A stretch of 64,000 nucleotides of DNA from an uncultured Syntrophomonadaceae bacterium (GTDB lineage Bacteria > Bacillota > Dethiobacteria > DTU022), in NCBI GenBank assembly GCA_964467475.1, contig CAYXQO010000002.1, forward strand, positions 57,787 to 121,786, given 5' to 3'. The translations under genes and the position numbers were made by a program. Every line of letters starts with the position of its first letter. The first letter of the stretch is position 1. Positions 1 through 64,000 of the stretch are shown here, in pieces. The notes below the pieces were generated by a model. It worked only from the letters and a program-made list of their open reading frames with translations, had not been told where the DNA came from and did not search any database.

Positions 1-2480
1 AGGGTCGGCTGTTCGGTTATCCGCACTTCCATAACCTGTCCGCATGTCTCTACGATAATCGCTCCATGCCGGTCGGTCCGGTATGTCCGGATGGCTGCTT
101 CTTCAAGGGCACCGGTTACATAAGGATGAGGGTGACCGAAAGGATTTGAACCAACCTGGATCACTGCAATTTCCGGCTGCACAGCTTTCAAAAACTCAGG
201 CATCGCTTCCATGTATCCACCGTGATGGGGTATTTGTAAAAGGTCGGCCTGTAAATCAATTTGCTGCTGTAAAAGATCAGCTGCGGCAGCATCTTCAATA
301 TCACCGGTAAAAAGCATCCCGGTATCTTTATAGCTGAGCAAAAAGACAATGGAATTGTTGTTAAGATCACATCCTGTCCCGCGATAAAGCTCTTCAGGCG
401 GTCCGAGAAGAGCAATGGTTAACTCGGCGCCGCAGCGCCAGTGTTCCCCGGAGCAAACTTGATCAACCATAATCCCTTCTGCTTCAGCTTTGTCAAGGAG
501 CTGATCGTAGTAAACAGTTTCCCCGGGCACCGGAGAAATAAGCATCCGCTCTACCGGGATTTCACCAATTAATGGTAAAAATCCGCCAAAGTGATCTTCA
601 TGGGGATGGGTCACCACAGCCAGGTCTATCTCCTTGATTCCCCGGTAGCGCAAGAAAGGAAGGATCACTCTTTCCCCGATATCTCCTGGTTCTCCATAAA
701 AAGGAAGCTCACCGCCGGCATCAACCATGATAACCGCATCACAGGGAGTCTCGATTAGTGCTGCGGCCCCCTGGCCAACATCTATAAAAGTAACCTCCAG
801 GTTATTGCGTGAGGGGATGAGAATGCTCCCCCATACAAAAAGCACCGCGGGCAAAAGGATTCCCCCGGTGAGCAGATAAAATTTTAGTCGACTGTTTTTA
901 TAAAAGCCTGAAGTTGCCCTTTTCAGGTCAATGGTTGAGTTTTGGCGGTACCCGGAACTGTAGTGATCCGCCCATAGGTAATAGGCGACCAACCCGGCAA
1001 AAAGCAGTGCATAATATAAAATCAAGGGAAAAAGCCCCGGCGGATATACAACCAGGTAAAATCCGGGCAGATTACTTACAGCTGTAATTCGGGCCATCAC
1101 TTCCAGGAGGGGATAGGTGGCCCATAGAATGGAAGCACCGACAGGCGCTATTAAAAGGCTAACCAGGGCTCCAAACAAACCCAGTCCCACCACGAAAGCA
1201 GTCAAAGGCATCAACAGGAGATTAAAAAAGAGGGCCCCGGTAGGCAGGTGATGAAAGTAGTACACACAAAGGGGCAAAACGCCAAGTTGAGCTGCCATAG
1301 TCACTGCTACCGGCATTTGCAGGACCCGGGGGCACTTCAATTTTTTCAGCAAATGCTTTAAAGGTCGATATGCATAAACCAAAACCAGGGTGGCGGCATA
1401 AGAAAGCTGGAAACCAAGAGAAAAAAGCAGTAGTGGGTTTAAAAATAAAGTGATCAAGGCGGCAGCGGCTACCGCTGTGGGCAAATCTCTTTCTCTGTCC
1501 AGCATTAAAGCTCCCAGGGCAAGAGAAATCATTATAGCCGCCCGCAGGGCAGACGGGCGCATCCCGGTGAGGTAAGCATAAGCAATTACCAAAGCGATAG
1601 CCATAATAATCGGCAGGCGTCCCCTTAGTCCAAGAAATCTACCCAAGCCAAGGACAATAGCGGCAACCAACCCTACATGGAGACCGGATACAGCCATTAA
1701 ATGCCCCGCACCCGCCCTGGTGAAATTTTCCTGGATTCCTTCGGGAAGGCGGTGGCGTTGGCCAAAGAGCATCGCGATGAGCATTTCACCCGCCGGGGTG
1801 GGCAATTCATTACCGATTGCTTCCGCCATTTCCCCGCGCAGCCTAATGGCTGCAGCAGGTAAGCTGCCCACATCATCCATGCCAAGAGAAGTGACCTGGG
1901 AAGGCAGGGGATTTATTACAGCATCAATTCCCTGGCTTTTTAAGAAATAACGGTAATCAAACCCACCGGGGTTGCGAAGTCCTCGAGGCTCCCTGATCCT
2001 TCCTCGCAGGCGCAGTCGTTCGCCAAAAAAGAAATAATCATTTTCTTCGCCGTCTTCGTAAATATTAACTAGCAATTTTCCAGGTGCTGCAACCTGGCCA
2101 GAAGCAGTCTCCACCCGATCAACCTGCAGGTGGTAGGCTGCACGATTGTCGTAAAACACCGGCTCTTCAATTACAGTGCCTTCGATATAGACAGGATCGT
2201 CAGTGTAATCGAGAACGCCTCCGGCAGGTGGTTGCAGAGCAAAATAAAAAGAGGCAGTACCGCTTAGTGCAGCTAAAAGAAACAGAAGGACCTTATAAAA
2301 ATCGATTAAACGCCAGTACCAGGTTCCTGTTAGAACCAGGATAATAGCTCCGGCATATAAAAAAACAGCTGACTCCTGCATCCAAAGCCTGGCGCCAATA
2401 ATACCGGCAATATAAAAAAGGGCGATCAAGAACAGATGTCGCCCAAAGGCTTCATGAACAAGCTTTTTTATTGCCTGCAC
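1..2480 (-). CDS. comEC: DNA-internalization competence protein ComEC/Rec2; the C-terminal end runs off the window start.
   Basis: A minus-strand reading frame has no stop inside the window, which is why the ORF track omits it. The translation has a polytopic N-terminal membrane region and a C-terminal metallo-beta-lactamase domain (VVTHPHEDHFGG ... LQIPHHGG). A GTG at 2478-2480 overlaps the TAG stop of the upstream gene. Confidence 0.8.
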   Translation of the reverse strand, partial: MQAIKKLVHEAFGRHLFLIALFYIAGIIGARLWMQESAVFLYAGAIILVLTGTWYWRLIDFYKVLLFLLAALSGTASFYFALQPPAGGVLDYTDDPVYIEGTVIEEPVFYDNRAAYHLQVDRVETASGQVAAPGKLLVNIYEDGEENDYFFFGERLRLRGRIREPRGLRNPGGFDYRYFLKSQGIDAVINPLPSQVTSLGMDDVGSLPAAAIRLRGEMAEAIGNELPTPAGEMLIAMLFGQRHRLPEGIQENFTRAGAGHLMAVSGLHVGLVAAIVLGLGRFLGLRGRLPIIMAIALVIAYAYLTGMRPSALRAAIMISLALGALMLDRERDLPTAVAAAALITLFLNPLLLFSLGFQLSYAATLVLVYAYRPLKHLLKKLKCPRVLQMPVAVTMAAQLGVLPLCVYYFHHLPTGALFFNLLLMPLTAFVVGLGLFGALVSLLIAPVGASILWATYPLLEVMARITAVSNLPGFYLVVYPPGLFPLILYYALLFAGLVAYYLWADHYSSGYRQNSTIDLKRATSGFYKNSRLKFYLLTGGILLPAVLFVWGSILIPSRNNLEVTFIDVGQGAAALIETPCDAVIMVDAGGELPFYGEPGDIGERVILPFLRYRGIKEIDLAVVTHPHEDHFGGFLPLIGEIPVERMLISPVPGETVYYDQLLDKAEAEGIMVDQVCSGEHWRCGAELTIALLGPPEELYRGTGCDLNNNSIVFLLSYKDTGMLFTGDIEDAAAADLLQQQIDLQADLLQIPHHGGYMEAMPEFLKAVQPEIAVIQVGSNPFGHPHPYVTGALEEAAIRTYRTDRHGAIIVETCGQVMEVRITEQPT

Positions 2481-3958
2481 TATTTGAAGACCCTTTCGAA
2501 AAGGCCAAATGTTTTTTCACGCTGTTCAGGAGAAGGCGGTGGAGTAAGCAAAGATACGACAATTAAGATCAAAACTGCAAGCACGAAAGACGGGAAAACA
2601 GGCATAAAGCCAAATGTGGTCCACTGGGGTAAAACTTCCAGGTACCAAAGATGAAGCATAATTGCTGGAATAATCAAGGCTGCTGCTGCCCCGTATTTAT
2701 TAGCCCGGGACCAATAAAGCGCACCGATCATTACAGGCAGCATCACTGAAAAACCGGAAAAAGCAAAACCGGCAATACTTAAGATCGCCCCCGGTTGAAT
2801 CAGGGCAATATAAAAAGCGAGGACCGCAAAAAATACCAGGATTACCCTGCCCCAAAAAACTGCCTGTCCGGAAGTAATCCTTTTTATATTGGGCAGGAAA
2901 TCAACAGTCACCAGGTGGGTTACCGCTAACAGTTGTGAATCAATCGAGGATTTAACAATTGCCAGGACGACCACTAACCCCAAAATCATCCAGGTTGGAG
3001 ATAAAAACTGGTGGATGAGCAAAGGCACGATATTATCAGCTTCCTGGCCCTCAAGTCCAGGCACAGCCACCGAGCCCCACACTCCCATCAGAGTGGAAAC
3101 TCCAAATATTGCTGCTAAGGCCAGGGGATAATACATACTGACCTGCTTTAAGTTACCACTACTGCGGGTGGCAAGAATACGGGTATAAATCTGGGGAAAC
3201 ACAATCACGGCAATCGAATTAATAAAAGAATAGCTAAACCAGTTAATCGGGGCCAGTTGTTCAGAAAGACCCCGCTCCAGCATTGCCGGATTATCCCGGA
3301 CAATTTCATCAGTTATCTCAGAAAAACCACCCAATGCTCGGGCTACCGCAGAAAGTAGAAGTACAGCGACTATTAAAAACAAACTCCCCTGGAATATATC
3401 GGTCCAAACAGTTCCCCGTAATCCGGCAGGAAGGGTATAAATCAGTGAGATAGCAATAATTACCAGGGCCGAGAGCCAGTATGGCACCAATCCCTCGGTA
3501 ACCGTGGTAAAGGCGAGTCCTCCACCGATAATACTGACTACCAGGTAAGGCAGGGTATAGTAAATCAGGAGGACCAGGAACAAAAGGGAGATCAAGCGGC
3601 TGTTAAATATACCCCCGAAAACCTGGGGCTGGGTGGCAAACCCGTATCTTTTGCCAAGAAGCCAGGACCGGTAGCCCACCAGGTAATAAGTAAAAGGGGT
3701 TATAAAAATGCTCCAGCCAATCACGTAACCATAAGCGCCGTAACCTGCTTCATAGGCAAATCCGGCGTGACCGATAATGGTGAAAGCGGTAATATTGCTG
3801 GCGAAAAGGGCCATGAACACAGCAATACTGCCAAGCCCCCGCCCGGCCATGAAATAGTCTTCCCTGGTTTTGCGGGCTATCCAGCCCCCGTAAACTCCGA
3901 TAGCAACTAAAATCAAAAAATATATTGCCAGTAGGCCGATACCGATTACGTTAATCAC
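2480..3958 (-). CDS. Sodium:solute symporter (SSF) family transporter.
   Basis: The 492-aa product is very hydrophobic with about 13 TM helices and SSF-like sequence. It is translationally coupled to a small DUF3311-like membrane protein upstream. Confidence 0.7.
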   Translation of the reverse strand: MINVIGIGLLAIYFLILVAIGVYGGWIARKTREDYFMAGRGLGSIAVFMALFASNITAFTIIGHAGFAYEAGYGAYGYVIGWSIFITPFTYYLVGYRSWLLGKRYGFATQPQVFGGIFNSRLISLLFLVLLIYYTLPYLVVSIIGGGLAFTTVTEGLVPYWLSALVIIAISLIYTLPAGLRGTVWTDIFQGSLFLIVAVLLLSAVARALGGFSEITDEIVRDNPAMLERGLSEQLAPINWFSYSFINSIAVIVFPQIYTRILATRSSGNLKQVSMYYPLALAAIFGVSTLMGVWGSVAVPGLEGQEADNIVPLLIHQFLSPTWMILGLVVVLAIVKSSIDSQLLAVTHLVTVDFLPNIKRITSGQAVFWGRVILVFFAVLAFYIALIQPGAILSIAGFAFSGFSVMLPVMIGALYWSRANKYGAAAALIIPAIMLHLWYLEVLPQWTTFGFMPVFPSFVLAVLILIVVSLLTPPPSPEQREKTFGLFERVFK

Positions 3959-4236
3959 TGTTTTGAAGACTCCTTATCGGTAAACTGGTCAGTTACTTCT
4001 TTGGGAGGGTCAGGCCAGGCCAGGCTTATAATCGCTTTCATTACCAAAACGGAAAGAACAGCATAACCTGCGTAGTAAGAATATGCAAAAGGCATAAACC
4101 CAAAAAGCAAAGGAATCCGGCTGTCTAAATCCCATAAAAAGAAGCTGTTGTGCAATATAAACATGATTAAGACAATCACGCAAACCAGCATAAAGCGGAC
4201 CTTAAAGTTCATCCCGTTTCCCTCCAAACCGGGCAA
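3955..4236 (-). CDS. Small two-TM membrane protein, DUF3311-like putative accessory subunit of the symporter.
   Basis: The 93-aa ORF has two hydrophobic helices, and its stop overlaps the start of the SSF gene. The true start may be the internal Met of MNFKV. Confidence 0.45.
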   Translation of the reverse strand: MPGLEGNGMNFKVRFMLVCVIVLIMFILHNSFFLWDLDSRIPLLFGFMPFAYSYYAGYAVLSVLVMKAIISLAWPDPPKEVTDQFTDKESSKQ

Positions 4237-4289
4237 ACAATCCCTTATTTAAATACATTCGATTCCCTGCGAATTCGACAGGATTTTGT

Positions 4290-4751
4290 TTATTCCTGCT
4301 CTTCTTCGATAATCACTTCCTGCCAGGCTCTTTCCTCACCGTCAACCTCAACCAGTATTTTATACCTTCCCGGACCGCCAAACCAAATCTTATCAAAAAC
4401 AATTTCTGATTCCGGCTCCACTTCATCGCTGTAGTCTTCTTCGGCGAGCACCTCATCAGTTGCAGTATCTATCAGTTGCACCATGACTTCATCTTCACCA
4501 AAAGGCTCATCATTAAAAAAGGAAAAATATAAATCTTCATTGGGCGCAAACGTTGTTTCCATAGAAACTATTCTATGATCCTCGTCCAACTCTTTCCCGG
4601 TTTCCAGTTCCGCTTCACCCACCGAATAACTTTCCGGAGGAAGCTGCTCTTCCCCGTTTTCTTCCTCACAGGCTCCGGCAAAAAATACTACCAGGAAGAG
4701 TATTATCAGCAATACTGTAACTTGTTTGAACATCTGAGGCTCCCCTTTCAT
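4290..4751 (-). CDS. Acidic lipoprotein of unknown function.
   Basis: It has a signal peptide with a lipobox (FFAGAC) followed by a Glu/Asp-rich mature region. Confidence 0.45.
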   Translation of the reverse strand: MKGEPQMFKQVTVLLIILFLVVFFAGACEEENGEEQLPPESYSVGEAELETGKELDEDHRIVSMETTFAPNEDLYFSFFNDEPFGEDEVMVQLIDTATDEVLAEEDYSDEVEPESEIVFDKIWFGGPGRYKILVEVDGEERAWQEVIIEEEQE

Positions 4752-4951
4752 ATGTCCAATTCTTTCATAAAGATGCTTCTTGATTATTCTGCGTCCCCTT
4801 CCCTATTCCTGCTTAATTAGTTATTATTATATAGAACCGGCAACAATCAAGGGATAAAAATATTACAATTATTTTTCCGGTGAAGGATTAAATCAAAACG
4901 GTGTAGAAAGATTAGCCGGTAAATCAATGATTCCAAGCAGGAGGCGCTTAA

Positions 4952-5539
4952 ATGAACTTATCTGTCCGTAAAATTGTAATATCAGGAATTTTAGGAGCAA
5001 TTGCCATCTTACTCGGGGTAACCAGGTTGGGCTTTATCCCGGTGCCCACCCCCGCAGGCCACGCCACGATCATGCATATCCCTGTAATCCTGGGCGGCAT
5101 CCTGGAAGGCCCCGTGGTGGGACTGATTACCGGGGCTATTTTTGGCCTGTTCAGTTTCTTGCAGCCGGGGGCCCCGTTTTTTGCCGATCCCCTGGTTTCG
5201 ATCCTGCCCCGCTTATTTATCGGGGTTGTCTCTTACCTAATTTATGCTTTAACTAAAAACGGCTTGCAAAAAATTAAAAACGCTACCTCTTCCTCACCTG
5301 CAGGCAGCCTGGAAAAATTATATAATCTATTGCCCTTGATCCTTGCCGGCGCTTTCGGTTCAGCCACTAATACAGTGCTGGTAATGGGCATGGCCACCTG
5401 GAGAGGTTACCTGCCTTCTGAAGTATCCATTTCAGTAGGGGTTCTGCATGGCGTGCCCGAACTAATCCTGGCAGCTATTCTTACCGTTATCCTGGTTACA
5501 GGAATCCGCAGGATCAGGCCGGAAGAGAAAAATGATTGA
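4952..5539 (+). CDS. ECF transporter substrate-specific (S) component, substrate unknown.
   Basis: The 195-aa protein has six TM helices and sits directly upstream of ecfA1-ecfA2-ecfT, overlapping the ecfA1 start. Confidence 0.55.
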   Translation: MNLSVRKIVISGILGAIAILLGVTRLGFIPVPTPAGHATIMHIPVILGGILEGPVVGLITGAIFGLFSFLQPGAPFFADPLVSILPRLFIGVVSYLIYALTKNGLQKIKNATSSSPAGSLEKLYNLLPLILAGAFGSATNTVLVMGMATWRGYLPSEVSISVGVLHGVPELILAAILTVILVTGIRRIRPEEKND

Positions 5540-6413
5540 ACCACAGGGCTGTGATAACTTGGAAAAAACAATTGAAACAAAAAACCTGTCTTATGCCTAC
5601 CGCTCCGGGACAGATAAAGAAGTCAGAGCCCTGCGGGATGTTAATATGAACGTTTTCAAGGGAGAAATTCTGGCTATCACCGGGCAAAATGGGTCGGGCA
5701 AATCCACACTGGCCCGCCATTTCAATGGACTGCTCACACCAACAGGTGGAGAAGTATTAGTAAAGGGGCTTTCCACCAATGACAAAAATAATATCGGGAC
5801 AATCCGCAAAATAGTGGGCATGGTTTTTCAAAACCCCGACAATCAATTGGTTAGCAGTGTTGTTGAAGAAGACATTGCTTTCGGTCCGGAAAACTTGGGC
5901 TTACCGCAGGCAGAAATAATCGACCGGGTTAACTGGGCCCTTCACACCCTAAAACTGGAAGATTTACGCCGGGAATCTCCCCACAGTCTTTCTGCCGGCC
6001 AGAAACAACAGGTTGCCATTGCCGGGGTCCTGGCCATGAAACCCGAGTGTATCATCCTCGATGAACCAACCGCACATTTAGATCCTCGCGGCCGGCGCGA
6101 GGTGCTTGAAAGCGCGATTCGTTTAAACCGCGAAGAAGGTATTACCATGGTCCTTTTAACTCATTTTATGAATGAAGTTATCTACTGCAACCGGATGATC
6201 GTCATGGACGGCGGAACAATCAAAATGGAAGGAACTCCAAAAGAAGTCTTTCACCAGGGTGTAAAAGAAAGCCAGACAATTAAGGATATGGGGCTTGATT
6301 TTCCGGTAGCCTCCCAGCTGGCTGCGGGGCTGCAGGAAGAAGGTTTTACCGTTTCCCCCGATATCATTCATAACGAGGAGCTCATCAATAACCTATGTCA
6401 ATTGAAGTCTTAA
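5532..6413 (+). CDS. ecfA1: Energy-coupling factor transporter ATPase EcfA1.
   Basis: It has a Walker A motif (GQNGSGKST), an ABC signature (LSAGQKQQ) and a Walker B motif (IILDEP). EcfA-type C-terminal region. Confidence 0.85.
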   Translation: MIEPQGCDNLEKTIETKNLSYAYRSGTDKEVRALRDVNMNVFKGEILAITGQNGSGKSTLARHFNGLLTPTGGEVLVKGLSTNDKNNIGTIRKIVGMVFQNPDNQLVSSVVEEDIAFGPENLGLPQAEIIDRVNWALHTLKLEDLRRESPHSLSAGQKQQVAIAGVLAMKPECIILDEPTAHLDPRGRREVLESAIRLNREEGITMVLLTHFMNEVIYCNRMIVMDGGTIKMEGTPKEVFHQGVKESQTIKDMGLDFPVASQLAAGLQEEGFTVSPDIIHNEELINNLCQLKS

Positions 6414-7270
6414 ATCTAAGTCACAGTTACAAAATAGGGACCCCTTTTGAGCACAAAGTCCTGCATGATGTAAGCTTCTCAATTGCCGACGGTCAATTTG
6501 TAGGGCTAATCGGTCCCACTCGCTCGGGCAAAACCACCCTGGCACAATATTTAAACGCCCTTTATATTCCCCGTAAAGGAAAGGTATTGATCGACGGGGA
6601 AAATACAGCTGACCGGCGGGCAGACCTGGTTACTATCCGCCACCGGGTGGGATATGTTTTTCAAAACCCCGAGTACCAGCTATTTGCTCCCACCGTAGGC
6701 GAAGACATCGCTTTCGGGCCAACTAACCAGAACCTTCCCCGAGAAGAAATCGATAAACTGGTTAAAAATGCGATGGAAATGGTGGGCCTGGATTATGAAA
6801 CTTTTAAAACCCGCGATATTTTTGCTTTAAGCGGCGGCCAAAAAAGGCGTGCCGCTATTGCAGGAGTACTGGCCTGTAGGCCAAAAGTCCTGGTATTAGA
6901 TGATATCACCGCAGGTCTTGATCCCCGGGGACGGGAAGAAATTATGGATGTAGTAAAAAGTTTACATCAGCAGCAAAACATCACCATCCTGTTTATCAGC
7001 AACAGCATGGACGATGTGGCTTTGCTTGCCGAGAGGCTCCTGGTAATGGATAACGGAAAAATTATTATGGACGGGCCCACCAGGGAAGTTTTCGCCCGGA
7101 CCGAGGAATTGCGTGCAATCGGATTGGAATTACCGGAGGTTAGTATTATCGTCGACCGGTTGCGTTCTGCCGGGTTCCAACTGCCTGCCGGCATATTAAC
7201 CGTAGACGAAGCAATCAGTGAAATTGCCGCTTTCCTAAAGGATAAGGAGGCGCGAGAACAGTGGAGCTGA
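6395..7270 (+). CDS. ecfA2: Energy-coupling factor transporter ATPase EcfA2.
   Basis: It has a Walker A motif (GPTRSGKTT), an ABC signature (LSGGQKRR) and a Walker B motif (LVLDD). It overlaps ecfA1. Confidence 0.85.
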   Translation: MSIEVLNLSHSYKIGTPFEHKVLHDVSFSIADGQFVGLIGPTRSGKTTLAQYLNALYIPRKGKVLIDGENTADRRADLVTIRHRVGYVFQNPEYQLFAPTVGEDIAFGPTNQNLPREEIDKLVKNAMEMVGLDYETFKTRDIFALSGGQKRRAAIAGVLACRPKVLVLDDITAGLDPRGREEIMDVVKSLHQQQNITILFISNSMDDVALLAERLLVMDNGKIIMDGPTREVFARTEELRAIGLELPEVSIIVDRLRSAGFQLPAGILTVDEAISEIAAFLKDKEAREQWS

Positions 7271-8088
7271 CCAAGAATATTACCCTCGGCGTTTACCTGC
7301 CCGGAGAAACACGAGTGCACCGCCTCGATCCACGCACCAAAATTATTGGCGCATTTATCTTGATTGTTCTTTTACTGCTGGCCCGTTCATACGCTGCTTA
7401 TGGGGTGGTAACCCTATTTATCGCTTTCCTGGTCTTTATCTCCGGAATTCCCCCCGGCTACGCATTGCGGGGACTCAAGCCAATGCTGCCAGTGCTGCTC
7501 TTAATGTGGATATTCCAGTTATTTCTCCACCAGTCTCCCGATACGGCTGTCCTTTTCCGGTGGTGGATTTTTGAAGCTACCGAAGCCGGCCTTCACATGG
7601 GAAACTTAATCATCCTGCGGGTGCTCTTTCTCTTTACCGTGACCACCCTTTTAACCTTGACCACTTCCGTGGTAAGCCTAACTGACGGCCTGGAAAACCT
7701 GCTCAAGCCCCTGCGCTCCCTCGGACTTCCTTCACACGAACTGGTAATGACCCTGGTCATTGCCCTGCGTTTCGTGTTGATCCTGGCTGAAGAACTCGAA
7801 AAAATCATGAAAGCCCAGATGGCCAGGGGGGTGGCTTTTGACCGGGGCAATTTCATTCAAAAAACGAGGAAGATCTTCCCGGTTTTCCTGCCCCTGTTCA
7901 TCGGGGCTTTCAAACGGGCAGAAGAGCTTATCGTGGCCATGGATGCCCGCAGTTACACAGGGGGCAAAGGACGCACCAAAATGAAAACCCTGCACATGGG
8001 CAGGGTAGACCTGGCGGCCGCGTTAATCATGCTTTTCTTTACCGGGCTGATGATTTATGTAATCGTTACTTATGAACCATTTATCTAA
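7261..8088 (+). CDS. ecfT: ECF transporter transmembrane (T) component EcfT.
   Basis: The 275-aa polytopic protein carries the conserved EcfT ARG motifs (MKAQMARGV ... AMDARS). It overlaps the end of ecfA2. Confidence 0.8.
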   Translation: MELTKNITLGVYLPGETRVHRLDPRTKIIGAFILIVLLLLARSYAAYGVVTLFIAFLVFISGIPPGYALRGLKPMLPVLLLMWIFQLFLHQSPDTAVLFRWWIFEATEAGLHMGNLIILRVLFLFTVTTLLTLTTSVVSLTDGLENLLKPLRSLGLPSHELVMTLVIALRFVLILAEELEKIMKAQMARGVAFDRGNFIQKTRKIFPVFLPLFIGAFKRAEELIVAMDARSYTGGKGRTKMKTLHMGRVDLAAALIMLFFTGLMIYVIVTYEPFI

Positions 8089-9758
8089 CTTATTTCATAA
8101 ACATCTCTCGGCTCAACCCCAAATGAAGTACCTACAGCAATAGCGGCACGGACCTGTTCCCCGGAAGGATCAACCCGCTTTATCCCGCTTATCGCCTCAT
8201 TTAGGGGCACGGAAGAGATTTGATCTCCTTTTAGGCAGACCATCCGGTTGCATCTCTGCTCCATGAATAATTCCACCGCTTTCACTCCGAACCGGGTGGC
8301 CAGGATCCGATCGTACGAGGTCGGACTACCGCCGCGCTGCAGGTGGCCAAGCACAGTGGCCCTGCTTTCCATATCGGTGCGTTTTTCAATCTCCCGGGCT
8401 ACGGTTTCACCAATACCGCCCAATCTCTTTACAGAGCCCTTGGCTTTATAAACCGGCTCACTGCCCTCAGGATAGGCCCCTTCCGCTACTACAATAATAC
8501 TGAATTTTTTACCCCGCCGGTTACGCTCGTTTATTTTTTTCACCACACAGGAATAAGCGAAAGGCATCTCAGGGATCAAAATTATATCGCCACCGCCTGC
8601 CATTCCGGCCTGTAAGGCGATCCATCCGGCATCACGGCCCATCACTTCTACAACCATAACCCGGTGGTGCGATTCGGCCGTGGTGTGTATTTTGTCGATG
8701 GCTTCAGTGGCAGTAGTTACCGCAGAATCAAACCCAAAAGTTAAATCTGTCGCAGGCAGGTCGTTATCGATGGTTTTAGGTATACCGATCACCGGTACTC
8801 CCAGTTCGCTAAAGCGGTGGGCCAAAAGCAAGCTGCCGTCACCGCCAATTACCACCAGGCATTCGATACCCCATTTTCTCAGGTTATCCATGGCATCCGC
8901 GGAACGATCCATGCCAGTATCTTTATAGTCAGAGGAACCACCGGGACGGTAATCAAAAGGATTATCGCGGTTGGAAGTGCCAAGGATGGTCCCGCCCCGG
9001 GTAAGGATCCCGGAAACAGCAAAATCATCTATCAGGTAAGCATCATTTTCAACCAACCCTCTAAAACCGTTATTAAAACCAACCACTTCGCTATTATATT
9101 TATATTGAGCACTTTTAACCACTGCCCGGATTACCGCATTAAGACCGGGGCAATCACCGCCGCCGGTTAAAAGACCTAGCCTTCTTCCTGCCTTATGCGA
9201 ACCGGCTTTAATTGGGCCGGTGTTTCCTTTTAAAAAGGTATCTTGCGCTTGTGCTCCGCTATCTTCTTCTCTATTCGGCATAACACCGCCGCTATTATCT
9301 TTCTCTTCTTTCTCAGGCTCAAAGTCACCGATAGCTTCGCGGGCCAGCTGGTCACAACGCTGGTTAAGCCGGTCTGTACTGTGCCCTTTTACCTTGATCC
9401 ATTCAATTTCATTGATTTCAATCAGTTCCGCAAGCAGTTTCCAGAGATCCTGGTTTTCCACGGGTTGTTTCTTGCTGGAAAGCCAGCCGTTCTTTTGCCA
9501 GCGTTTCAACCAACCCTGGTTAAAGCAGTTAACCAGGTAAGCGCTGTCGCTGTAAAGCCTGACCCTGCTTCCCTGCGGCACCCGGCGCAAAGCTTCCACG
9601 GCTGCCTGCAATTCCATACGCTGATTGGTGGTTTTATCTTCGCGCCCGCTGATTTCTTCCACAGTATCGCCGTGCATAATTACAGCCGCCCAGCCACCGG
9701 GGCCAGGATTGCCGGTACAGGCACCATCGGTATAAATTTCATACTCTGGCTTTCCCAA
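8085..9758 (-). CDS. RNase HI domain fused in-frame to an ATP/PPi-dependent 6-phosphofructokinase domain.
   Basis: The N-terminal 150 aa or so is RNase HI (YTDGACTGNPGPGGWAAV, MELQAA, LYSDS, KGHS), with the catalytic D/E/D/H/D residues present. About 45 aa of E/K/G-rich linker follows, with no stop in frame. Then comes a full PFK-A fold (GLLTGGGDCPGLNAVIRAVV, VIGGDGS, MGRDAGW). Its stop overlaps the ecfT stop on the opposite strand. Confidence 0.7.
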   Translation of the reverse strand: MGKPEYEIYTDGACTGNPGPGGWAAVIMHGDTVEEISGREDKTTNQRMELQAAVEALRRVPQGSRVRLYSDSAYLVNCFNQGWLKRWQKNGWLSSKKQPVENQDLWKLLAELIEINEIEWIKVKGHSTDRLNQRCDQLAREAIGDFEPEKEEKDNSGGVMPNREEDSGAQAQDTFLKGNTGPIKAGSHKAGRRLGLLTGGGDCPGLNAVIRAVVKSAQYKYNSEVVGFNNGFRGLVENDAYLIDDFAVSGILTRGGTILGTSNRDNPFDYRPGGSSDYKDTGMDRSADAMDNLRKWGIECLVVIGGDGSLLLAHRFSELGVPVIGIPKTIDNDLPATDLTFGFDSAVTTATEAIDKIHTTAESHHRVMVVEVMGRDAGWIALQAGMAGGGDIILIPEMPFAYSCVVKKINERNRRGKKFSIIVVAEGAYPEGSEPVYKAKGSVKRLGGIGETVAREIEKRTDMESRATVLGHLQRGGSPTSYDRILATRFGVKAVELFMEQRCNRMVCLKGDQISSVPLNEAISGIKRVDPSGEQVRAAIAVGTSFGVEPRDVYEIS

Positions 9759-9782
9759 CAGCTTTCCTCTCCTGTCAACCGG

Positions 9783-12524
9783 TTATGAAGTAAACCTTTC
9801 CATATCCGAGAGTATTTCTTCCAGTTCCTCTATTTTATCACCGTAGCCGCTCCAGTCGCCTTCCTGCTGCATTTTTATTGCTTCTTCATAAGCATCCCTG
9901 GCCCGCCGGATCAACTCGGCCAGTTCCCCTTCCACGTCGATTTCCACTTCCGGCATGGGATCATCCAAATCAAGATCTTCGGGCAATTCATCATCGGGAA
10001 TTGCCGCAGGCAGCTCCCCTATTTCACCAAACACCTGGATCAGGGCTTCATCAAGGGTATGGCCCATCACTACTCTTTCGTCGTAGCTGACAATAACCCG
10101 GGCCAGTTCCGGCAGTCCCCCGGTATCCGCTTCTAAGAAGATCGGTTCAACGAAAAGCAGGGCATCATTGATCGGCAAAACCAGGAGGTTGCCCCGGATC
10201 ACCCGTGAACCGACCTGGCCCCAGAGGGTGAATTGCTCTGAAATATCGGTATCCTGGTCAATCCGGTTTTCAATCTGTCTTGGGCCGAGGACCAACCTTT
10301 CCCTGGGAAAGAGGAACAGTTCCACTTCGCCATAATTGGGTTGATCACAGCGGGCCACCATCCAGGCAATCATGTTGTTACGTTTATCCGGGGTAAAGGG
10401 CCGGATTAAAACATATTCAGGTTCCTCGTAGCCGGGCATTTCCAGGACTGTATAATATGGCTCCATCGGTTGTTCTTGACCGAAAGCTTTTTCAGTAGGA
10501 ATAGCCCAGAGATCTTCCCTGCTGTAGAACTGGTTCGCATCGGTGATATGGTACAACTGCAGCAATTCTGATTGCATCTCGAAAAGATCCAGGGGATAAC
10601 GGACATTTTCCATCAAACCCTCGGGCATTTCTTCCATTGGAGTAAACAAGTCAGGGAAGATATTACTGTAAGTCTGGATCATCGGATCGTCGGGTTCGGT
10701 CACGTAAAACTCAACATCGCCGTTGTAAGCATCGATGACCACCTTGACTGAATTGCGGATGTAATTTAAGTTTTCGTAGGGCTGCGAATAAGGATAACGA
10801 TCGGTTACGGTATAAGCATCCTGGATCCAAAACAGCCTGCCGTCATTAACCACAACATAGACATCGCGATCGTAACGCAGGAAAGGCGCAATCTTGCGCA
10901 CCCTTTCGTGAATATTGCGGTCGAATATAAGCCTGCTGTCATAGTTCAGTTCATCGGAAATAAGAATGCGGTACTCGCCAAAACGCAGGGCCATCAGCGC
11001 CCGGCGGAAAAATGAATTCAAAGGAATCCCGGCATCGCCATCGTAATAGATAAACTCATTTTCCCCCTCGTCGGTGGCATAGTGAAACTCCGCGGTTTCG
11101 GTGTTGGTAATGATATAATCATCTGTCAGTTCACCAAAATATATCGAAGGGTTGTTCAACTCCAGTTCCCCTTCCGGAGGAATATCCTGTAAAAAGTAAC
11201 GGGGCAAGCCTTCGGGGTTAACTTCATTAACCGGGCTCATAGCCACCCCGTAACCGTGGGTATACTGCAGGTGTATATTTACCCAGGTCTGGGCTTCTTC
11301 AGCCAGCCTGCTTTTATCGAGTTCCCTGGCAGATAACATTACCTGGCGCAATTCGTCGTCTACCTCGTAGCGATCGATATCGACGTCGGTAAAGCGGTAG
11401 TAGGGACGAATAGCCTGAAGCTCGTTAAAGGTGGTTAGCAGGGGGCGGTAATCCCACAGCCGCACATTATTGATTGTCCCCGGGTTATCCTGTAGATCTG
11501 TCCAGCTTAAAGCCCGGGTGGGATCATACTGGCGGGTATTGAACTGGTCGAGCCCGTATGCCTGACGGGTAAACTCAATGTTATGATCCAGGTATTCACG
11601 TTCGTAGCTGAACTCGCTTGGTTCCACCATGTAATTCTGGACAAATGCCGGATAAGCCCAACCACCAAGCAGAGAAACACCGATCAAGACCATGGTTCCA
11701 TATAAAAACAAGCGGTAGCGGCGCAGGAATATATTGGCTAAAAACACCAGGGCGATTACCCCGGCCAGGACCATCAAAACCATTAAAACATTGTAATTGG
11801 CATTAATATCGGTGTAACCGGCGCCATAAACTACACCCCTCTCTGAAAGCAGCAGTTCAAGCTGGCCGAGACGGTAATCCCAGGCTTTCAGACCGAACAC
11901 CATGGCCAAAAGCACAGCCAGGTGACTAATCCCGCGAGATGGGGGAAGGGTCCAGCCCTGTTTCGCCTGGGAAGGAGGGTTCATGAGCAGATAAATAGCC
12001 CCGATAATTACCAGGGTGATCACTACAGTCATCATTAGAAAACTGTAAATAAAACGATAAAACGGCAAACCGAATACGTACTGCGCTACATCGGCACCGA
12101 AGATTGGATCAGAAATATTAAAGGGCACCTGGTTGAAAAAGCGCAGCGCCTCCATCCAGGCATCCCCCACGTATGCAGAAAAAATGTAAGCAAGACCCGC
12201 AGATGCAATTATAAAATAGAGTGTCAGGCGCCTGGGAGTGAAATGACGCATAGCACCGCTGGCCATCAACTTTTCCCGTAAAGCCAGATTGGGAAAACTT
12301 AAAATGTAGCGTTTAGTAAACAAAAGGTTGACAAACAGAAAGGCAAAAATAAATATAAAACCGCCAATCCGCATGCCCCACTGGGTTAAGTACTGGGTCC
12401 AAAAAACCTGTTCGGCGTCCAGGTCGACAAACCACAGTAAATCAAGATAAAAATTCGTCCCGGTTATAAGCAAAGAACCGAGAATAATCAAACCTATAAG
12501 AATAAAAAAGAAACGACCGCGCAA
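9783..12524 (-). CDS. UPF0182 family large membrane protein.
   Basis: The 913-aa protein has seven N-terminal TM helices, a large soluble region and an acidic C-terminus, the typical UPF0182 architecture. Confidence 0.7.
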   Translation of the reverse strand: MRGRFFFILIGLIILGSLLITGTNFYLDLLWFVDLDAEQVFWTQYLTQWGMRIGGFIFIFAFLFVNLLFTKRYILSFPNLALREKLMASGAMRHFTPRRLTLYFIIASAGLAYIFSAYVGDAWMEALRFFNQVPFNISDPIFGADVAQYVFGLPFYRFIYSFLMMTVVITLVIIGAIYLLMNPPSQAKQGWTLPPSRGISHLAVLLAMVFGLKAWDYRLGQLELLLSERGVVYGAGYTDINANYNVLMVLMVLAGVIALVFLANIFLRRYRLFLYGTMVLIGVSLLGGWAYPAFVQNYMVEPSEFSYEREYLDHNIEFTRQAYGLDQFNTRQYDPTRALSWTDLQDNPGTINNVRLWDYRPLLTTFNELQAIRPYYRFTDVDIDRYEVDDELRQVMLSARELDKSRLAEEAQTWVNIHLQYTHGYGVAMSPVNEVNPEGLPRYFLQDIPPEGELELNNPSIYFGELTDDYIITNTETAEFHYATDEGENEFIYYDGDAGIPLNSFFRRALMALRFGEYRILISDELNYDSRLIFDRNIHERVRKIAPFLRYDRDVYVVVNDGRLFWIQDAYTVTDRYPYSQPYENLNYIRNSVKVVIDAYNGDVEFYVTEPDDPMIQTYSNIFPDLFTPMEEMPEGLMENVRYPLDLFEMQSELLQLYHITDANQFYSREDLWAIPTEKAFGQEQPMEPYYTVLEMPGYEEPEYVLIRPFTPDKRNNMIAWMVARCDQPNYGEVELFLFPRERLVLGPRQIENRIDQDTDISEQFTLWGQVGSRVIRGNLLVLPINDALLFVEPIFLEADTGGLPELARVIVSYDERVVMGHTLDEALIQVFGEIGELPAAIPDDELPEDLDLDDPMPEVEIDVEGELAELIRRARDAYEEAIKMQQEGDWSGYGDKIEELEEILSDMERFTS

Positions 12525-12551
12525 AATTAGCCCCCCTAATATAAATCAATA

Positions 12552-12568
12552 CCGGTAAATTACCGGTG
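12552..12568 (-). terminator. Palindromic hairpin downstream of deoC, candidate intrinsic terminator.
   Basis: The sequence ACCGGTAAATTACCGGT is a perfect palindrome, followed on the minus strand by a T-rich tract (ATTGATTTATATT). Confidence 0.3.
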
Positions 12569-12629
12569 TAGTTTAATCTTCATATGTATTTTAGACCAGT
12601 GCAGTCTCCCTGTCAAAAAGAAAATTAAG

Positions 12630-13286
12630 TCACTCCATTATTATGTCAACACCGGCACTGGTGCCAATTCTATTTGCCCCGGCACGGATTAATTCTTCGG
12701 CTGCAGCCCTGGTCCGGATGCCTGCAGATGCCTTAACGCCAAGCCTTTTCCCCACAGTTTCCCGCATCAATTTAATGTCGGCCGGGGTGGCTTGACCGGG
12801 CCCGAACCCGGTTGAGTTTTTAACAAAATGGGCCCCGCCTTTTTCTGCCAGGCGGCAGGCCAAAACTTTTTCTTCTTCCGAAAGCAGACCGGTTTCAATA
12901 ATTACCTTCACCGGTTTTTCATTTACTGCTTTTACCACCGCAGCAATATCTTCAACTACGTACTGATCGTTGCCGCTTTTTAAAGCACCGCTATGCATTA
13001 CCATATCAATTTCAGCAGCGCCGCTTTCCACTGCATCAGCAGCCTCATAAGCTTTGACTGCAGTAGTAGCAGTTCCCAGGGGAAAACCTACAACCACGCA
13101 AATTTTTACTGCGCTCCCTTTCAGCTCGCTTAAAGCGGTTTTTGCCCACGACGGATTGATGCAAACTGCGTAAAAAGAATGATCAATCGCTTCCCGGCAG
13201 AATCTGCGGACATCCTGCTCAGTTGATCCCGGCTTAAGCAAAGTATGCTCTATAAAGCCAGCCAGTTTATCCGGCACACTTGCCAC
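12630..13286 (-). CDS. deoC: Deoxyribose-phosphate aldolase.
   Basis: DeoC motifs are present (VCINPSW, VVGFPLG, a Schiff-base lysine context VKASAGIRT). Length is 218 aa. Confidence 0.85.
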   Translation of the reverse strand: MASVPDKLAGFIEHTLLKPGSTEQDVRRFCREAIDHSFYAVCINPSWAKTALSELKGSAVKICVVVGFPLGTATTAVKAYEAADAVESGAAEIDMVMHSGALKSGNDQYVVEDIAAVVKAVNEKPVKVIIETGLLSEEEKVLACRLAEKGGAHFVKNSTGFGPGQATPADIKLMRETVGKRLGVKASAGIRTRAAAEELIRAGANRIGTSAGVDIIME

Positions 13287-13294
13287 CTACTTTC

Positions 13295-14609
13295 CTATTC
13301 CACGCAGCCGAGGATCAAGGGGATTTTTTCATTGGGCTCTTTACTTATTTCATAAGCCTCGTCGATCATAGCGGTAGCTGAAGCCACCGGTTCTTTTTCC
13401 CGGCTGCCTACGGTATAGAGCAAAGCAAGAATATCCCCTTTTTTAACTCGGTCCCCGATTTTCTTTTCCAGGGTAATCCCTACTGCCGGGTTAATTATAG
13501 AATCTTTCCTTTGCCGACCTGCACCGAGGTTCATCGCTGCTCTGCCGACTAATTCAGCTTTGATCCTTCCCACATAACCTTCTTCAGCAGCCGTTACCTG
13601 GATTTTTTCTTCGGCCTGTGGCAGCAGAGATAAGTCGTCAATAATTTTTGGATCGCCACTCTGGTTTACCAACAGTTCCTTGAATTTATTAAGCGCCTCT
13701 CCGTTAGCAAGCAGTTTTTTCAGCAAGATTTCCCCTTCACCGGGCGCACCGGCTTTACCCGCCAGGTAAAGCATCCATCCTCCCAGGTGAAGGCAAAGTT
13801 TCTCTAAATCAGGCGGACCCTCCCCGCGTAGAGCCATAACCGCTTCTTCCACTTCCAGTGAATTGCCTACGGCACGGCCCAGGGGTTGATCCATGCTGGT
13901 AATCACGGCAGCTGTGCGCAAGTTTGATTTTTCACCGATACTTTTCATCATCCGGGCCAGCTCAAAAGCTCTTTCTTTTTCTTTAACAAATGCTCCGTCG
14001 CCAACCTTGACATCCAGCACCAGGGCATTAGCCCCGGCAGCCATTTTTTTGCTCATTATGCTGGCAGCAATCAGGGGCATGCTATCCACGGTAGCGGTCA
14101 CATCGCGGAGAGCATACAATTTTTTGTCAGCCGGAACCAAATCCGGGGTCTGGGCTGCTATGGCCACTCCAATCTTTCTCACCGCCGCTTTTATCTCCGG
14201 CACCGCGAGTTCAGTGCGAAAACCGGGAATGGCTCTTAGTTTATCCAGGGTGCCCCCGGTATGGCCAAGGCCGTGCCCGGACAACTTTGCTACCGGGACT
14301 CCAGCCGCAGCCACCAGCGGCGCCAGCACCAGGGTGGTGGTATCGCCAACCCCGCCGGTGCTGTGTTTATCTACCTTGATACCCGGAAGATCGCTTAAAT
14401 CGATACGGTTGCCGGAATCGACCATTGCTCGAGCAAGAAAGGTAGTTTCGTCATCATCCATGCCTCGAAAATATATTGCCATCGCCATGGCGGCAGCCTG
14501 GTAATCAGGAATGATTCCCTTAGCATAACCATTGATAAAATATTCGATCTCCGTCCCGGTAAGCGGTAAGTCATTACGCTTTTTTAAGATTAAGTCATAC
14601 GCCCTGATC
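13295..14609 (-). CDS. pdp: Pyrimidine-nucleoside (thymidine) phosphorylase.
   Basis: It contains KHSTGGVGD and SGHGLGHTGGTLDKL. The ORF-track Met is internal; the true N-terminus (IRAYDLILKKR...) extends to about 14609, where a GAGGGAGG RBS sits upstream. The exact start codon is uncertain. Confidence 0.8.
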
Positions 14610-14630
14610 GGTAAACCTCCCTCTCACTTA

Positions 14631-15215
14631 TCAGTAAATAGTAATCATATCTGCAATATTATCAAAAGTAGTTTCGCCAATTCCGCTAACCTCCATAAGT
14701 TGCTCTTTCTCGGTAAAAAAGCCATGTGTTTCGCGGTAATCTATAATCTGACCGGCGCGCACCTCTCCAATGCCGGGCAAATCAACCAGATCGGAAGCGG
14801 AGGCCTGGTTTATGTTGATCTTAGCACTGTCACTTTGTGGTCCCGCTTCCGGCACTTCTCCAAGACGGGGCACATAAACTTGCTCTCCATCGAAAACAGG
14901 ACGAGCCTGGTTTAAACCTTCCCGGTCGGCATCATCACTAAAACCGCCTCCCATTTCCAACAGTTCATAAACCCGCGCTCCTTCCGGCAATTCGTAAACC
15001 CCGGGGTTCTGCACCGCACCGACCAGGTGAACCGAAACCATCTCCGGTTCCAGAGTTTCTTCCTCAACTTCCCGGGTGATGCTTTCATTATCATGTTCCA
15101 AAACCGGTTCGGGCCCTTTTAGCTGAGCGGCCCTCCAAACCCCTCCGGTTATCAGCAACAGAACCAAAATTCCTAAAATAATTTTCTCCCGCACCCCAGG
15201 TATCCCTCCCAACAA
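14631..15215 (-). CDS. comEA: Competence protein ComEA (DNA receptor).
   Basis: It has an N-terminal TM helix, an SLBB-like region, and a C-terminal tandem helix-hairpin-helix (KININQASASDLVDLPGIGEVRAGQII ... VSGIGETTF). Confidence 0.8.
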   Translation of the reverse strand: MLGGIPGVREKIILGILVLLLITGGVWRAAQLKGPEPVLEHDNESITREVEEETLEPEMVSVHLVGAVQNPGVYELPEGARVYELLEMGGGFSDDADREGLNQARPVFDGEQVYVPRLGEVPEAGPQSDSAKININQASASDLVDLPGIGEVRAGQIIDYRETHGFFTEKEQLMEVSGIGETTFDNIADMITIY

Positions 15216-15330
15216 CCCATCTCTCCTCTCTTTTCATTTGACCGGATACCTTTCCCACATTAACGACCAGGCACCGGTATTTAAAATAGATATTTCGCCG
15301 CAGAAACTGCTTTTCCTTGTTCGAGCATAA

Positions 15331-15371
15331 CAAAACCCGGTCCGGTTTGTTGACCGGAACCGGGTTTTTTT
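15331..15371 (-). terminator. Intrinsic terminator downstream of the Asp23 gene.
   Basis: A GC-rich near-perfect hairpin (AACCCGGTCCGG ... CCGGAACCGGGTT) has U-runs on both sides. Confidence 0.55.
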
Positions 15372-15406
15372 ACCCAGTAATATATCAGTTTAATCAGGCA
15401 ATTATA

Positions 15407-15889
15407 TTACTTGCCTTCCTCTTTGCCTTGCTCCTTCTCTTCTCCGCCACCTTCTTCTTCGGGAACATTAATTCCCTGGACGTTGATATTGATGGCTTCC
15501 ACCGTCAAGCCGGTGGTTTTTTCAACATTATTGCGAATTTCTTTCTTCAGTTTGTCCGTGGTATCAACTATAGATTTGCCATACTCCACAATAACATTTA
15601 ATTCTATGGTAATCCGGTCTTCATTAACGTCTACCCTGATACCCCTGGTCATATCCTTGCGGCCCAATCTTTCAGCAATCCCGCCGACTACTCCACCGCT
15701 CATACCGGCAATGCCCGGGATATCGCTGGAAATTATACTGGTAATTACCGCAATAACATCCGAAGAAATCCTGATACTGTCTTCTTCCTTAGATGGATCC
15801 GGTTTTAAAACAGCTTCGTCTGCTCCACCTGTTTTTCCTGCTTTACCTTCCGCTTTACCTTGATTTGCTTTTTTTTCTTCTTCAGCCAT
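15407..15889 (-). CDS. Asp23/Gls24 family (alkaline shock protein-like) protein.
   Basis: It has a DUF322 core (ISSDVIAVITSI ... GGVVGGIAERLG) with acidic, Lys-rich termini. It has its own TTGACA-17-TACAAT promoter at about 15995-16023. Confidence 0.7.
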   Translation of the reverse strand: MAEEEKKANQGKAEGKAGKTGGADEAVLKPDPSKEEDSIRISSDVIAVITSIISSDIPGIAGMSGGVVGGIAERLGRKDMTRGIRVDVNEDRITIELNVIVEYGKSIVDTTDKLKKEIRNNVEKTTGLTVEAININVQGINVPEEEGGGEEKEQGKEEGK

Positions 15890-15925
15890 TTAATTTCCTC
15901 CTTTCAAATATATATCTGGAAATTT

Positions 15926-15947
15926 AAAACCAGTGAGTACTGGTTTT
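15926..15947 (-). terminator. Hairpin between leuS and the Asp23 gene; leuS terminator or 5'-UTR element.
   Basis: The sequence AAAACCAGT-GAGT-ACTGGTTTT is followed by a T-rich tract on the minus strand. Confidence 0.35.
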
Positions 15948-16111
15948 AAGATTAAAATACTTATCCTGATAAACCTGGGAAGATACTGCGTTAAATGACA
16001 AAGAATTTTTACTTTACTTTAGTAATTATTGTATAATCTGTTAGGATGCTTGTCAAGGGAATTGACCTTGATTTAATACAAATTCAAATTTTCTTCATAA
16101 TTTAACATGAT

Positions 16112-18598
16112 TCAGCGAGCAACTATATTAACCAGGCGTCCTGGTACAGCAATCGTTTTAACAACTTCCTTTCCGTCAAGCAGTTCGCTAATCCTCTCAT
16201 TATTTCTGGCTTCTTCGATTAACTGTTCCTCTGAACAATCGGCCGGCACATTAATCCTGCCGCGTACTTTTCCGTTAATCTGGACTACCACTTCTACCTG
16301 GTCCACCTGGAGCATCTCCGAATCGTACTGCGGCCAGTGCTGCCTGTGCACGCTATCCTCATGTCCAAGCAGGCTCCATGACTCTTCCGCTATGTGCGGC
16401 GCAAAGGGAGCGAGCAAAATAACCATTTTTTCCAGGGCATCCCTTAAAACTGCATGATTGCTCTGCCCGTTTTCATTAGCTTGTCGGTAAGCATATGTGG
16501 CATTTACCAGCTCCATAATCGCACTGATTGCCGTATTAAAGTTGAAGCGCTCTTCTATGTCATGAGTCACCTTCTTAATTGCTCCATGAACACTACGCTG
16601 CAGCTCGGAATCACTATCTCTGTAATCGTCACGACCACCCCCGGAAATCACCTCTTCCCGGCACTCGTCAATCAAACGCCAGGCTCGGCGCAAGAAACGG
16701 TAACAACCCTCCACGCCCTGATCATTCCAATCAAGGTCCTTTTCCGGCGGTGAAGCAAATAGAATAAACAACCGGCCTGTATCGGCGCCGTACTTTGCTA
16801 CGATCTCATCGGGGGTAATCACGTTGCCCTTGGATTTGGACATCTTTGCCCCGTCTTTATAGACCATTCCCTGGGCCAGCAGGCGGGTGAAGGGTTCATG
16901 ACATTTAAGCATACCGGCATCATATAATACTTTGGTGACAAAGCGAGCATAAAGCAGGTGGAGTACTGCATGTTCAATACCGCCGATATACTGATCGACA
17001 GGCATCCAGTAATCAACCGCCTCTTTGTCGAAAGGAACTGTCTCAGAGTTCGGGCTGGTATAGCGCAGGAAATACCAGGACGAACATATAAACGTATCCA
17101 TCGTATCTGTTTCCCGCTTAGCCGGCTCGCCGCATAAGTGACAGGTGGTTTTAACAAAACTTTCGTAATGGGACAGGCTGGGCACACGGTTGCCGGATAA
17201 TTCAACGTCCATAGGCAATTCCACCGGTAACTCTTCTTCGGGCACCGGAATTGCGCCACACTGATCACAGTATTTTATAGGTATCGGCGCCCCCCAGTAA
17301 CGCTGACGAGAGATTAACCAGTCCTTTAGCTTGTAGGTGACCTTGAAAGTGCCCAGGTCTTGCTCTTCAAGGTATTCGGTAACTTTCCTAAAGCCCTCCT
17401 TCTCGCTCAAACCATCAAAAGTTCCTGAGTTGATCATCTTCCCCGGACCATCATAGGCTTCTGCCATGCTATCACCGGACAGGTTCTCCCCTTCCGGCTG
17501 AATCACTACCCTGACTTGCAGATTGTATTTGCGGGCAAATTCAAAGTCTCTCTGGTCATGAGCCGGCACACCCATTACCGCACCGGTTCCGTAAGCCATA
17601 AGCACATAATTGCCTACCAGGATCGGCACTTCTTCCCCATTGATCGGGTTAACCGCGTGACGACCGGTAAAAAGTCCGATCTTAGGAGTTTCTTCAGAAG
17701 TACGGTCAATTTCGCTCTCCTGCCGGACATTAGAAACAAACTCCATTACCTCTTCTTCCCGGGTCGTTCCTTCCACCAGTGGTTTAACCAGGGGGTGCTC
17801 CGGAGCTAAAACCATGTAGGTTACCCCAAAAAGCGTATCAGGCCTGGTGGTAAAAGTACGGATTTCTTCTTCGGGGAATTCCTTAACCTTAAAAGAAATC
17901 TCCGCCCCTTCACTTCTGCCGATCCAGTTCTGCTGCATCAATTTAACCCGCTCGGGCCATTCTTCCAGATCATTTAGGTCATCTAGCAACCGTTCGGCAT
18001 AATCGGTTGTTTTCAAAAACCACTGCTCCAGTTCCCTGGTCTCCACTACAGCGGAACAGCGCCAGCACAGGCCCTTTTCCACCTGTTCGTTTGCCAGGAC
18101 GGTTTGGCAGGTAGCACACCAGTTAACGTTTGATTTTTCTTTGTAGGCCAGATTCCTTTTGTACATTAGCAAGAACAACCACTGGGACCAGCGGTAATAA
18201 TCCGGCGAAGAAGTATTTACTTCCCGTTGCCAGTCATAGCTAACACCCAGCCTGTTTTGCTGTTCTTTCATATGCTCTATATTTTGCGCCGTCCACTCGG
18301 CCGGGTTGACGTTATTTTCAATAGCGGCATTTTCAGCAGGGAGTCCGAAAGCATCCCAGCCCATTGGGTGCATTACGTTGTAATCACGCATACGCAGGAA
18401 ACGAGCCAGGACATCCCCGATAGAATATACCCGCATGTGACCCATGTGCAGCTTTCCTGAAGGATAGGGGAACATCTCAAGTACATAATATTTAGTCTTG
18501 GAATGATCAACCTGGGAACGAAACGAGTCCTGTTCCTTCCAGAGTTTCTGCCATTTTTCTTCGATTTGGATCGGGTCGTAGTTTGTCACTTGCATCAT
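16112..18598 (-). CDS. leuS: Leucyl-tRNA synthetase.
   Basis: It carries the class I motifs HMGHMRVY and KMSKSKGN and a CP1 editing domain. Length is 828 aa. Confidence 0.95.
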   Translation of the reverse strand: MMQVTNYDPIQIEEKWQKLWKEQDSFRSQVDHSKTKYYVLEMFPYPSGKLHMGHMRVYSIGDVLARFLRMRDYNVMHPMGWDAFGLPAENAAIENNVNPAEWTAQNIEHMKEQQNRLGVSYDWQREVNTSSPDYYRWSQWLFLLMYKRNLAYKEKSNVNWCATCQTVLANEQVEKGLCWRCSAVVETRELEQWFLKTTDYAERLLDDLNDLEEWPERVKLMQQNWIGRSEGAEISFKVKEFPEEEIRTFTTRPDTLFGVTYMVLAPEHPLVKPLVEGTTREEEVMEFVSNVRQESEIDRTSEETPKIGLFTGRHAVNPINGEEVPILVGNYVLMAYGTGAVMGVPAHDQRDFEFARKYNLQVRVVIQPEGENLSGDSMAEAYDGPGKMINSGTFDGLSEKEGFRKVTEYLEEQDLGTFKVTYKLKDWLISRQRYWGAPIPIKYCDQCGAIPVPEEELPVELPMDVELSGNRVPSLSHYESFVKTTCHLCGEPAKRETDTMDTFICSSWYFLRYTSPNSETVPFDKEAVDYWMPVDQYIGGIEHAVLHLLYARFVTKVLYDAGMLKCHEPFTRLLAQGMVYKDGAKMSKSKGNVITPDEIVAKYGADTGRLFILFASPPEKDLDWNDQGVEGCYRFLRRAWRLIDECREEVISGGGRDDYRDSDSELQRSVHGAIKKVTHDIEERFNFNTAISAIMELVNATYAYRQANENGQSNHAVLRDALEKMVILLAPFAPHIAEESWSLLGHEDSVHRQHWPQYDSEMLQVDQVEVVVQINGKVRGRINVPADCSEEQLIEEARNNERISELLDGKEVVKTIAVPGRLVNIVAR

Positions 18599-18944
18599 CC
18601 CCTTTTAGAATATAAAAAATCCGCCCTCTTTCTCAAGGGACGGATTATTCCCGCGGTACCACCCTTATTGGTAAACATCTGGTGGAGCTGGCGGGAGTCG
18701 AACCCGCGACCTCTTCCATGCCAAGGAAGCGCGCTCCCACTGCGCCACAGCCCCATGTTGTATTACCCGCTTACTGGCCGTTACCGCCGGCTTACGGCAA
18801 CGATTACTTTTTCTTTCACCGCTGCTTCTCCGGGACGAGTTCAACATTCATGCCTGCCGGTTTTCAGCTAACCCGGCTCTCTTGGAAGACATTCCTGCCT
18901 ACTGCTTCCCATCATCGAATTAACTTTTTGGTACCTCGAGTACA
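18599..18944 (-). promoter_or_regulatory. T-box leader (Leu specifier) of leuS, interrupted by a tRNA-Ala gene.
   Basis: The canonical T-box motif AAUAAGGGUGGUACCGCGGG is at 18650-18669. The antiterminator (AAGGG / UGGUACC bulge / GCGG ... CCGU / CCCUU) overlaps a terminator (AUCCGUCCCU-UGAGAAAG-AGGGCGGAU + U6, 18613-18645) placed 18 nt before the RBS. A Stem I-like region at 18830-18930 has AGAGAG and a CUC codon at 18837-18839. A sigma-A promoter lies upstream. Confidence 0.75.
18680..18754 (-). tRNA. tRNA-Ala (anticodon GGC), CCA encoded.
   Basis: The 75-nt sequence folds into a perfect cloverleaf: acceptor GGGGCUG/CAGCUCC with the G3:U70 alanine identity pair, and discriminator A73-CCA. 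The D stem is GCGC/GCGC with G18G19; the anticodon stem is CUUCC/GGAAG with loop UUGGCAU; the T stem is GCGGG/CCCGC with loop UUCGACU. U8, U33, A37, T54, U55 and C56 are all present. Confidence 0.85.
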
Positions 18945-18950
18945 TTTAAC

Positions 18951-18979
18951 ATTATATGCACACCGGGAAACCTTGTCAA
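18951..18979 (-). promoter_or_regulatory. Sigma-A promoter for the leuS leader.
   Basis: On the minus strand, TTGACA (18974-18979), a 17-nt spacer and TATAAT (18951-18956). Confidence 0.6.
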
Positions 18980-19013
18980 TAGGAGTAGCTATATTTTACA
19001 GCAGTAGCATAGT

Positions 19014-19886
19014 TTAACCCAGGTCAAGAGAATATGACTCACCTGATTGCATATCAATTACCAGAAGTTTACCTTCGGGCAAAGCCCCATCTAACCCGGC
19101 CAGCAGTTTGATCGCCTCAGCGGATTGCCAGGAGGCCAGCATAGCCGGGGTGAATGCCGGATTGCCAAGCTGTGCTTCCACTCCTTGCCGGGCACCACCG
19201 GCAGCTTCCCCGTAAATTTTCGATAGTACCGGCCGCCCGGGTCTAATTACGGTAAGCTGCCCTAAGAAACCGGCAATAGCACCGTGCACCATGGGAATAT
19301 TTAATTCAGTACATGCTTTTTCTAAGTCAAACCGGGAGGGGAGGTTGTCAAGACAATCCAGGACAACGTCGCACCGGGAAAATAACCCGGGTAGATTTTC
19401 TGCATCTCCCCTACAGCTGCAGGCTTTAACTTCTACCGCACTGTTTATATCTTCAATGCGTTTTGCCGCAGCTTCAGCCTTGGACTGACCAAGGTTTATT
19501 TCAGTAGCCATTAACTGCCGGTTTAAATTACTTTCGGTAAAAATGTCATCATCTACAACCACCAAATTACCTACGCCCATCCGGGCCAGTAGCTCCAGAA
19601 CAAAGCCGCCTAACCCACCTGCACCTAAAACCCCGGCTGTAGATTTAAGCAGGTTAATCTGGCCGTTGATACCCACTGTACCCAGGCTGCGCTGGTACCT
19701 TTCAGGAATGACTCCTCCTTCAAGAGCAGCCATTTCCACCAGCCTGGCCGGAATATCAAAACTACTTGCCAGCCTTTGGGTTGCAGCTCTGTTTAGACAC
19801 AAATAGCTATCCCCGGACGGGCTAACTTGCTCATTAGCTGTGTCATTTACCGCTTTCTGAAGATTATTTTTGTCCATGCCACTCAC
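19014..19886 (-). CDS. ThiF/MoeB/HesA family E1-like adenylyltransferase.
   Basis: It has a Rossmann GAGGLGG nucleotide motif and an E1 core, plus about 50 extra N-terminal residues. It sits where yqeM normally lies. Confidence 0.6.
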   Translation of the reverse strand: MSGMDKNNLQKAVNDTANEQVSPSGDSYLCLNRAATQRLASSFDIPARLVEMAALEGGVIPERYQRSLGTVGINGQINLLKSTAGVLGAGGLGGFVLELLARMGVGNLVVVDDDIFTESNLNRQLMATEINLGQSKAEAAAKRIEDINSAVEVKACSCRGDAENLPGLFSRCDVVLDCLDNLPSRFDLEKACTELNIPMVHGAIAGFLGQLTVIRPGRPVLSKIYGEAAGGARQGVEAQLGNPAFTPAMLASWQSAEAIKLLAGLDGALPEGKLLVIDMQSGESYSLDLG

Positions 19887-19906
19887 CTGTACTGGTTCTG
19901 ACTAAG

Positions 19907-20299
19907 TTATTCTGAAAATGCTGAGTGCTTATTGCCAGGTCCGTTTAATTCTACCAGCGGCGATTCTGACCAAAGCCTCTCCAGGTCATAAAAGTCTCTT
20001 GCTTCAGGTTGGAAAATATGAACTACCAGCGAACCATAATCCATAATCACCCACCAGCCTTCCTGGTATCCTTCAATCCGTGTAGCATAGTATCCTTTCT
20101 TTTTCAGGCTTTCAGTCAAGTAATCGCAAATAGCATGGACCTGCACAGCCGTAGCCCCGGTACCGATTAAAAAGTAATCTGCAATTATCGATACCTGGCC
20201 AACTTCTAACAACCGCATATCCTGGGTTTTCTTTTCTGCCGCCAGTTCCACAGCGTAGTTGGCCAATTCCCGGGCACTACGATCCGGTCCTTCTGTCAA
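19907..20299 (-). CDS. rsfS: Ribosomal silencing factor RsfS (Iojap).
   Basis: The 130-aa protein has the Iojap-fold sequence (DYFLIGTG ... WWVIMDYGSLVVHIF). Confidence 0.85.
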   Translation of the reverse strand: MTEGPDRSARELANYAVELAAEKKTQDMRLLEVGQVSIIADYFLIGTGATAVQVHAICDYLTESLKKKGYYATRIEGYQEGWWVIMDYGSLVVHIFQPEARDFYDLERLWSESPLVELNGPGNKHSAFSE

Positions 20300-20350
20300 A
20301 TATAATCACCTCCGGCTTGAATAATAGCATGTATCTGCTCAAAAAACCTT

Positions 20351-20962
20351 TTATTCACTTTCCCGCCGGGCTAAAACCAGGCTGTTACGAAATGCCACAG
20401 AACGAGGATGTAAGAGTAGCCCTCTTTCCAGCACAGACCTGATTGCAAACTCAACTGCTGCAAGCAGGGCCCGGTCCGGGTTTTCCCGGGCGATTTTTCG
20501 TATTTTTTCCGACCCCTCAAAATCACGCCCTTCTTCTATGTAATCGGCCAGGTAAATTATCTTTTCCAACCCGGTCATATTCTTGCGACCGGTAGTATGA
20601 TAGTAAACCGCCCGCAAAACATCCGGATCTTTTACCTGTAATTCCGATTGAAGAAGAGCAGCGCCGACCGGAGCATGGAGCAGCCGGCTCTCCCGGCGGG
20701 TAACCGGGTCCAAGTGCAACTCCATTTGATCTGCCTTCTCAATAAGTTCCTCCTGTTTATAACGCTTGCCATAATCATGGACAATTCCGGCAAAATATGC
20801 TTTTTCTTTATCCTCACCATAGCTTTTTGCCAGGAAAGCAGCCGCTTCCGCTACTCCACGAGAATGCATATACAGTTTATCATTAAGTAATTCTTCCATC
20901 AATTCCTGGTACCGGGTGGCTTTCATGGCATATCCAGGATTGTCAAGGTCATGTTCAGGCAA
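20351..20962 (-). CDS. yqeK: HD-domain protein YqeK (bis(5'-nucleosyl)-tetraphosphatase).
   Basis: It carries an HD motif (GIVHDYGK), and the nadD-yqeK-rsfS order is conserved. Confidence 0.75.
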   Translation of the reverse strand: MPEHDLDNPGYAMKATRYQELMEELLNDKLYMHSRGVAEAAAFLAKSYGEDKEKAYFAGIVHDYGKRYKQEELIEKADQMELHLDPVTRRESRLLHAPVGAALLQSELQVKDPDVLRAVYYHTTGRKNMTGLEKIIYLADYIEEGRDFEGSEKIRKIARENPDRALLAAVEFAIRSVLERGLLLHPRSVAFRNSLVLARRESE

Positions 20963-21016
20963 ATAACCAACCTTTCTACTTTCAGTTCTGATTAAATATA
21001 AATTATGAGTCCGGTA

Positions 21017-21268
21017 TTACTGTTCACGAGGTTTTGCTTCATTAACCACCAGTTTACGCCCTTCCAGTTCAGCTCCGTTTGTTTTCTCCATTATTTCTTC
21101 CATTTGTGCTTCATTCACTTCTACAAATCCGTAACCGCGGGAACGCCCTGTTGCACGTTCTGTAATAATTCGACATTCAACTACTTCTCCGTGCTCAGAA
21201 AAAAACTTTTCCAATTCACTTTCTTTAGTGCTCCAGGGAATATTCCCCACGTACAATGTTTTTACCAT
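21017..21268 (-). CDS. Small RRM-type RNA-binding protein.
   Basis: It has RNP2 (LYVGNI) and RNP1 (RGYGFVEV) motifs, about 83 aa. The likely start is the Met of MVKTLYVGN; the ORF track extends 6 aa further upstream. Confidence 0.7.
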   Translation of the reverse strand: MVKTLYVGNIPWSTKESELEKFFSEHGEVVECRIITERATGRSRGYGFVEVNEAQMEEIMEKTNGAELEGRKLVVNEAKPREQ

Positions 21269-21325
21269 TAAATATTCCACCTCCAAGTATATTATACCCT
21301 AAACCAGGGCAAGAAAAACCTTTTT

Positions 21326-21973
21326 TTAACTGGAAGGCACGTAAAGCCCGTGCTTTCTTATATATTGTTCCACCGGTTCCGGAGTCAAATACTTGATCGT
21401 CTTACCCAAAGTTACTCGCTCCCTGATGAAAGTTGAGGAAACCGCCAATGCCGGTATTTCAAGCAAATGGACCTTGTTTTTCATTCCCGGGCAATGTTTA
21501 TCCAGAGTTTCTCTAAATTTCTCCAGTGAATAACCTGGCCTTGAAACAGCAATAAATGTACACAGGCGGAGCAGCTCTTCATAGTCTTTCCAGGTAAATA
21601 TATCCAGGATTGCATCGGCGCCGGTAATGAAGAACAATTCCGGGGGACCATGTTCATCGCAAGAAAAATGCCTTACCGTATCAATAGTATAAGTCGGCCC
21701 TTCACTGTCCATTTCCACGGAAGAAACGTAAAAAGCGGGGTTGGACATGACCGCCAGGCTGGTCATCAAATAACGATGTTCCGGAAGAGTGATTTTTCCG
21801 CGCTCCTTGTGAGGTGGTGTCCCGGTAGGCACAAAAATAACATAATCAAGCTCAAATTGCTGCCTGGCCTCTTCTGCGGTAACCAGGTGCCCCATATGAA
21901 TCGGATCAAAAGTTCCTCCCATCAAACCCACGCTCAAACTTGCGGAATTGTTTTGGTGATTGATAAAAAACAA
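21326..21973 (-). CDS. nadD: Nicotinate-nucleotide adenylyltransferase.
   Basis: The GGTFDPIHMGHL (H/T)xGH motif and the rest of the NadD fold are present. Confidence 0.85.
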   Translation of the reverse strand: MFFINHQNNSASLSVGLMGGTFDPIHMGHLVTAEEARQQFELDYVIFVPTGTPPHKERGKITLPEHRYLMTSLAVMSNPAFYVSSVEMDSEGPTYTIDTVRHFSCDEHGPPELFFITGADAILDIFTWKDYEELLRLCTFIAVSRPGYSLEKFRETLDKHCPGMKNKVHLLEIPALAVSSTFIRERVTLGKTIKYLTPEPVEQYIRKHGLYVPSS

Positions 21974-21995
21974 CGACTGCAGCTCCTTTAATTAG

Positions 21996-23276
21996 TTATT
22001 CATAAAAATCAAATTCTTCTTCACCAATCCGGACAGTGTCGCCTTCCTTAATCCCTTTTCTTTTCAATTCTCGATCCAGACCAATCCTATTAGCAAATTT
22101 TTGAAAACGACGCAGGGCCTCTTCATTATCAAAATCAGTTTTGGCCGCCATCCTTTCGATTTCATCACCTTTAACATAAAAAACATTATCCACTACCTCT
22201 ATGGTTAAAGGCGCTTTAGCCGGTTCCAGGGAAACCGGGGCAGGTTCGGTTTCTAATGCTTCTTTTTCATCTGCCAGCTCGTTAATTTTTTTGTATAAGT
22301 AGTAGATCAGGTCATCCACACCTTGCCCGGTGTGGGCAGAAATTCCAAGTACAGGAACATTTTGATCCTCTATTTCCCGGATCTTATCTTTTAGTTCTGC
22401 CAATACCCTCTCAGCACCGGTCAAATCAAGCTTATTCCCCACTATAACACGTGGGTATTCAGCCAACCGGAAGCTATAAACAGAAATTTCGTTTTTTAGC
22501 ATGCTGTATGCTTCGACCGGATCGGTTTCCGCATCTGGATCAAGATCCACCAGGAAAACCAAAAGGAGGTTTCTTTCTACATGACGTAAAAAACGATGGC
22601 CTAAGCCCACCCCTTGATGGGCGCCTTCAATCAAACCGGGCAGGTCGGCAACAATAAAATTACCCTCATCACCAACTTTAACCATACCCAGGTTTGGTGT
22701 AAGGGTAGTAAAAGGATATGAAGCCACTTTTGGTTTTGCAGCAGTTATCCTGCTAAGCAGAGTAGATTTACCTGCATTGGGAAGGCCCACCAGGCCTACC
22801 TGGGCCATTAGTTTTAATTCCAGTTTGATTTTTCGTTCTTCGCCGGGTAAACCCTTTTCTGCAATACGCGGGACCCGCCTTTTGGAAGTGGCAAACCGGG
22901 CATTCCCCTTACCGCCCTGACCGCCCCTGGCCACCAGGGCCCTATGCCCGGCCTGGGTTAGATCAGCCAATAGATTACCATCCTCATCGCGTGCTACCGT
23001 CCCCTCCGGGACAGGGACTGTCAAATCGTTTCCATCCGCGCCATGCTGGTTTTTTCCCCGTCCATGAGCCCCATCTGAGGCCTTGAGGGTATGGCGATAC
23101 CGCAAATCAAGGAAACTTTGCTTCGACGAATCCGCCAAGAGGTAAACATTGCCGCCGTTTCCACCATCTCCGCCATCAGGGCCGCCTTTGGGCACATACT
23201 TTTCTCGGCGGAACGAAACTGCACCATTGCCGCCACGGCCTCCGCGTACAAACAACTCTAATTCATCTACGAACAT
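21996..23276 (-). CDS. obg: GTPase Obg/CgtA.
   Basis: It has a Gly-rich Obg fold ([29 protein letters not shown]), a G domain ([17 protein letters not shown]) and an OCT C-terminal domain. Confidence 0.9.
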
Positions 23277-23355
23277 CAGTCCACGATCACCTGCAGCGCT
23301 GCTAAAAAGTGAGATTAATAAAAAGCCCGGGTTTTAATACCCGGGCCAACCAGGC

Positions 23356-23628
23356 TTAGTTTGCCGCCGCACCCTCGACAGGCACGATGCTTACCTGTTT
23401 TTTAGCACGATTAGTGTGTTCAAAAACTACCCGGCCATCGGCCTTGGCGAATAAGGTATCATCGCCGCCTTTGCCTACATTGTCACCCGGATGAAACTTA
23501 GTGCCCCTCTGGCGGACGATTATACTTCCTGCTTTGACCACCTGGCCGCCATAGCGCTTGACACCTAGTCTTTTCGCATTACTATCTCTACCGTTGCGGG
23601 AACTGCCTACTCCTTTTTTATGAGCCAT
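23356..23628 (-). CDS. rpmA: 50S ribosomal protein L27.
   Basis: The protein starts [16 protein letters not shown]... with no N-terminal propeptide. Confidence 0.9.
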
Positions 23629-23674
23629 TTATGACACCTCTCTTTCATGCCTTTCTTTTGAAATAATTAAATCA

Positions 23675-23986
23675 TTAACCGCCGATGTTTTCAATCAAGA
23701 CTTCGCTATAGGGTTGGCGGTGCCCCTGTTTGCGGCTGTAGTTTTTCTTCGGCTTGTACTTAAAAACCGTAATTTTGCGACCACGCCCAACGCCTACAAC
23801 TTTTCCTTCAACCTTGCAATCTTCCAGGTAAGGAGTTCCTACCCGGGTTTCCTTGCCATCATTAAACATAAGGACTCGATCGAAATTGACCATATCGCCC
23901 TTTTCCGCGGGCAATTTTTCCACGCGAATGGTTTTTCCCTCTTCGGCGCGGTACTGTTTCCCGCCGGTTTCAATAATTGCGTACAT
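23675..23986 (-). CDS. rplU: 50S ribosomal protein L21.
   Basis: The sequence is [25 protein letters not shown]... The real start is at about 23986; the ORF track over-extends to 24115 because no stop intervenes. Confidence 0.85.
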
Positions 23987-24086
23987 AAACAAACCCCCTG
24001 TTAAGGACTCGCCGAACATGGTAGCCCAAAAGGAATTTTCCGTGGCTTTGTAAAACCATCTTCGTGCGGTTGTCAGTCTATTGCTG

Positions 24087-24115
24087 AGTTTACCATGCGT
24101 ACCGGCCTTTGTCAA
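24087..24115 (-). promoter_or_regulatory. Sigma-A promoter and about 95-nt leader for rplU-rpmA.
   Basis: On the minus strand, TTGACA (24110-24115), a 17-nt spacer and TAAACT (24087-24092). The untranslated leader before rplU resembles L21-leader contexts. Confidence 0.45.
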
Positions 24116-24154
24116 TTTAATTGACTCAGTGACTCAGTCTTTTTATTTACACTC

Positions 24155-24183
24155 TTGACGTATCTTCCGGCTTGTTATAAAAT
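24155..24183 (+). promoter_or_regulatory. Sigma-A promoter for the tup operon leader.
   Basis: TTGACG (24155-24160), a 17-nt spacer and TAAAAT (24178-24183). Confidence 0.5.
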
Positions 24184-24189
24184 GCACTT

Positions 24190-24367
24190 AAATCAATTGA
24201 ATATTATTCACCTTCGATCCATTTATCCTAAGGCGTGCCATCAGGCATGACTAAGGTAAATGGACGATAGGGTACGGTTGGAAACGGCTGTGCCTCCCGT
24301 TGCGGAAAGAAGGTCATTGTTGACTAATTGACGATCGCATTTCCCAGCGGGAAAATGCGATTTTTTT
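24190..24367 (+). ncRNA. Structured 5' leader with an intrinsic terminator; candidate Moco/tungsten-cofactor-type riboswitch.
   Basis: The untranslated leader between the promoter and tupA is about 265 nt with several nested helices (UGCC-AUCA-GGCA; ACGG ... CCGU enclosing GGC-UGU-GCC; CCUCCC). A perfect terminator CGCAUUUCCC-AGC-GGGAAAAUGCG + U7 sits at 24336-24367, 88 nt before the start codon. The family assignment is not verified. Confidence 0.35.
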
Positions 24368-24455
24368 CATTCATCGCAAATAACTTGTGGTTATCCTTTT
24401 CTGCGCAGAATCTAGATAACAAATACTTATCCTAATAGGAGGAAAAAAGATAATT

Positions 24456-25301
24456 ATGTACGCTCACAATAAATTGAGCCATTTAACCATGTTTACCCTG
24501 GTTCTCATGTTAAGCACTGCTCTAATAATAGGAGGTTGTGAAGAAGAACCTATCGATGATACTATCACCCTGGCCACCACCACGAGTACCTACGATTCCG
24601 GGCTGCTTGATTTCCTCAACCCTAAATTTAAAGAGGAAACAGGAATCGAGGTAGAAGTAATATCTCAGGGCACCGGTGCCGCCCTTGAAACCGGAAAACG
24701 GGGCGATGCCGATGTCTTGCTGGTGCACGACAGGGATTCCGAACTGGAACTGGTGGAAGAAGGCTATTTTGTCGATCGCCACGATGTAATGTATAATGAT
24801 TTTATCTTTGTCGGCCCGGAAGATGATCCGGCCGGAGTTGGCGATGTTGACGAAGCGTTCGAAAGCTTAAACCTGATTGCCGAAAGCGAAAGCACCTTCG
24901 TATCCCGCGGTGACGATTCCGGTACCCACCGTATGGAAATGAGTTTGTGGGAAGATGCCGGCATCGATCCGGAAGGAGAAAATTGGTACCGCTCTATCGG
25001 CCAGGGCATGGGCGATACCCTTAACATGGCCAATGAAGAACTGGGTTATGCCATGACTGACCGGGGCACTTATATCTTCATGCGGGACAATTTAGACCTT
25101 GAAATCGTTCTTGAAGGGGATCCGGTTCTGTTTAACCAGTACGGCGTCATGGCTGTCAATCCAGAAGAACATGACCACGTTAAATATGAGTACGCACTGA
25201 TGTATATTGATTTCTTAATGTCTGATGAAGGGCAGGAATTGATTAATTCCTACACGGTAGACGATGAAGTCCTCTTTTTCCCCGGTTACGGGTTAGAATA
25301 A
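24456..25301 (+). CDS. tupA: Tungstate ABC transporter substrate-binding lipoprotein TupA.
   Basis: It has a signal peptide with lipobox (IIGGC) and the TupA/WtpA-type sequence (TLATTTSTYDSGLLDFL ... SRGDDSGTH). Confidence 0.75.
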   Translation: MYAHNKLSHLTMFTLVLMLSTALIIGGCEEEPIDDTITLATTTSTYDSGLLDFLNPKFKEETGIEVEVISQGTGAALETGKRGDADVLLVHDRDSELELVEEGYFVDRHDVMYNDFIFVGPEDDPAGVGDVDEAFESLNLIAESESTFVSRGDDSGTHRMEMSLWEDAGIDPEGENWYRSIGQGMGDTLNMANEELGYAMTDRGTYIFMRDNLDLEIVLEGDPVLFNQYGVMAVNPEEHDHVKYEYALMYIDFLMSDEGQELINSYTVDDEVLFFPGYGLE

Positions 25302-25322
25302 TTTTTTAAGTCCATACGAGCA

Positions 25323-25400
25323 GGGCGCATTTATGTTATCCGGTTATTGCATTTTAACTAAATACCGTAGCTAAACAAACATGAATGCGCCCCCTTTTTA
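25323..25400 (+). terminator. Intra-operon attenuator hairpin between tupA and tupB.
   Basis: A long imperfect stem (GGGCGCAUUUAUGUU ... AAACAUGAAUGCGCCC) is followed by CC + U6 at 25395-25400. Confidence 0.4.
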
Positions 25401-25444
25401 ATTACTGAACATTTTTATTAACTAAACTATGCGGAGGCAGAACC

Positions 25445-26143
25445 TTGTTCGACCTATTAGATGGTATCATTGAAGCATTCAGCCTGATTATAGCTTTAGA
25501 TCCAGATTTAATACAAATCGTTTTACTTTCACTGCAGGTATCCCTGACAGCAATTATTATTTCTACCCTGCTGGCAATTCCCCTGGGAACCCTGCTCGGT
25601 TTAAAACCGGAAAAAAAGACCCGCCTGTTCAACAAAATCATTTTTACTTTCATGGGGATGCCACCTGTTGTCGGCGGGCTAATCATATTTTTATTGCTCT
25701 CAAGAATGGGCCCTTTAGGCGTGTTAGATCTATTGTACACCCCTTCTGCAATGATTATCGCCCAGGTTTTTTTAGCCACCCCGATCATAACCGGCTTAAC
25801 CATGGTTGGGATCAGGGCCAAAGGAGCGGAAGTCGAAGAAACCGCCCGCTCTTTGGGAGCAGGCTCTTTCCTGGCCGCCTGGACGGTAGTGCGCGAAGCA
25901 CGGTTTGCCATTTTGGGAGCGATCATCACAGGATTAGGCCGGGTAATTGCTGAAGTAGGGGCAGTCATGCTGGTGGGCGGTAACATAGCCGGAAAAACCA
26001 GGGTGATGACCACCGCTATTGTTTTAGAAACCCGCAAGGGCAACTTTGAACTGGCCATCGGCCTGGGAATCATCCTTTTATTATTATCATTTATTATCAA
26101 TTCAGTGCTCTATAATGTTCAGAAAGGGGGGCAGAGCAATTAG
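25445..26143 (+). CDS. tupB: Tungstate ABC transporter permease TupB.
   Basis: It has six TM helices and a permease EAA-like loop (ARSLGAGSF). Confidence 0.75.
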   Translation: MFDLLDGIIEAFSLIIALDPDLIQIVLLSLQVSLTAIIISTLLAIPLGTLLGLKPEKKTRLFNKIIFTFMGMPPVVGGLIIFLLLSRMGPLGVLDLLYTPSAMIIAQVFLATPIITGLTMVGIRAKGAEVEETARSLGAGSFLAAWTVVREARFAILGAIITGLGRVIAEVGAVMLVGGNIAGKTRVMTTAIVLETRKGNFELAIGLGIILLLLSFIINSVLYNVQKGGQSN

Positions 26144-26891
26144 CTGGCAAAGCAATCAAAACAATGTTATCGTAAAGCTGGAAAATATTAATAAAGAATA
26201 CGACAAGGAAGTCTTAAGGGTTGGCAGCCTGGAACTAAAAAAAGGCCTTATTTACGGCATTATAGGCCCAAGCGGGGCCGGTAAAAGTACCCTTCTGCGC
26301 ATTATAAACCTGCTGACTCCTCAAAGCCGGGGGACCTATTATTTTCACGGGGAGCCGGTTTCAAAAAGCAACCGCGAATTGATTGACCTGCAGCGCAAAA
26401 TGGGCCTGGTTTTTCAAAAAACCATTTTGTTCAGTGACAGTGTCTGGAATAACGTTGCTTACGGGTTAAAAGCCAGGGGTTATCATAAAGATGAAATTAA
26501 CGAACGGGTTGGCAACCTTCTTGACCAGGTGGGCTTAAGAGATCTGGCCAAACGCCGGGCAGATACTCTCTCTGGCGGGGAAGCACAGAGAGTGGCGATC
26601 GCCCGTTCTGTCGCCTATGACCCGGAACTGCTTTTGCTCGATGAACCGACCGCCAACTTAGACCCCTATAATATCGAGTTAATTGAAAAAATGATTAAAA
26701 CTTTAAGCGAGGAAAAATCAATAACCGTGGTCATAGTAACCCATAACGTATTTCAAGCCCGTCGCATCGCCGATGAAGTGATTTTTATCGACAACGGCAA
26801 AATCATCGAAATGGGCCCTACAAAAAAAATCTTTAACAACCCCGATCATGAAAAAACTCGCTTATATGTTGAAGGTAAGGTGATTTCTTAA
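26115..26891 (+). CDS. tupC: Tungstate ABC transporter ATP-binding protein TupC.
   Basis: It has Walker A (GPSGAGKST), a signature motif (LSGGEAQR) and Walker B (LLLDEP). The start is probably ATG 26115 (MFRKGG...), overlapping the end of tupB. Confidence 0.75.
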   Translation: MFRKGGRAISWQSNQNNVIVKLENINKEYDKEVLRVGSLELKKGLIYGIIGPSGAGKSTLLRIINLLTPQSRGTYYFHGEPVSKSNRELIDLQRKMGLVFQKTILFSDSVWNNVAYGLKARGYHKDEINERVGNLLDQVGLRDLAKRRADTLSGGEAQRVAIARSVAYDPELLLLDEPTANLDPYNIELIEKMIKTLSEEKSITVVIVTHNVFQARRIADEVIFIDNGKIIEMGPTKKIFNNPDHEKTRLYVEGKVIS

Positions 26892-26894
26892 GTT

Positions 26895-28022
26895 ATGGAA
26901 ACTGCTGGTGGGAATAAATTTAACATCCGCGAATTATCGGGCTCAATGGGCGATTTTGGCACCTTAATCCCCCTTGCCGCCGGCTATATTGTAGTATGCG
27001 GCCTGGATCCGGCGGCCCTTTTAATTACCGTGGGCATAATTAGCATTCTTACAGGCATTGTTTTTAAACTGCCCGTGCCGATTGAGCCGATGAAAGTCCT
27101 GGCAGCTGTAGCCATCGCTCAAGCCTGGTCGCCATCGATGATCTATGCTTCTGCATTTGCCATGGGCATTACCTGGGTGCTCTTTTCTATTACCGGGATC
27201 ATCGAGGTAATTGCCCGATATACTCCTCACCCGGTTATCAGGGGAATCCAGGTAGCGCTGGGGATATCGTTGGCCATGCAGGCATTTAATTTAATATTGA
27301 GCTGGTGGATTATAGGCATTATCGCCCTGGTGCTGGCTCTTTTATTAAGAAATAACCGTTACGTACCGTCCATGGTGATAATTATGGTTATCGGCATAGC
27401 TATTTCTCTTTACCGGGGAACCCCATCAGATGAAGCCCTGTTCGGCTTTTCTCTACCCGCTATAACAACTTTTGACTTCGGTGATCTTTGGCCGGCGATG
27501 CTTCTCGGTGGATTTGCCCAGATCCCTCTAACAGCTACCAATGCCGTTTTATCAACTTCATCCCTGATGAAAACCTACTGGCCGGGACGGGAGATTAAAC
27601 CGAAGGCCCTGTCTTTAAGCATCGGACTATTTAACCTGGGACTTCCTTTCCTCGGGGGAATGCCGATCTGCCACGGCGCAGGCGGTCTGGCCGCCAAGCA
27701 TTATTTTGGAGCAAGGACAGGTGGTGCGAATATTTCGATTGGCATAATTGAAGTTATCGCCGGCCTCTTCATGGCCGGACTGGCCGCACTGGTATTCGCA
27801 GAATTTCCGGAAGCGGTGATCGGGGCAATGATGCTTTTAATCGGGATAGAACTGATCAAGTTTGTGCAAACTGTAAGCTGGGGTTGGGAATATATACCCC
27901 TGGCTACCACAGTAGTGATATCGGTAATAACTAACATGGGGTCTGGTTTTTTAGCCGGCCTGGCTGTATTTTATTTAATCCGGTATTTTTATAGGCCGCA
28001 GACTCATGAAAACGAAAAATAA
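26895..28022 (+). CDS. MOT1-family (SulP-related) molybdate/tungstate transporter.
   Basis: Two internal repeats carry the MOT1 signature motifs (ELSGSMGDFGTLIPL / PVPIEPMKVLAAVAI and PICHGAGGLAAKHYFGARTG). It starts 3 nt after tupC. Confidence 0.65.
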   Translation: METAGGNKFNIRELSGSMGDFGTLIPLAAGYIVVCGLDPAALLITVGIISILTGIVFKLPVPIEPMKVLAAVAIAQAWSPSMIYASAFAMGITWVLFSITGIIEVIARYTPHPVIRGIQVALGISLAMQAFNLILSWWIIGIIALVLALLLRNNRYVPSMVIIMVIGIAISLYRGTPSDEALFGFSLPAITTFDFGDLWPAMLLGGFAQIPLTATNAVLSTSSLMKTYWPGREIKPKALSLSIGLFNLGLPFLGGMPICHGAGGLAAKHYFGARTGGANISIGIIEVIAGLFMAGLAALVFAEFPEAVIGAMMLLIGIELIKFVQTVSWGWEYIPLATTVVISVITNMGSGFLAGLAVFYLIRYFYRPQTHENEK

Positions 28023-28085
28023 CAAGTTCGAATAAGGTCAAATAAGAGATAAAACTCTCCATTCAATTACTCACTGTATATCCAC

Positions 28086-28115
28086 CTCTTGGTTAAAGCG
28101 GGGCTGATGCCCCGC
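28086..28115 (+). terminator. Intrinsic terminator of the tup-MOT1 operon.
   Basis: AAGCGGGGC-UGAU-GCCCCGCUU followed by U8. Confidence 0.7.
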
Positions 28116-28281
28116 TTCTTTTTTATTTCTGTATTGTGATTGTCCGACTACAGCCGTGCTACATTTTGAGCTAGCACATTGCTATAGAGCAGTCGCAATA
28201 ACCGACATAGCAAAGGTTCTAACTTGATGGCATGCATGGATGCACGGCCGCCCAAGTCCTGAGCTATGGATGGCATCGCCC

Positions 28282-29967
28282 CTATTTTAAAACTCCCCGG
28301 GCAAAAGTGCGGTTCACATCTTTTATATCAACTTTAACTTTCTGGCCAACTTTATCTCCCGCGCCTTCTACATTGATCACAAAACCGTGGATCCGGGCTA
28401 TCCCGTGGCTGGGGTTTGTTGAATGCGGCTCCTCGATTTCAAGTTCATGCTCTTCGCCCACCTTAACCGGTAGGGCGAGATCCTGGATCTCTTTTTTACT
28501 GCCCCGGGCAACGATGCGGTACTGCTCAATATGAACATCTTCAGCACCGCGGATAAAAATCTTCCGGTTTAGCTCGTCTTCAAGCTTTTTAAGGTTGCCC
28601 CCACCGCTGCCGATAATAATCGAGGCCACCTCGTGATGCATTTCTACCAGCACGGCTTTGCTGGTTTCATTCTGGAGCTGGTTTTTCAACTCTCCCTCGA
28701 TACGGGTGCTTACCACCAGGGGGGTAAGCACCTTGCCCGAGCCGCTGCAGTAAGGGCAAGCCTGCTGGAGATATTCGGATAAGTCCTGGCGCACTTTTTT
28801 CCTGGTCATCTCCACCAGGCCCAGGTTGGTTAAGCCAAGCACGTAAGTCTTGGTCCGGTCGTTTTTGATTGCACTGCTCAGTTTATCGATCACCTTGCGG
28901 CGGTGATCTTCTAAACTCATATCTATGAAATCAATGATAATAATTCCACCGATATCGCGCAGGCGCACCTGCCGGGCTATTTCCTCAGCCGCTTCCAGGT
29001 TGGTTTTTAAAATCGTCTCAGCCAGGTTGCGCCGACCGATGTAACGCCCCGTATTTACATCGACCACCGTTAAAGCTTCTGTTTCATCGAAAACCAGGTA
29101 CCCGCCGCTTTTTAGCCACACCTGGCGGGCCAAAGCTTTTTCCAGTTCCTTCTCCACGCCGTAGCGCTCAAAGATTGGTTCCTTTTGCTTATAATATTTA
29201 ACCTTGGATTTCAAATGAGGGGAAATATAATCAACAATTTCGTTTACTTTTTCATATTCATGCTTGTCATCAATTAAAAAGCTGCTAAATTCTTCGACAA
29301 AAAGATCTCGGGCAATCCGGCAGGTCAGGGAAAGATCCTGGTATAATATTGCCGGTGCCATTTTCTGATCAAAGCGGGTTAAGATGCGATTCCAAAGCTG
29401 GATCAAAAACTGCAGATCCTGCTCCATTACTTCGGTGTCAACCCCTTCGGCCACAGTTCTTACGATCAAGCCCAGTCCCTCAGGTTTTAAATTTTCTACT
29501 TCCCGGCGCAGCCTTTCCCGCTCAGTCTGGCTTTCAATGCGCCTGGAAACCCCAATATAATCTGCTCCGGGCACTAAAACCAGGTACCGTCCGGGAATGG
29601 TAATCTGCCCTGTCACCCGGGCACCCTTACTGCCAAAGGGTTCCTTGATTACCTGCACCATAATTTCTTCGCCGACTTTCAAAAGTTTATCAATTGAACT
29701 GCGGGCAGGGGGTGCACCTTCTTCATCCCAATCAGTAAACACATCGTCCACATACAAAAATGCATTTTTTTCCAGTCCTATATCCACAAAGGCAGCCTGC
29801 ATTCCCGGCAAAACATTTGCCACGACCCCTTTATAAAGATTCCCGACCACCCGGTGCTGCAGGGGGCGTTCAATATCCAATTCTACCAGTTTGCCGCTTT
29901 CAAGTAGGGCTACCCGGGTAGCCCGGTTATCGCAATTAACAATAATTTTCTTATCCATTAAGTTCAC
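28282..29967 (-). CDS. rng: RNase E/G family ribonuclease (Rng/CafA-like).
   Basis: It has an N-terminal S1 domain (RVVGNLYKGVVANVLPGMQAAFVDIG), a DNase I-like catalytic core and a Zn-link CPxCxGxG motif. Length is 561 aa. Confidence 0.85.
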   Translation of the reverse strand: MNLMDKKIIVNCDNRATRVALLESGKLVELDIERPLQHRVVGNLYKGVVANVLPGMQAAFVDIGLEKNAFLYVDDVFTDWDEEGAPPARSSIDKLLKVGEEIMVQVIKEPFGSKGARVTGQITIPGRYLVLVPGADYIGVSRRIESQTERERLRREVENLKPEGLGLIVRTVAEGVDTEVMEQDLQFLIQLWNRILTRFDQKMAPAILYQDLSLTCRIARDLFVEEFSSFLIDDKHEYEKVNEIVDYISPHLKSKVKYYKQKEPIFERYGVEKELEKALARQVWLKSGGYLVFDETEALTVVDVNTGRYIGRRNLAETILKTNLEAAEEIARQVRLRDIGGIIIIDFIDMSLEDHRRKVIDKLSSAIKNDRTKTYVLGLTNLGLVEMTRKKVRQDLSEYLQQACPYCSGSGKVLTPLVVSTRIEGELKNQLQNETSKAVLVEMHHEVASIIIGSGGGNLKKLEDELNRKIFIRGAEDVHIEQYRIVARGSKKEIQDLALPVKVGEEHELEIEEPHSTNPSHGIARIHGFVINVEGAGDKVGQKVKVDIKDVNRTFARGVLK

Positions 29968-30686
29968 ATCCCTTCAGATAAAGGCTCCAGGGATCCATTA
30001 ACATCCCTGTAAAGCCTTACCCGGTGCAGTTTCCAGTTAGCCTGGCTGGGACGGTCTTCGCCGAGTTCGTGCTCCAGCTGCTCGAGGACAAACCCCGGCG
30101 CTACACCCCCCTGGCTTCCGGTCTGCAAAAGCAAGTTTAATTCCAGGGGATACTCGCTTTCCTGATTGTTCATATAAGCTTCAATAATATACGGACGGAC
30201 ATTGACATAGGTCTGTTTTTTGCCTTTTTTACGCGACCGAGGGGCCAGGATCTCTTCCTTGGACAAAAGCCTTTCCAGGGCTTCTCGGTACAGTTCATAA
30301 TCAACAGTTTCACTTTCATCCAAGATTATCAGGCTAGCCCGGTAGAGAGCAGCAACAACTCTTGAAGGCAGGGCCGGGGCATGTTCATCTTCAACAAATG
30401 CACCGGCAAGCTCCACTCCTTCAGGCAGCTGTCTGGCAAGGGTTCCAAGGAAATTTTTCGGATCTGTTTTTTCGGTTAAAAATACTTCGCCGAATTCTTC
30501 TTCCGCTGTAACATTCACCGGTAGCGGAGCAGCAAGGTTAAAACGAATATGCGGGTTGTAACCTTCGCTGAAGGCAAGCGGTAAGCCGCTTCTCCTTAAG
30601 GCCCGCTGGAAAAGGCGCATCATATCCAGGTGGGAAATATGTTTCAATTGTTCTTTGCGGGCAAATCTAAAACAGATCCTGGTCAT
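29964..30686 (-). CDS. TIGR03936 (DUF2344) radical-SAM-associated protein.
   Basis: This is the conserved partner located downstream of the TIGR03960 radical SAM gene and upstream of rng. The start is probably the MTRICFRF Met. Confidence 0.65.
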   Translation of the reverse strand: MTRICFRFARKEQLKHISHLDMMRLFQRALRRSGLPLAFSEGYNPHIRFNLAAPLPVNVTAEEEFGEVFLTEKTDPKNFLGTLARQLPEGVELAGAFVEDEHAPALPSRVVAALYRASLIILDESETVDYELYREALERLLSKEEILAPRSRKKGKKQTYVNVRPYIIEAYMNNQESEYPLELNLLLQTGSQGGVAPGFVLEQLEHELGEDRPSQANWKLHRVRLYRDVNGSLEPLSEGM

Positions 30687-32466
30687 GTGCTGCTTCCTCC
30701 GGTGTTCTTTGTTCAAGTGATTTTTGATGCTCCCTGATCAATATTTCTTTATCTACCCCACAATGAAGATGATCCCAGGGCAGGTACTCCTCGTGGGCAA
30801 AACGGCGATAAGCGTAATGCTCGGCATCCACCTCCATCTCTCTGAAGGCCTCTTGCCATAAATCAAAGGAAAAATGCTCCGACCAGCCGTCAAACCGGCA
30901 GCCCAACTGCCAGGCCCGCTCTATGACAGGTGCCAGACTACGGTCTCCCCGGGCAAATACAGCTTCCAAAAAGCTGGACCCGGCATCATGCCAGCTATAA
31001 TCGACACCGGGCAATTTTTTAAAACTTTTGCGCAGGATGTCCTGGCGTTTGTGAACTTCGGGCATGGTAAGCTGAGGTTCCCACTGGAACGGGGTATGTG
31101 CTTTGGGAACAAAAGTGGATACACTCACATTAATTGTTATCTTTCGCTTTGTCTTTTGCTTGAAGTGCTGCCTGAGCCTGCCGCATAAATTGACAATCTC
31201 CTCGACATCTGCTTCCTCTTCGCCCGGCAGGCCGATCATAAAGTAAAATTTGAAACCCTGCCAACCCGCATCAATAGCATCACTAAGTGCTGTAAGAATT
31301 TCTTCCTCGGAAATATTTTTCCTGATAACCTTACGCAACCTTTCTGTTGCCGCTTCCGGCGCAAAAGTGAGATTGCTTTTTTTACCCTGATGCAGTTTGT
31401 CGGCCAACTTAATCGAGTACGAATCAAGGCGCAGCGAGGGCAGGCTGCACTTGACTCTTTCTTGGGACAACTCCCTGTCGAGATCGTTGATTAATCTTTC
31501 AAGCTGCGGATAATCTGTGCTGCTGAGTGAAACCAGGGAAAGCTCCTCATAACCAGTGTTGTTAATTAACTGTCTTGCTGTTTCAAACAGCTGTTCCCGG
31601 CTGCGCCGCCTGACAGGCCTGAAGATGTAACCGGCCTGGCAAAAACGGCATCCACGGCTGCACCCGCGAAACAACTCTATTACAGCCCGGTCATGCACAG
31701 TCTGGATGTAAGAGACCAGTGGCGCCGTCGGGTATGGAGCGGTATCAAGTTCTTCAACCAGCTTTTTGTTAACCATTTCCGGAGCCCGGGAATCCAGTCT
31801 TTTCATCCCACAAAAATTACTGCCGGAATAAACCGGGCAGTAAAGGGAAGGCACATAGATCCCTTCTTGTGAAGCCAGGCGGGCTAAGATTTCCTGCCGG
31901 GGGTGTCCCTGCTGCCTCAAGTCCTTGTACAGGGAGAGCACTTCGGGAAGGCATTCTTCAGCTTCACCAAGAAAAAATAAGTCAAAAAACGGGGCCAGGG
32001 GTTCGGGGTTAAACGCACAAGGTCCCCCTCCGATAACCAGGGGATCGGTTTCACTACGCTGTTCACTGTAAAGGGGTATTTTAGCCAAATCGAGCATATT
32101 CAGCACGTTGCTATAACTCAACTCGTACTGGAGTGAAAACCCGACCACATCAAAATCCCTTACCGGTTTATGGCTTTCCAGGGCAAACAAAGGCAGGCCG
32201 CTATTTCGCAAGCAATCTTCCATATCGGCCGCCGGGGAAAAAACCCTTTCCATGAGCATATCGGGATGCCTGTTGACACTTTCATAAAGGATTTTCAGGC
32301 CCTGGTTAGACATGCCTACTTCGTAAAGATCGGGAAAAGCAAACGCAAAGCGCAAATCTACCCCGGCATGCCCTTTAATCACGGCATTCCATTCATTGCC
32401 CATGTAGCGGGCCGGTTTCCAAACCTGCTCAATAAGCTGTTTAATTTTTGATTCCCGGGTTTGCAT
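30667..32466 (-). CDS. TIGR03960-type radical SAM protein (B12-binding-like N-terminal domain plus radical SAM core).
   Basis: It has a CxxxCxxC motif (CSRGCRFCQAG), is 599 aa long, and lies in the conserved rng neighbourhood. Confidence 0.75.
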   Translation of the reverse strand: MQTRESKIKQLIEQVWKPARYMGNEWNAVIKGHAGVDLRFAFAFPDLYEVGMSNQGLKILYESVNRHPDMLMERVFSPAADMEDCLRNSGLPLFALESHKPVRDFDVVGFSLQYELSYSNVLNMLDLAKIPLYSEQRSETDPLVIGGGPCAFNPEPLAPFFDLFFLGEAEECLPEVLSLYKDLRQQGHPRQEILARLASQEGIYVPSLYCPVYSGSNFCGMKRLDSRAPEMVNKKLVEELDTAPYPTAPLVSYIQTVHDRAVIELFRGCSRGCRFCQAGYIFRPVRRRSREQLFETARQLINNTGYEELSLVSLSSTDYPQLERLINDLDRELSQERVKCSLPSLRLDSYSIKLADKLHQGKKSNLTFAPEAATERLRKVIRKNISEEEILTALSDAIDAGWQGFKFYFMIGLPGEEEADVEEIVNLCGRLRQHFKQKTKRKITINVSVSTFVPKAHTPFQWEPQLTMPEVHKRQDILRKSFKKLPGVDYSWHDAGSSFLEAVFARGDRSLAPVIERAWQLGCRFDGWSEHFSFDLWQEAFREMEVDAEHYAYRRFAHEEYLPWDHLHCGVDKEILIREHQKSLEQRTPEEAAHDQDLF

Positions 32467-32751
32467 GATAACACATCACTATTCGAAACAGGCCCGGGAT
32501 AAAGGCCTGAAAATTATTGACCGTGGCCTGGCAAAAAATTGCCTATTAAAATATCTGTACATCCATTACCGAATTATCGATTAATTGCCTGAAATAATTA
32601 TTTCTTAGCTGATCTTTCAGGCAGAAATTGCTTTATGGAATAAAGGGACAAGGAACCTGTCCCCTTGCCCCAATCACTTCCTTATCCCTTTTTCCACTTC
32701 ATACATTCAAATCCTATAATACCATATCATTCCTATTTTGATAAGAGTCCC

Positions 32752-33450
32752 TTAGAGCAGGCCTTTCTCCCGAAAACTAAAGAAACATCCGTCTCCGATA
32801 ATGATGTGATCACGCACGGCAATACCCAGTATCTTACCGGCATCGACCAGGCGCCTGGTCACTTCCAAGTCTTCCTGGCTTGGTGCAGGATCTCCGCTGG
32901 GATGATTATGAAATAAAACCACGGAAGCGGCACTCTTGCGCAAAGGAATGGTAAATATCTCGCGCGGATGGACAATGGAAGCACTCAAACTACCTACCGA
33001 TATTTCTTCCCTGGATATAACCCGGTTCTTTGTATTCAACAAAAGAATTTTAAAATATTCCTTCTTCTTGTAGCGCAGTTCTTCGATAAACAAATCCGCT
33101 GCCTGCCTGGGGGTGGTAATGGCGCAGGCTTCTTCCCGAGGTGTGGTAGCCAGGCGACTGCCCAGTTCCAGGGCAGCCTTAATCGTTACAGCCTTATCGG
33201 GGCCAATGCCCTTGTTCTCTTGCAGGTCCTCCAGGGACAAATCAGGGAGGTTGCGCAACCCACCTTCCTTAGAAATAACCTTTGTTGCCAGTTGGACTGC
33301 TGATTCGTTTTTGTTACCGGACCTGAGAAGAATCGCCAACAACTCGGCATTAGAAAGGGCACCTGCCCCTAGAGCCCTCAGTTTTTCCCGGGGCCTTTCT
33401 TCAAGGGGTAAATCCTTAATCATGATTGATTCTTTATCCATTACCGCCAT
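32752..33450 (-). CDS. radC: RadC-family JAB/MPN domain protein.
   Basis: It has an N-terminal HhH and a JAMM motif (HNHPSGDPAPSQED). Confidence 0.85.
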   Translation of the reverse strand: MAVMDKESIMIKDLPLEERPREKLRALGAGALSNAELLAILLRSGNKNESAVQLATKVISKEGGLRNLPDLSLEDLQENKGIGPDKAVTIKAALELGSRLATTPREEACAITTPRQAADLFIEELRYKKKEYFKILLLNTKNRVISREEISVGSLSASIVHPREIFTIPLRKSAASVVLFHNHPSGDPAPSQEDLEVTRRLVDAGKILGIAVRDHIIIGDGCFFSFREKGLL

Positions 33451-34034
33451 CCTTTCTCATTAAACCAGGTTGGTACTTGCATCCGTACGAGGAATTCAAA
33501 GAGCAACCCCAGGGGCAACCCGACCACGTTAAAATAACAGCCATCAACCCTATCCACAAACAAAGCGGCGCGTCCCTGGATTCCATATCCTCCGGCCTTG
33601 TCCATCGGTTCGCCGGTAGCGACATAACTGTTGATCTGTTCATCCGTTAATGTTTTCATCCAGACGTAAGTTTTAGCAAAACCGTTTTCAGAAGTACCAG
33701 TATCAGCATTAACCAGCGCAATTCCTGAAAGAACCAGGTGTCTGGTCCCACTCAATTGCCTTAGCATTTGGGCGGCTTCCTCAGTGTTTAAAGGTTTGCC
33801 CAGGACTGAGTTTCCGGATACAACCACTGTGTCGGCAGCCAGGATATACCCGCTTTCAACTTTACCGGAAACAGAAGCAGCTTTCTCGAGGGCAAGCCTG
33901 GTCACCATTTCTTCGCAAGAAACCCCTTCTACCATCTCTTCTGCAATTGATGGCTCAATAACCGTAAACGGGATGCCCACCTGGTGAAGTAATTCCGCCC
34001 GGCGCGGGGAAGCGGAAGCTAGGAAGATATTCAT
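33441..34034 (-). CDS. maf: Maf-like nucleoside triphosphate pyrophosphatase.
   Basis: The sequence MNIFLASASPRRAELL ... is Maf-typical; the gene overlaps the start of radC. Confidence 0.85.
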   Translation of the reverse strand: MNIFLASASPRRAELLHQVGIPFTVIEPSIAEEMVEGVSCEEMVTRLALEKAASVSGKVESGYILAADTVVVSGNSVLGKPLNTEEAAQMLRQLSGTRHLVLSGIALVNADTGTSENGFAKTYVWMKTLTDEQINSYVATGEPMDKAGGYGIQGRAALFVDRVDGCYFNVVGLPLGLLFEFLVRMQVPTWFNEKGWR

Positions 34035-34609
34035 CGCGGAGTACCTGTTCCTGTTTGTTTAATCATTCTGGCCGTCACTCCTTCTAAGTAATTGGCGGCA
34101 AGGCCCGTAAAAATACCGGTAGGCACCGAGAGAAGCATTAAAAAAGGAAAATACCCTTTGAGCAAATCAAAGCTGGCAATAATCATGCTGGCCATGGATA
34201 GTTGGACCAGATTGTGCACGGCTGCCCCGGTAACACTAACTGATAACAGGCTAACCATTCCTTTATTACGAAATAACAACACCAGGGCCATAGCCAGGCA
34301 GCTAATCACCCCGGCGGTTACGCTTAACCAAAACCCAAAACCGAAAAGCCCGCCGACAAATATACTGCCCAATACGGAGCGCAATACAGCCACGAGCAAT
34401 CCGCTGCGCAGGCCGAACAAAATTAAGGTTAGCAAGGTTATGATATTAGCCAGGCCAATGCGAACTCCGGGAACAGGCATCGGTAAAGGCATAGCCGCTT
34501 CCACGGTATGGATAACCACGGCAAATGTAATCAAAAGAGCAATGTAGATTAAATAATTTAAACGGCTTCGCATCTGCAAGCCCGGGTTCTGCATAAATAT
34601 ACCTCGCAA
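34031..34609 (-). CDS. Gx transporter family (heptaprenyl-diphosphate-synthase component I-like) membrane protein.
   Basis: The small polytopic membrane protein has the conserved GxxxG-rich helices typical of the family that co-occurs with ApbE. Confidence 0.5.
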   Translation of the reverse strand: MRGIFMQNPGLQMRSRLNYLIYIALLITFAVVIHTVEAAMPLPMPVPGVRIGLANIITLLTLILFGLRSGLLVAVLRSVLGSIFVGGLFGFGFWLSVTAGVISCLAMALVLLFRNKGMVSLLSVSVTGAAVHNLVQLSMASMIIASFDLLKGYFPFLMLLSVPTGIFTGLAANYLEGVTARMIKQTGTGTPR

Positions 34610-34650
34610 TCGTATCCGCCCTGGAAAACACCCGGGGAACCCTCTGCAGT

Positions 34651-35721
34651 TTAGCGAAGTTCAATGATTTCTTCCAGGCCGCTCGAATACTCTATATCAA
34701 GCTCGGGGGTAACCAAGACTCCCTCTACCCCTTCTTTTTGTTCAATAATTTGCATCCCCTGTTCCCGGCCGAGCACAAAAATGGTCGTGGAAAGGACATC
34801 CGCCTCAAGGACAGAATCGGCGACGATGGTCACACTGGCCAATTCCCTCGCCGGCATTCCGGTTTCCGGGTCAAGGAGATGATGGTAATGAACGCCGTCT
34901 TCCTCAAAAGAGCGTTCATAGTCTCCTGAAGTAGCCACTGCCTTGTCAGAAACAGGAAGAACCGCGAGCATTTTCTGCTCCTGCCTTGGGTTGCGCACTC
35001 CAATACGCCAGGGGTCATCCTCGGGCCTACTGCCGATTAAACCAATATCACCCCCGGCGTTAACAAATGCATGTTCCACTCCATGGTTAGTAAGCACTTC
35101 CATTGCCCTGTCGACAATAAAACCTTTGGCAATACCACCCAACTCGAGAGCCATATCATCCTCAGGCAGGTAAACAGCAGAGTTTTTTTGATCAAGTTCT
35201 ATTTCCCGGTAGTCCACCAGGGTCAGCTTTTGATTAAGCTGTTCTTCAGAGGGAACCCGGTATTCATGGCCCAAAAAACCCCAGGCATCGGTCACAGGGG
35301 CAATTGTAGGATCAAAAGCACCGCCGCTTAATTCGGCATATTCCAACGCTTTTTCAGCAACGTAAAAAACCTCCGGGCTTACCTCCACCGGTTTTTGACC
35401 GGCCTTTTCATTCAAGTTGTAAATATCGCTGTTTTCCAGGGTGCGATCAAACAGGCGTTCCAGACGCTCCATCTCACTAAATACTTCTTCCTTGATCTGT
35501 CCGGCTCTTCTCTCCCCGGTAGTTTGAAAACGAATCTCAACCATAGTATCCATAGTCAGGTGGGTGTAATCATAAGTATTTACCGCATAAAAAGCATTAT
35601 AGTAAAAGTAGCCACCAAGAATTAGCAAGACTACTATGGGAACCATATAAATTGATTTAAGAAATCTATTGTTAAAAATTGCTTTTTTGCTGCTCATTTC
35701 TTGCTGATCTCGCTCGGACAA
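34651..35721 (-). CDS. apbE: FAD:protein FMN transferase ApbE, membrane anchored.
   Basis: It has the ApbE fold (DPTIAPVTDAWG, GGIAKG, TSGDYERSF ... HHLLDPETG) and an N-terminal TM anchor. Confidence 0.8.
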   Translation of the reverse strand: MSERDQQEMSSKKAIFNNRFLKSIYMVPIVVLLILGGYFYYNAFYAVNTYDYTHLTMDTMVEIRFQTTGERRAGQIKEEVFSEMERLERLFDRTLENSDIYNLNEKAGQKPVEVSPEVFYVAEKALEYAELSGGAFDPTIAPVTDAWGFLGHEYRVPSEEQLNQKLTLVDYREIELDQKNSAVYLPEDDMALELGGIAKGFIVDRAMEVLTNHGVEHAFVNAGGDIGLIGSRPEDDPWRIGVRNPRQEQKMLAVLPVSDKAVATSGDYERSFEEDGVHYHHLLDPETGMPARELASVTIVADSVLEADVLSTTIFVLGREQGMQIIEQKEGVEGVLVTPELDIEYSSGLEEIIELR

Positions 35722-35764
35722 ACCTTATCGTTCCACCTTTTTATATTTAACAGCCCAATTAATC

Positions 35765-37720
35765 TTACCGGCCATAATAAAAGATCACTACCATGACTGC
35801 ACCAAGTAATAATGCAAGGATCAATTGATCGAAGTTTAAATTCTTAGAGGTCCACTCTACCGGGTTGAAGCGAAGCCTACGCCTGATCTCCTCTTCTTCC
35901 TCTTCACTTCTTTCACCGGTGCTATCAGCCATTTTCCGCATCGCTTCTCCTGTTTTCAGGTAACCCTCATCAATGCTTTGATCCAGCTGCCTGGAACGGT
36001 CAGCGAAATGACGTGCAGCATCGCCGGTTTTACTGTATCCTTCGTCAATCGCCTGATCCAGGTAACGGGTACGCTCGGCAAGCCCGCGCCCGATTTCCGA
36101 AGAACGCTCAAAAGTTCTGTCAATTCCCCGGTCAAGGGTAGTGATATACTGGCAAAATTCATAAAGCCTCCGGCCTGATTTCATGTAGAGGTTATCTACA
36201 GAGGAATCAATTGTTGAACCGTACTGGCAAAACCGGTTATACATTCTTTGTCCCAGGGGCTTGAAAATGAGGTACTCCACACTAACCCAGGGTGGTAAAT
36301 GAATGCCTTTCTTAAGCAGGTTGGATAAATTTAAGAAAAGCAGCAGCCCGGCTATGCCAAGCTGTGAGGCACCCCAAATCCCGTCAAGGGTGTAAATACC
36401 GGTAACCTTCGAAGCATAAGGAATCAGGGGGGATATTAACTGCGGGTATATTCCCAGGATGATGCAAAATGCAGCTGTCCCAAGAATAGCCACCTGGCCG
36501 GACAAAGGTACTTTATTAGTTATTTTCGCTCGTCCTTTAATAAACCCAAAACCGATTAACTTACAAAATGAAGCTGCCGTGCCAATACTGGCCACCATTA
36601 ACATTATTTCAGCCGGTCCCATATCATAAAAAGCATATTTTAACAGGTACTTACTGACATACCCGTTGAAAAGCGGCATGCCGGCAATAGCCAGGGCCCC
36701 GACAATCCCGCCAAAAGTGACCAGGGGCATAGCTTTCCAAATGCTCTGCTTTTCTTTCTCCTCTTCTTCTGAATCCTCATGGATTAAATCATGCAAATCC
36801 TCTGTTCCCGTGGCATATAAAACCCCGCCCACGCTCATAAACAACAGCGCCTTATAGAGCATATGGTTGACCACGTGCAGAAGCGCTCCATCTGTAGCCA
36901 TTTCGGTCGCCAAACCTACCCCGGCAACCATGTAGCCCACCTGGCTGATAATATGGTAAGACAACAGTCGGCGCATATTATGCTGCAGCATCGCCATGGT
37001 TACCCCGGCAACTGCCATGGAAGCCCCCATGTACATGATCACTTCATTAGGGGGCAGCATCCGGGCAATAGCAAATACACCAATTTTCGTAGTCAACCCG
37101 GCAAGGATTACACTGGAAGGAAAATTAGCCGATGGATACCCGCGGGCCACCCACAAATGAAAGGGCAGAAAAGCTGCTTTGAATCCAAAGCCGAGAATGA
37201 AAAAGGGCAGCCCGGCCTGGGGCTGGGTTAACATAAAATTTCCGGCCTCTTGGAAATGAAGGAGAATCCCCAGTAATACGATTAACCCGCCAGCTAAGTG
37301 AAAGGAAAGAAAATATAGCCCGGCATAACTTGCCTCCGGGGTTTTCCGCAACAAAATCAACCCGGCTGTAGACAAAGTAAGCATTTCCCAGAAAATAAAA
37401 AGAGTAATAAAATTATCGGAAAACACAATTCCGATGGCACTGGCCAGAGCGGCCAGGGCAACGGCTTGTTCGCTTGGCTTAGATAGCTGAAGCCCGTAAA
37501 GCAGGGATAAAGAACCGACCAGGGTAAACCCAAGCACAGCTATCCTGCTGTAGGAATGTTCGTCAAAAGAGATCGGGGCCAGCACTGCATCGCCCAGCAC
37601 AAGCCGCCCCAGCTCCACACCGGTCCAATCGTAGTAGGCAAGGTAAAGCAGGGCACCGATTACACCCAGCATTAAAAAGTATCTTAAACCCCTCGGCCCT
37701 AACAGAACACCGGGGATCAA
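35765..37720 (-). CDS. Divergent MrpD/NuoL-like proton-pumping antiporter subunit with a long C-terminal extension.
   Basis: It has the PF00361-type 14-TM core, but the WLPDAH motif is replaced by HLWVARGYPSANFPSS. There is an acidic insertion (HEDSEEEEKEKQ). A C-terminal hydrophilic extension of about 170 aa holds three copies of a 25-aa repeat of the form LDxxIDEGYxKTGxAxR and ends in a single TM helix (NLNFDQLILALLLGAVMVVIFYYGR). Confidence 0.7.
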   Translation of the reverse strand: MIPGVLLGPRGLRYFLMLGVIGALLYLAYYDWTGVELGRLVLGDAVLAPISFDEHSYSRIAVLGFTLVGSLSLLYGLQLSKPSEQAVALAALASAIGIVFSDNFITLFIFWEMLTLSTAGLILLRKTPEASYAGLYFLSFHLAGGLIVLLGILLHFQEAGNFMLTQPQAGLPFFILGFGFKAAFLPFHLWVARGYPSANFPSSVILAGLTTKIGVFAIARMLPPNEVIMYMGASMAVAGVTMAMLQHNMRRLLSYHIISQVGYMVAGVGLATEMATDGALLHVVNHMLYKALLFMSVGGVLYATGTEDLHDLIHEDSEEEEKEKQSIWKAMPLVTFGGIVGALAIAGMPLFNGYVSKYLLKYAFYDMGPAEIMLMVASIGTAASFCKLIGFGFIKGRAKITNKVPLSGQVAILGTAAFCIILGIYPQLISPLIPYASKVTGIYTLDGIWGASQLGIAGLLLFLNLSNLLKKGIHLPPWVSVEYLIFKPLGQRMYNRFCQYGSTIDSSVDNLYMKSGRRLYEFCQYITTLDRGIDRTFERSSEIGRGLAERTRYLDQAIDEGYSKTGDAARHFADRSRQLDQSIDEGYLKTGEAMRKMADSTGERSEEEEEEIRRRLRFNPVEWTSKNLNFDQLILALLLGAVMVVIFYYGR

Positions 37721-37879
37721 TAACAGTGGTATGCCTATACCCGCTATAACAAATATGTCGATTTCTCATCACTCCATTACAATGCGATTCTGCTTAACAT
37801 TGTTGTAGTTGATATACTCGATAAAGTCAAGCATAGCATAATTTATTTTTTGTTTTACTATGTCTACTCGGCCAAAAAC

Positions 37880-39916
37880 TTAATTACCATAAGAAAATAC
37901 TATGAATAAGATAATTCCAAGGACAAACGCCAAGAGCAAGTTGTCAAAATTAAGGTTTTTAATATTCCATTGCTCCTGGTCCCACCAAAACAAACTGCTC
38001 CTGAACTGCTCCTGCAAACGCCGTTCCCGCTCCGGTCCTTTTCCGGTTATATAATATGCCGACTGGCCTGCTTCATCAAGTGACTGTTCTGGTATAAGCT
38101 CCTTTTCTCCTGGCACATGAGAATCCCATTCGTTCTCACTTTCACTGTGGTCATAAAATTGTCCCAGGGCCATGTCATCTATATTAACTTCACGAAAGAA
38201 AAATGACAGGACCAAACGCGGCAACGGTTGAAATATCAATCTTTGAATGCTTAACCAGGGAGGCGGTGTCCATTCAAACCAGCCTCTTGAAACTCCCGGC
38301 AAATAAATAAACAAAGATAATAGAACTACAACCAGCATCGCCTCCAGGGGATGCCATTCAAAAAACTGGAAGCTAAAGAGATAATCAATGCTGGATCCGG
38401 CAAAATCAAGCAAACGCGCAGCGGGCAAAATCAGCCTATCCAGGAGAAAGTTCGGGAAAATCCCGATACCAAGTACCAGGGCAGCAAAAATAATAATCAC
38501 AAAATTAACCGATGGCGGGATACGGTAATCCTGATCAAGTTTTTCCGGAACCGGCCCCAGAAAAACCCCCTGGAAAAGCTTTATAAAGTAGCATATCGTT
38601 AAAGCGCTGGTCACCATAAAAAAGCGCTCGGCTACATAAATCCCGTAAATATCATAATACTGGTGCGCCTCTAATAAAGAATCATGCACCAAAGTCTTGC
38701 TGGCAAACCCGTTAAATCCAGGTATTCCGGCAATCCCGAGGGCTGCGATAACAAAAGTAACTGCTACTACCGGCATTTTCCGTGCCATACCACCCAGGCG
38801 GGACAAATCCAGTTCGTGGGTATACATATAAACCACCCCGATCATGGCAAAAAGTCCGGCCTTAAATATGGCATGATTGGCAATATGGTACAGCGATCCG
38901 GAAAAACCCATCGTTCCTTCAGCCCCCATAAACATGGCTACGCCGATCCCTGTAACAATATAGCCCATCTGACTGATGCTGCTGAAAGCCAGGATCCGTT
39001 TGGCGTTGCCTTGTAAAATGGCCATTAAAGCTCCAGCCAACATGGTAATTATGCCAACCCACATCAAGATATAGCCCGAACTGAAAATAAATGACCAGTC
39101 AGCTTCGGAGAGTGCCCCTGCCGGCTGAAATAGCACCAAACTTACCCGCAGGATACCGTAAGCGCCCGCTTTGATCATGATCCCCGACAAGAGAGCACTA
39201 GCCGGTGAGGGAGCTACCGGGTGAGCCAGGGGCAACCAGATGTGCAGGGGAACTATCCCGGCCTTAATTCCGAAACCAACCATAAACAAAAGCAGGATGG
39301 CCGTTCGCTGATTGCCGATTTCTTCCAAAGCAGGGACCATATTGAGGTGCCCCACATTACCGTAAAGCAATAAAATGGCAAACAGTAGGGAAAGACCACC
39401 GATAATGGCCATGTACAGGTATAACGAACCGGCCTGCAGCGCTTCCTGGTTTTGTTTATGGATAACCAGGACAAAGGAACTGAAGGTCATTATTTCAAAA
39501 AAGATAAACAGGGAAAAGAAGTCGCCGGCAAATACTACACCTAATATTGACCCGAGGGTAAAGATAAAAAAACTGTAATAACGACACAGGTTGTGCTCAA
39601 AATCCATATAGGCAAAGGAAAAGATCGTGGCCAATACCCAGATCAAGGTAATCAGAAAAGCAAACGTCCAGCCGATTAAATCAATGTTGAAGTACAGGTT
39701 GAATTGCATCAGTTCAATCAAATCACAGCACACTTCACCGGCAAAGACCATCGGTAAAAGCCAGATAACACCGGCAAGAGAAAAAAGTGATGCAGAAAGA
39801 ACTCCAGCCTTGCGGATCAACATTTTTTCATCAGGGACAAAATAGAGCGCTATACCGGTTAACATGGGAACTATAACCAGAAACAACGGTATATAAGTGC
39901 TGAAGGTTACCTCCAC
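37880..39916 (-). CDS. MrpD/NuoL-like antiporter subunit with a C-terminal extension.
   Basis: It has the canonical motif (PLHIWLPLAHPVAPSPASALLSGIMIKAGAYG). A C-terminal extension of about 200 aa ends in a TM helix (NLNFDNLLLAFVLGIILFIVFSYGN) homologous to the terminal helix of the downstream paralogue. Confidence 0.75.
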   Translation of the reverse strand: MEVTFSTYIPLFLVIVPMLTGIALYFVPDEKMLIRKAGVLSASLFSLAGVIWLLPMVFAGEVCCDLIELMQFNLYFNIDLIGWTFAFLITLIWVLATIFSFAYMDFEHNLCRYYSFFIFTLGSILGVVFAGDFFSLFIFFEIMTFSSFVLVIHKQNQEALQAGSLYLYMAIIGGLSLLFAILLLYGNVGHLNMVPALEEIGNQRTAILLLFMVGFGIKAGIVPLHIWLPLAHPVAPSPASALLSGIMIKAGAYGILRVSLVLFQPAGALSEADWSFIFSSGYILMWVGIITMLAGALMAILQGNAKRILAFSSISQMGYIVTGIGVAMFMGAEGTMGFSGSLYHIANHAIFKAGLFAMIGVVYMYTHELDLSRLGGMARKMPVVAVTFVIAALGIAGIPGFNGFASKTLVHDSLLEAHQYYDIYGIYVAERFFMVTSALTICYFIKLFQGVFLGPVPEKLDQDYRIPPSVNFVIIIFAALVLGIGIFPNFLLDRLILPAARLLDFAGSSIDYLFSFQFFEWHPLEAMLVVVLLSLFIYLPGVSRGWFEWTPPPWLSIQRLIFQPLPRLVLSFFFREVNIDDMALGQFYDHSESENEWDSHVPGEKELIPEQSLDEAGQSAYYITGKGPERERRLQEQFRSSLFWWDQEQWNIKNLNFDNLLLAFVLGIILFIVFSYGN

Positions 39917-39957
39917 CGATAAAAACCACCTTTACCACGGGTTTATTTTAACAAAAC

Positions 39958-41508
39958 CTAAAATATTCCCCCTTCCAAGAAAAACACAGTCGTAAGTTGA
40001 GATAAATCAAAGGGAATATTTAACGGCGTCAATCCGAAAATAAACGTGCATAATGCTAAAATTATCAGCGGAGCCAGCATTTTCGGGGTCGCATCCTGGA
40101 CTTTCAACTTAAGGGCAGATACTTGCGTTTGATTATGCCCGTGAGAACCTCCTTCGGCAGCCTCGCTTTCACCAATAATCTCGAAAAATGCCGGCACAAT
40201 GATCGGCAGATAATAAAGAGCATTCAATAGACTGCTAATTAAAAGGACCACAGCATATATAGTTAAATTGGCGTCAAGGGCCCCCAATCCCAGGGTCCAT
40301 TTACTCAGAAATCCACTTAAAGGAGGAATGCCGATCATAGCCAGGGCTGCTATGGAAAAACAGGCCATTGTATAAGGCATTTCCCTGCCGATGCCGCCCA
40401 TTTCCGAGATCTGCCTCTTTCCTGTCTTCCATATTATAGCACCGGCTGCAAGGAAGAGACAACTTTTCATGATTGCGTGGCTAAATATATGAAACATGGT
40501 CCCGGTAAGGGCATTCTCATTAAGAATACTCAAGCCTATAAGAACATATCCCATCTGCCCGACACTGGAGTAGGCAAGGCGGCGTTTAATATCATTCTGG
40601 GTTAAGGCCACAGCAGAACCCAGAAGGGTGGTGACCACCGCCAGGACCCCGAGGATTATGTCCCAATTATTCACCTGCATTATTTCAATCGAAAAGGCGT
40701 TAAAAACCACCCTGAAAAGCCCATAAGCTCCGGTTTTCAGCATTACTCCCGACAAAAGGGCGCTGGCCGGTGATGGAGCAACGGGGTGCGCATCCGGAAG
40801 CCAGACATGCAGCGGAAACATACCAGCTTTCATGCCGAATCCAATCACAAAACAGGCAAACGCCAGAAAGGAAAGGAAGGTGACTTCTTCGATAATAGAA
40901 CCTACCCCGAGTGAAACGGTGCCACCAAGCTCAAAAGTAATGATAATCCCTAGGAACAGAGCCAAACCGCCAATGATTGTCATCACCAGGTACTTGTAAC
41001 CAGCCTTTAAGGCCTGTTCTGTTTCTTCATGCACCACCAAAATATAAGAGATTAAAGACATTAATTCGAAAAACACAAAGAGGGTAAAAAAGTCACCGGC
41101 AAAGAATATCCCCAGGCAACTGCCGAGAGTAAACATCAACACCGGGTAATAACGGTCGCCTCCGTGCTCCTCGGCCATATAATCCAGGGAATAAATTGTG
41201 CAGAGGAACCAGATAAAGGAGGCAATTGCCCCAAGGCTAAAACTTAAAATATCGAGCCTGATCGAAATCTCCAGGTTTGGGAGAATTTCAAAAAGGGTCA
41301 ACTGGATTACATCGCCCCGCATCACTACCGGAAACAAGGAAAGGGTTAAAACAAAAGTGACTGCGCTAGTCAATAAAGACAAGGCATTTCTTAATTTATC
41401 CGAGCGGCCCCCGGCCGACATAATTACCGGGGTCATTACTATTGGAAATAAAATCACAAATAGTATTACCGCAATTGCTGTTGCTTCATCCACCGAAGCC
41501 ACCTCCAA
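39958..41508 (-). CDS. mrpD: MrpD/NuoM/N-like antiporter subunit.
   Basis: The 516-aa protein carries FPLHVWLPDAHPVAPSPASALLSGVMLKTGAYG. Confidence 0.8.
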   Translation of the reverse strand: MEVASVDEATAIAVILFVILFPIVMTPVIMSAGGRSDKLRNALSLLTSAVTFVLTLSLFPVVMRGDVIQLTLFEILPNLEISIRLDILSFSLGAIASFIWFLCTIYSLDYMAEEHGGDRYYPVLMFTLGSCLGIFFAGDFFTLFVFFELMSLISYILVVHEETEQALKAGYKYLVMTIIGGLALFLGIIITFELGGTVSLGVGSIIEEVTFLSFLAFACFVIGFGMKAGMFPLHVWLPDAHPVAPSPASALLSGVMLKTGAYGLFRVVFNAFSIEIMQVNNWDIILGVLAVVTTLLGSAVALTQNDIKRRLAYSSVGQMGYVLIGLSILNENALTGTMFHIFSHAIMKSCLFLAAGAIIWKTGKRQISEMGGIGREMPYTMACFSIAALAMIGIPPLSGFLSKWTLGLGALDANLTIYAVVLLISSLLNALYYLPIIVPAFFEIIGESEAAEGGSHGHNQTQVSALKLKVQDATPKMLAPLIILALCTFIFGLTPLNIPFDLSQLTTVFFLEGGIF

Positions 41509-41589
41509 GATTCTTTGTAAATTCCTTTATTTACTGTGATAGCTATATATAATATTATTAGCTTCCTCAACTATTAAAGTTTATTACTA

Positions 41590-43092
41590 TCAAAATAATA
41601 GCCCAATGGCATATTCCAACAAGTCCAAAGTAGGCCCGGGTACAACCCCGAAAAAGATGATCGCCGCTACACCGAACAGCAACGGAATCAGCATTTGCCG
41701 TGGCACCGGCTTGGCCACGTGTTCAAACTTTTCTTGGTACATAAAAGCGTTAACCACAATCGGCATATAGTATACCGCATTTAGCAAACTACTGGCCAGG
41801 ATAATTACTACAAAAAACGGCCGTCCTATTTCCAGGGCCCCGAGAGCCAAGTACCACTTACTGATTAACCCACCAGTGCCCGGTATGCCAATCATTGAAG
41901 CAGCACCAATAGTAAATGCGATCATGGTTACCGGTAAAACCTGCCCCACACCGGCAAGCTGTTTAATTTGCCTAACCCCGGTAGAATAAATAATTACCCC
42001 GGCAGCCATAAAAAGCATTGACTTCATCAGCGCATGAACAAGCAGGTGATAAAAACCACCCGTAAGTGCAATGGTATCGTCAAGCCCAATCCCCAGGAAC
42101 ACGTAACCAATCTGCCCGATACTGGAATAAGCCAACATCTTCTTTATATCTACCTGGACCATGGCAAAGATAGAACCAAACATAATTCCCGCTGTAGCTA
42201 ACCACAACACAATTTCATTTAGCGGGATTGAATCGAGTAAAGGCCGGGGAAATAGCTGGTAAAACATAATGAAAAGGGCAAAAGCATAAATTTTAATCAC
42301 GATTCCGGAAAGCATTGCGCTTGAGGGCGAAGGAGCCGAAGCATGTGCGTCGGGAAGCCAAACATGGAGCGGAAAAAGCGCCGCCTTGGTTCCAAAAGCA
42401 ACAATAAACAAAGCGGATGCGGCAAACATATTATTCGGATATTGTTCAACTGCAACCGGTAGCGCTTGATTCACCAGGTCATAATTAAACTGTCCGGTAA
42501 CCATGTAAAGCATGGCCACTCCTAATAAAAAACACCCGGTTCCCATTGCGCTTAAAATAAGATACTTAAAACTTGCTTCCAGGCAGGCGCGGTCTTCTTT
42601 AATCGAGATAATCGCGCAGGCTGAAATCGCACATATCTCCATAAGCACAAACAAGTTGAAAAGGTCATTCGTCATAGCAATACCGGCCATCGATCCAACT
42701 AAGAGGGCATATAATGAATAATACCAACCAAGCATTCCAATTTTTAGCTCATGTTGAAGGTCTTTTAAAGCGTAAACCATAATCCAGAGGCTTACCGCAA
42801 GAACTACCAGGAGCATATACGCCCTGAAATAGTCTACTTTGAACTCGACCCCGTAAGGAGGTTCCCATCCTCCCATATGGTAATAGATTTCCCCACCCTG
42901 ATGCACCTGGATTAACAGGGAAATGGCCATCACCAAAGCCAAAGAAAGAGAAACTAACAGCGCAGGAGCGCTAGCTTTCCTGGCCCAGCGATATAAAATC
43001 GGTGACAAAAAAGCAATACTAAATAAAATTGCTATAATTAATGCTGGAAAATGTTGTTCGAGACCCACTACTCCTGGCTCCTTATTAGGCAA
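41590..43092 (-). CDS. mrpD: MrpD/NuoN-like antiporter subunit.
   Basis: The 500-aa protein carries FPLHVWLPDAHASAPSPSSAMLSGIVIKIYAF. It overlaps the end of mrpC. Confidence 0.8.
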   Translation of the reverse strand: MPNKEPGVVGLEQHFPALIIAILFSIAFLSPILYRWARKASAPALLVSLSLALVMAISLLIQVHQGGEIYYHMGGWEPPYGVEFKVDYFRAYMLLVVLAVSLWIMVYALKDLQHELKIGMLGWYYSLYALLVGSMAGIAMTNDLFNLFVLMEICAISACAIISIKEDRACLEASFKYLILSAMGTGCFLLGVAMLYMVTGQFNYDLVNQALPVAVEQYPNNMFAASALFIVAFGTKAALFPLHVWLPDAHASAPSPSSAMLSGIVIKIYAFALFIMFYQLFPRPLLDSIPLNEIVLWLATAGIMFGSIFAMVQVDIKKMLAYSSIGQIGYVFLGIGLDDTIALTGGFYHLLVHALMKSMLFMAAGVIIYSTGVRQIKQLAGVGQVLPVTMIAFTIGAASMIGIPGTGGLISKWYLALGALEIGRPFFVVIILASSLLNAVYYMPIVVNAFMYQEKFEHVAKPVPRQMLIPLLFGVAAIIFFGVVPGPTLDLLEYAIGLLF

Positions 43093-43436
43093 ATTTCATC
43101 GTAATCTACTGTCCCATAATAACGGTATATTTTAACAATTAAACTAAGCGCATAAGCGGTAATGCTGATAGCAACAACAATACCGGTAAGCATAAGCGAA
43201 CTCGGGAGGGGATTTATATAAAGGACTTCTTTGCCCTCCTGAACAATGGGCGCTTGCCCTCCATAGGTGTAACCGACGGCAACAAAAAGCAAAAATACCG
43301 AGGTGTCCATTATATTCATAGCGATTACCTTTTTAATCAAATTCGAATGGGTAAGCATAGTATGCATCCCGATAATAAAAAGGAGAATCGCCGCCATGTA
43401 ATAATAATTATGAAGAACTTTGATTAACATTTCCAT
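43068..43436 (-). CDS. mrpC: MrpC/NuoK-like subunit.
   Basis: The 122-aa protein has three TM helices and MrpC/NuoK-like sequence. Confidence 0.7.
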   Translation of the reverse strand: MEMLIKVLHNYYYMAAILLFIIGMHTMLTHSNLIKKVIAMNIMDTSVFLLFVAVGYTYGGQAPIVQEGKEVLYINPLPSSLMLTGIVVAISITAYALSLIVKIYRYYGTVDYDEICLIRSQE

Positions 43437-43437
43437 A

Positions 43438-43869
43438 TTAATCTTCCCCCTCGATAATGTGAAAGAAAAAGCTCACAATAGTGCTTGCTACCTTAAACCC
43501 GAGAAAAACTGTAATGATCATGATCGCACCAGAACTGAAAAGTTCTCCTGCTTCTCCCATGGGAAATCCGGCAGCCCGGTTGGCCAAAAAATGCCCTCCA
43601 ACCGCTACACTCACCAGACCGGTTAACACAAACCCGAGAGCACCGCCGCTTTCCAGGATGGAAGAAACATCTTCAGAAATCTGCCTGGCTCCCACTTCGA
43701 GGTTAAAAGACACGGCTAAAAGAACAAGGCTAGCGCCAAAAATTGCGCCTCCGGAAAAACCACCCCCCGGGGAAAGATGGCCGTGCAGCACAATATAAAT
43801 CCCATACAATTGAATAAACGGCACCACAAGCCTGCTGGTGATGCGAACAATTTGGTCTTCCAGGGTCAT
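43438..43869 (-). CDS. mrpB: MrpB/MnhB domain subunit (MbhF-like).
   Basis: It carries the MnhB signature HGHLSPGGGFSGGAI. Confidence 0.75.
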   Translation of the reverse strand: MTLEDQIVRITSRLVVPFIQLYGIYIVLHGHLSPGGGFSGGAIFGASLVLLAVSFNLEVGARQISEDVSSILESGGALGFVLTGLVSVAVGGHFLANRAAGFPMGEAGELFSSGAIMIITVFLGFKVASTIVSFFFHIIEGED

Positions 43870-43879
43870 CTACCCCCAT

Positions 43880-44218
43880 TTACGAGTGAGATTTCAGGGT
43901 GGCAACCACCGCGGCAATTGCCACGAAAAGCACCGTTGCTTCACCCAGGGTATCAAAAGCACGGTAATCAATAATTACGCTGCTGACTATATTAACTGCC
44001 CCGGTATCGGCAACCCCCTGCTCCATGTAGCGTTGAGGAATTTCGTTAAACACCGGATTGTTGGGATCACCGAACGGAGGCATCTCGGCAACTGTAAAAC
44101 TAAAGAAAAATCCAATCAGGCCGACAAGCAATATGGTGAATACGCCTCTTGCCTGAAGGCGGAGCAGGTAGCGCATCGCAAAGATAGCCGCGATAATAAT
44201 AAACAGAATGTCTTCCAC
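43880..44218 (-). CDS. MrpB N-terminal-like small membrane subunit (MbhE-like).
   Basis: It contains IIDYRAFDTLGEATVLF, the MrpB N-domain signature. Confidence 0.6.
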   Translation of the reverse strand: MEDILFIIIAAIFAMRYLLRLQARGVFTILLVGLIGFFFSFTVAEMPPFGDPNNPVFNEIPQRYMEQGVADTGAVNIVSSVIIDYRAFDTLGEATVLFVAIAAVVATLKSHS

Positions 44219-44242
44219 TTAAATATCCCCCTCACAGGATCC

Positions 44243-44503
44243 CTATTCAGCCCGCCTGGTTTTGCTGATTGTCGCGATCAACAGTAATGTAGTAACCCCT
44301 GTACCCAGGGCAGCTTCCACCATGGCCACATCCGGAGCGCTCAGCTGCTGCCAGATAATCGCCATGATTAAACCAAAAGAAGCAAACACAATTACCGCGC
44401 TGAGCATGTCACGAATCTGGGCTACAGCAATAGCACATACTACTAAAAACAATAGCAGCAAAGCATTCAACACTTCTGTAAGAACGTCAGTCATTAGAAT
44501 CAC
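44243..44503 (-). CDS. DUF4040 (MbhD-like) small membrane subunit.
   Basis: The 86-aa protein has two to three TM helices and the sequence SAPDVAMVEAALGTG. Confidence 0.55.
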   Translation of the reverse strand: MILMTDVLTEVLNALLLLFLVVCAIAVAQIRDMLSAVIVFASFGLIMAIIWQQLSAPDVAMVEAALGTGVTTLLLIATISKTRRAE

Positions 44504-44807
44504 TCCTGCCTATTTGAGGCTTGATTCCTGTCGAGTAAGCGACCCGGGCAATAACATGGGCTGCCGTCGGGTTGGTAATTAAAACAAAAATAATCAGTAG
44601 AGCAAGCCTGATCGCCACCGCCATTTCACTTTGCAGGGCAAGAGAAAGCAGCACCAAACCGGCTCCGAGTGTATCGCACTTGGAGGTGGCATGCAGACGG
44701 TTGTATACATCGGGCAGGCGCAGCAAACCTACTATAGCGACAACCAGGAAAAAAAGACCGATGATCATTGATATTATTGACAATATCTGCAAAATAGTTT
44801 CCAGCAT
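44487..44807 (-). CDS. mrpG: MrpG/MnhG subunit.
   Basis: It contains GLLRLPDVYNRLHATSKCDTLGAG, the PhaG/MnhG signature. Confidence 0.75.
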   Translation of the reverse strand: MLETILQILSIISMIIGLFFLVVAIVGLLRLPDVYNRLHATSKCDTLGAGLVLLSLALQSEMAVAIRLALLIIFVLITNPTAAHVIARVAYSTGIKPQIGRSDSND

Positions 44808-44815
44808 CGCGTTAG

Positions 44816-45097
44816 TTAATCCAGCGCCCCTTTCTCCAGGTACTTAGCCACTCCAATGGTGAAAATAAAACCCATTAAAGCGTAAATCATGGCAATATCA
44901 AGAAAGTAAACCTGTTCATAGATCCTGGCTATTAGGGTAATAATAATCAGGGTGTTTGTTGTAATGATGTTGACAGCGACAACCCGGTCAGGCGCCGTAG
45001 GCCCAGCAAGCGCCCTGATCATGGCAACAAATATTGTCAACATAACCAGGATAGCTCCTAACGGGAACAATATATCAAGGATTTGTTCATAAATCAC
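44816..45097 (-). CDS. mrpF: MrpF/MnhF subunit.
   Basis: The 93-aa protein has three TM helices and the MrpF-like sequence ALAGPTAPDRVVAVNI. Confidence 0.7.
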   Translation of the reverse strand: MIYEQILDILFPLGAILVMLTIFVAMIRALAGPTAPDRVVAVNIITTNTLIIITLIARIYEQVYFLDIAMIYALMGFIFTIGVAKYLEKGALD

Positions 45098-45591
45098 TAC
45101 TTACCGCCCTCCATATCCTTGAGCCTGGCCATTAGGTGCCAATCCTTTATTGCCTTGCCAGTTTCTTTGGTAAGAGCATGCACCAAAAAATCTTTTTCGT
45201 CGGCAAGGACTGTTAATGTGCCCGGACACATAGTGATAGAATTACCCAGCAGTGTACGGCTGCCCATGCTTTCCAGATCCACCTTTACCGGAACCAGGTT
45301 CGGATAGATTGGCATCTTCGGGTGTAAAACCAGCCAGGCAATCTGGAAATTGGCAATGAATATTTCTTTAATCAAAATAAGTAGATACCCGATCAACCAG
45401 AAAACATTCTTTATTGTAACCGGAGGCCTGTCCCGGTCCCCAATCAAAAGGTTCCGGTTGAAATAAACCACAAATACAGACGATACAAAACCGACGATGA
45501 GTTGCGGAATGTCAAAAGAACTACTCACGGCAACCCAAAAAGCAATAAAAATTAGGGTAAAACCAATATAATTCAGCCAATCTTTTTTCAT
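45097..45591 (-). CDS. mrpE: MrpE/MnhE subunit.
   Basis: The 164-aa MnhE-like protein has two N-terminal TM helices and a soluble C-terminal domain. Confidence 0.7.
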   Translation of the reverse strand: MKKDWLNYIGFTLIFIAFWVAVSSSFDIPQLIVGFVSSVFVVYFNRNLLIGDRDRPPVTIKNVFWLIGYLLILIKEIFIANFQIAWLVLHPKMPIYPNLVPVKVDLESMGSRTLLGNSITMCPGTLTVLADEKDFLVHALTKETGKAIKDWHLMARLKDMEGGK

Positions 45592-45667
45592 AAGTATCCG
45601 CCACCTGGAACCTAATGGTTTAATATAATAAATATTTCACATGCTAACAAGCAAATTAAATCCCAAA

Positions 45668-46573
45668 CTAAACGCTTTTGCCCGAAGACGTTGCTTTTGC
45701 CGGTTCTTCATCTGCTTCCTTACCTTCATCCGGCATAATCGGTAGTACTGTCCGCGGATATATTGTTCCCGGTGGGCAAACCGGAACACATTTGCCGCAG
45801 TCGTCGCATTTATCAATATCAATAACCGCAAGCCTGTCATCCATCTCAATCGCTTCCTGGGGACATTCTTTGACACAAGCCCGGCAGCCAATACAGCCCA
45901 CGGTACATGCTTTAGAAACTGTTTTGCCCCGATCATGGGAACTGCACAGGACCAGATGCCCCTGGCCTGAACGGCGGGGTAAAGTTTTCAACAAATCCCT
46001 GGGGCATGCCTCTACACACAGCCCACAACCGGTGCAAGCTTCCGGGTCGACAATCGGCAGACCATGCGAACCGATTTCTATTGCTTCAAACGGGCAGACC
46101 CTAACACAGTTACCCAAACCAAGACAGCCATAACCGCAAGCTTTAAAGCCCCCGTTGAATTTGCCGGCCACCTCACAGTCTTGAACCCCGTCATATATGA
46201 ACAAATCAGCTGCTTTTTTATTATCCCCAATACAGAAAAGTGTAGCTATAAGCGGTTCCGAGTCGTCTACTTCAAGACCCAGCTCTTCAGCGATAGCCCG
46301 GGTGGTTTCTTCCCCGCCGGGTATACATGCATTAGCTGCTGCTTCCCCTTTAACAACCGCCGCCGCAAAATTAACACAACCGGCATAACCGCAAGCTCCA
46401 CAATTAGCTCCGGGTAATATATCATTAACTGCATCCACTCTCGGATCAGTTTTTACCGCAAAAACCCGTGCTGCAATAGATAACAGCAGCCCAAAAAGAA
46501 GGCCGATTAACCCTAAAGCAACAATTGCATATGCTATCTGCACGTTCCAACTCACCTCACCCATATTTAACAA
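45668..46573 (-). CDS. rnfB: Rnf complex subunit B (polyferredoxin).
   Basis: It has an N-terminal TM helix followed by multiple CxxCxxCxxxCP [4Fe-4S] motifs. The likely start is MGEVS. Confidence 0.85.
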   Translation of the reverse strand: MLNMGEVSWNVQIAYAIVALGLIGLLFGLLLSIAARVFAVKTDPRVDAVNDILPGANCGACGYAGCVNFAAAVVKGEAAANACIPGGEETTRAIAEELGLEVDDSEPLIATLFCIGDNKKAADLFIYDGVQDCEVAGKFNGGFKACGYGCLGLGNCVRVCPFEAIEIGSHGLPIVDPEACTGCGLCVEACPRDLLKTLPRRSGQGHLVLCSSHDRGKTVSKACTVGCIGCRACVKECPQEAIEMDDRLAVIDIDKCDDCGKCVPVCPPGTIYPRTVLPIMPDEGKEADEEPAKATSSGKSV

Positions 46574-46585
46574 TAAATTCTTCGC

Positions 46586-47167
46586 TTAGAGCGTTAGCAT
46601 TCCCTTAAAGCCAAGGAAGGCCAACGACAATATACCGGCAGTAATTAAAGTGACCGCGGAACCCTGCAGAGCTTCCGGAATTTTTGCCATCTCCAATCTT
46701 TCCCGGATACCGGCCATTATTACAAGGGCCAGTGAAAAACCAATTGAAGCGGCAAGGCCAAAAACAACTGCTTCAACAAAAGTAAATTCTTCCCTGACAG
46801 CAAGCACCGCAACCCCCATAATCGCACAATTCGTGGTAATTAAAGGTAAAAAGATCCCCAGGCCCTGGTACAGGGTAGGACTTATTTTACGCATCGCTGT
46901 TTCAACCAGTTGAACCAGGGAGGCAATAACCAAAATGAAAGTTACAATCTGTAAGTATTCCAGTTGATATGGCATTAATACAAAAGTATAAAGAATCCAG
47001 GTTACAATTGTGGCCATAGTCATGACAAAAATTACAGCCATGCTCATGCCTATCGCTGTTTCCATTTTACGAGAAACCCCGATAAACGGGCATATCCCCA
47101 GGAAACGTTGCAAAACAAAATTATCAACCAAAATATAGATAAAAATTATTGCCAGCAGTCTTTCCAT
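46586..47167 (-). CDS. rnfA: Rnf complex subunit A.
   Basis: It is an RnfA/NqrE-type six-TM protein (FLGICPFIGVSRK). Confidence 0.85.
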   Translation of the reverse strand: MERLLAIIFIYILVDNFVLQRFLGICPFIGVSRKMETAIGMSMAVIFVMTMATIVTWILYTFVLMPYQLEYLQIVTFILVIASLVQLVETAMRKISPTLYQGLGIFLPLITTNCAIMGVAVLAVREEFTFVEAVVFGLAASIGFSLALVIMAGIRERLEMAKIPEALQGSAVTLITAGILSLAFLGFKGMLTL

Positions 47168-47236
47168 AATAACCTCCTGCTACCGGTTATTTTATTTAAG
47201 TATTAATTTAAACTTTCAAGCTCATCCCGGTTTAAT

Positions 47237-47866
47237 TTATTTGATATTAAACTTCTTAAATATCACGTTAAAGATACCCAACAATAGTCCCAGGGCAATA
47301 AATGCACCCGGCGGTTGGGCAAAAAGGCCCATTGGTTCAAATTCTGGTCCAAAAAGGTGGACAGCACTTTCCGGGTCGGGCCCCATCAGGGTACCGTGTC
47401 CGGCAACTTCACGAACAAAAGATAATATCCCCAGGGCCAGGGTAAAACCAAGGCCAACCCCGATACCATCAATCAAAGAACGAAGTACCGGCTGTTTGCC
47501 TGCAAAAGCTTCGGCCCTGCCCAGTATAACACAGTTAACTACGATTAAGGGAACGAAAATGCCTAAAGCTTCATGAAGTGCGGGCTGATAAGCCTCTAAA
47601 ACCATATCAATTATAGTTACAAATGTTGCGATCACTACAATAAAGCAGGGTATTCGCACCTGAGGCGGGATAAATTGTTTGAGACTGGAAATCACCACAT
47701 TTGAAGCAACCAGCACTGCGGTTGCAGCAATTCCCATCCCCAGTCCGTTTATAAAAAAGGCAGTAACCCCCAACACCGGGCACAATCCCAAGAGTAATTT
47801 GAAAACCGGGTTTTCGCGAATAATACCCCGGGTTAAGTCTTGAATATAAACACTTTTATTATTCAT
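47237..47866 (-). CDS. rnfE: Rnf complex subunit E.
   Basis: It is an RnfE/NqrD-type protein (LLLGLCPVLGVT). Confidence 0.85.
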   Translation of the reverse strand: MNNKSVYIQDLTRGIIRENPVFKLLLGLCPVLGVTAFFINGLGMGIAATAVLVASNVVISSLKQFIPPQVRIPCFIVVIATFVTIIDMVLEAYQPALHEALGIFVPLIVVNCVILGRAEAFAGKQPVLRSLIDGIGVGLGFTLALGILSFVREVAGHGTLMGPDPESAVHLFGPEFEPMGLFAQPPGAFIALGLLLGIFNVIFKKFNIK

Positions 47867-48713
47867 CTAAACTGTCACCTCCACTGCCTTCTTCCAACGG
47901 TGCGCCGTTAAGAGCATTTTCCACGGCAAATATTATCCTTTCAGCGCTTAATGTAGCTCCGGTTTGCGTATCTACATTAAGGCTCTGTTCTTCTATAATT
48001 CTTTCTGGAATTAAAGGATAAGATTCAACAAAATAAGCATCGGTTTCATGCTGTTCAACAATCTCAATCCGATTAATTATGCCATTTAAAACTTCAACCT
48101 CGGCTGTCAATATACCCCTGGTTCCTTCCACACTGCCAAGGTATACACCGTCATCCACGGAAGGAAGGTTCAAACCAGCTCCTTCCTTATCCAGGAAGTT
48201 TTCACCAATAGTAATTACCGTGCGTCGCACAGAACTGATCACCGAACCGGTGCTTTCCGTCGCTCCACTGACAGTATCAACATCTTCACCGGCCTGGATA
48301 GGATCCTCATAACCTTTGCCAATAAATTGCTCCTGGAACTCGTCGGTAGTAATCACGTCACCAATCCCGGGAGTTTCAGAATGCCCCGTAACTATTATCC
48401 CTTTGATCTCACCTTCATCATCTACCGCAAGGTTATAGGATATCTCACCTTCATACCCATAGGTGGTAACCGTGGCCATGATCCCCATCAAATTAGCATC
48501 TTGATCGTAAACAAGATCATATGTATCTCCGTCTATTTCTTCGGATTCATAATCGGCAAGCTCGGGAAAAAACTGTTCAAGAGCCTCGATATATTCTCTT
48601 TGCTCTCTTTCTTTAATAACCGGTTCGGTAATGTTGTGAATCCCGGTAAGAAGCGCAGCGGACATTACCGCAATTAGTGCCAGAACCATTGAAAGACGAA
48701 CAATATCACGCAC
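47859..48713 (-). CDS. rnfG: Rnf complex subunit G with two FMN-binding domains.
   Basis: It has an N-terminal TM helix and two FMN_bind-like modules. The flavinylation-type motifs are DTVSGATESTGSV and DTQTGATLSAERI. Confidence 0.8.
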   Translation of the reverse strand: MRDIVRLSMVLALIAVMSAALLTGIHNITEPVIKEREQREYIEALEQFFPELADYESEEIDGDTYDLVYDQDANLMGIMATVTTYGYEGEISYNLAVDDEGEIKGIIVTGHSETPGIGDVITTDEFQEQFIGKGYEDPIQAGEDVDTVSGATESTGSVISSVRRTVITIGENFLDKEGAGLNLPSVDDGVYLGSVEGTRGILTAEVEVLNGIINRIEIVEQHETDAYFVESYPLIPERIIEEQSLNVDTQTGATLSAERIIFAVENALNGAPLEEGSGGDSLDE

Positions 48714-49680
48714 TTTTTTTCACCCCCCCAAACTGCTGGGGTATTGTAAAGTTATCAATTATCGGGGTCACTGCATTCATCATTAATATAGCAAAGGAAA
48801 CCCCTTCCGGGTAGGTTCCCCATAACCTGATCAACATTGTAAACAACCCGCAGCCAATCCCAAAAATTAATCGTCCGGCAGGGGTAACCGGGGTGGTGAC
48901 CATATCAGTGGCCATAAAGATAGCCCCGATCATCACCCCTCCGGCAAGCACATGGAACAACCCGGTCAACAGATAATTCTCGTAAAACCCGCCTCCAAAA
49001 ATTGTCCCTAAAACAAAAACAGTGCCGATAAATCCGCCGGGTATACGCAAATCAATATGGCCCCGGTAAGCAAGCCATATTCCTCCGATAAGCAAGGCCA
49101 GGGAGGAAGTTTCCCCTAACGAACCGGCAATATTGCCAATAAATATTTCCGGCAAGCTGAAAGCCAGGGCCTCCTGGGGGGCAGCTAAAACAGTTGCCCC
49201 GGTAACAGCAGAAATATCGGCGGTCAGCGCAAACGGTTGGGGCATAGGCCAGATGTCACCGGCCATGTGGCCGCCCCAGGAAACAACCAGGATCGCCCGA
49301 CCAACCAGGGCCGGGTTGAAAATATTATAGCCTATCCCCCCAAAAACCTGCTTACCAATAATGATTGCCGAGGCTGAGCCCAGAACAACCACCCACCAGG
49401 GCACCACAGGGGGCAGGGTCATCGCTAAAAGCAACCCGGTAACAGCGGCGCTGCCGTCTCCCAGGATGTTGCGATTTTTAAGCCACAGTGCTTCAACCAG
49501 CATGGCAACTACCATCGAAAGGACCATAATCATAAGGGCACGGTATCCAAACAAAAGCACAGCCATCAGGGCAGCCGGGAACAGCGCGATTAAAACATCA
49601 AACATTATGCTTTGCACTGATTCGCTTGTGCGTATATGCGGTGAAGAAGATACGATTAATTTTTCGCTAATTACAATCAC
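48706..49680 (-). CDS. rnfD: Rnf complex subunit D.
   Basis: It is an RnfD/NqrB-type polytopic protein with a flavinylation-site context (SGATVLAAP). Confidence 0.85.
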   Translation of the reverse strand: MIVISEKLIVSSSPHIRTSESVQSIMFDVLIALFPAALMAVLLFGYRALMIMVLSMVVAMLVEALWLKNRNILGDGSAAVTGLLLAMTLPPVVPWWVVVLGSASAIIIGKQVFGGIGYNIFNPALVGRAILVVSWGGHMAGDIWPMPQPFALTADISAVTGATVLAAPQEALAFSLPEIFIGNIAGSLGETSSLALLIGGIWLAYRGHIDLRIPGGFIGTVFVLGTIFGGGFYENYLLTGLFHVLAGGVMIGAIFMATDMVTTPVTPAGRLIFGIGCGLFTMLIRLWGTYPEGVSFAILMMNAVTPIIDNFTIPQQFGGVKKSA

Positions 49681-49701
49681 TTCCCTTCCCCGAGCAATAA
49701 A

Positions 49702-51060
49702 CTATTTACCTTGCTGTTTTCTCCTTTTCATAATTTCGGCTTTGGCAATTCTGATCCACTGGGTTAAAGGTATTTTGGAAGGACAGACATATGAACAGCA
49801 GCCGCACTCAAAACAATCCAGCGCATACAATTTTTCCGCTTTCTTATAATCGCCAAATTCTGAAACCTGAGCAATCAAGGTTGGCATCAATTGAACCGGG
49901 CAGGCATCCACACACTTAGCACAACGAATACAGGGGCTGCTTTCAACCAGGTGCACATCCTCTTTTGTGAGAGCAAGGATACCGGAAGTTCCCTTGATTA
50001 CCGGAATCTCAGAGGTAGGTTGGGCAAGCCCCATCATCGGGCCGCCAACCACCAGCTTAGCCGTCGATTCCTTAAGGCCTCCACAGTAATCGAGCAATTC
50101 CGCCGCGAGTGTTCCCAGCCGGACCTGCAGATTCTTCGGTTCTTTGATGCCGGAACCGGTAACTGTAATGACCCGCTCAACCAAAGGCTTGCCTTCGCGG
50201 ATTGCCCTGGCAACAGCTACTGCCGTACCTACATTATGGTTAACAACCCCGACCTCAAGAGGCAGGGCCCCTTCAGCAGGGACCACCCTCCCGGTGGTCG
50301 CATAAATCAACATCTTCTCCGCCCCCTGCGGATATTTTGTATGCAGGGGACATACCTGGATGTTATCTTCTTCGGCAACCATTTTTTCCATTACTTCTAA
50401 GGCATCGGGCTTGTTGTCTTCAATGCCGATGATCCCTCTTTCGGCACCAAGTGCCTTGATCATCGCCTTTAGGCCGAATAAAATCTCTTCCGGCTTTTCA
50501 AGCATTACCCGGTGGTCTCCAGTCAGGTATGGCTCGCATTCAGACCCATTTATGATCACCACATCAATCGGCTTGTCTTCCGGGGGAGAAAGTTTGACAT
50601 GGGCAGGGAAAGTCGCTCCACCTAACCCTACAATGCCGGCTTCCCTGACTATTTTACGAATATCTTCTGCTGAGAGTTCGTCAAGATTGCCTCCGGGCTG
50701 TAAACTTTCATCCCATTCATCCTTACCATCTGATTCAATTGTAACCGCATTAATTTTTACCCCAAGCGGATGATTGTACATGCCAATATCAGTCACCGTC
50801 CCGGAAATAGAAGAATGAACCGGAGCGGAAACAAACCCCTGGTTGTCACCTAATTTTTGACCGGCTTTCACCAGGGTCCCCTTTTCAATTTTCTCAACAT
50901 CGGCCAGAAGCTCGCAGGGAGCACCGATATGCTGCTGCATCGGGATAACCACTTTCTGTGGAAGCGGCATCTTTTCAATGGGCGTCGAGGCGGTATAGTT
51001 CTTTTTATCCTCGGGATGGACTCCACCTTTGAATAGTTCTTTAACCATTCCCTGAATCAC
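49702..51060 (-). CDS. rnfC: Rnf complex subunit C.
   Basis: It has an NADH/FMN-binding region (GLGGATFPAHVKL) and two C-terminal [4Fe-4S] motifs (CIRCAKCVDACP, CFECGCCSYVCP). Confidence 0.9.
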   Translation of the reverse strand: MIQGMVKELFKGGVHPEDKKNYTASTPIEKMPLPQKVVIPMQQHIGAPCELLADVEKIEKGTLVKAGQKLGDNQGFVSAPVHSSISGTVTDIGMYNHPLGVKINAVTIESDGKDEWDESLQPGGNLDELSAEDIRKIVREAGIVGLGGATFPAHVKLSPPEDKPIDVVIINGSECEPYLTGDHRVMLEKPEEILFGLKAMIKALGAERGIIGIEDNKPDALEVMEKMVAEEDNIQVCPLHTKYPQGAEKMLIYATTGRVVPAEGALPLEVGVVNHNVGTAVAVARAIREGKPLVERVITVTGSGIKEPKNLQVRLGTLAAELLDYCGGLKESTAKLVVGGPMMGLAQPTSEIPVIKGTSGILALTKEDVHLVESSPCIRCAKCVDACPVQLMPTLIAQVSEFGDYKKAEKLYALDCFECGCCSYVCPSKIPLTQWIRIAKAEIMKRRKQQGK

Positions 51061-51293
51061 CCTTTCAACCGGTCATTGCTATTATTTGCTGTTTGAATTA
51101 AACATTGTCGCTTATCATTTTCCGAATAAAAAGAAATTAGCGATAAAATTGCTATAAAAGGACTTAACTATTTTCGTGAAATAATTACAAAGTCCTGCCA
51201 AAAAACATTCATTTTAGCTCGGTCCCTTAAAATAGAACTAATCAATCATTTAGTTACATTCAAATATTTTTTACTATTATCGTAGTAAAGTTT

Positions 51294-52679
51294 TTAGCGC
51301 ATATTCTTTTCCCAGTATGCGCGGGCATCACTAACCGTGTAAAAAGAACCGCTTACGAGCACCATATCCCGGTTACCAGCCAGTTCCAGTCCTTTTTCCA
51401 AAGCCATCCCGATATCATCAAATACTTCTATATAACGAGGATCCCACCCCAGTTGATGCACCGCTTCTGAAGCAAGGGCTCTGGGATCTTCAGCTCGGGG
51501 TATCAGTGCCCTGGTAAAGATAACTTTGTCGGCCAGCGGCAGGATGTTTTCCAGCATCAAGCGGGAATCTTTATCAGCCATAATCCCGAAAACAAGAATT
51601 AAGCGCCGGTAGTTAAAATATTCAGGCAGGGCCCCGGCAAGGTTTGTGACCGCAGCCGGATTATGAGCCCCGTCCATAACCAGCATGGGTTCAGTTTGTA
51701 AAAGTTCCAACCTACCGGGCCACTCTACCGTAGCAAAACCGCGGCGTACTGATTCCTCCTCTACCCTGTAACCCTGTTTAACCAGCAATTCCGCCGCAGC
51801 CAGGGCTGTAGCGGCATTTGTCACCTGGTAAGAACCGCGTAAGGGGATAAAAAGCCCACCGAAATTCTTCGTAAAGCCCAGGTACGAAAATTCTTGACCT
51901 TTTTCATTTACAGAAACCTGCGAAAACCCGGCACTTGGAGTGTCCGGGTTAAGATAAGGGACAGATAGGTCCTTTCCTGTTACTTCCTCTGCCAGCGGCT
52001 TCACATAGTAGAGGCTGCTCCCCAACTGCGCCGCCCGATCTTCAATCACTGCCAGCGTTTCGCTGTCGTCGGCAGCAGTAATTACCGGGACTTCTTCCTT
52101 AATGATCCCGGCCTTTTCCCGGGCTACCTGCGCCACTGTATCGCCAAGTACCTCGGTATGTTCCAGGCTGACATTAGTGATTACGCTTAAAAGGGGAGTA
52201 ACCACATTAGTAGCATCCAACCGCCCTCCCAGGCCTACTTCTAAAACTACCAGGTCTACTTTTTCCCGAGCAAAATAAGTAAGGGCCAGCACGGTGACCA
52301 CTTCAAATTCCGTAGGGTGGCCATAACGGCTGTCTGTGCTGATCCGTTCAACCAGGGGGCGGACTTCTTCCACCAGCCCGACCAATTCCTCATGGCCGAT
52401 GTCCCGACCGTTGATCGCCATACGGTTACTGAAAGAAAGCAGGTAAGGAGAGGTATAAAGCCCTGTTCGGTAACCTGCATCCCGCATGATCGAAGCGAGC
52501 ATGGCTGCAGTAGATCCCTTCCCGTTTGTGCCGGCTATATGCACAAAGCGGAGCCTATCTTGCGGTCTGCCCAGCTCCTCGAGCATGGCAGTAACTCGTT
52601 CCAACCCGGGTTTATTGCCAAAACGGCTTAACCCGTGAATCCATTCGAGTGCTTCACGATAACTTTTATTATGATCCAT
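51294..52679 (-). CDS. folC: Folylpolyglutamate synthase/dihydrofolate synthase.
   Basis: It carries a P-loop (HIAGTNGKGST) and a Mur-ligase fold. Confidence 0.85.
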   Translation of the reverse strand: MDHNKSYREALEWIHGLSRFGNKPGLERVTAMLEELGRPQDRLRFVHIAGTNGKGSTAAMLASIMRDAGYRTGLYTSPYLLSFSNRMAINGRDIGHEELVGLVEEVRPLVERISTDSRYGHPTEFEVVTVLALTYFAREKVDLVVLEVGLGGRLDATNVVTPLLSVITNVSLEHTEVLGDTVAQVAREKAGIIKEEVPVITAADDSETLAVIEDRAAQLGSSLYYVKPLAEEVTGKDLSVPYLNPDTPSAGFSQVSVNEKGQEFSYLGFTKNFGGLFIPLRGSYQVTNAATALAAAELLVKQGYRVEEESVRRGFATVEWPGRLELLQTEPMLVMDGAHNPAAVTNLAGALPEYFNYRRLILVFGIMADKDSRLMLENILPLADKVIFTRALIPRAEDPRALASEAVHQLGWDPRYIEVFDDIGMALEKGLELAGNRDMVLVSGSFYTVSDARAYWEKNMR

Positions 52680-52682
52680 TGC

Positions 52683-55361
52683 CTAGCTTAACTCCTGCAA
52701 TCTTTGCTGTAGCTTCTGCATTTTAGTTTCCTGCTCCTCGCGGCGGGCTTTTTCCTTTTCAACTACATCCGCAGGCGCCTTTTCCCTAAAACTCTGGTTG
52801 TTCAGCTTTCCCTCTGTTTTCTTTATTTCTTCTTCCAGCTGAGAAACTTCTTTTTTCAATCTTTCTATTTCAATATCCAGGTCAATAACCCCTTCCAGGG
52901 GGAGATATACTTCAACATCCTCACCGATAATCGAAGTCAACGCTTGTTTGGGCTTATCTATGTTCGGGTCAATAGTTACCGGTTCAGCAAAGGCCAGCTC
53001 TTTAATATGATGTGACTCCTCTGTCAGGAAGGTTTGCCTGCGGCCACCGGCCCTAATAATGACAGGCGCTTTTTTACCCGGAGGCAATTGAACCTGGCTG
53101 CGGAGATTCCTGATAGCCTTGATTACATCCTGGACCAGGGCAAACTCTTCAGCTTCTTCGGGGAAGGAAAGAGCCGGTGATGTATCCGGCCAGGCAGCTA
53201 CTACCAGGGCATCTTCTTTTCTGTGCGGAAGCTGCTGCCAAATTTCCTCGGTAATAAATGGCATCACCGGGTGAAGGAGACGCATCATCCCGTCAAGAAG
53301 ATAAACCAAAAGACTGCGGGTGCGTTCCCGGTCGCGTTCCGCATCCGGTTCCCCTGAATCCCGGTAGAGATAGTATTTGCTAATTTCTAGATACCAGTCA
53401 CAGTAGTCATTCCATAGATGTTCATATATCGTGCGAGCCGCTTCACCCAGCTCGTACTGTTCAAGTAAATCATTCGTTTTTTGCACGGTTTCATTAAAGC
53501 GGTGCAGAATCCAGCGATCGATTCGGTTCAAGCCTTCCGGCAGCTGTTGCGGGTCAAACTGGACAGGCGGTGCGCTCTCCTCGTCAAAGCCGAGGTTCAT
53601 CAAAACAAACCGGGAGGCATTCCATATCTTGTTAGCAAAGTTACGACCCGCTTCCACACTTTCCTGCCTGAAACGCTGGTCGTTTCCGGGAGTCTGGTTG
53701 GTTACCAGGGTAAAGCGCAGGGTATCCGCCCCGTAATTTTCAATTACTTCAAGGGGATCAACCCCATTGCCAAGCGATTTGCTCATTTTACGCCCCAGGG
53801 CATCGCGGACAAGCCCGGTGATGTAAACAGTATAGAAAGGAACATCATTCATGAAAGCAAGACCCATGAACATCATCCTTGCTACCCAGAAGAAAATGAT
53901 ATCATAAGCGGTAACTAAGACTGTGGTAGGATAAAAATTTTGCAAATCATCAGTTTGATCCGGCCAGCCAAGAGTGGAAAAGGGCCACAGGGCTGAACTG
54001 AACCAGGTATCCAAAACATCGGGATCCTGTTTTAAATCGCTACCGCCACAGGAAGGACAGCGTTCAGGATCGGAATAATCAACAATAACTTCCCCGCATG
54101 AGCAGTACCAGGCGGGAATACGGTGCCCCCACCAGATCTGCCGTGATATGCACCAATCGCGGATATTTTCCAGCCATTCCTTGTAGATTCGGGCAAAACG
54201 GGGTGGTACAAAGTCGGTTTGCCCTTTCTCAACCGCCGCAATCGCGGGTTCGGCCAGGGGCTTCATCTTAACGAACCACTGGCGGGATATTAATGGTTCA
54301 ACCACCGTATCGCACCGCTGACAATGGCCGATTGAATGCTCATAATCCTCGATTTTTTCAACCAGGCCTAAGTCTTTTAGATCTTCGACTACTTTTTTGC
54401 GGCACGCAAACCGTTCCATTCCTTCATAAGGACCGGCTGCAGGGGTCATTTTGGCATCTTCCCCGACCACCTTAAGGATTTCCAGGTCGTGACGCCAGCC
54501 GATGGCCAGGTCGTTTGGATCATGGCCAGGGGTAACCTTAACTGCCCCACTGCCGAATTCCGGGTCCACGTAATCATCAGCTACGATCGGAATTTCCCGG
54601 TCAAGGAGAGGTAAAATCACACTTTTGCCCACCAGGTCACGGTAACGTTCATCGCCCGGGTGGACTGCTACAGCGGTATCGCCGAGCATTGATTCGGGCC
54701 GGGTGGTAGCAACGATTATATGCCCGTTACCATCGGCCAACGGATATTTAATATGAGTAATCGTCGAAGCTTCAGCTTCATGCTCCACTTCAATATCAGA
54801 GAGAGCGGTAGAACACCTCGCGCACCAATTGATCATATAATCCCCGCGGTAAATCAAACCGCGGTGGTAAAGGTCGACAAATACCTTGCGTACAGCCTGG
54901 GAACAGCCTTCATCCATGGTAAAACGCTCCCGTGACCAGTCACAGGAAACACCCAGGCGGTGAAGTTGCCTGGTAATGCGTTCATGGTAAGTATCTTTCC
55001 AGTCCCAAACCCGCTCGAGAAAAGCTTCTCGTCCCAGCTCCCGGCTATCAACACCTTCCTCGGCCAAATGTTTTTCCACTACATTCTGAGTGGCAATCCC
55101 GGCATGGTCACAGCCGGGCAGCCAGAGGGTATCGTAACCCTGCATCCGGCGCCTGCGGATCAATACGTCCTGGACAGTATTGTTCAAAGCATGGCCCATA
55201 TGCAACGAACCGGTCACATTAGGCGGAGGGATAACGATTGTAAAAGGTTCTTTGTCCGGATCCCCGGAAGCGCGAAAGTAATCTCCATCCAGCCAAAACT
55301 GATACCGCTTTATTTCAACTGCATGGGGATCATATACAGGCGGCAGCATCTTTTCGTTCAT
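52683..55361 (-). CDS. valS: Valyl-tRNA synthetase.
   Basis: It has HMGHALNNTVQD and KMSKSLGN, plus a C-terminal coiled coil. Length is 892 aa. Confidence 0.95.
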   Translation of the reverse strand: MNEKMLPPVYDPHAVEIKRYQFWLDGDYFRASGDPDKEPFTIVIPPPNVTGSLHMGHALNNTVQDVLIRRRRMQGYDTLWLPGCDHAGIATQNVVEKHLAEEGVDSRELGREAFLERVWDWKDTYHERITRQLHRLGVSCDWSRERFTMDEGCSQAVRKVFVDLYHRGLIYRGDYMINWCARCSTALSDIEVEHEAEASTITHIKYPLADGNGHIIVATTRPESMLGDTAVAVHPGDERYRDLVGKSVILPLLDREIPIVADDYVDPEFGSGAVKVTPGHDPNDLAIGWRHDLEILKVVGEDAKMTPAAGPYEGMERFACRKKVVEDLKDLGLVEKIEDYEHSIGHCQRCDTVVEPLISRQWFVKMKPLAEPAIAAVEKGQTDFVPPRFARIYKEWLENIRDWCISRQIWWGHRIPAWYCSCGEVIVDYSDPERCPSCGGSDLKQDPDVLDTWFSSALWPFSTLGWPDQTDDLQNFYPTTVLVTAYDIIFFWVARMMFMGLAFMNDVPFYTVYITGLVRDALGRKMSKSLGNGVDPLEVIENYGADTLRFTLVTNQTPGNDQRFRQESVEAGRNFANKIWNASRFVLMNLGFDEESAPPVQFDPQQLPEGLNRIDRWILHRFNETVQKTNDLLEQYELGEAARTIYEHLWNDYCDWYLEISKYYLYRDSGEPDAERDRERTRSLLVYLLDGMMRLLHPVMPFITEEIWQQLPHRKEDALVVAAWPDTSPALSFPEEAEEFALVQDVIKAIRNLRSQVQLPPGKKAPVIIRAGGRRQTFLTEESHHIKELAFAEPVTIDPNIDKPKQALTSIIGEDVEVYLPLEGVIDLDIEIERLKKEVSQLEEEIKKTEGKLNNQSFREKAPADVVEKEKARREEQETKMQKLQQRLQELS

Positions 55362-55487
55362 ATGATCACCTCAACTATTTTCAGCAATAGCTTCAACCGA
55401 ACAGGCGCTATTATTTAAGACAGCCTGTAACTAATCGGTTTTGTAAATAGTATTATTTTACGCAATGAAAGTCAATCCTGATGAGGG

Positions 55488-55832
55488 CTAAAACTTATCC
55501 CCCAGGCGGGAAGATTGCAGAGCCTGTTCCGAGAGATAATACTTTTCATCCTCTGTAGAACGAATAACCTCCAATTTGATCAGAACATCGAAAGCATAAA
55601 CCCTATAATCACGAGGCTTAAAAGATCGCTCCCATAAACTCTGCTCAGCTAGAGAAAGCAACCCCAGTTCTTTTCGGGTCTTGGCATTTCCCGGGTCGAG
55701 CGCTTCTTTTTCCCTAAAAGTTTCAACCACCCTCTTTAGCGCTTTCTCCATTTTATAGCGAGACAACCATATCCCAAAAGCAAACAAACCTCCAATTATT
55801 ACCACCAGTAAAATTGCTGTACCAACAGGCAA
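55488..55832 (-). CDS. Small membrane-anchored hypothetical protein.
   Basis: The 114-aa protein has a single N-terminal TM helix and no recognisable domain. Confidence 0.4.
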   Translation of the reverse strand: MPVGTAILLVVIIGGLFAFGIWLSRYKMEKALKRVVETFREKEALDPGNAKTRKELGLLSLAEQSLWERSFKPRDYRVYAFDVLIKLEVIRSTEDEKYYLSEQALQSSRLGDKF

Positions 55833-55836
55833 AAAA

Positions 55837-56781
55837 TTACCCCCTTCGCTTTAAATCTGATTTTTTAATATCCCAGTAAAGAGCACTGATAAATTGTTTT
55901 ATGTTAACTCTGGTTTTCGTCGGGGCAGGATTATCCTGCTCCAACTCTTTCATTTTAAGACGAAGCTCGTTAAAATCAAAATACTTGGGAGCATACCTTT
56001 CAAATATGGGATCGCTATAATCCTCTATCCCCAGGGCTGCAACATGGTCCATAGCCTGTTTCACCGCCCGGCGCACCCGCTGCTCAATAGTGCGCACATC
56101 ACTGCGTCTGGCCCCCTCTTGAATATACTCTTCCTGGACTGCCCGGTAAAGATCTTTCAATCTTTTCGATTCTTCCAGGTACTTCTCCGCCCCGGGGACA
56201 CTGTTTAAAAATACGACGATCTGCACCAAATCATTACTGCCCGGCTCACCGATCAACCCCAGATCGGCAAGCACTTCCCTGGTTCTTTCCTTGATCGTAT
56301 CCTGATCCAGAATTTGGCCCTCGTTTCTGCTGGTGGAAGATTTCAAACCCTCAATATTATCCAGGGCTGCCAGGGAATCGCGCATTTGCTCAAAAGAGCG
56401 TTCCATCCGCAGGCGATCAATCAATCCCTTGATTACAGAAATTACTTCCACCTTGTTGATCGGTTTGTTGATATAAAACTCGATCCCTGCATCGTAAGCC
56501 TGGGCAACCATCTCTTTTTTTTCAACCTGGGATATCATTACAATCTTGCCGTTAAAATCACGATCTTTAAGTTGTTCCACGATCTCTATTCCGTCTTTAC
56601 CGGGCATCAACAGGTCAACTAAGAGTATATCGGGTTGACAATCCAGGATTATACCGCTTACATTGCCGCGGCCGTCACCAAGTTCGCCAACAACTTCCCC
56701 TAAAAATTCATCCTCGATAATCTGGGCCAAAATTCGCCTGCAGGCCAGATCGTCTTCAATGATAAAGAAACTATAATTCAT
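55837..56781 (-). CDS. Response regulator, GlnL/YcbB-like (receiver plus YcbB-type output domain).
   Basis: The receiver domain has the phospho-acceptor context ILLVDLLMPGKDG. The C-terminal domain resembles the B. subtilis GlnL output domain. The likely start is MNYSFFIIEDD, overlapping the kinase stop in an ATGA arrangement. Confidence 0.6.
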   Translation of the reverse strand: MNYSFFIIEDDLACRRILAQIIEDEFLGEVVGELGDGRGNVSGIILDCQPDILLVDLLMPGKDGIEIVEQLKDRDFNGKIVMISQVEKKEMVAQAYDAGIEFYINKPINKVEVISVIKGLIDRLRMERSFEQMRDSLAALDNIEGLKSSTSRNEGQILDQDTIKERTREVLADLGLIGEPGSNDLVQIVVFLNSVPGAEKYLEESKRLKDLYRAVQEEYIQEGARRSDVRTIEQRVRRAVKQAMDHVAALGIEDYSDPIFERYAPKYFDFNELRLKMKELEQDNPAPTKTRVNIKQFISALYWDIKKSDLKRRG

Positions 56782-58109
56782 CAAACATCCTCCACGATAT
56801 TCGAAACGGGAATTAGTATAATAAAACATTTTTCGTTTTCTTTTTCCCGGAAGCAAACCCGCCCCCGGAAATTTTCCACCAGTCCCTTGACGTAAGACAA
56901 ACCAATCCCCGTAGAGGGCACTCCCTCTGCTGAAAATTTGGTAGTAAACCCTGGTTCAAAAATCAGCGCCCGATCCCGTTCACGGATCGGGTCACCGTTG
57001 TCACAAATATATATCCGCAGGATAGAGCGCTTCTTTTTTACCTTAAGGCGAATATATCCCTCTGAGCGAATTGCCTCGACAGCATTGGAAGCCAGGTTAT
57101 TTAGAATCGCCAGCAGTGGATAAATCTGTTCGACCTCAAGATCCTCTTCACATTGAAGGTAAAAATGGACACTTTTATCGAGGCTTTGCGCATAACTGCG
57201 GTTTGTCTCGATCACCAGGTTCATTATTTCCGAGAGGTTCATTACCGGCTTTTCCTGCCTGATTTTTAAAGCTTCACCAAGTCCTGCCAGGATTCTCACC
57301 GTATCCTTTTTAACTTCATGAACCTCCTCGGCTATTTGCAAGGCACTCCTCTCCAGGGAACGGTCCATCAACTTCAATTCCTTTAGCTTCTTATGTAAAT
57401 TATAACTCTTGGCCATGATATTTTCTATGTTTTCAATTGACTTTTGCATATAAAAAAGCTCATCGTAAAGCTCTGAGGCCACAATAAGCATTTTTTCATA
57501 ATTAACCCGCTGCTGCTGATCGTGAATTACCGTTTTTTGAAAATGGCTGATATTAACCAGGCTGGTCACTAAAAAAAGCTGCACAGAAGACATCAGGAGC
57601 AGGATAGCCAGGTTTTCCAGGCTAATCACCTGCGGAAGCGGAATCCTAACCAGTGCTTCGGCAAGATTGGAAACGGCAATAGCGCCGCCCAGAAAAAACA
57701 ACAGGGGCACTGTAAACCCCCGAGCACCTTCACGAATATCACCCAGGCGCAAGATTACGGCCAACAGCAAAAAATAAACTGCTCCTGAATACTGGTGCTC
57801 GGTCATAAAAGTAAAGTAATCGGAAGGCAACCAGATAAAATAATCCATGCTAACTCTGATTAGAAGGGTGGAAGCAGCAACCAGCGCTGCAGTGGGTAAA
57901 ATAAGTAAGTGGTTTAAGCTAAGAATCGCATAAACAAAAACTACCGTGCCAATTGAAAAACGAAAAGGCCCGATATCAGTAACAATAAATAGTTCAGAAG
58001 CAATTACTGTAACTGTAACAACAAGAAGGACTCTTTTATTTCTTGGTCTGAGCAGAGATTCCGTAATCCTGTCCCGAACCTCGTTCATACAAGCGATAAC
58101 CAAGGTCAA
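56781..58109 (-). CDS. Sensor histidine kinase, GlnK/YcbA-like (5TM LytS-YhcK type sensor plus HATPase).
   Basis: It has an N-terminal 5TM receptor domain and C-terminal GHKL ATPase motifs (NASNAVEAI, DNGDPI, GIGLSYV). Confidence 0.6.
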   Translation of the reverse strand: MTLVIACMNEVRDRITESLLRPRNKRVLLVVTVTVIASELFIVTDIGPFRFSIGTVVFVYAILSLNHLLILPTAALVAASTLLIRVSMDYFIWLPSDYFTFMTEHQYSGAVYFLLLAVILRLGDIREGARGFTVPLLFFLGGAIAVSNLAEALVRIPLPQVISLENLAILLLMSSVQLFLVTSLVNISHFQKTVIHDQQQRVNYEKMLIVASELYDELFYMQKSIENIENIMAKSYNLHKKLKELKLMDRSLERSALQIAEEVHEVKKDTVRILAGLGEALKIRQEKPVMNLSEIMNLVIETNRSYAQSLDKSVHFYLQCEEDLEVEQIYPLLAILNNLASNAVEAIRSEGYIRLKVKKKRSILRIYICDNGDPIRERDRALIFEPGFTTKFSAEGVPSTGIGLSYVKGLVENFRGRVCFREKENEKCFIILIPVSNIVEDV

Positions 58110-58614
58110 AGGCCTGTTGATTTAGCTCACCACTTCCCTTGGGTGCCAGCTTGTGGATGTTTTCCCGAAAAATATCTTTATCCACAAGTTCAGTCGCCGC
58201 ATTGACCACACCCAGTGCCATCATGTTTGCTACTACTTCCCGGCCTAATTCCTCTTTTGCCACCTTTGTGATCGGATACGTCTGGATCTTGTACTCTTCC
58301 TGGAAAGGCCCGGTCACAAAAGTGGAATCGACAATTACCGTGCATCCGGGCTTTACTTTAGGAAGATACTTGTTAAATGCAGCCTGGCTCATGCACAGCA
58401 AGACCGTAGGATCTGCCACCTTGGGATACTCGATAGTATCAACATCAATAATCACCCCGGCCATGCTAGCCCCTCCCCGGGCTTCGGGACCGTATGACTG
58501 GGTTTGGACCACGTTTTTGTTGTCATTGACAGCAGCTTCAGCCAGCACTATTGATGCAAGGATCAATCCCTGGCCTCCCGTACCGGTCAACAAAACTTCC
58601 TGCCTGTTACCCAA
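58036..58614 (-). CDS. korC: 2-oxoacid:ferredoxin oxidoreductase gamma subunit.
   Basis: It contains GTGGQGLILAS, the POR/KOR gamma signature. Confidence 0.75.
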   Translation of the reverse strand: MGNRQEVLLTGTGGQGLILASIVLAEAAVNDNKNVVQTQSYGPEARGGASMAGVIIDVDTIEYPKVADPTVLLCMSQAAFNKYLPKVKPGCTVIVDSTFVTGPFQEEYKIQTYPITKVAKEELGREVVANMMALGVVNAATELVDKDIFRENIHKLAPKGSGELNQQAFDLGYRLYERGSGQDYGISAQTKK

Positions 58615-58638
58615 CTTTACCGCCTCCGCTTTCTTTCT

Positions 58639-59454
58639 TTAGCTTTTACCAATTGATTTATAGTATTCTTCTGAGTATTCAGGAGCATTAAGACTAAAAA
58701 TAACCCCGGTAATGCTCTTATCTTCGAGTTCCTCTTCTTCCATCTTCGTAGCGCGTTCCACAGAGACGCTCTTTTGTTTGATATCTTTTAACATATCCAC
58801 CGGTCCACCTAGCTTATTCCGCCTACCGTAAGCGATCGGGCATGGAGAGAGAGATTCAATTATGGAAAATCCCTTATGTTTTGAGCCCCTGGTTATTAAT
58901 TGCTCAAGCTGACGTGGTTGCGCTGCAGTACCTCTCGCTCCGAACGTCGCACCGGCTCCCCGGGCCAGATCAATCAGGTTAAATTCCCTTTCCACTGTCC
59001 CTCCAGGTGCGGTAGTCGCTTTTTTGCCTTCCGGAGTAAGAGGAGAATGCTGCCCACCGGTCATGCCATAAATGTGGTTATTAACTACCACCGCAGTAAG
59101 ATCTATATTCCTCCTGGCTGCATGAATAAAATGATTGCCCCCGATTGCACTGCAGTCACCATCTCCCATAATCACGAAAAGCTTGAGTTCGGGCCTGGCC
59201 ATTTTTAACCCGGTGGCAAAAGCAAGGGCACGTCCGTGGGTGGTGTGAAGGGTGTTAAAATTCAGGTAACCGGCCGCTCTTGAGGAGCAACCAATCCCTG
59301 AAACAATAACCACATCTTTTTGATCATATTCAGCCCGTTCGATAGCCCTGACCAGGGCAGCGGTTACGATTCCATTGCCACATCCCGGACACCAGATGTG
59401 CGGCAACTTTTTTGTTCTTAAAAAATCTTGAGTGAGCTGTTCTATGATAGCCAC
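58639..59454 (-). CDS. korB: 2-oxoacid:ferredoxin oxidoreductase beta subunit (TPP-binding).
   Basis: It has CPGCGNG and GDGD TPP-binding motifs. Confidence 0.8.
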   Translation of the reverse strand: MAIIEQLTQDFLRTKKLPHIWCPGCGNGIVTAALVRAIERAEYDQKDVVIVSGIGCSSRAAGYLNFNTLHTTHGRALAFATGLKMARPELKLFVIMGDGDCSAIGGNHFIHAARRNIDLTAVVVNNHIYGMTGGQHSPLTPEGKKATTAPGGTVEREFNLIDLARGAGATFGARGTAAQPRQLEQLITRGSKHKGFSIIESLSPCPIAYGRRNKLGGPVDMLKDIKQKSVSVERATKMEEEELEDKSITGVIFSLNAPEYSEEYYKSIGKS

Positions 59455-60572
59455 CTCCCAAGTGCTTCGCTTATCTCATCGGGGGTAATCATTTCCCCAT
59501 CATAACGGTTGATCGGGACAACTTCCGCTTCCCCGGCAACATGCTTTTCCACTTCCCCGACAATTTGACCCATGTTCATTTCCGGAACCAAAATTACATC
59601 GGCCTGTTTGGCCAAAGCCTTAATTTCCCGATCCGGGAACGGCCAAATAGTTTGCAAGCTGAGCAAACCTACCTGCTCCCGATTCTGCCAGTAAGCCTTC
59701 TTCACCACTGCCCGGGCCGAGCGAACGGTACAGCCGTAAGTGACAATTACCACCCTGGGTTCTTTGTGACCAATATAATTGGTCAGCACAATCTCGTCCC
59801 GGTATTTTTCCATTTTTTCATGCAGTCTATCCAGTGACCGTTCCACCTGGGGCGGATCAGTGGTGGGAAACCCGTACTGGTCGTGGAACAGGCCGGTTAC
59901 ATGGTAATAGTGGCCAAAGCCAAATGGAACCAGGGGGGTAACCCCTTTATCATCGTATGGCTTCCAGTCCGGGGGAATTTTATCACTTGATTTTTCCACC
60001 ATTAATCTTCCTTCTTCAGGAATCAAAACTTTTTCCCGCATATGACCAATCACTTCATCTAACAGTATAACAATCGGCTGCCTTAGTTTCTGGCTTAAAT
60101 TAACCGCGGCCACCGTCAAGTAATAAGTTTCGTACACCGAAGCCGGTGAAAAAGCAATAATCGGATGGTCACCGTGGGTGCCCCAGCGTGCCTGCATTAC
60201 GTCTCCCTGGGCCGGCGCTGTCGGCGCCCCCGTACTGGGACCCATGCGCTGAACATTAACAACCACACAGGGAATTTCAGCCATTATCGCATAACCGAGG
60301 TTTTCCTGTTTTAAGGAAAATCCAGGGCCGCTTGTAGCGGTAAGAGTGCGCATTCCCCCGATAGATGCGCCGATAACAGCGGCCATGCTTGCTATTTCAT
60401 CCTCCATTTGAATAAAGACTCCCCCATATTCGGGAAGCCTCGCAGCCATACGTTCAGCAACTTCAGTTGACGGGGTAATCGGGTAGCCGGCATAAAAGCG
60501 GACGCCAGCACTGATTGCCCCTTCGGCACATGCTACATTACCTTGCATCAAGACCGGTTTCGTTTCCGGCAT
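59442..60572 (-). CDS. korA: 2-oxoacid:ferredoxin oxidoreductase alpha subunit.
   Basis: It has POR/KOR alpha domain I and III sequence (GYPITPSTEV). Confidence 0.8.
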   Translation of the reverse strand: MPETKPVLMQGNVACAEGAISAGVRFYAGYPITPSTEVAERMAARLPEYGGVFIQMEDEIASMAAVIGASIGGMRTLTATSGPGFSLKQENLGYAIMAEIPCVVVNVQRMGPSTGAPTAPAQGDVMQARWGTHGDHPIIAFSPASVYETYYLTVAAVNLSQKLRQPIVILLDEVIGHMREKVLIPEEGRLMVEKSSDKIPPDWKPYDDKGVTPLVPFGFGHYYHVTGLFHDQYGFPTTDPPQVERSLDRLHEKMEKYRDEIVLTNYIGHKEPRVVIVTYGCTVRSARAVVKKAYWQNREQVGLLSLQTIWPFPDREIKALAKQADVILVPEMNMGQIVGEVEKHVAGEAEVVPINRYDGEMITPDEISEALGRWLS

Positions 60573-60795
60573 TTACAGAAAGCCTCCTCTTAACCAGCGA
60601 AATCGCAAAATCAGGACAAAATGTTTCACAAATACCGCATGCAGTACATTTTTCCTTTTCCTTTTTAGCTTTGCCCTTTTCATCCATAAAAAGAGCCTCC
60701 TTGGGACAGAAAGCTACACAAATACCGCAACCTTTACACCACTGTTCATTGATCAAAAGATCCGCAGGATCATTATTTCGTTTCATTTGTGCCAA
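60538..60795 (-). CDS. korD: 2-oxoacid:ferredoxin oxidoreductase delta subunit (2x[4Fe-4S] ferredoxin).
   Basis: It has two CxxCxxCxxxCP motifs (CKGCGICVAFCP, CTACGICETFCP). Confidence 0.75.
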   Translation of the reverse strand: MAQMKRNNDPADLLINEQWCKGCGICVAFCPKEALFMDEKGKAKKEKEKCTACGICETFCPDFAISLVKRRLSVNAGNETGLDAR

Positions 60796-60842
60796 GTAAT
60801 TACCGCCCCTTTCATAAAACCCGGCCTATTTTTTTCTTCAAT

Positions 60843-60880
60843 TATAATTTTAAACTTCAGCTATAATTTTAAACTTCAGC
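60843..60880. repeat. Perfect tandem duplication of the 19-bp unit TATAATTTTAAACTTCAGC in the kor upstream region.
   Basis: Copy 1 is at 60843-60861 and copy 2 at 60862-80, with identical sequence. They lie 48-85 bp upstream of the korD start. Confidence 0.9.
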
Positions 60881-61075
60881 CTACCAAAAGTAACAGAAAA
60901 AATCTTTAACCCACCACATATTTTTTTAAAAAATTTACATTAAGATCATAATTTCTTAAAATAATTAATTAACCTGGCAGAGCAGGCGTAAACTTCCCGG
61001 AGCCCACACCCGCTCAACCAATAATTGCAAAAAATAGCTTGTCGCGATTAAACAAGCGGTGATTCTTATTGGGGA

Positions 61076-62365
61076 TTAACCGTACATGCCGTTGTGCAGC
61101 CAGCCCCTGTACTGCATCGCTTCCGCCAGCTTTTTAATCGCATACATGTATGCACCGGTTCTCATATCAGAGCCTTGACAATTTTCACAGTAAAAACCGT
61201 AAACATTATTGAAAGCTCCGATCATTTTTTCCTGCAAGTGCTTATCAACAGTAGGGAAGTCCCATCTGAAGCCATAGTTATTTTGCACCCATTCGAAATA
61301 GGAAACGGTTACCCCGCCACTGTTGGACAATACATCAGGGACAACCAGAACCCCATTATCTTTAAGGATCTGATCGCCTTCCGGTGTAGTTGGACCATTT
61401 GCCCCTTCCACCACAACTTTTGCTTTCACATCAGCAGCATTATTTCCATTGAGTTGATTTTCCATGGCTGCCGGGATTAAAATATCACAATCTAAAGCCA
61501 GCAATTCCTCGTTGGTAATTTCTTTTGGCCCGGAATAACCGGTCAAAGCACCGGTTTTCTTTTTATGGTCAATTACACTTTTAGCATCCAAACCCTTAGG
61601 ATCATATAAACCGGTCTTAGAATCGCTGATCCCAACAATTTTACAACCTTCTTCGGCAAGCAGCAAAGCGGCAAAACCGCCTACGTTTCCGGCTCCCTGG
61701 ATTGCCACCCGTGCTCCTTCAAAGGGAATACCTAGGGTTCTTGCCGCTTCTTTAGCTACATAAACACAACCCCTAGAAGTAGCTTCCTCACGGCCAACAC
61801 AGCCGCCCACAGCAATGGGCTTACCGGTAACCACGCCAAAAGCCGGTTCACGCATGATTGTGGTATACTCATCGGCCATCCAGGCCATCACCTGGGCATT
61901 GGTATATACATCCGGGGCCGGGATATCGGTTTCCGGTCCTAAAACTGTTCCCATTGCCTTGACATATCCTCTTGCGGTTTTTTCAATTTCTTTGGTCGAC
62001 ATGTTTCGCGGATCGCAAACTACAGCTCCTTTACCGCCCCCAAAAGGCGTACCCACCAGGGCGCATTTCAGGGTCATCCACATTGAAAGCGCCTTTACTT
62101 CATCGGCATGTGAATCAGGGTGAAAACGGATACCACCCTTATAAGGTCCCAGGACATTGTTGTGTTGGGAACGGTAACCGGTAAAAACTTTTACCGACCC
62201 GTCATCCATTTCCACCGGGATAGATGTTTCTACAAAACGCATCGGCACCCTTAAATGTTCGTAAACATCATCGCACATACCAAGCATTTCAACCGACTGC
62301 TTGATCAAGCCAAGCGTCGCTTTCAGGGTGTCATCCTTAATCGTTTCTTCCTCTCTTTTCACCAT
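61076..62365 (-). CDS. gdhA: Glutamate dehydrogenase (Glu/Leu/Phe/Val dehydrogenase family).
   Basis: It has the active-site region KGGIRFHP and GxGNVG NAD(P)-binding motifs (GAGNVGGF). Length is 429 aa. Confidence 0.9.
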   Translation of the reverse strand: MVKREEETIKDDTLKATLGLIKQSVEMLGMCDDVYEHLRVPMRFVETSIPVEMDDGSVKVFTGYRSQHNNVLGPYKGGIRFHPDSHADEVKALSMWMTLKCALVGTPFGGGKGAVVCDPRNMSTKEIEKTARGYVKAMGTVLGPETDIPAPDVYTNAQVMAWMADEYTTIMREPAFGVVTGKPIAVGGCVGREEATSRGCVYVAKEAARTLGIPFEGARVAIQGAGNVGGFAALLLAEEGCKIVGISDSKTGLYDPKGLDAKSVIDHKKKTGALTGYSGPKEITNEELLALDCDILIPAAMENQLNGNNAADVKAKVVVEGANGPTTPEGDQILKDNGVLVVPDVLSNSGGVTVSYFEWVQNNYGFRWDFPTVDKHLQEKMIGAFNNVYGFYCENCQGSDMRTGAYMYAIKKLAEAMQYRGWLHNGMYG

Positions 62366-62790
62366 TTCCTAAGCAACCTCCCATTATTGTTGTAATTTCA
62401 CATTAATTTCGGGGGGCTTCTCCCTCCCCCCGGCGCAACCACTAACATGTACCTACTTCATTGATCTATTCGCCAAAAACAGGTTCTTACCTTCATTGAT
62501 CAAATTTTCCATAAAGTATTGTAACATAGTTTGATTACCCGGGGAACTGGTTTATTTTGAAACACTTTTTTTGTTTTCATGGTCATTTTTCATTGCTCTA
62601 AAACATCCAGAATTTCAAGGATCCTGCTATTTTCATTTCTGGATATTAAGGTTTGCCATATAAATTGAAAAGAGAAAAAGCCCGCCAAATAGGAAAATGT
62701 AATAAAAAAACAACTTGTTTGTAATCTTTCTGTAATGTTCAGCCTTTATAATAATAAGTGAGTTGACCCCCTCTTTTTATATATATCCTC

Positions 62791-62818
62791 GGGCGCAGTT
62801 AAAAACTGCGCCCTTTTT
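62791..62818 (+). terminator. Orphan intrinsic terminator hairpin between gdhA and birA.
   Basis: GGGCGCAGUU-AAAA-ACUGCGCCC followed by U5. No annotated plus-strand gene precedes it. Confidence 0.5.
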
Positions 62819-62940
62819 CTTGGCAAGATTTCCCGGAGCCCATATTAGAAACCACACAGCTCCACATGCACAAAAAGTTAAGTGCCAAAATAGTCATTTC
62901 CTTTGTTTCTTCAGGTTTTCCTCATCACAAAACTAATAAT

Positions 62941-62994
62941 GTAAACCAAATAAAATAAATATGGTTGACATTTTGATTTCGCTTAAATATGATA
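62941..62994 (+). promoter_or_regulatory. BirA operator (bioO-like inverted repeat) overlapping the birA sigma-A promoter.
   Basis: TGTAAACC-N15-GGTTGACA spans 62941-62971. The right half-site supplies the -35 TTGACA (62966-62971), with a 17-nt spacer and the -10 TATGAT (62989-62994). Confidence 0.6.
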
Positions 62995-63020
62995 AGAAAT
63001 ACATCTGGAGGTAACTGGAG

Positions 63021-64000
63021 ATGAAAAACAAACACATTAATGGTAAAGGGCTTAACCATAAAGAAAGCGGTAAAAGCATTAACACTAAAGCAATAATCTT
63101 AAAGTCTCTTTTAAAATACCAGGACAGGTACTTACCGGGCGCTTACTTCTGTAAAAAAATTGATATCAGCCGAGCAGCAGTATGGAAACAAATTTGTGCA
63201 TTACGCAAAGAAGGTTACCGCATCGACGCCCGCCCCAACCGTGGCTACCGGCTTCTTGAAAGACCTGACAAACTTCAGCAACTTCTTATTACCGGCAAAA
63301 ATATTTATTATTACGAAACCGTGGACTCAACCAACCTGACTGCTCGCCACCTGGCTGAAGAAGGCGCTCCCGGTGGCTGCACAGTCGTGGCAGAGCAACA
63401 ACTGGCCGGCCGGGGCAGGCTGGGCCGCAGCTGGTTTTCACCACCACAAAGCGGGCTGTGGTTTTCGATGGTACTTAGGCCGGATAAAGCTCCCCCCACT
63501 GATGCTTCGGCAATTACCCTGGTTACCGCAGCAGTCTTGGCCCGCCTTTTTCATGAAAAATATGAACTCCAACTGGAAGTTAAATGGCCCAATGACCTTT
63601 TAATTGGAGGGAAAAAAACCGGTGGTATCCTAACAGAAATAAAGGCGGAACCGGACAGGATTGAATACCTGATCGTTGGTACCGGAATCAATATAAACCA
63701 AAAGCAGTCTGATTTCCCTAAAGAACTAAAGGGACAGGCCACCTCACTTTTTGCTGAAAAAAATACCCGCTTTGACCGCACAAACCTTTTCCTGGAAGCG
63801 CACCACAATCTCACCACCGCTTACCGGAAATTTTTCTATGAAGGCTTTGCTCCCTTTCGAGAACTGTGGAAAAAATACAACCAAACCCTTGGAAAGTTTG
63901 TTACCGTGAGCTGGAGCGGCCACTCACTGCAGGGGACTGCTTTAGATATAGATGAAACCGGAGCTCTGATCATCGAAACCCACCAGGGAGAAAAACAAAT
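63021..64000 (+). CDS. birA: Bifunctional biotin-protein ligase / biotin operon repressor BirA; 3' end runs off the window.
   Basis: A GGAGG RBS precedes ATG 63021. The protein has an HTH region (ISRAAVWKQICALRKEGYRIDARPNRGYRL) and a BPL catalytic domain (AEQQLAGRGRLGRSWFSP, KWPNDLLIGGKKTGGILTE). No stop appears before the window end. Confidence 0.85.
   Translation, partial: MKNKHINGKGLNHKESGKSINTKAIILKSLLKYQDRYLPGAYFCKKIDISRAAVWKQICALRKEGYRIDARPNRGYRLLERPDKLQQLLITGKNIYYYETVDSTNLTARHLAEEGAPGGCTVVAEQQLAGRGRLGRSWFSPPQSGLWFSMVLRPDKAPPTDASAITLVTAAVLARLFHEKYELQLEVKWPNDLLIGGKKTGGILTEIKAEPDRIEYLIVGTGININQKQSDFPKELKGQATSLFAEKNTRFDRTNLFLEAHHNLTTAYRKFFYEGFAPFRELWKKYNQTLGKFVTVSWSGHSLQGTALDIDETGALIIETHQGEKQ

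Follow-up and report, generated by a model that had tools for sequence, protein, structure and literature searches.

Two long antiporter-like subunits encoded in the window (the whole stretch of 64,000 nucleotides analysed here), D651 and D678, have a C-terminal tail of the NuoL/MrpA/MbsH′ type, and the tail of D651 contains tandem 25-residue repeats that probably form a helix bracing the row of antiporter-like subunits. Both proteins match PF00361 (E=5e-39 for D651 and E=9e-59 for D678) and by sequence can be placed in the antiporter-like subunit superfamily comprising NuoL/M/N and MrpA/D. Each would consist of an ion-translocating core of the MrpD/NuoM type followed by TM15, a lateral helix (HL) at the cytoplasmic surface, and an anchoring TM16. 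A surface helix with a membrane anchor is a known device of complex I, and its construction from 25-residue tandem repeats would be a new version of this brace; a repeat-built helix is not described in the literature searched. The positions of the genes and protein segments are given in Table 1.

Table 1. Genes and protein segments of the antiporter cluster and its flanks, in window positions
Feature	Position	Strand	Basis or remark
apbE (flavin transferase)	34651-35721	-	PF02424, E=2.7e-93
D651, antiporter-like subunit, 651 aa, PF00361	35765-37720	-	ORF and Pfam
D651 terminal anchor helix (aa 627-651, TM16 equivalent), opens with NLNFD	35768-35842	-	hydropathy 2.26; AF2 helix H630-650
D651 charged linker (aa 604-626), EEEEEE run, then RRRLRFNPVEWTSK	35843-35911	-
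D651 four tandem 25-aa repeats (aa 504-603)	35912-36211	-	repeat HMM, shuffle test, hydrophobic moment
D651 individual repeat copies	36137-36211, 36062-36136, 35987-36061, 35912-35986	-
D651 hinge PPWVS (aa 476-480) and 25-aa pre-repeat segment (aa 479-503)	36212-36295	-	hinge motif common to D678 (PPWLS) and homologues
D651 TM15 (aa 445-471)	36308-36388	-	AF2 DSSP helix H445-471 and hydropathy; leads from core into lateral helix
D651 acidic loop HEDSEEEEKEK (aa 314-324)	36749-36781	-	after TM12
D651 TM7 region HLWVARGYPSANFPSS	37112-37159	-	stands where paralogues have H.WLPDAHP.APSP
D678, antiporter-like subunit, 678 aa, PF00361	37880-39916	-	ORF and Pfam
D678 terminal anchor helix (aa 654-678), NLNFDNLLLAFVLGIILFIVFSYGN	37883-37957	-
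D678 hinge PPWLS and 100-aa extension (aa 552-653)	37958-38263	-
D678 variable acidic, Pro-containing linker	38081-38152	-	between two degenerate repeat units
D678 TM15 (aa 518-547)	38276-38365	-	hydropathy; alignment to MrpA chains extends to about aa 531-541
D516, NuoM-like antiporter-like subunit without C-terminal extension	39958-41508	-	Pfam/NCBIfam
D500, NuoN/MrpD-like antiporter-like subunit without C-terminal extension	41590-43092	-	Pfam/NCBIfam
MrpC/NuoK	43068-43436	-	Pfam/NCBIfam
MnhB	43438-43869	-	Pfam/NCBIfam; piece of split MrpA C-terminal domain
MbhE	43880-44218	-	Pfam/NCBIfam; piece of split MrpA C-terminal domain
MbhD	44243-44503	-	Pfam/NCBIfam; piece of split MrpA C-terminal domain
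MrpG	44487-44807	-	Pfam/NCBIfam
MrpF	44816-45097	-	Pfam/NCBIfam
MrpE	45097-45591	-	Pfam/NCBIfam
rnfB, rnfA, rnfE, rnfG, rnfD	45668-49680	-	directly upstream of Mrp genes, same strand

By its gene content, the cluster can be classed as a split (Mbh-type) Mrp (CPA3) cation/proton antiporter module: the contiguous genes from 45591 to 35765 contain PF01899, PF04066, PF03334, PF13244, PF20501, PF04039, PF00420, and four copies of PF00361. The statement in the initial annotation that MrpA is absent has to be revised, as MbhD, MbhE, and MnhB together are the separately encoded MrpA C-terminal domain (in MrpA models MbhD aligns with positions of about 600-690 and MbhE with about 680-790), and the long D subunits take the place of the MrpA N-domain in a known split arrangement. 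The whole cluster sits between rnfB and apbE, which follows D651 on the same strand after 43 nt. At related loci apbE is found in the equivalent position, and the upstream synteny with rnf is also kept in 14 other clusters, namely those with a readable upstream flank. No redox genes of the NiFe-hydrogenase type (NuoB/D/H-like) border the cluster, either in the window or at the rnf-linked loci that were examined; it is flanked by rnfCDGEAB and apbE.

The tails of D651 and D678 are homologous (BLASTP E=4e-12), the alignment spanning the PPW(V/L)S hinge and the anchor motif W.(S/I)KNLNFD..(I/L)LA..LG. This agrees with the initial annotation, which had described hydrophilic, charged extensions beyond the PF00361 core that end in a homologous TM helix. 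Both proteins run about 180 aa past a 14-TM core, in D651 through TM15, a hydrophilic stretch (aa 479-626, with 25 K+R and 27 D+E), and the terminal TM; the stretch of aa 554-653 in D678 has a net charge of -9 and contains 5 Pro. In the anchor of D651, which would pin the far end of the brace, N627 and F630 are invariant and L628, N629, and D631 are conserved at at least 90%. L-type chains align over 513-541 residues, compared with about 417 for the M/N types, and both proteins have the C-terminal order TM15-lateral helix-TM16 of the NuoL/MrpA (L-type) class, the helix being only weakly represented in D678 because its connector is irregular. Two other features of NuoL or MrpA are absent. The H-x-x-T-M-V signature of helix VIII, conserved only in NuoL and MrpA (PMC4938563), is found neither in D651 nor in D678, whose helices VIII read SVILAGLTTKIG and SALLSGIMIKAG, respectively, with the Lys of the MrpD/NuoM/NuoN type and without His/TMV. 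The fused C-terminal domain of MrpA (TMH17-21, around MrpC) is also missing, and both proteins stop at TM16.

The repeats of D651 begin at aa 504, 529, 554, and 579, so that there are four copies rather than the three counted initially. Each copy was detected by the repeat HMM (i-E 3e-6 to 7e-9), and the sum-of-pairs score was 221 compared to -125 ± 25 in 5000 shuffles (z=14). The consensus is [FLM]D(S/x)(A/S)[LIV][DN]xAYxK[ST]GxAA[RK]xLA[DE]Rxxx. At the DNA level, where the repeat had been called visible, the similarity is weak: identity is 60% between copies 3 and 4 but 32-44% in the remaining pairs (null 26 ± 5%), TRF gave no hit, and the only match from find_repeats was a 19-nt core at 75-nt spacing. 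The DNA copies are old and have diverged, with the protein pattern preserved. The hydrophobic moment of the array peaks at 100.5-101 degrees per residue (z=6-7; 6.1 at 101 degrees), and the AF2 model of D651 has long helices (aa 481-561 and aa 567-599) bounded by two TM helices. Long helices between TM15 and TM16 were also modelled in a 759-aa homologue; neither model shows a globular fold there, and the pLDDT of the extension is low (35-65) in both proteins.

The extension of D678 is not equivalent to that of D651. Its repeat content is limited to two degenerate units, IDDMALGQFYDHS and LDEAGQSAYYITGKG; it was not matched by the repeat HMM and shows no coherent amphipathicity (hydrophobic moment z about 0). 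D678, whose closest core is that of D516 (38% identity), retains TM15 and the same anchor, but the connector of 100 aa would be a short, segmented version rather than a regular helix. The NuoL/MrpA-like tail proposed initially for both proteins is supported, in D651 by the AF2 model and the periodicity.

Homologues carry 0-8 copies of the repeat, and 467 of 515 successive spacings are exactly 25 aa. Across arrays of 100-226 aa the amphipathic periodicity peaks at 100.0-101.0 degrees (z=6-10 at 100.5-101 degrees), and a helical wheel places the conserved and hydrophobic positions on one half and variable, charged positions on the opposite half. Each of 15 rnf-linked clusters has exactly one subunit with a full array; the additional long-D paralogues have a W-to-anchor connector of 98-104 aa wherever it is measurable. 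The tail reaches up to 62% identity in proteins with cores that are 25% identical; it has been exchanged between types of core and behaves as a module of the complex. Across many phyla, a tail of TM15, extension, and TM16 is the ancestral state of the third D subunit in clusters of the order EFG-MbhD-MbhE-B-C-D-D-D.

The variation in copy number, the rarity of the module (tail matches at E≤0.001 in only 32 of 1.84 billion cluster representatives), and the fact that an irregular connector of 100 aa suffices in D678 and other paralogues could also reflect a lineage-specific neutral expansion in a connector that only needs to join TM15 to TM16. We regard this as very unlikely, as the period is strictly held at 25 aa, the protein pattern is preserved over diverged DNA copies, each cluster keeps a single array in spite of gene duplication, and cores have exchanged the module. 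Moreover, repeat positions A16, R17, L19, and A20, which lie outside the selection pattern, are conserved at 1.9-2.5 bits. Neither of the outcomes that would have spoken against the initial interpretation was seen: the extension is neither globular nor of low complexity, and the module as a whole is conserved.

In the preferred reading, in which the repeat helix acts as a brace, the HL of D651 would be composed of four tandem units of exactly seven α-helical turns each. Hydrophobic or small residues at positions 1, 5, 8, 9, 12, 16, 19, and 20 would form a face, and the conserved residues D2, D6, Y9, and G13 would lie on the same side of the helix. As 25 aa correspond to seven turns, this face and the conserved residues would keep to one side for about 120-145 residues, a stretch that as a helix would measure about 180-220 Å. 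Most probably the helix runs along the row of antiporter-like subunits on their cytoplasmic face. It carries, however, much more charge than a helix at a lipid interface (mean Eisenberg hydrophobicity of about -0.2).

In complex I structures an antiporter-like subunit is about 40 Å wide. Arrays of 200-234 aa as one straight helix would extend over about 300-350 Å, which should be longer than needed by an Mrp arm of two to three subunits, and repeat number shows no positive trend with the number of antiporter-like genes (n=1-5; W-to-anchor 149-234 aa). Of the clamping role suggested at the outset, a module of the brace type is retained, but not a clamp sized to the complex. The excess length and the absence of scaling would also fit an array that mainly docks or tethers, as a nearly straight coiled-coil-like helix pairing with a second copy (dimerisation of the complex) or with a neighbouring complex such as Rnf. 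A precedent is the dimer contact made by the HL of MbsH′ in MBS (PMC7684303). Among the examined loci, arrays were seen in clusters lying within the rnf operon, with one orphan gene (L087) as the exception, and non-rnf clusters of related Bacillota have no repeat or one unit at most. In one genome (L084) just a pair of antiporter-like genes, one of them encoding about eight repeats, comes directly after rnfCDGEAB, and small Mrp subunits are absent. The 25/7=3.57 residues per turn fit a heptad-hendecad-heptad (7-11-7) coiled coil, and one homologue gave a weak sub-threshold match to MCPsignal (E=1.7e-5). Nevertheless, docking as the main role is rather unlikely: the periodicity of 100.0-101.0 degrees does not match that of a canonical heptad coiled coil (3.5 residues, 102.9 degrees) in any array of 100-226 aa, a single array is encoded per cluster, and the one-sided conservation is as in a surface-lying helix. 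The link to rnf is confounded by phylogeny and has an exception in Dethiobacter alkaliphilus (L087), where an orphan gene with 6-7 repeats has no partner subunits nearby. Still less probable, although suggested by the same rnf-embedded occurrence, the single array per cluster, its length, and the layout of L084, is a tie-rod of 220-350 Å that joins the Mrp-type module to the Rnf complex of the same operon in a putative Rnf-Mrp supercomplex. If it existed, it would be a ferredoxin:NAD+ oxidoreductase with attached antiporter-like pumps, a counterpart of complex I with Rnf instead of the redox arm.

The core of D651 is of the MrpD/NuoM type, lacks one N-terminal TM, and has two shortened loops. 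Its best NCBIfam match was NF009310 (PRK12668, Na+/H+ antiporter subunit D; aa 41-530) with 364.7 bits, which is below the curated cutoff of 564 bits and does not cover the repeat region. The loss of WLPDAH, which reads WVARGY at aa 190-195, and the acidic 12-aa insertion after TM12, a gap in MbhH and in the paralogues, were both confirmed. Both are clade-wide, the former in D651-type proteins of Bacillota and the latter with letters differing among orthologues. These two changes had led to the proposal that D651 does not pump and is a structural or regulatory paralogue, which would mainly serve to supply the clamp; the shortened loops and the missing TM would fit it as well. Because the HL of Mrp contacts the TM7s at the cytoplasmic side (PMC7419157), the change in TM7 of D651 could be tied to its HL. 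However, D651 retains the Glu and Lys residues of the proton path, E112 (TM5), K181 (TM7), K212 (TM8), and K290 (TM12), as well as K357, all without variation among 30 family members with identities as low as 44% and among the four paralogues of the cluster, so that the proposal is unsupported. We consider it quite improbable also because in many phyla clusters of this kind have the D651-type core as their ancestral long subunit, rather than as a recent degenerate copy; in several clusters (L004, L085) it is the sole long subunit.

HL is universal in the superfamily, runs along the cytoplasmic side, and braces the complex (PMC8165549, PMC7419157, PMC9568556). D651 shares the TM15-HL-TM16 architecture with NuoL/ND5/Nqo12, but its core signature is M/N-like, the cluster has no complex I-type redox arm, and its HL consists of tandem repeats and is independent in length of subunit number, whereas the HL of NuoL, regarded as a brace, follows that number (PMC8165549). 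The fold corresponds to the MrpA N-terminal domain (6z16_A, 7qru_A, 7d3u_A), with a 14-TM-type core continued by TM15, by a lateral helix that is amphipathic and cytoplasmic, and by TM16, and the partner set MrpB, C, D, E, F, and G is that of Mrp. In contrast to MrpA, the C-terminal domain is unfused, helix VIII has the MrpD/NuoM-type Lys, the HL is several-fold longer and consists of 25-aa repeats, and two subunits of one cluster bear HL and TM16. The MrpD/NuoM core type (TM8 Lys) is shared with MbsH′ of Pyrococcus MBS (6u8y_X) and HyfB/HycC-type long subunits, which also have TM15-HL-TM16 and the split mbh-type order MrpE/F/G, MbhD, MbhE, MrpB, MrpC, then D subunits. However, their HL is short and non-repetitive, and they are bound to a redox module of the NiFe-hydrogenase type, whereas the neighbours here are rnf genes. 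An rnf-linked mnh/mrp locus was noted in Natranaerobius thermophilus and Natranaerofaba carboxydovora (PMC8359318), and "three mrpB genes" were noted for this locus type (PMC5703873), for which no assay of Na+(K+)/H+ antiport was found in the literature searched. Its order, rnfCDGEAB-(moaC)-mrpEFG-mbhD-mbhE-mnhB-mrpC-D-D(long)-apbE, is also that of the window; there, however, one long subunit of the D678 type (748-806 aa) carries the array, whereas the window has two long subunits, with the array on that of the D651 type.

The antiporter-like proteins D678 and D651, whose adjacent genes make up exactly the span marked in the initial annotation, are encoded by the final two antiporter-like genes before apbE in a tightly packed cluster that runs on one strand from rnfD to apbE. 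Scans of the cluster for promoter and terminator signals revealed none above chance within it. The closest genomes, with 79-82% identity, are those of Syntrophomonadaceae MAGs from soda-lake sediments.

Features of the rnf-mrp cluster in the window
Feature	Coordinates	Strand	Description
rnfD, rnfG, rnfE, rnfA, rnfB	49680-45668	-	head of the same-strand cluster
mrpE, mrpF, mrpG, mbhD, mbhE, mnhB, mrpC	45591-43068	-	after rnfB
D500, D516, D678, D651	after mrpC	-	four PF00361 antiporter-like genes
D678	37880-39916	-	678 aa, PF00361 antiporter-like
D651	35765-37720	-	651 aa, PF00361 antiporter-like
apbE	35721-34651	-	after D651

In both proteins ~180 aa follow the antiporter core. The extension of D651 consists of a TM helix (aa 445-471), a PPWVS hinge, a hydrophilic segment (aa 479-626; 25 K+R, 27 D+E), and a terminal TM helix (aa 627-651), that of D678 of a TM helix (aa 518-547), a PPWLS hinge, a 100-aa stretch with a net charge of -9 and five prolines, and a terminal TM helix (aa 654-678). 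The tails could be aligned with E=4e-12, identical residues being located mostly in the hinge and in the motif W.(S/I)KNLNFD..(I/L)LA..LG, which confirmed that the two tails share a terminal TM helix, as had been proposed from the sequence.

Instead of the three copies of a 25-aa repeat initially counted in D651, we found four, at aa 504, 529, 554, and 579. They were recognized by a repeat HMM with i-E values of 3e-6 to 7e-9 per copy, and their sum-of-pairs score was 14 SD above that of shuffled sequences and was reached by none of 5,000 shuffles. The repeat had also been described as visible in the DNA. Copies 3 and 4 are indeed clearly alike (60% identity), but the signal is weak for the other pairs (32-44%; null 26 ± 5%), and no tandem repeat was reported by TRF at the DNA level. 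A recent DNA duplication as the source of the repeats was rejected on the basis of the TRF result and of copies that are 32-60% identical; this divergence indicates that the repeats are old and were kept at the protein level.

Among 267 related proteins, 467 of 515 successive repeat starts are spaced by exactly 25 aa. The repeat HMM detected 0-7 copies per protein, with a mode of 5, and up to 8 are recognizable when the sequences are read. Twenty-five residues correspond to seven alpha-helical turns. Over whole arrays of 100-226 residues, hydrophobicity gave a single coherent peak at 100.0-101.0 degrees/residue, 6-10 SD above shuffles. On a 25/7 helical wheel, the hydrophobic or small positions 1, 5, 8, 9, 12, 16, 19, 20, and 23 and the conserved D2, D6, Y9, and G13 form one half, with conservation inflated at positions 1, 2, 5, 6, 9, and 11-13, on which the repeat units were selected, while positions 16, 17, 19, and 20 were not used for selection. 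The remaining half is charged and variable.

No Pfam model was found for the repeat region, and a known domain in the extension was rejected, as a Pfam search at E<=10 returned just sub-threshold coiled-coil-like noise (MCPsignal, tape-measure, PhoU). When the D651 tail was compared by phmmer with 1.84 billion cluster representatives, only 32 proteins were retrieved. Use of the tail in other protein contexts was also dismissed, since nearly all of these matches are antiporter-like proteins or fragments and the 3770-aa protein P0257 proved to be unrelated on inspection. Two antiporter-like fragments of another lineage, P0258 and P0260, carry a diverged array that was missed by the repeat HMM; its period is also 25 aa (VDRGVDRT...A..A.R.V), and the anchor reads 'NLNVATLL'.

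The assumption that both extensions are lateral helices alike did not hold. As a candidate regular lateral helix the D678 tail was rejected, because it shows no 100-degree periodicity (z~0), contains the five prolines, and has no match to the repeat HMM. In distant orthologues, the short extensions without repeats are just as irregular (z~1), so that irregularity is no proof of a loss of function.

AF2 models were calculated for D651 (alignment of 30 sequences) and for the 759-aa homologue P0151 (50 sequences). The cores of both were predicted confidently. They are followed after TM15, the helix leading out of the core, by long low-confidence helices (pLDDT 35-65; aa 481-561 and 567-599 in D651, aa 568-635 and 669-717 in P0151), and a terminal TM helix closes both proteins. 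Neither model contains a globular domain after TM15. At the N terminus of D651 (aa 1-55; window positions 37560-37720, minus strand), AF2 DSSP assignments give one TM helix before the beta-hairpin versus two in D678-type proteins; with one TM helix fewer in the core, the N terminus would be expected to face the opposite side.

In Foldseek searches, MrpA chains ranked first. As M-, N-, and MrpD-type chains aligned over only ~417 residues, ~100 residues of the modeled extension appear to superpose on the TM15-lateral helix region of L-type (NuoL/MrpA class) chains. The core sequences are nearest to MbhH, MbsH', MrpA, and MrpD. Their helix VIII has the Lys of MrpD, NuoM, and NuoN (SG..IK.G) and lacks the H..TMV signature, which is the mark of NuoL and MrpA (PMC4938563). 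The proteins therefore have MrpD-type cores with an L-type tail, the same combination as in MbsH'. The idea of NuoL/MrpA-like extensions is partly supported, by Foldseek and AF2 for the tail architecture but not by the irregular D678 extension. The supposed absence of MrpA has to be corrected: MbhD, MbhE, and MnhB correspond to consecutive portions of its C-terminal domain, which is thus split over three proteins, an arrangement known from Natranaerobius and other anaerobes (PMC5703873).

D651 had been regarded as a non-pumping paralogue on account of an altered WLPDAH motif and an acidic insertion. Both features are present, the motif reading WVARGY and the insertion following TM12, but they are common to all Bacillota D651-type proteins, among which the insertion is variable in sequence; it is acidic in the window. 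The four paralogues all retain E112 (TM5), K181 (TM7), K212 (TM8), K290 (TM12), and K357, and 30 members of the D651 family show no variation at these positions, even at identities as low as 44%. With these residues retained and the changes clade-wide, the non-pumping assignment is unsupported, and nothing in the sequences indicates a loss of ion translocation. In distant D651-type orthologues WLPDAY is kept and Asn replaces the TM7 Lys. These are the third, long D proteins of eight loci from Deltaproteobacteria, Chloroflexi, and archaea (L024, L041, L045, L048, L052, L062, L064, L079). The TM7 Lys is otherwise universal, and in the Bacillota clade the situation is the opposite, with Lys kept and the motif changed.

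Clusters with the order MrpE-F-G-MbhD-MbhE-MnhB-MrpC-D-D-D(long) occur widely among Deltaproteobacteria, Chloroflexi, and archaea. The third D of these clusters, a D651-type protein of 576-640 aa, already possesses TM15, an irregular 70-90-aa connector, and the terminal TM helix, which indicates that the tail is ancestral and the repeat array a derived expansion. We compared 16 loci, namely the window, 14 rnf-linked clusters (L001, L003, L004, L081-L086, L088-L092), and one orphan gene (L087). Each cluster encodes exactly one full-array protein, with 3-6 copies detected by HMM (in L092, three units were counted by eye) and 149-234 aa between the hinge W and the anchor. In the loci with two or three long subunits (window, L001, L003, L082, L088), the other connectors measure 98-104 aa where measurable. 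The array is attached to a D651-type core in some genomes and to a D678-type core in others. The tails of the 762-aa protein of L090 and the 675-aa protein of L004 are 62% identical over 183 aa versus 25% for their cores; the tail module has thus been exchanged between paralogues. In L003 (5612-11962) and L088 (10001-16552), five antiporter-like genes stand side by side, and the TM16 anchor is present in three of them; judged from these genes, the membrane arms would be longer than in any solved complex of the superfamily.

The lateral helix is the one structural element that complex I, Mrp, MBH, MBS, and FHL have in common, and there has been a long debate on whether it serves as a brace or as a coupling rod. 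In the best-supported reading, both tails would be TM15-HL-TM16 modules (HL, lateral helix), the single array of each complex would form the lateral helix on the cytoplasmic face of the antiporter-like subunit row, and the NLNFD helix would anchor its end. The D651 helix of 119-146 residues has a calculated length of ~180-220 Å at 1.5 Å/residue; with antiporter-like subunits being ~40 Å wide in structures of complex I, this roughly matches a four-antiporter arm plus the small-subunit module. In both Mrp and complex I, HL serves as a cytoplasmic-side brace and connects the TM7 helices (PMC7419157, PMC9568556), and its length normally tracks the number of antiporter-like subunits (PMC8165549). 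Arrays of 200-234 aa in clusters of only two or three such subunits are at odds with a simple brace, as is the finding that array length and subunit number do not scale together. A molecular ruler with one 25-aa unit (37.5 Å) per antiporter-like subunit was rejected, as the 16 loci with one to five genes showed no positive length trend; the longest arrays occur in clusters with two or three antiporter-like genes. The over-long helix may extend to an adjacent complex; this could be Rnf or, as with the HL of MbsH' in MBS (PMC7684303), another copy of Mrp.

The array-bearing gene is part of an rnf-linked cluster in 15 of the 16 loci, including those of Natranaerobius thermophilus (CP001034.1) and Natranaerofaba carboxydovora (CP054394.1). 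These clusters lie between rnfB and apbE, the stretch read for L084 having no apbE and the rnf side of L003 lying outside the flank, and this order is kept in Syntrophomonadaceae, Dethiobacteria, and Natranaerobiia. Related Bacillota clusters away from rnf lack an array or contain a single unit at the most. The product of apbE is the flavin transferase serving Rnf. The conserved gene arrangement suggests that Rnf and the antiporter module are co-expressed and possibly physically coupled. Shared ancestry confounds the association of the array with rnf, to which the L087 orphan gene is an exception. Genome papers have noted that rnf and mrp are co-located (PMC8359318, PMC10608574), and the literature searched contained no description of a repeat-built helix or of a physical link to Rnf.

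New here is a modular tandem-repeat lateral helix that occurs once per complex and is swapped between cores in an rnf-embedded Mrp-type module; the TM15-HL-TM16 kind of lateral helix is already known, and the repeat-built form is a variant of it. The clade thus offers a natural series of lateral helices made of zero to eight interchangeable seven-turn modules, exactly one kept per complex and transplantable between pump cores, which would allow a direct test of the influence of helix length and register on assembly and coupling. The system is present in two cultured haloalkaliphiles, N. thermophilus and N. carboxydovora, and its location within the rnf operon makes an Rnf-linked antiporter assembly, which would couple the Na+ and H+ cycles at high pH, a testable possibility.

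Several loci showed further peculiarities. In L084 of a Bacillota MAG (2995-12439), rnfCDGEAB is directly followed by just two antiporter-like genes, one for a 495-aa protein and one for an 812-aa protein with ~8 repeats; genes for MrpE/F/G/B/C are missing, and the 434-nt gap holds no plausible small membrane ORF. In Dethiobacter alkaliphilus, the orphan D678-type gene (L087, 10001-12349) encodes a 782-aa protein with six to seven perfect 25-aa repeats and has no Mrp or Rnf neighbours, which recalls Nt-Nha, the characterised single-gene MrpA-like antiporter reported from N. thermophilus (PMC2764116). The N. thermophilus homologue P0268 sits in the rnf-mrp cluster and hence is not the orphan Nt-Nha. 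Genes for Hpre_diP_synt_I, maf, and radC come after apbE in the window (cluster at 34651-49680, minus strand) and in L001, L004, L081-L086, and L088-L092. Between rnfB and mrpE, moaC is present in L082, L083, L086, L088-L090, and L092 and missing in the window.
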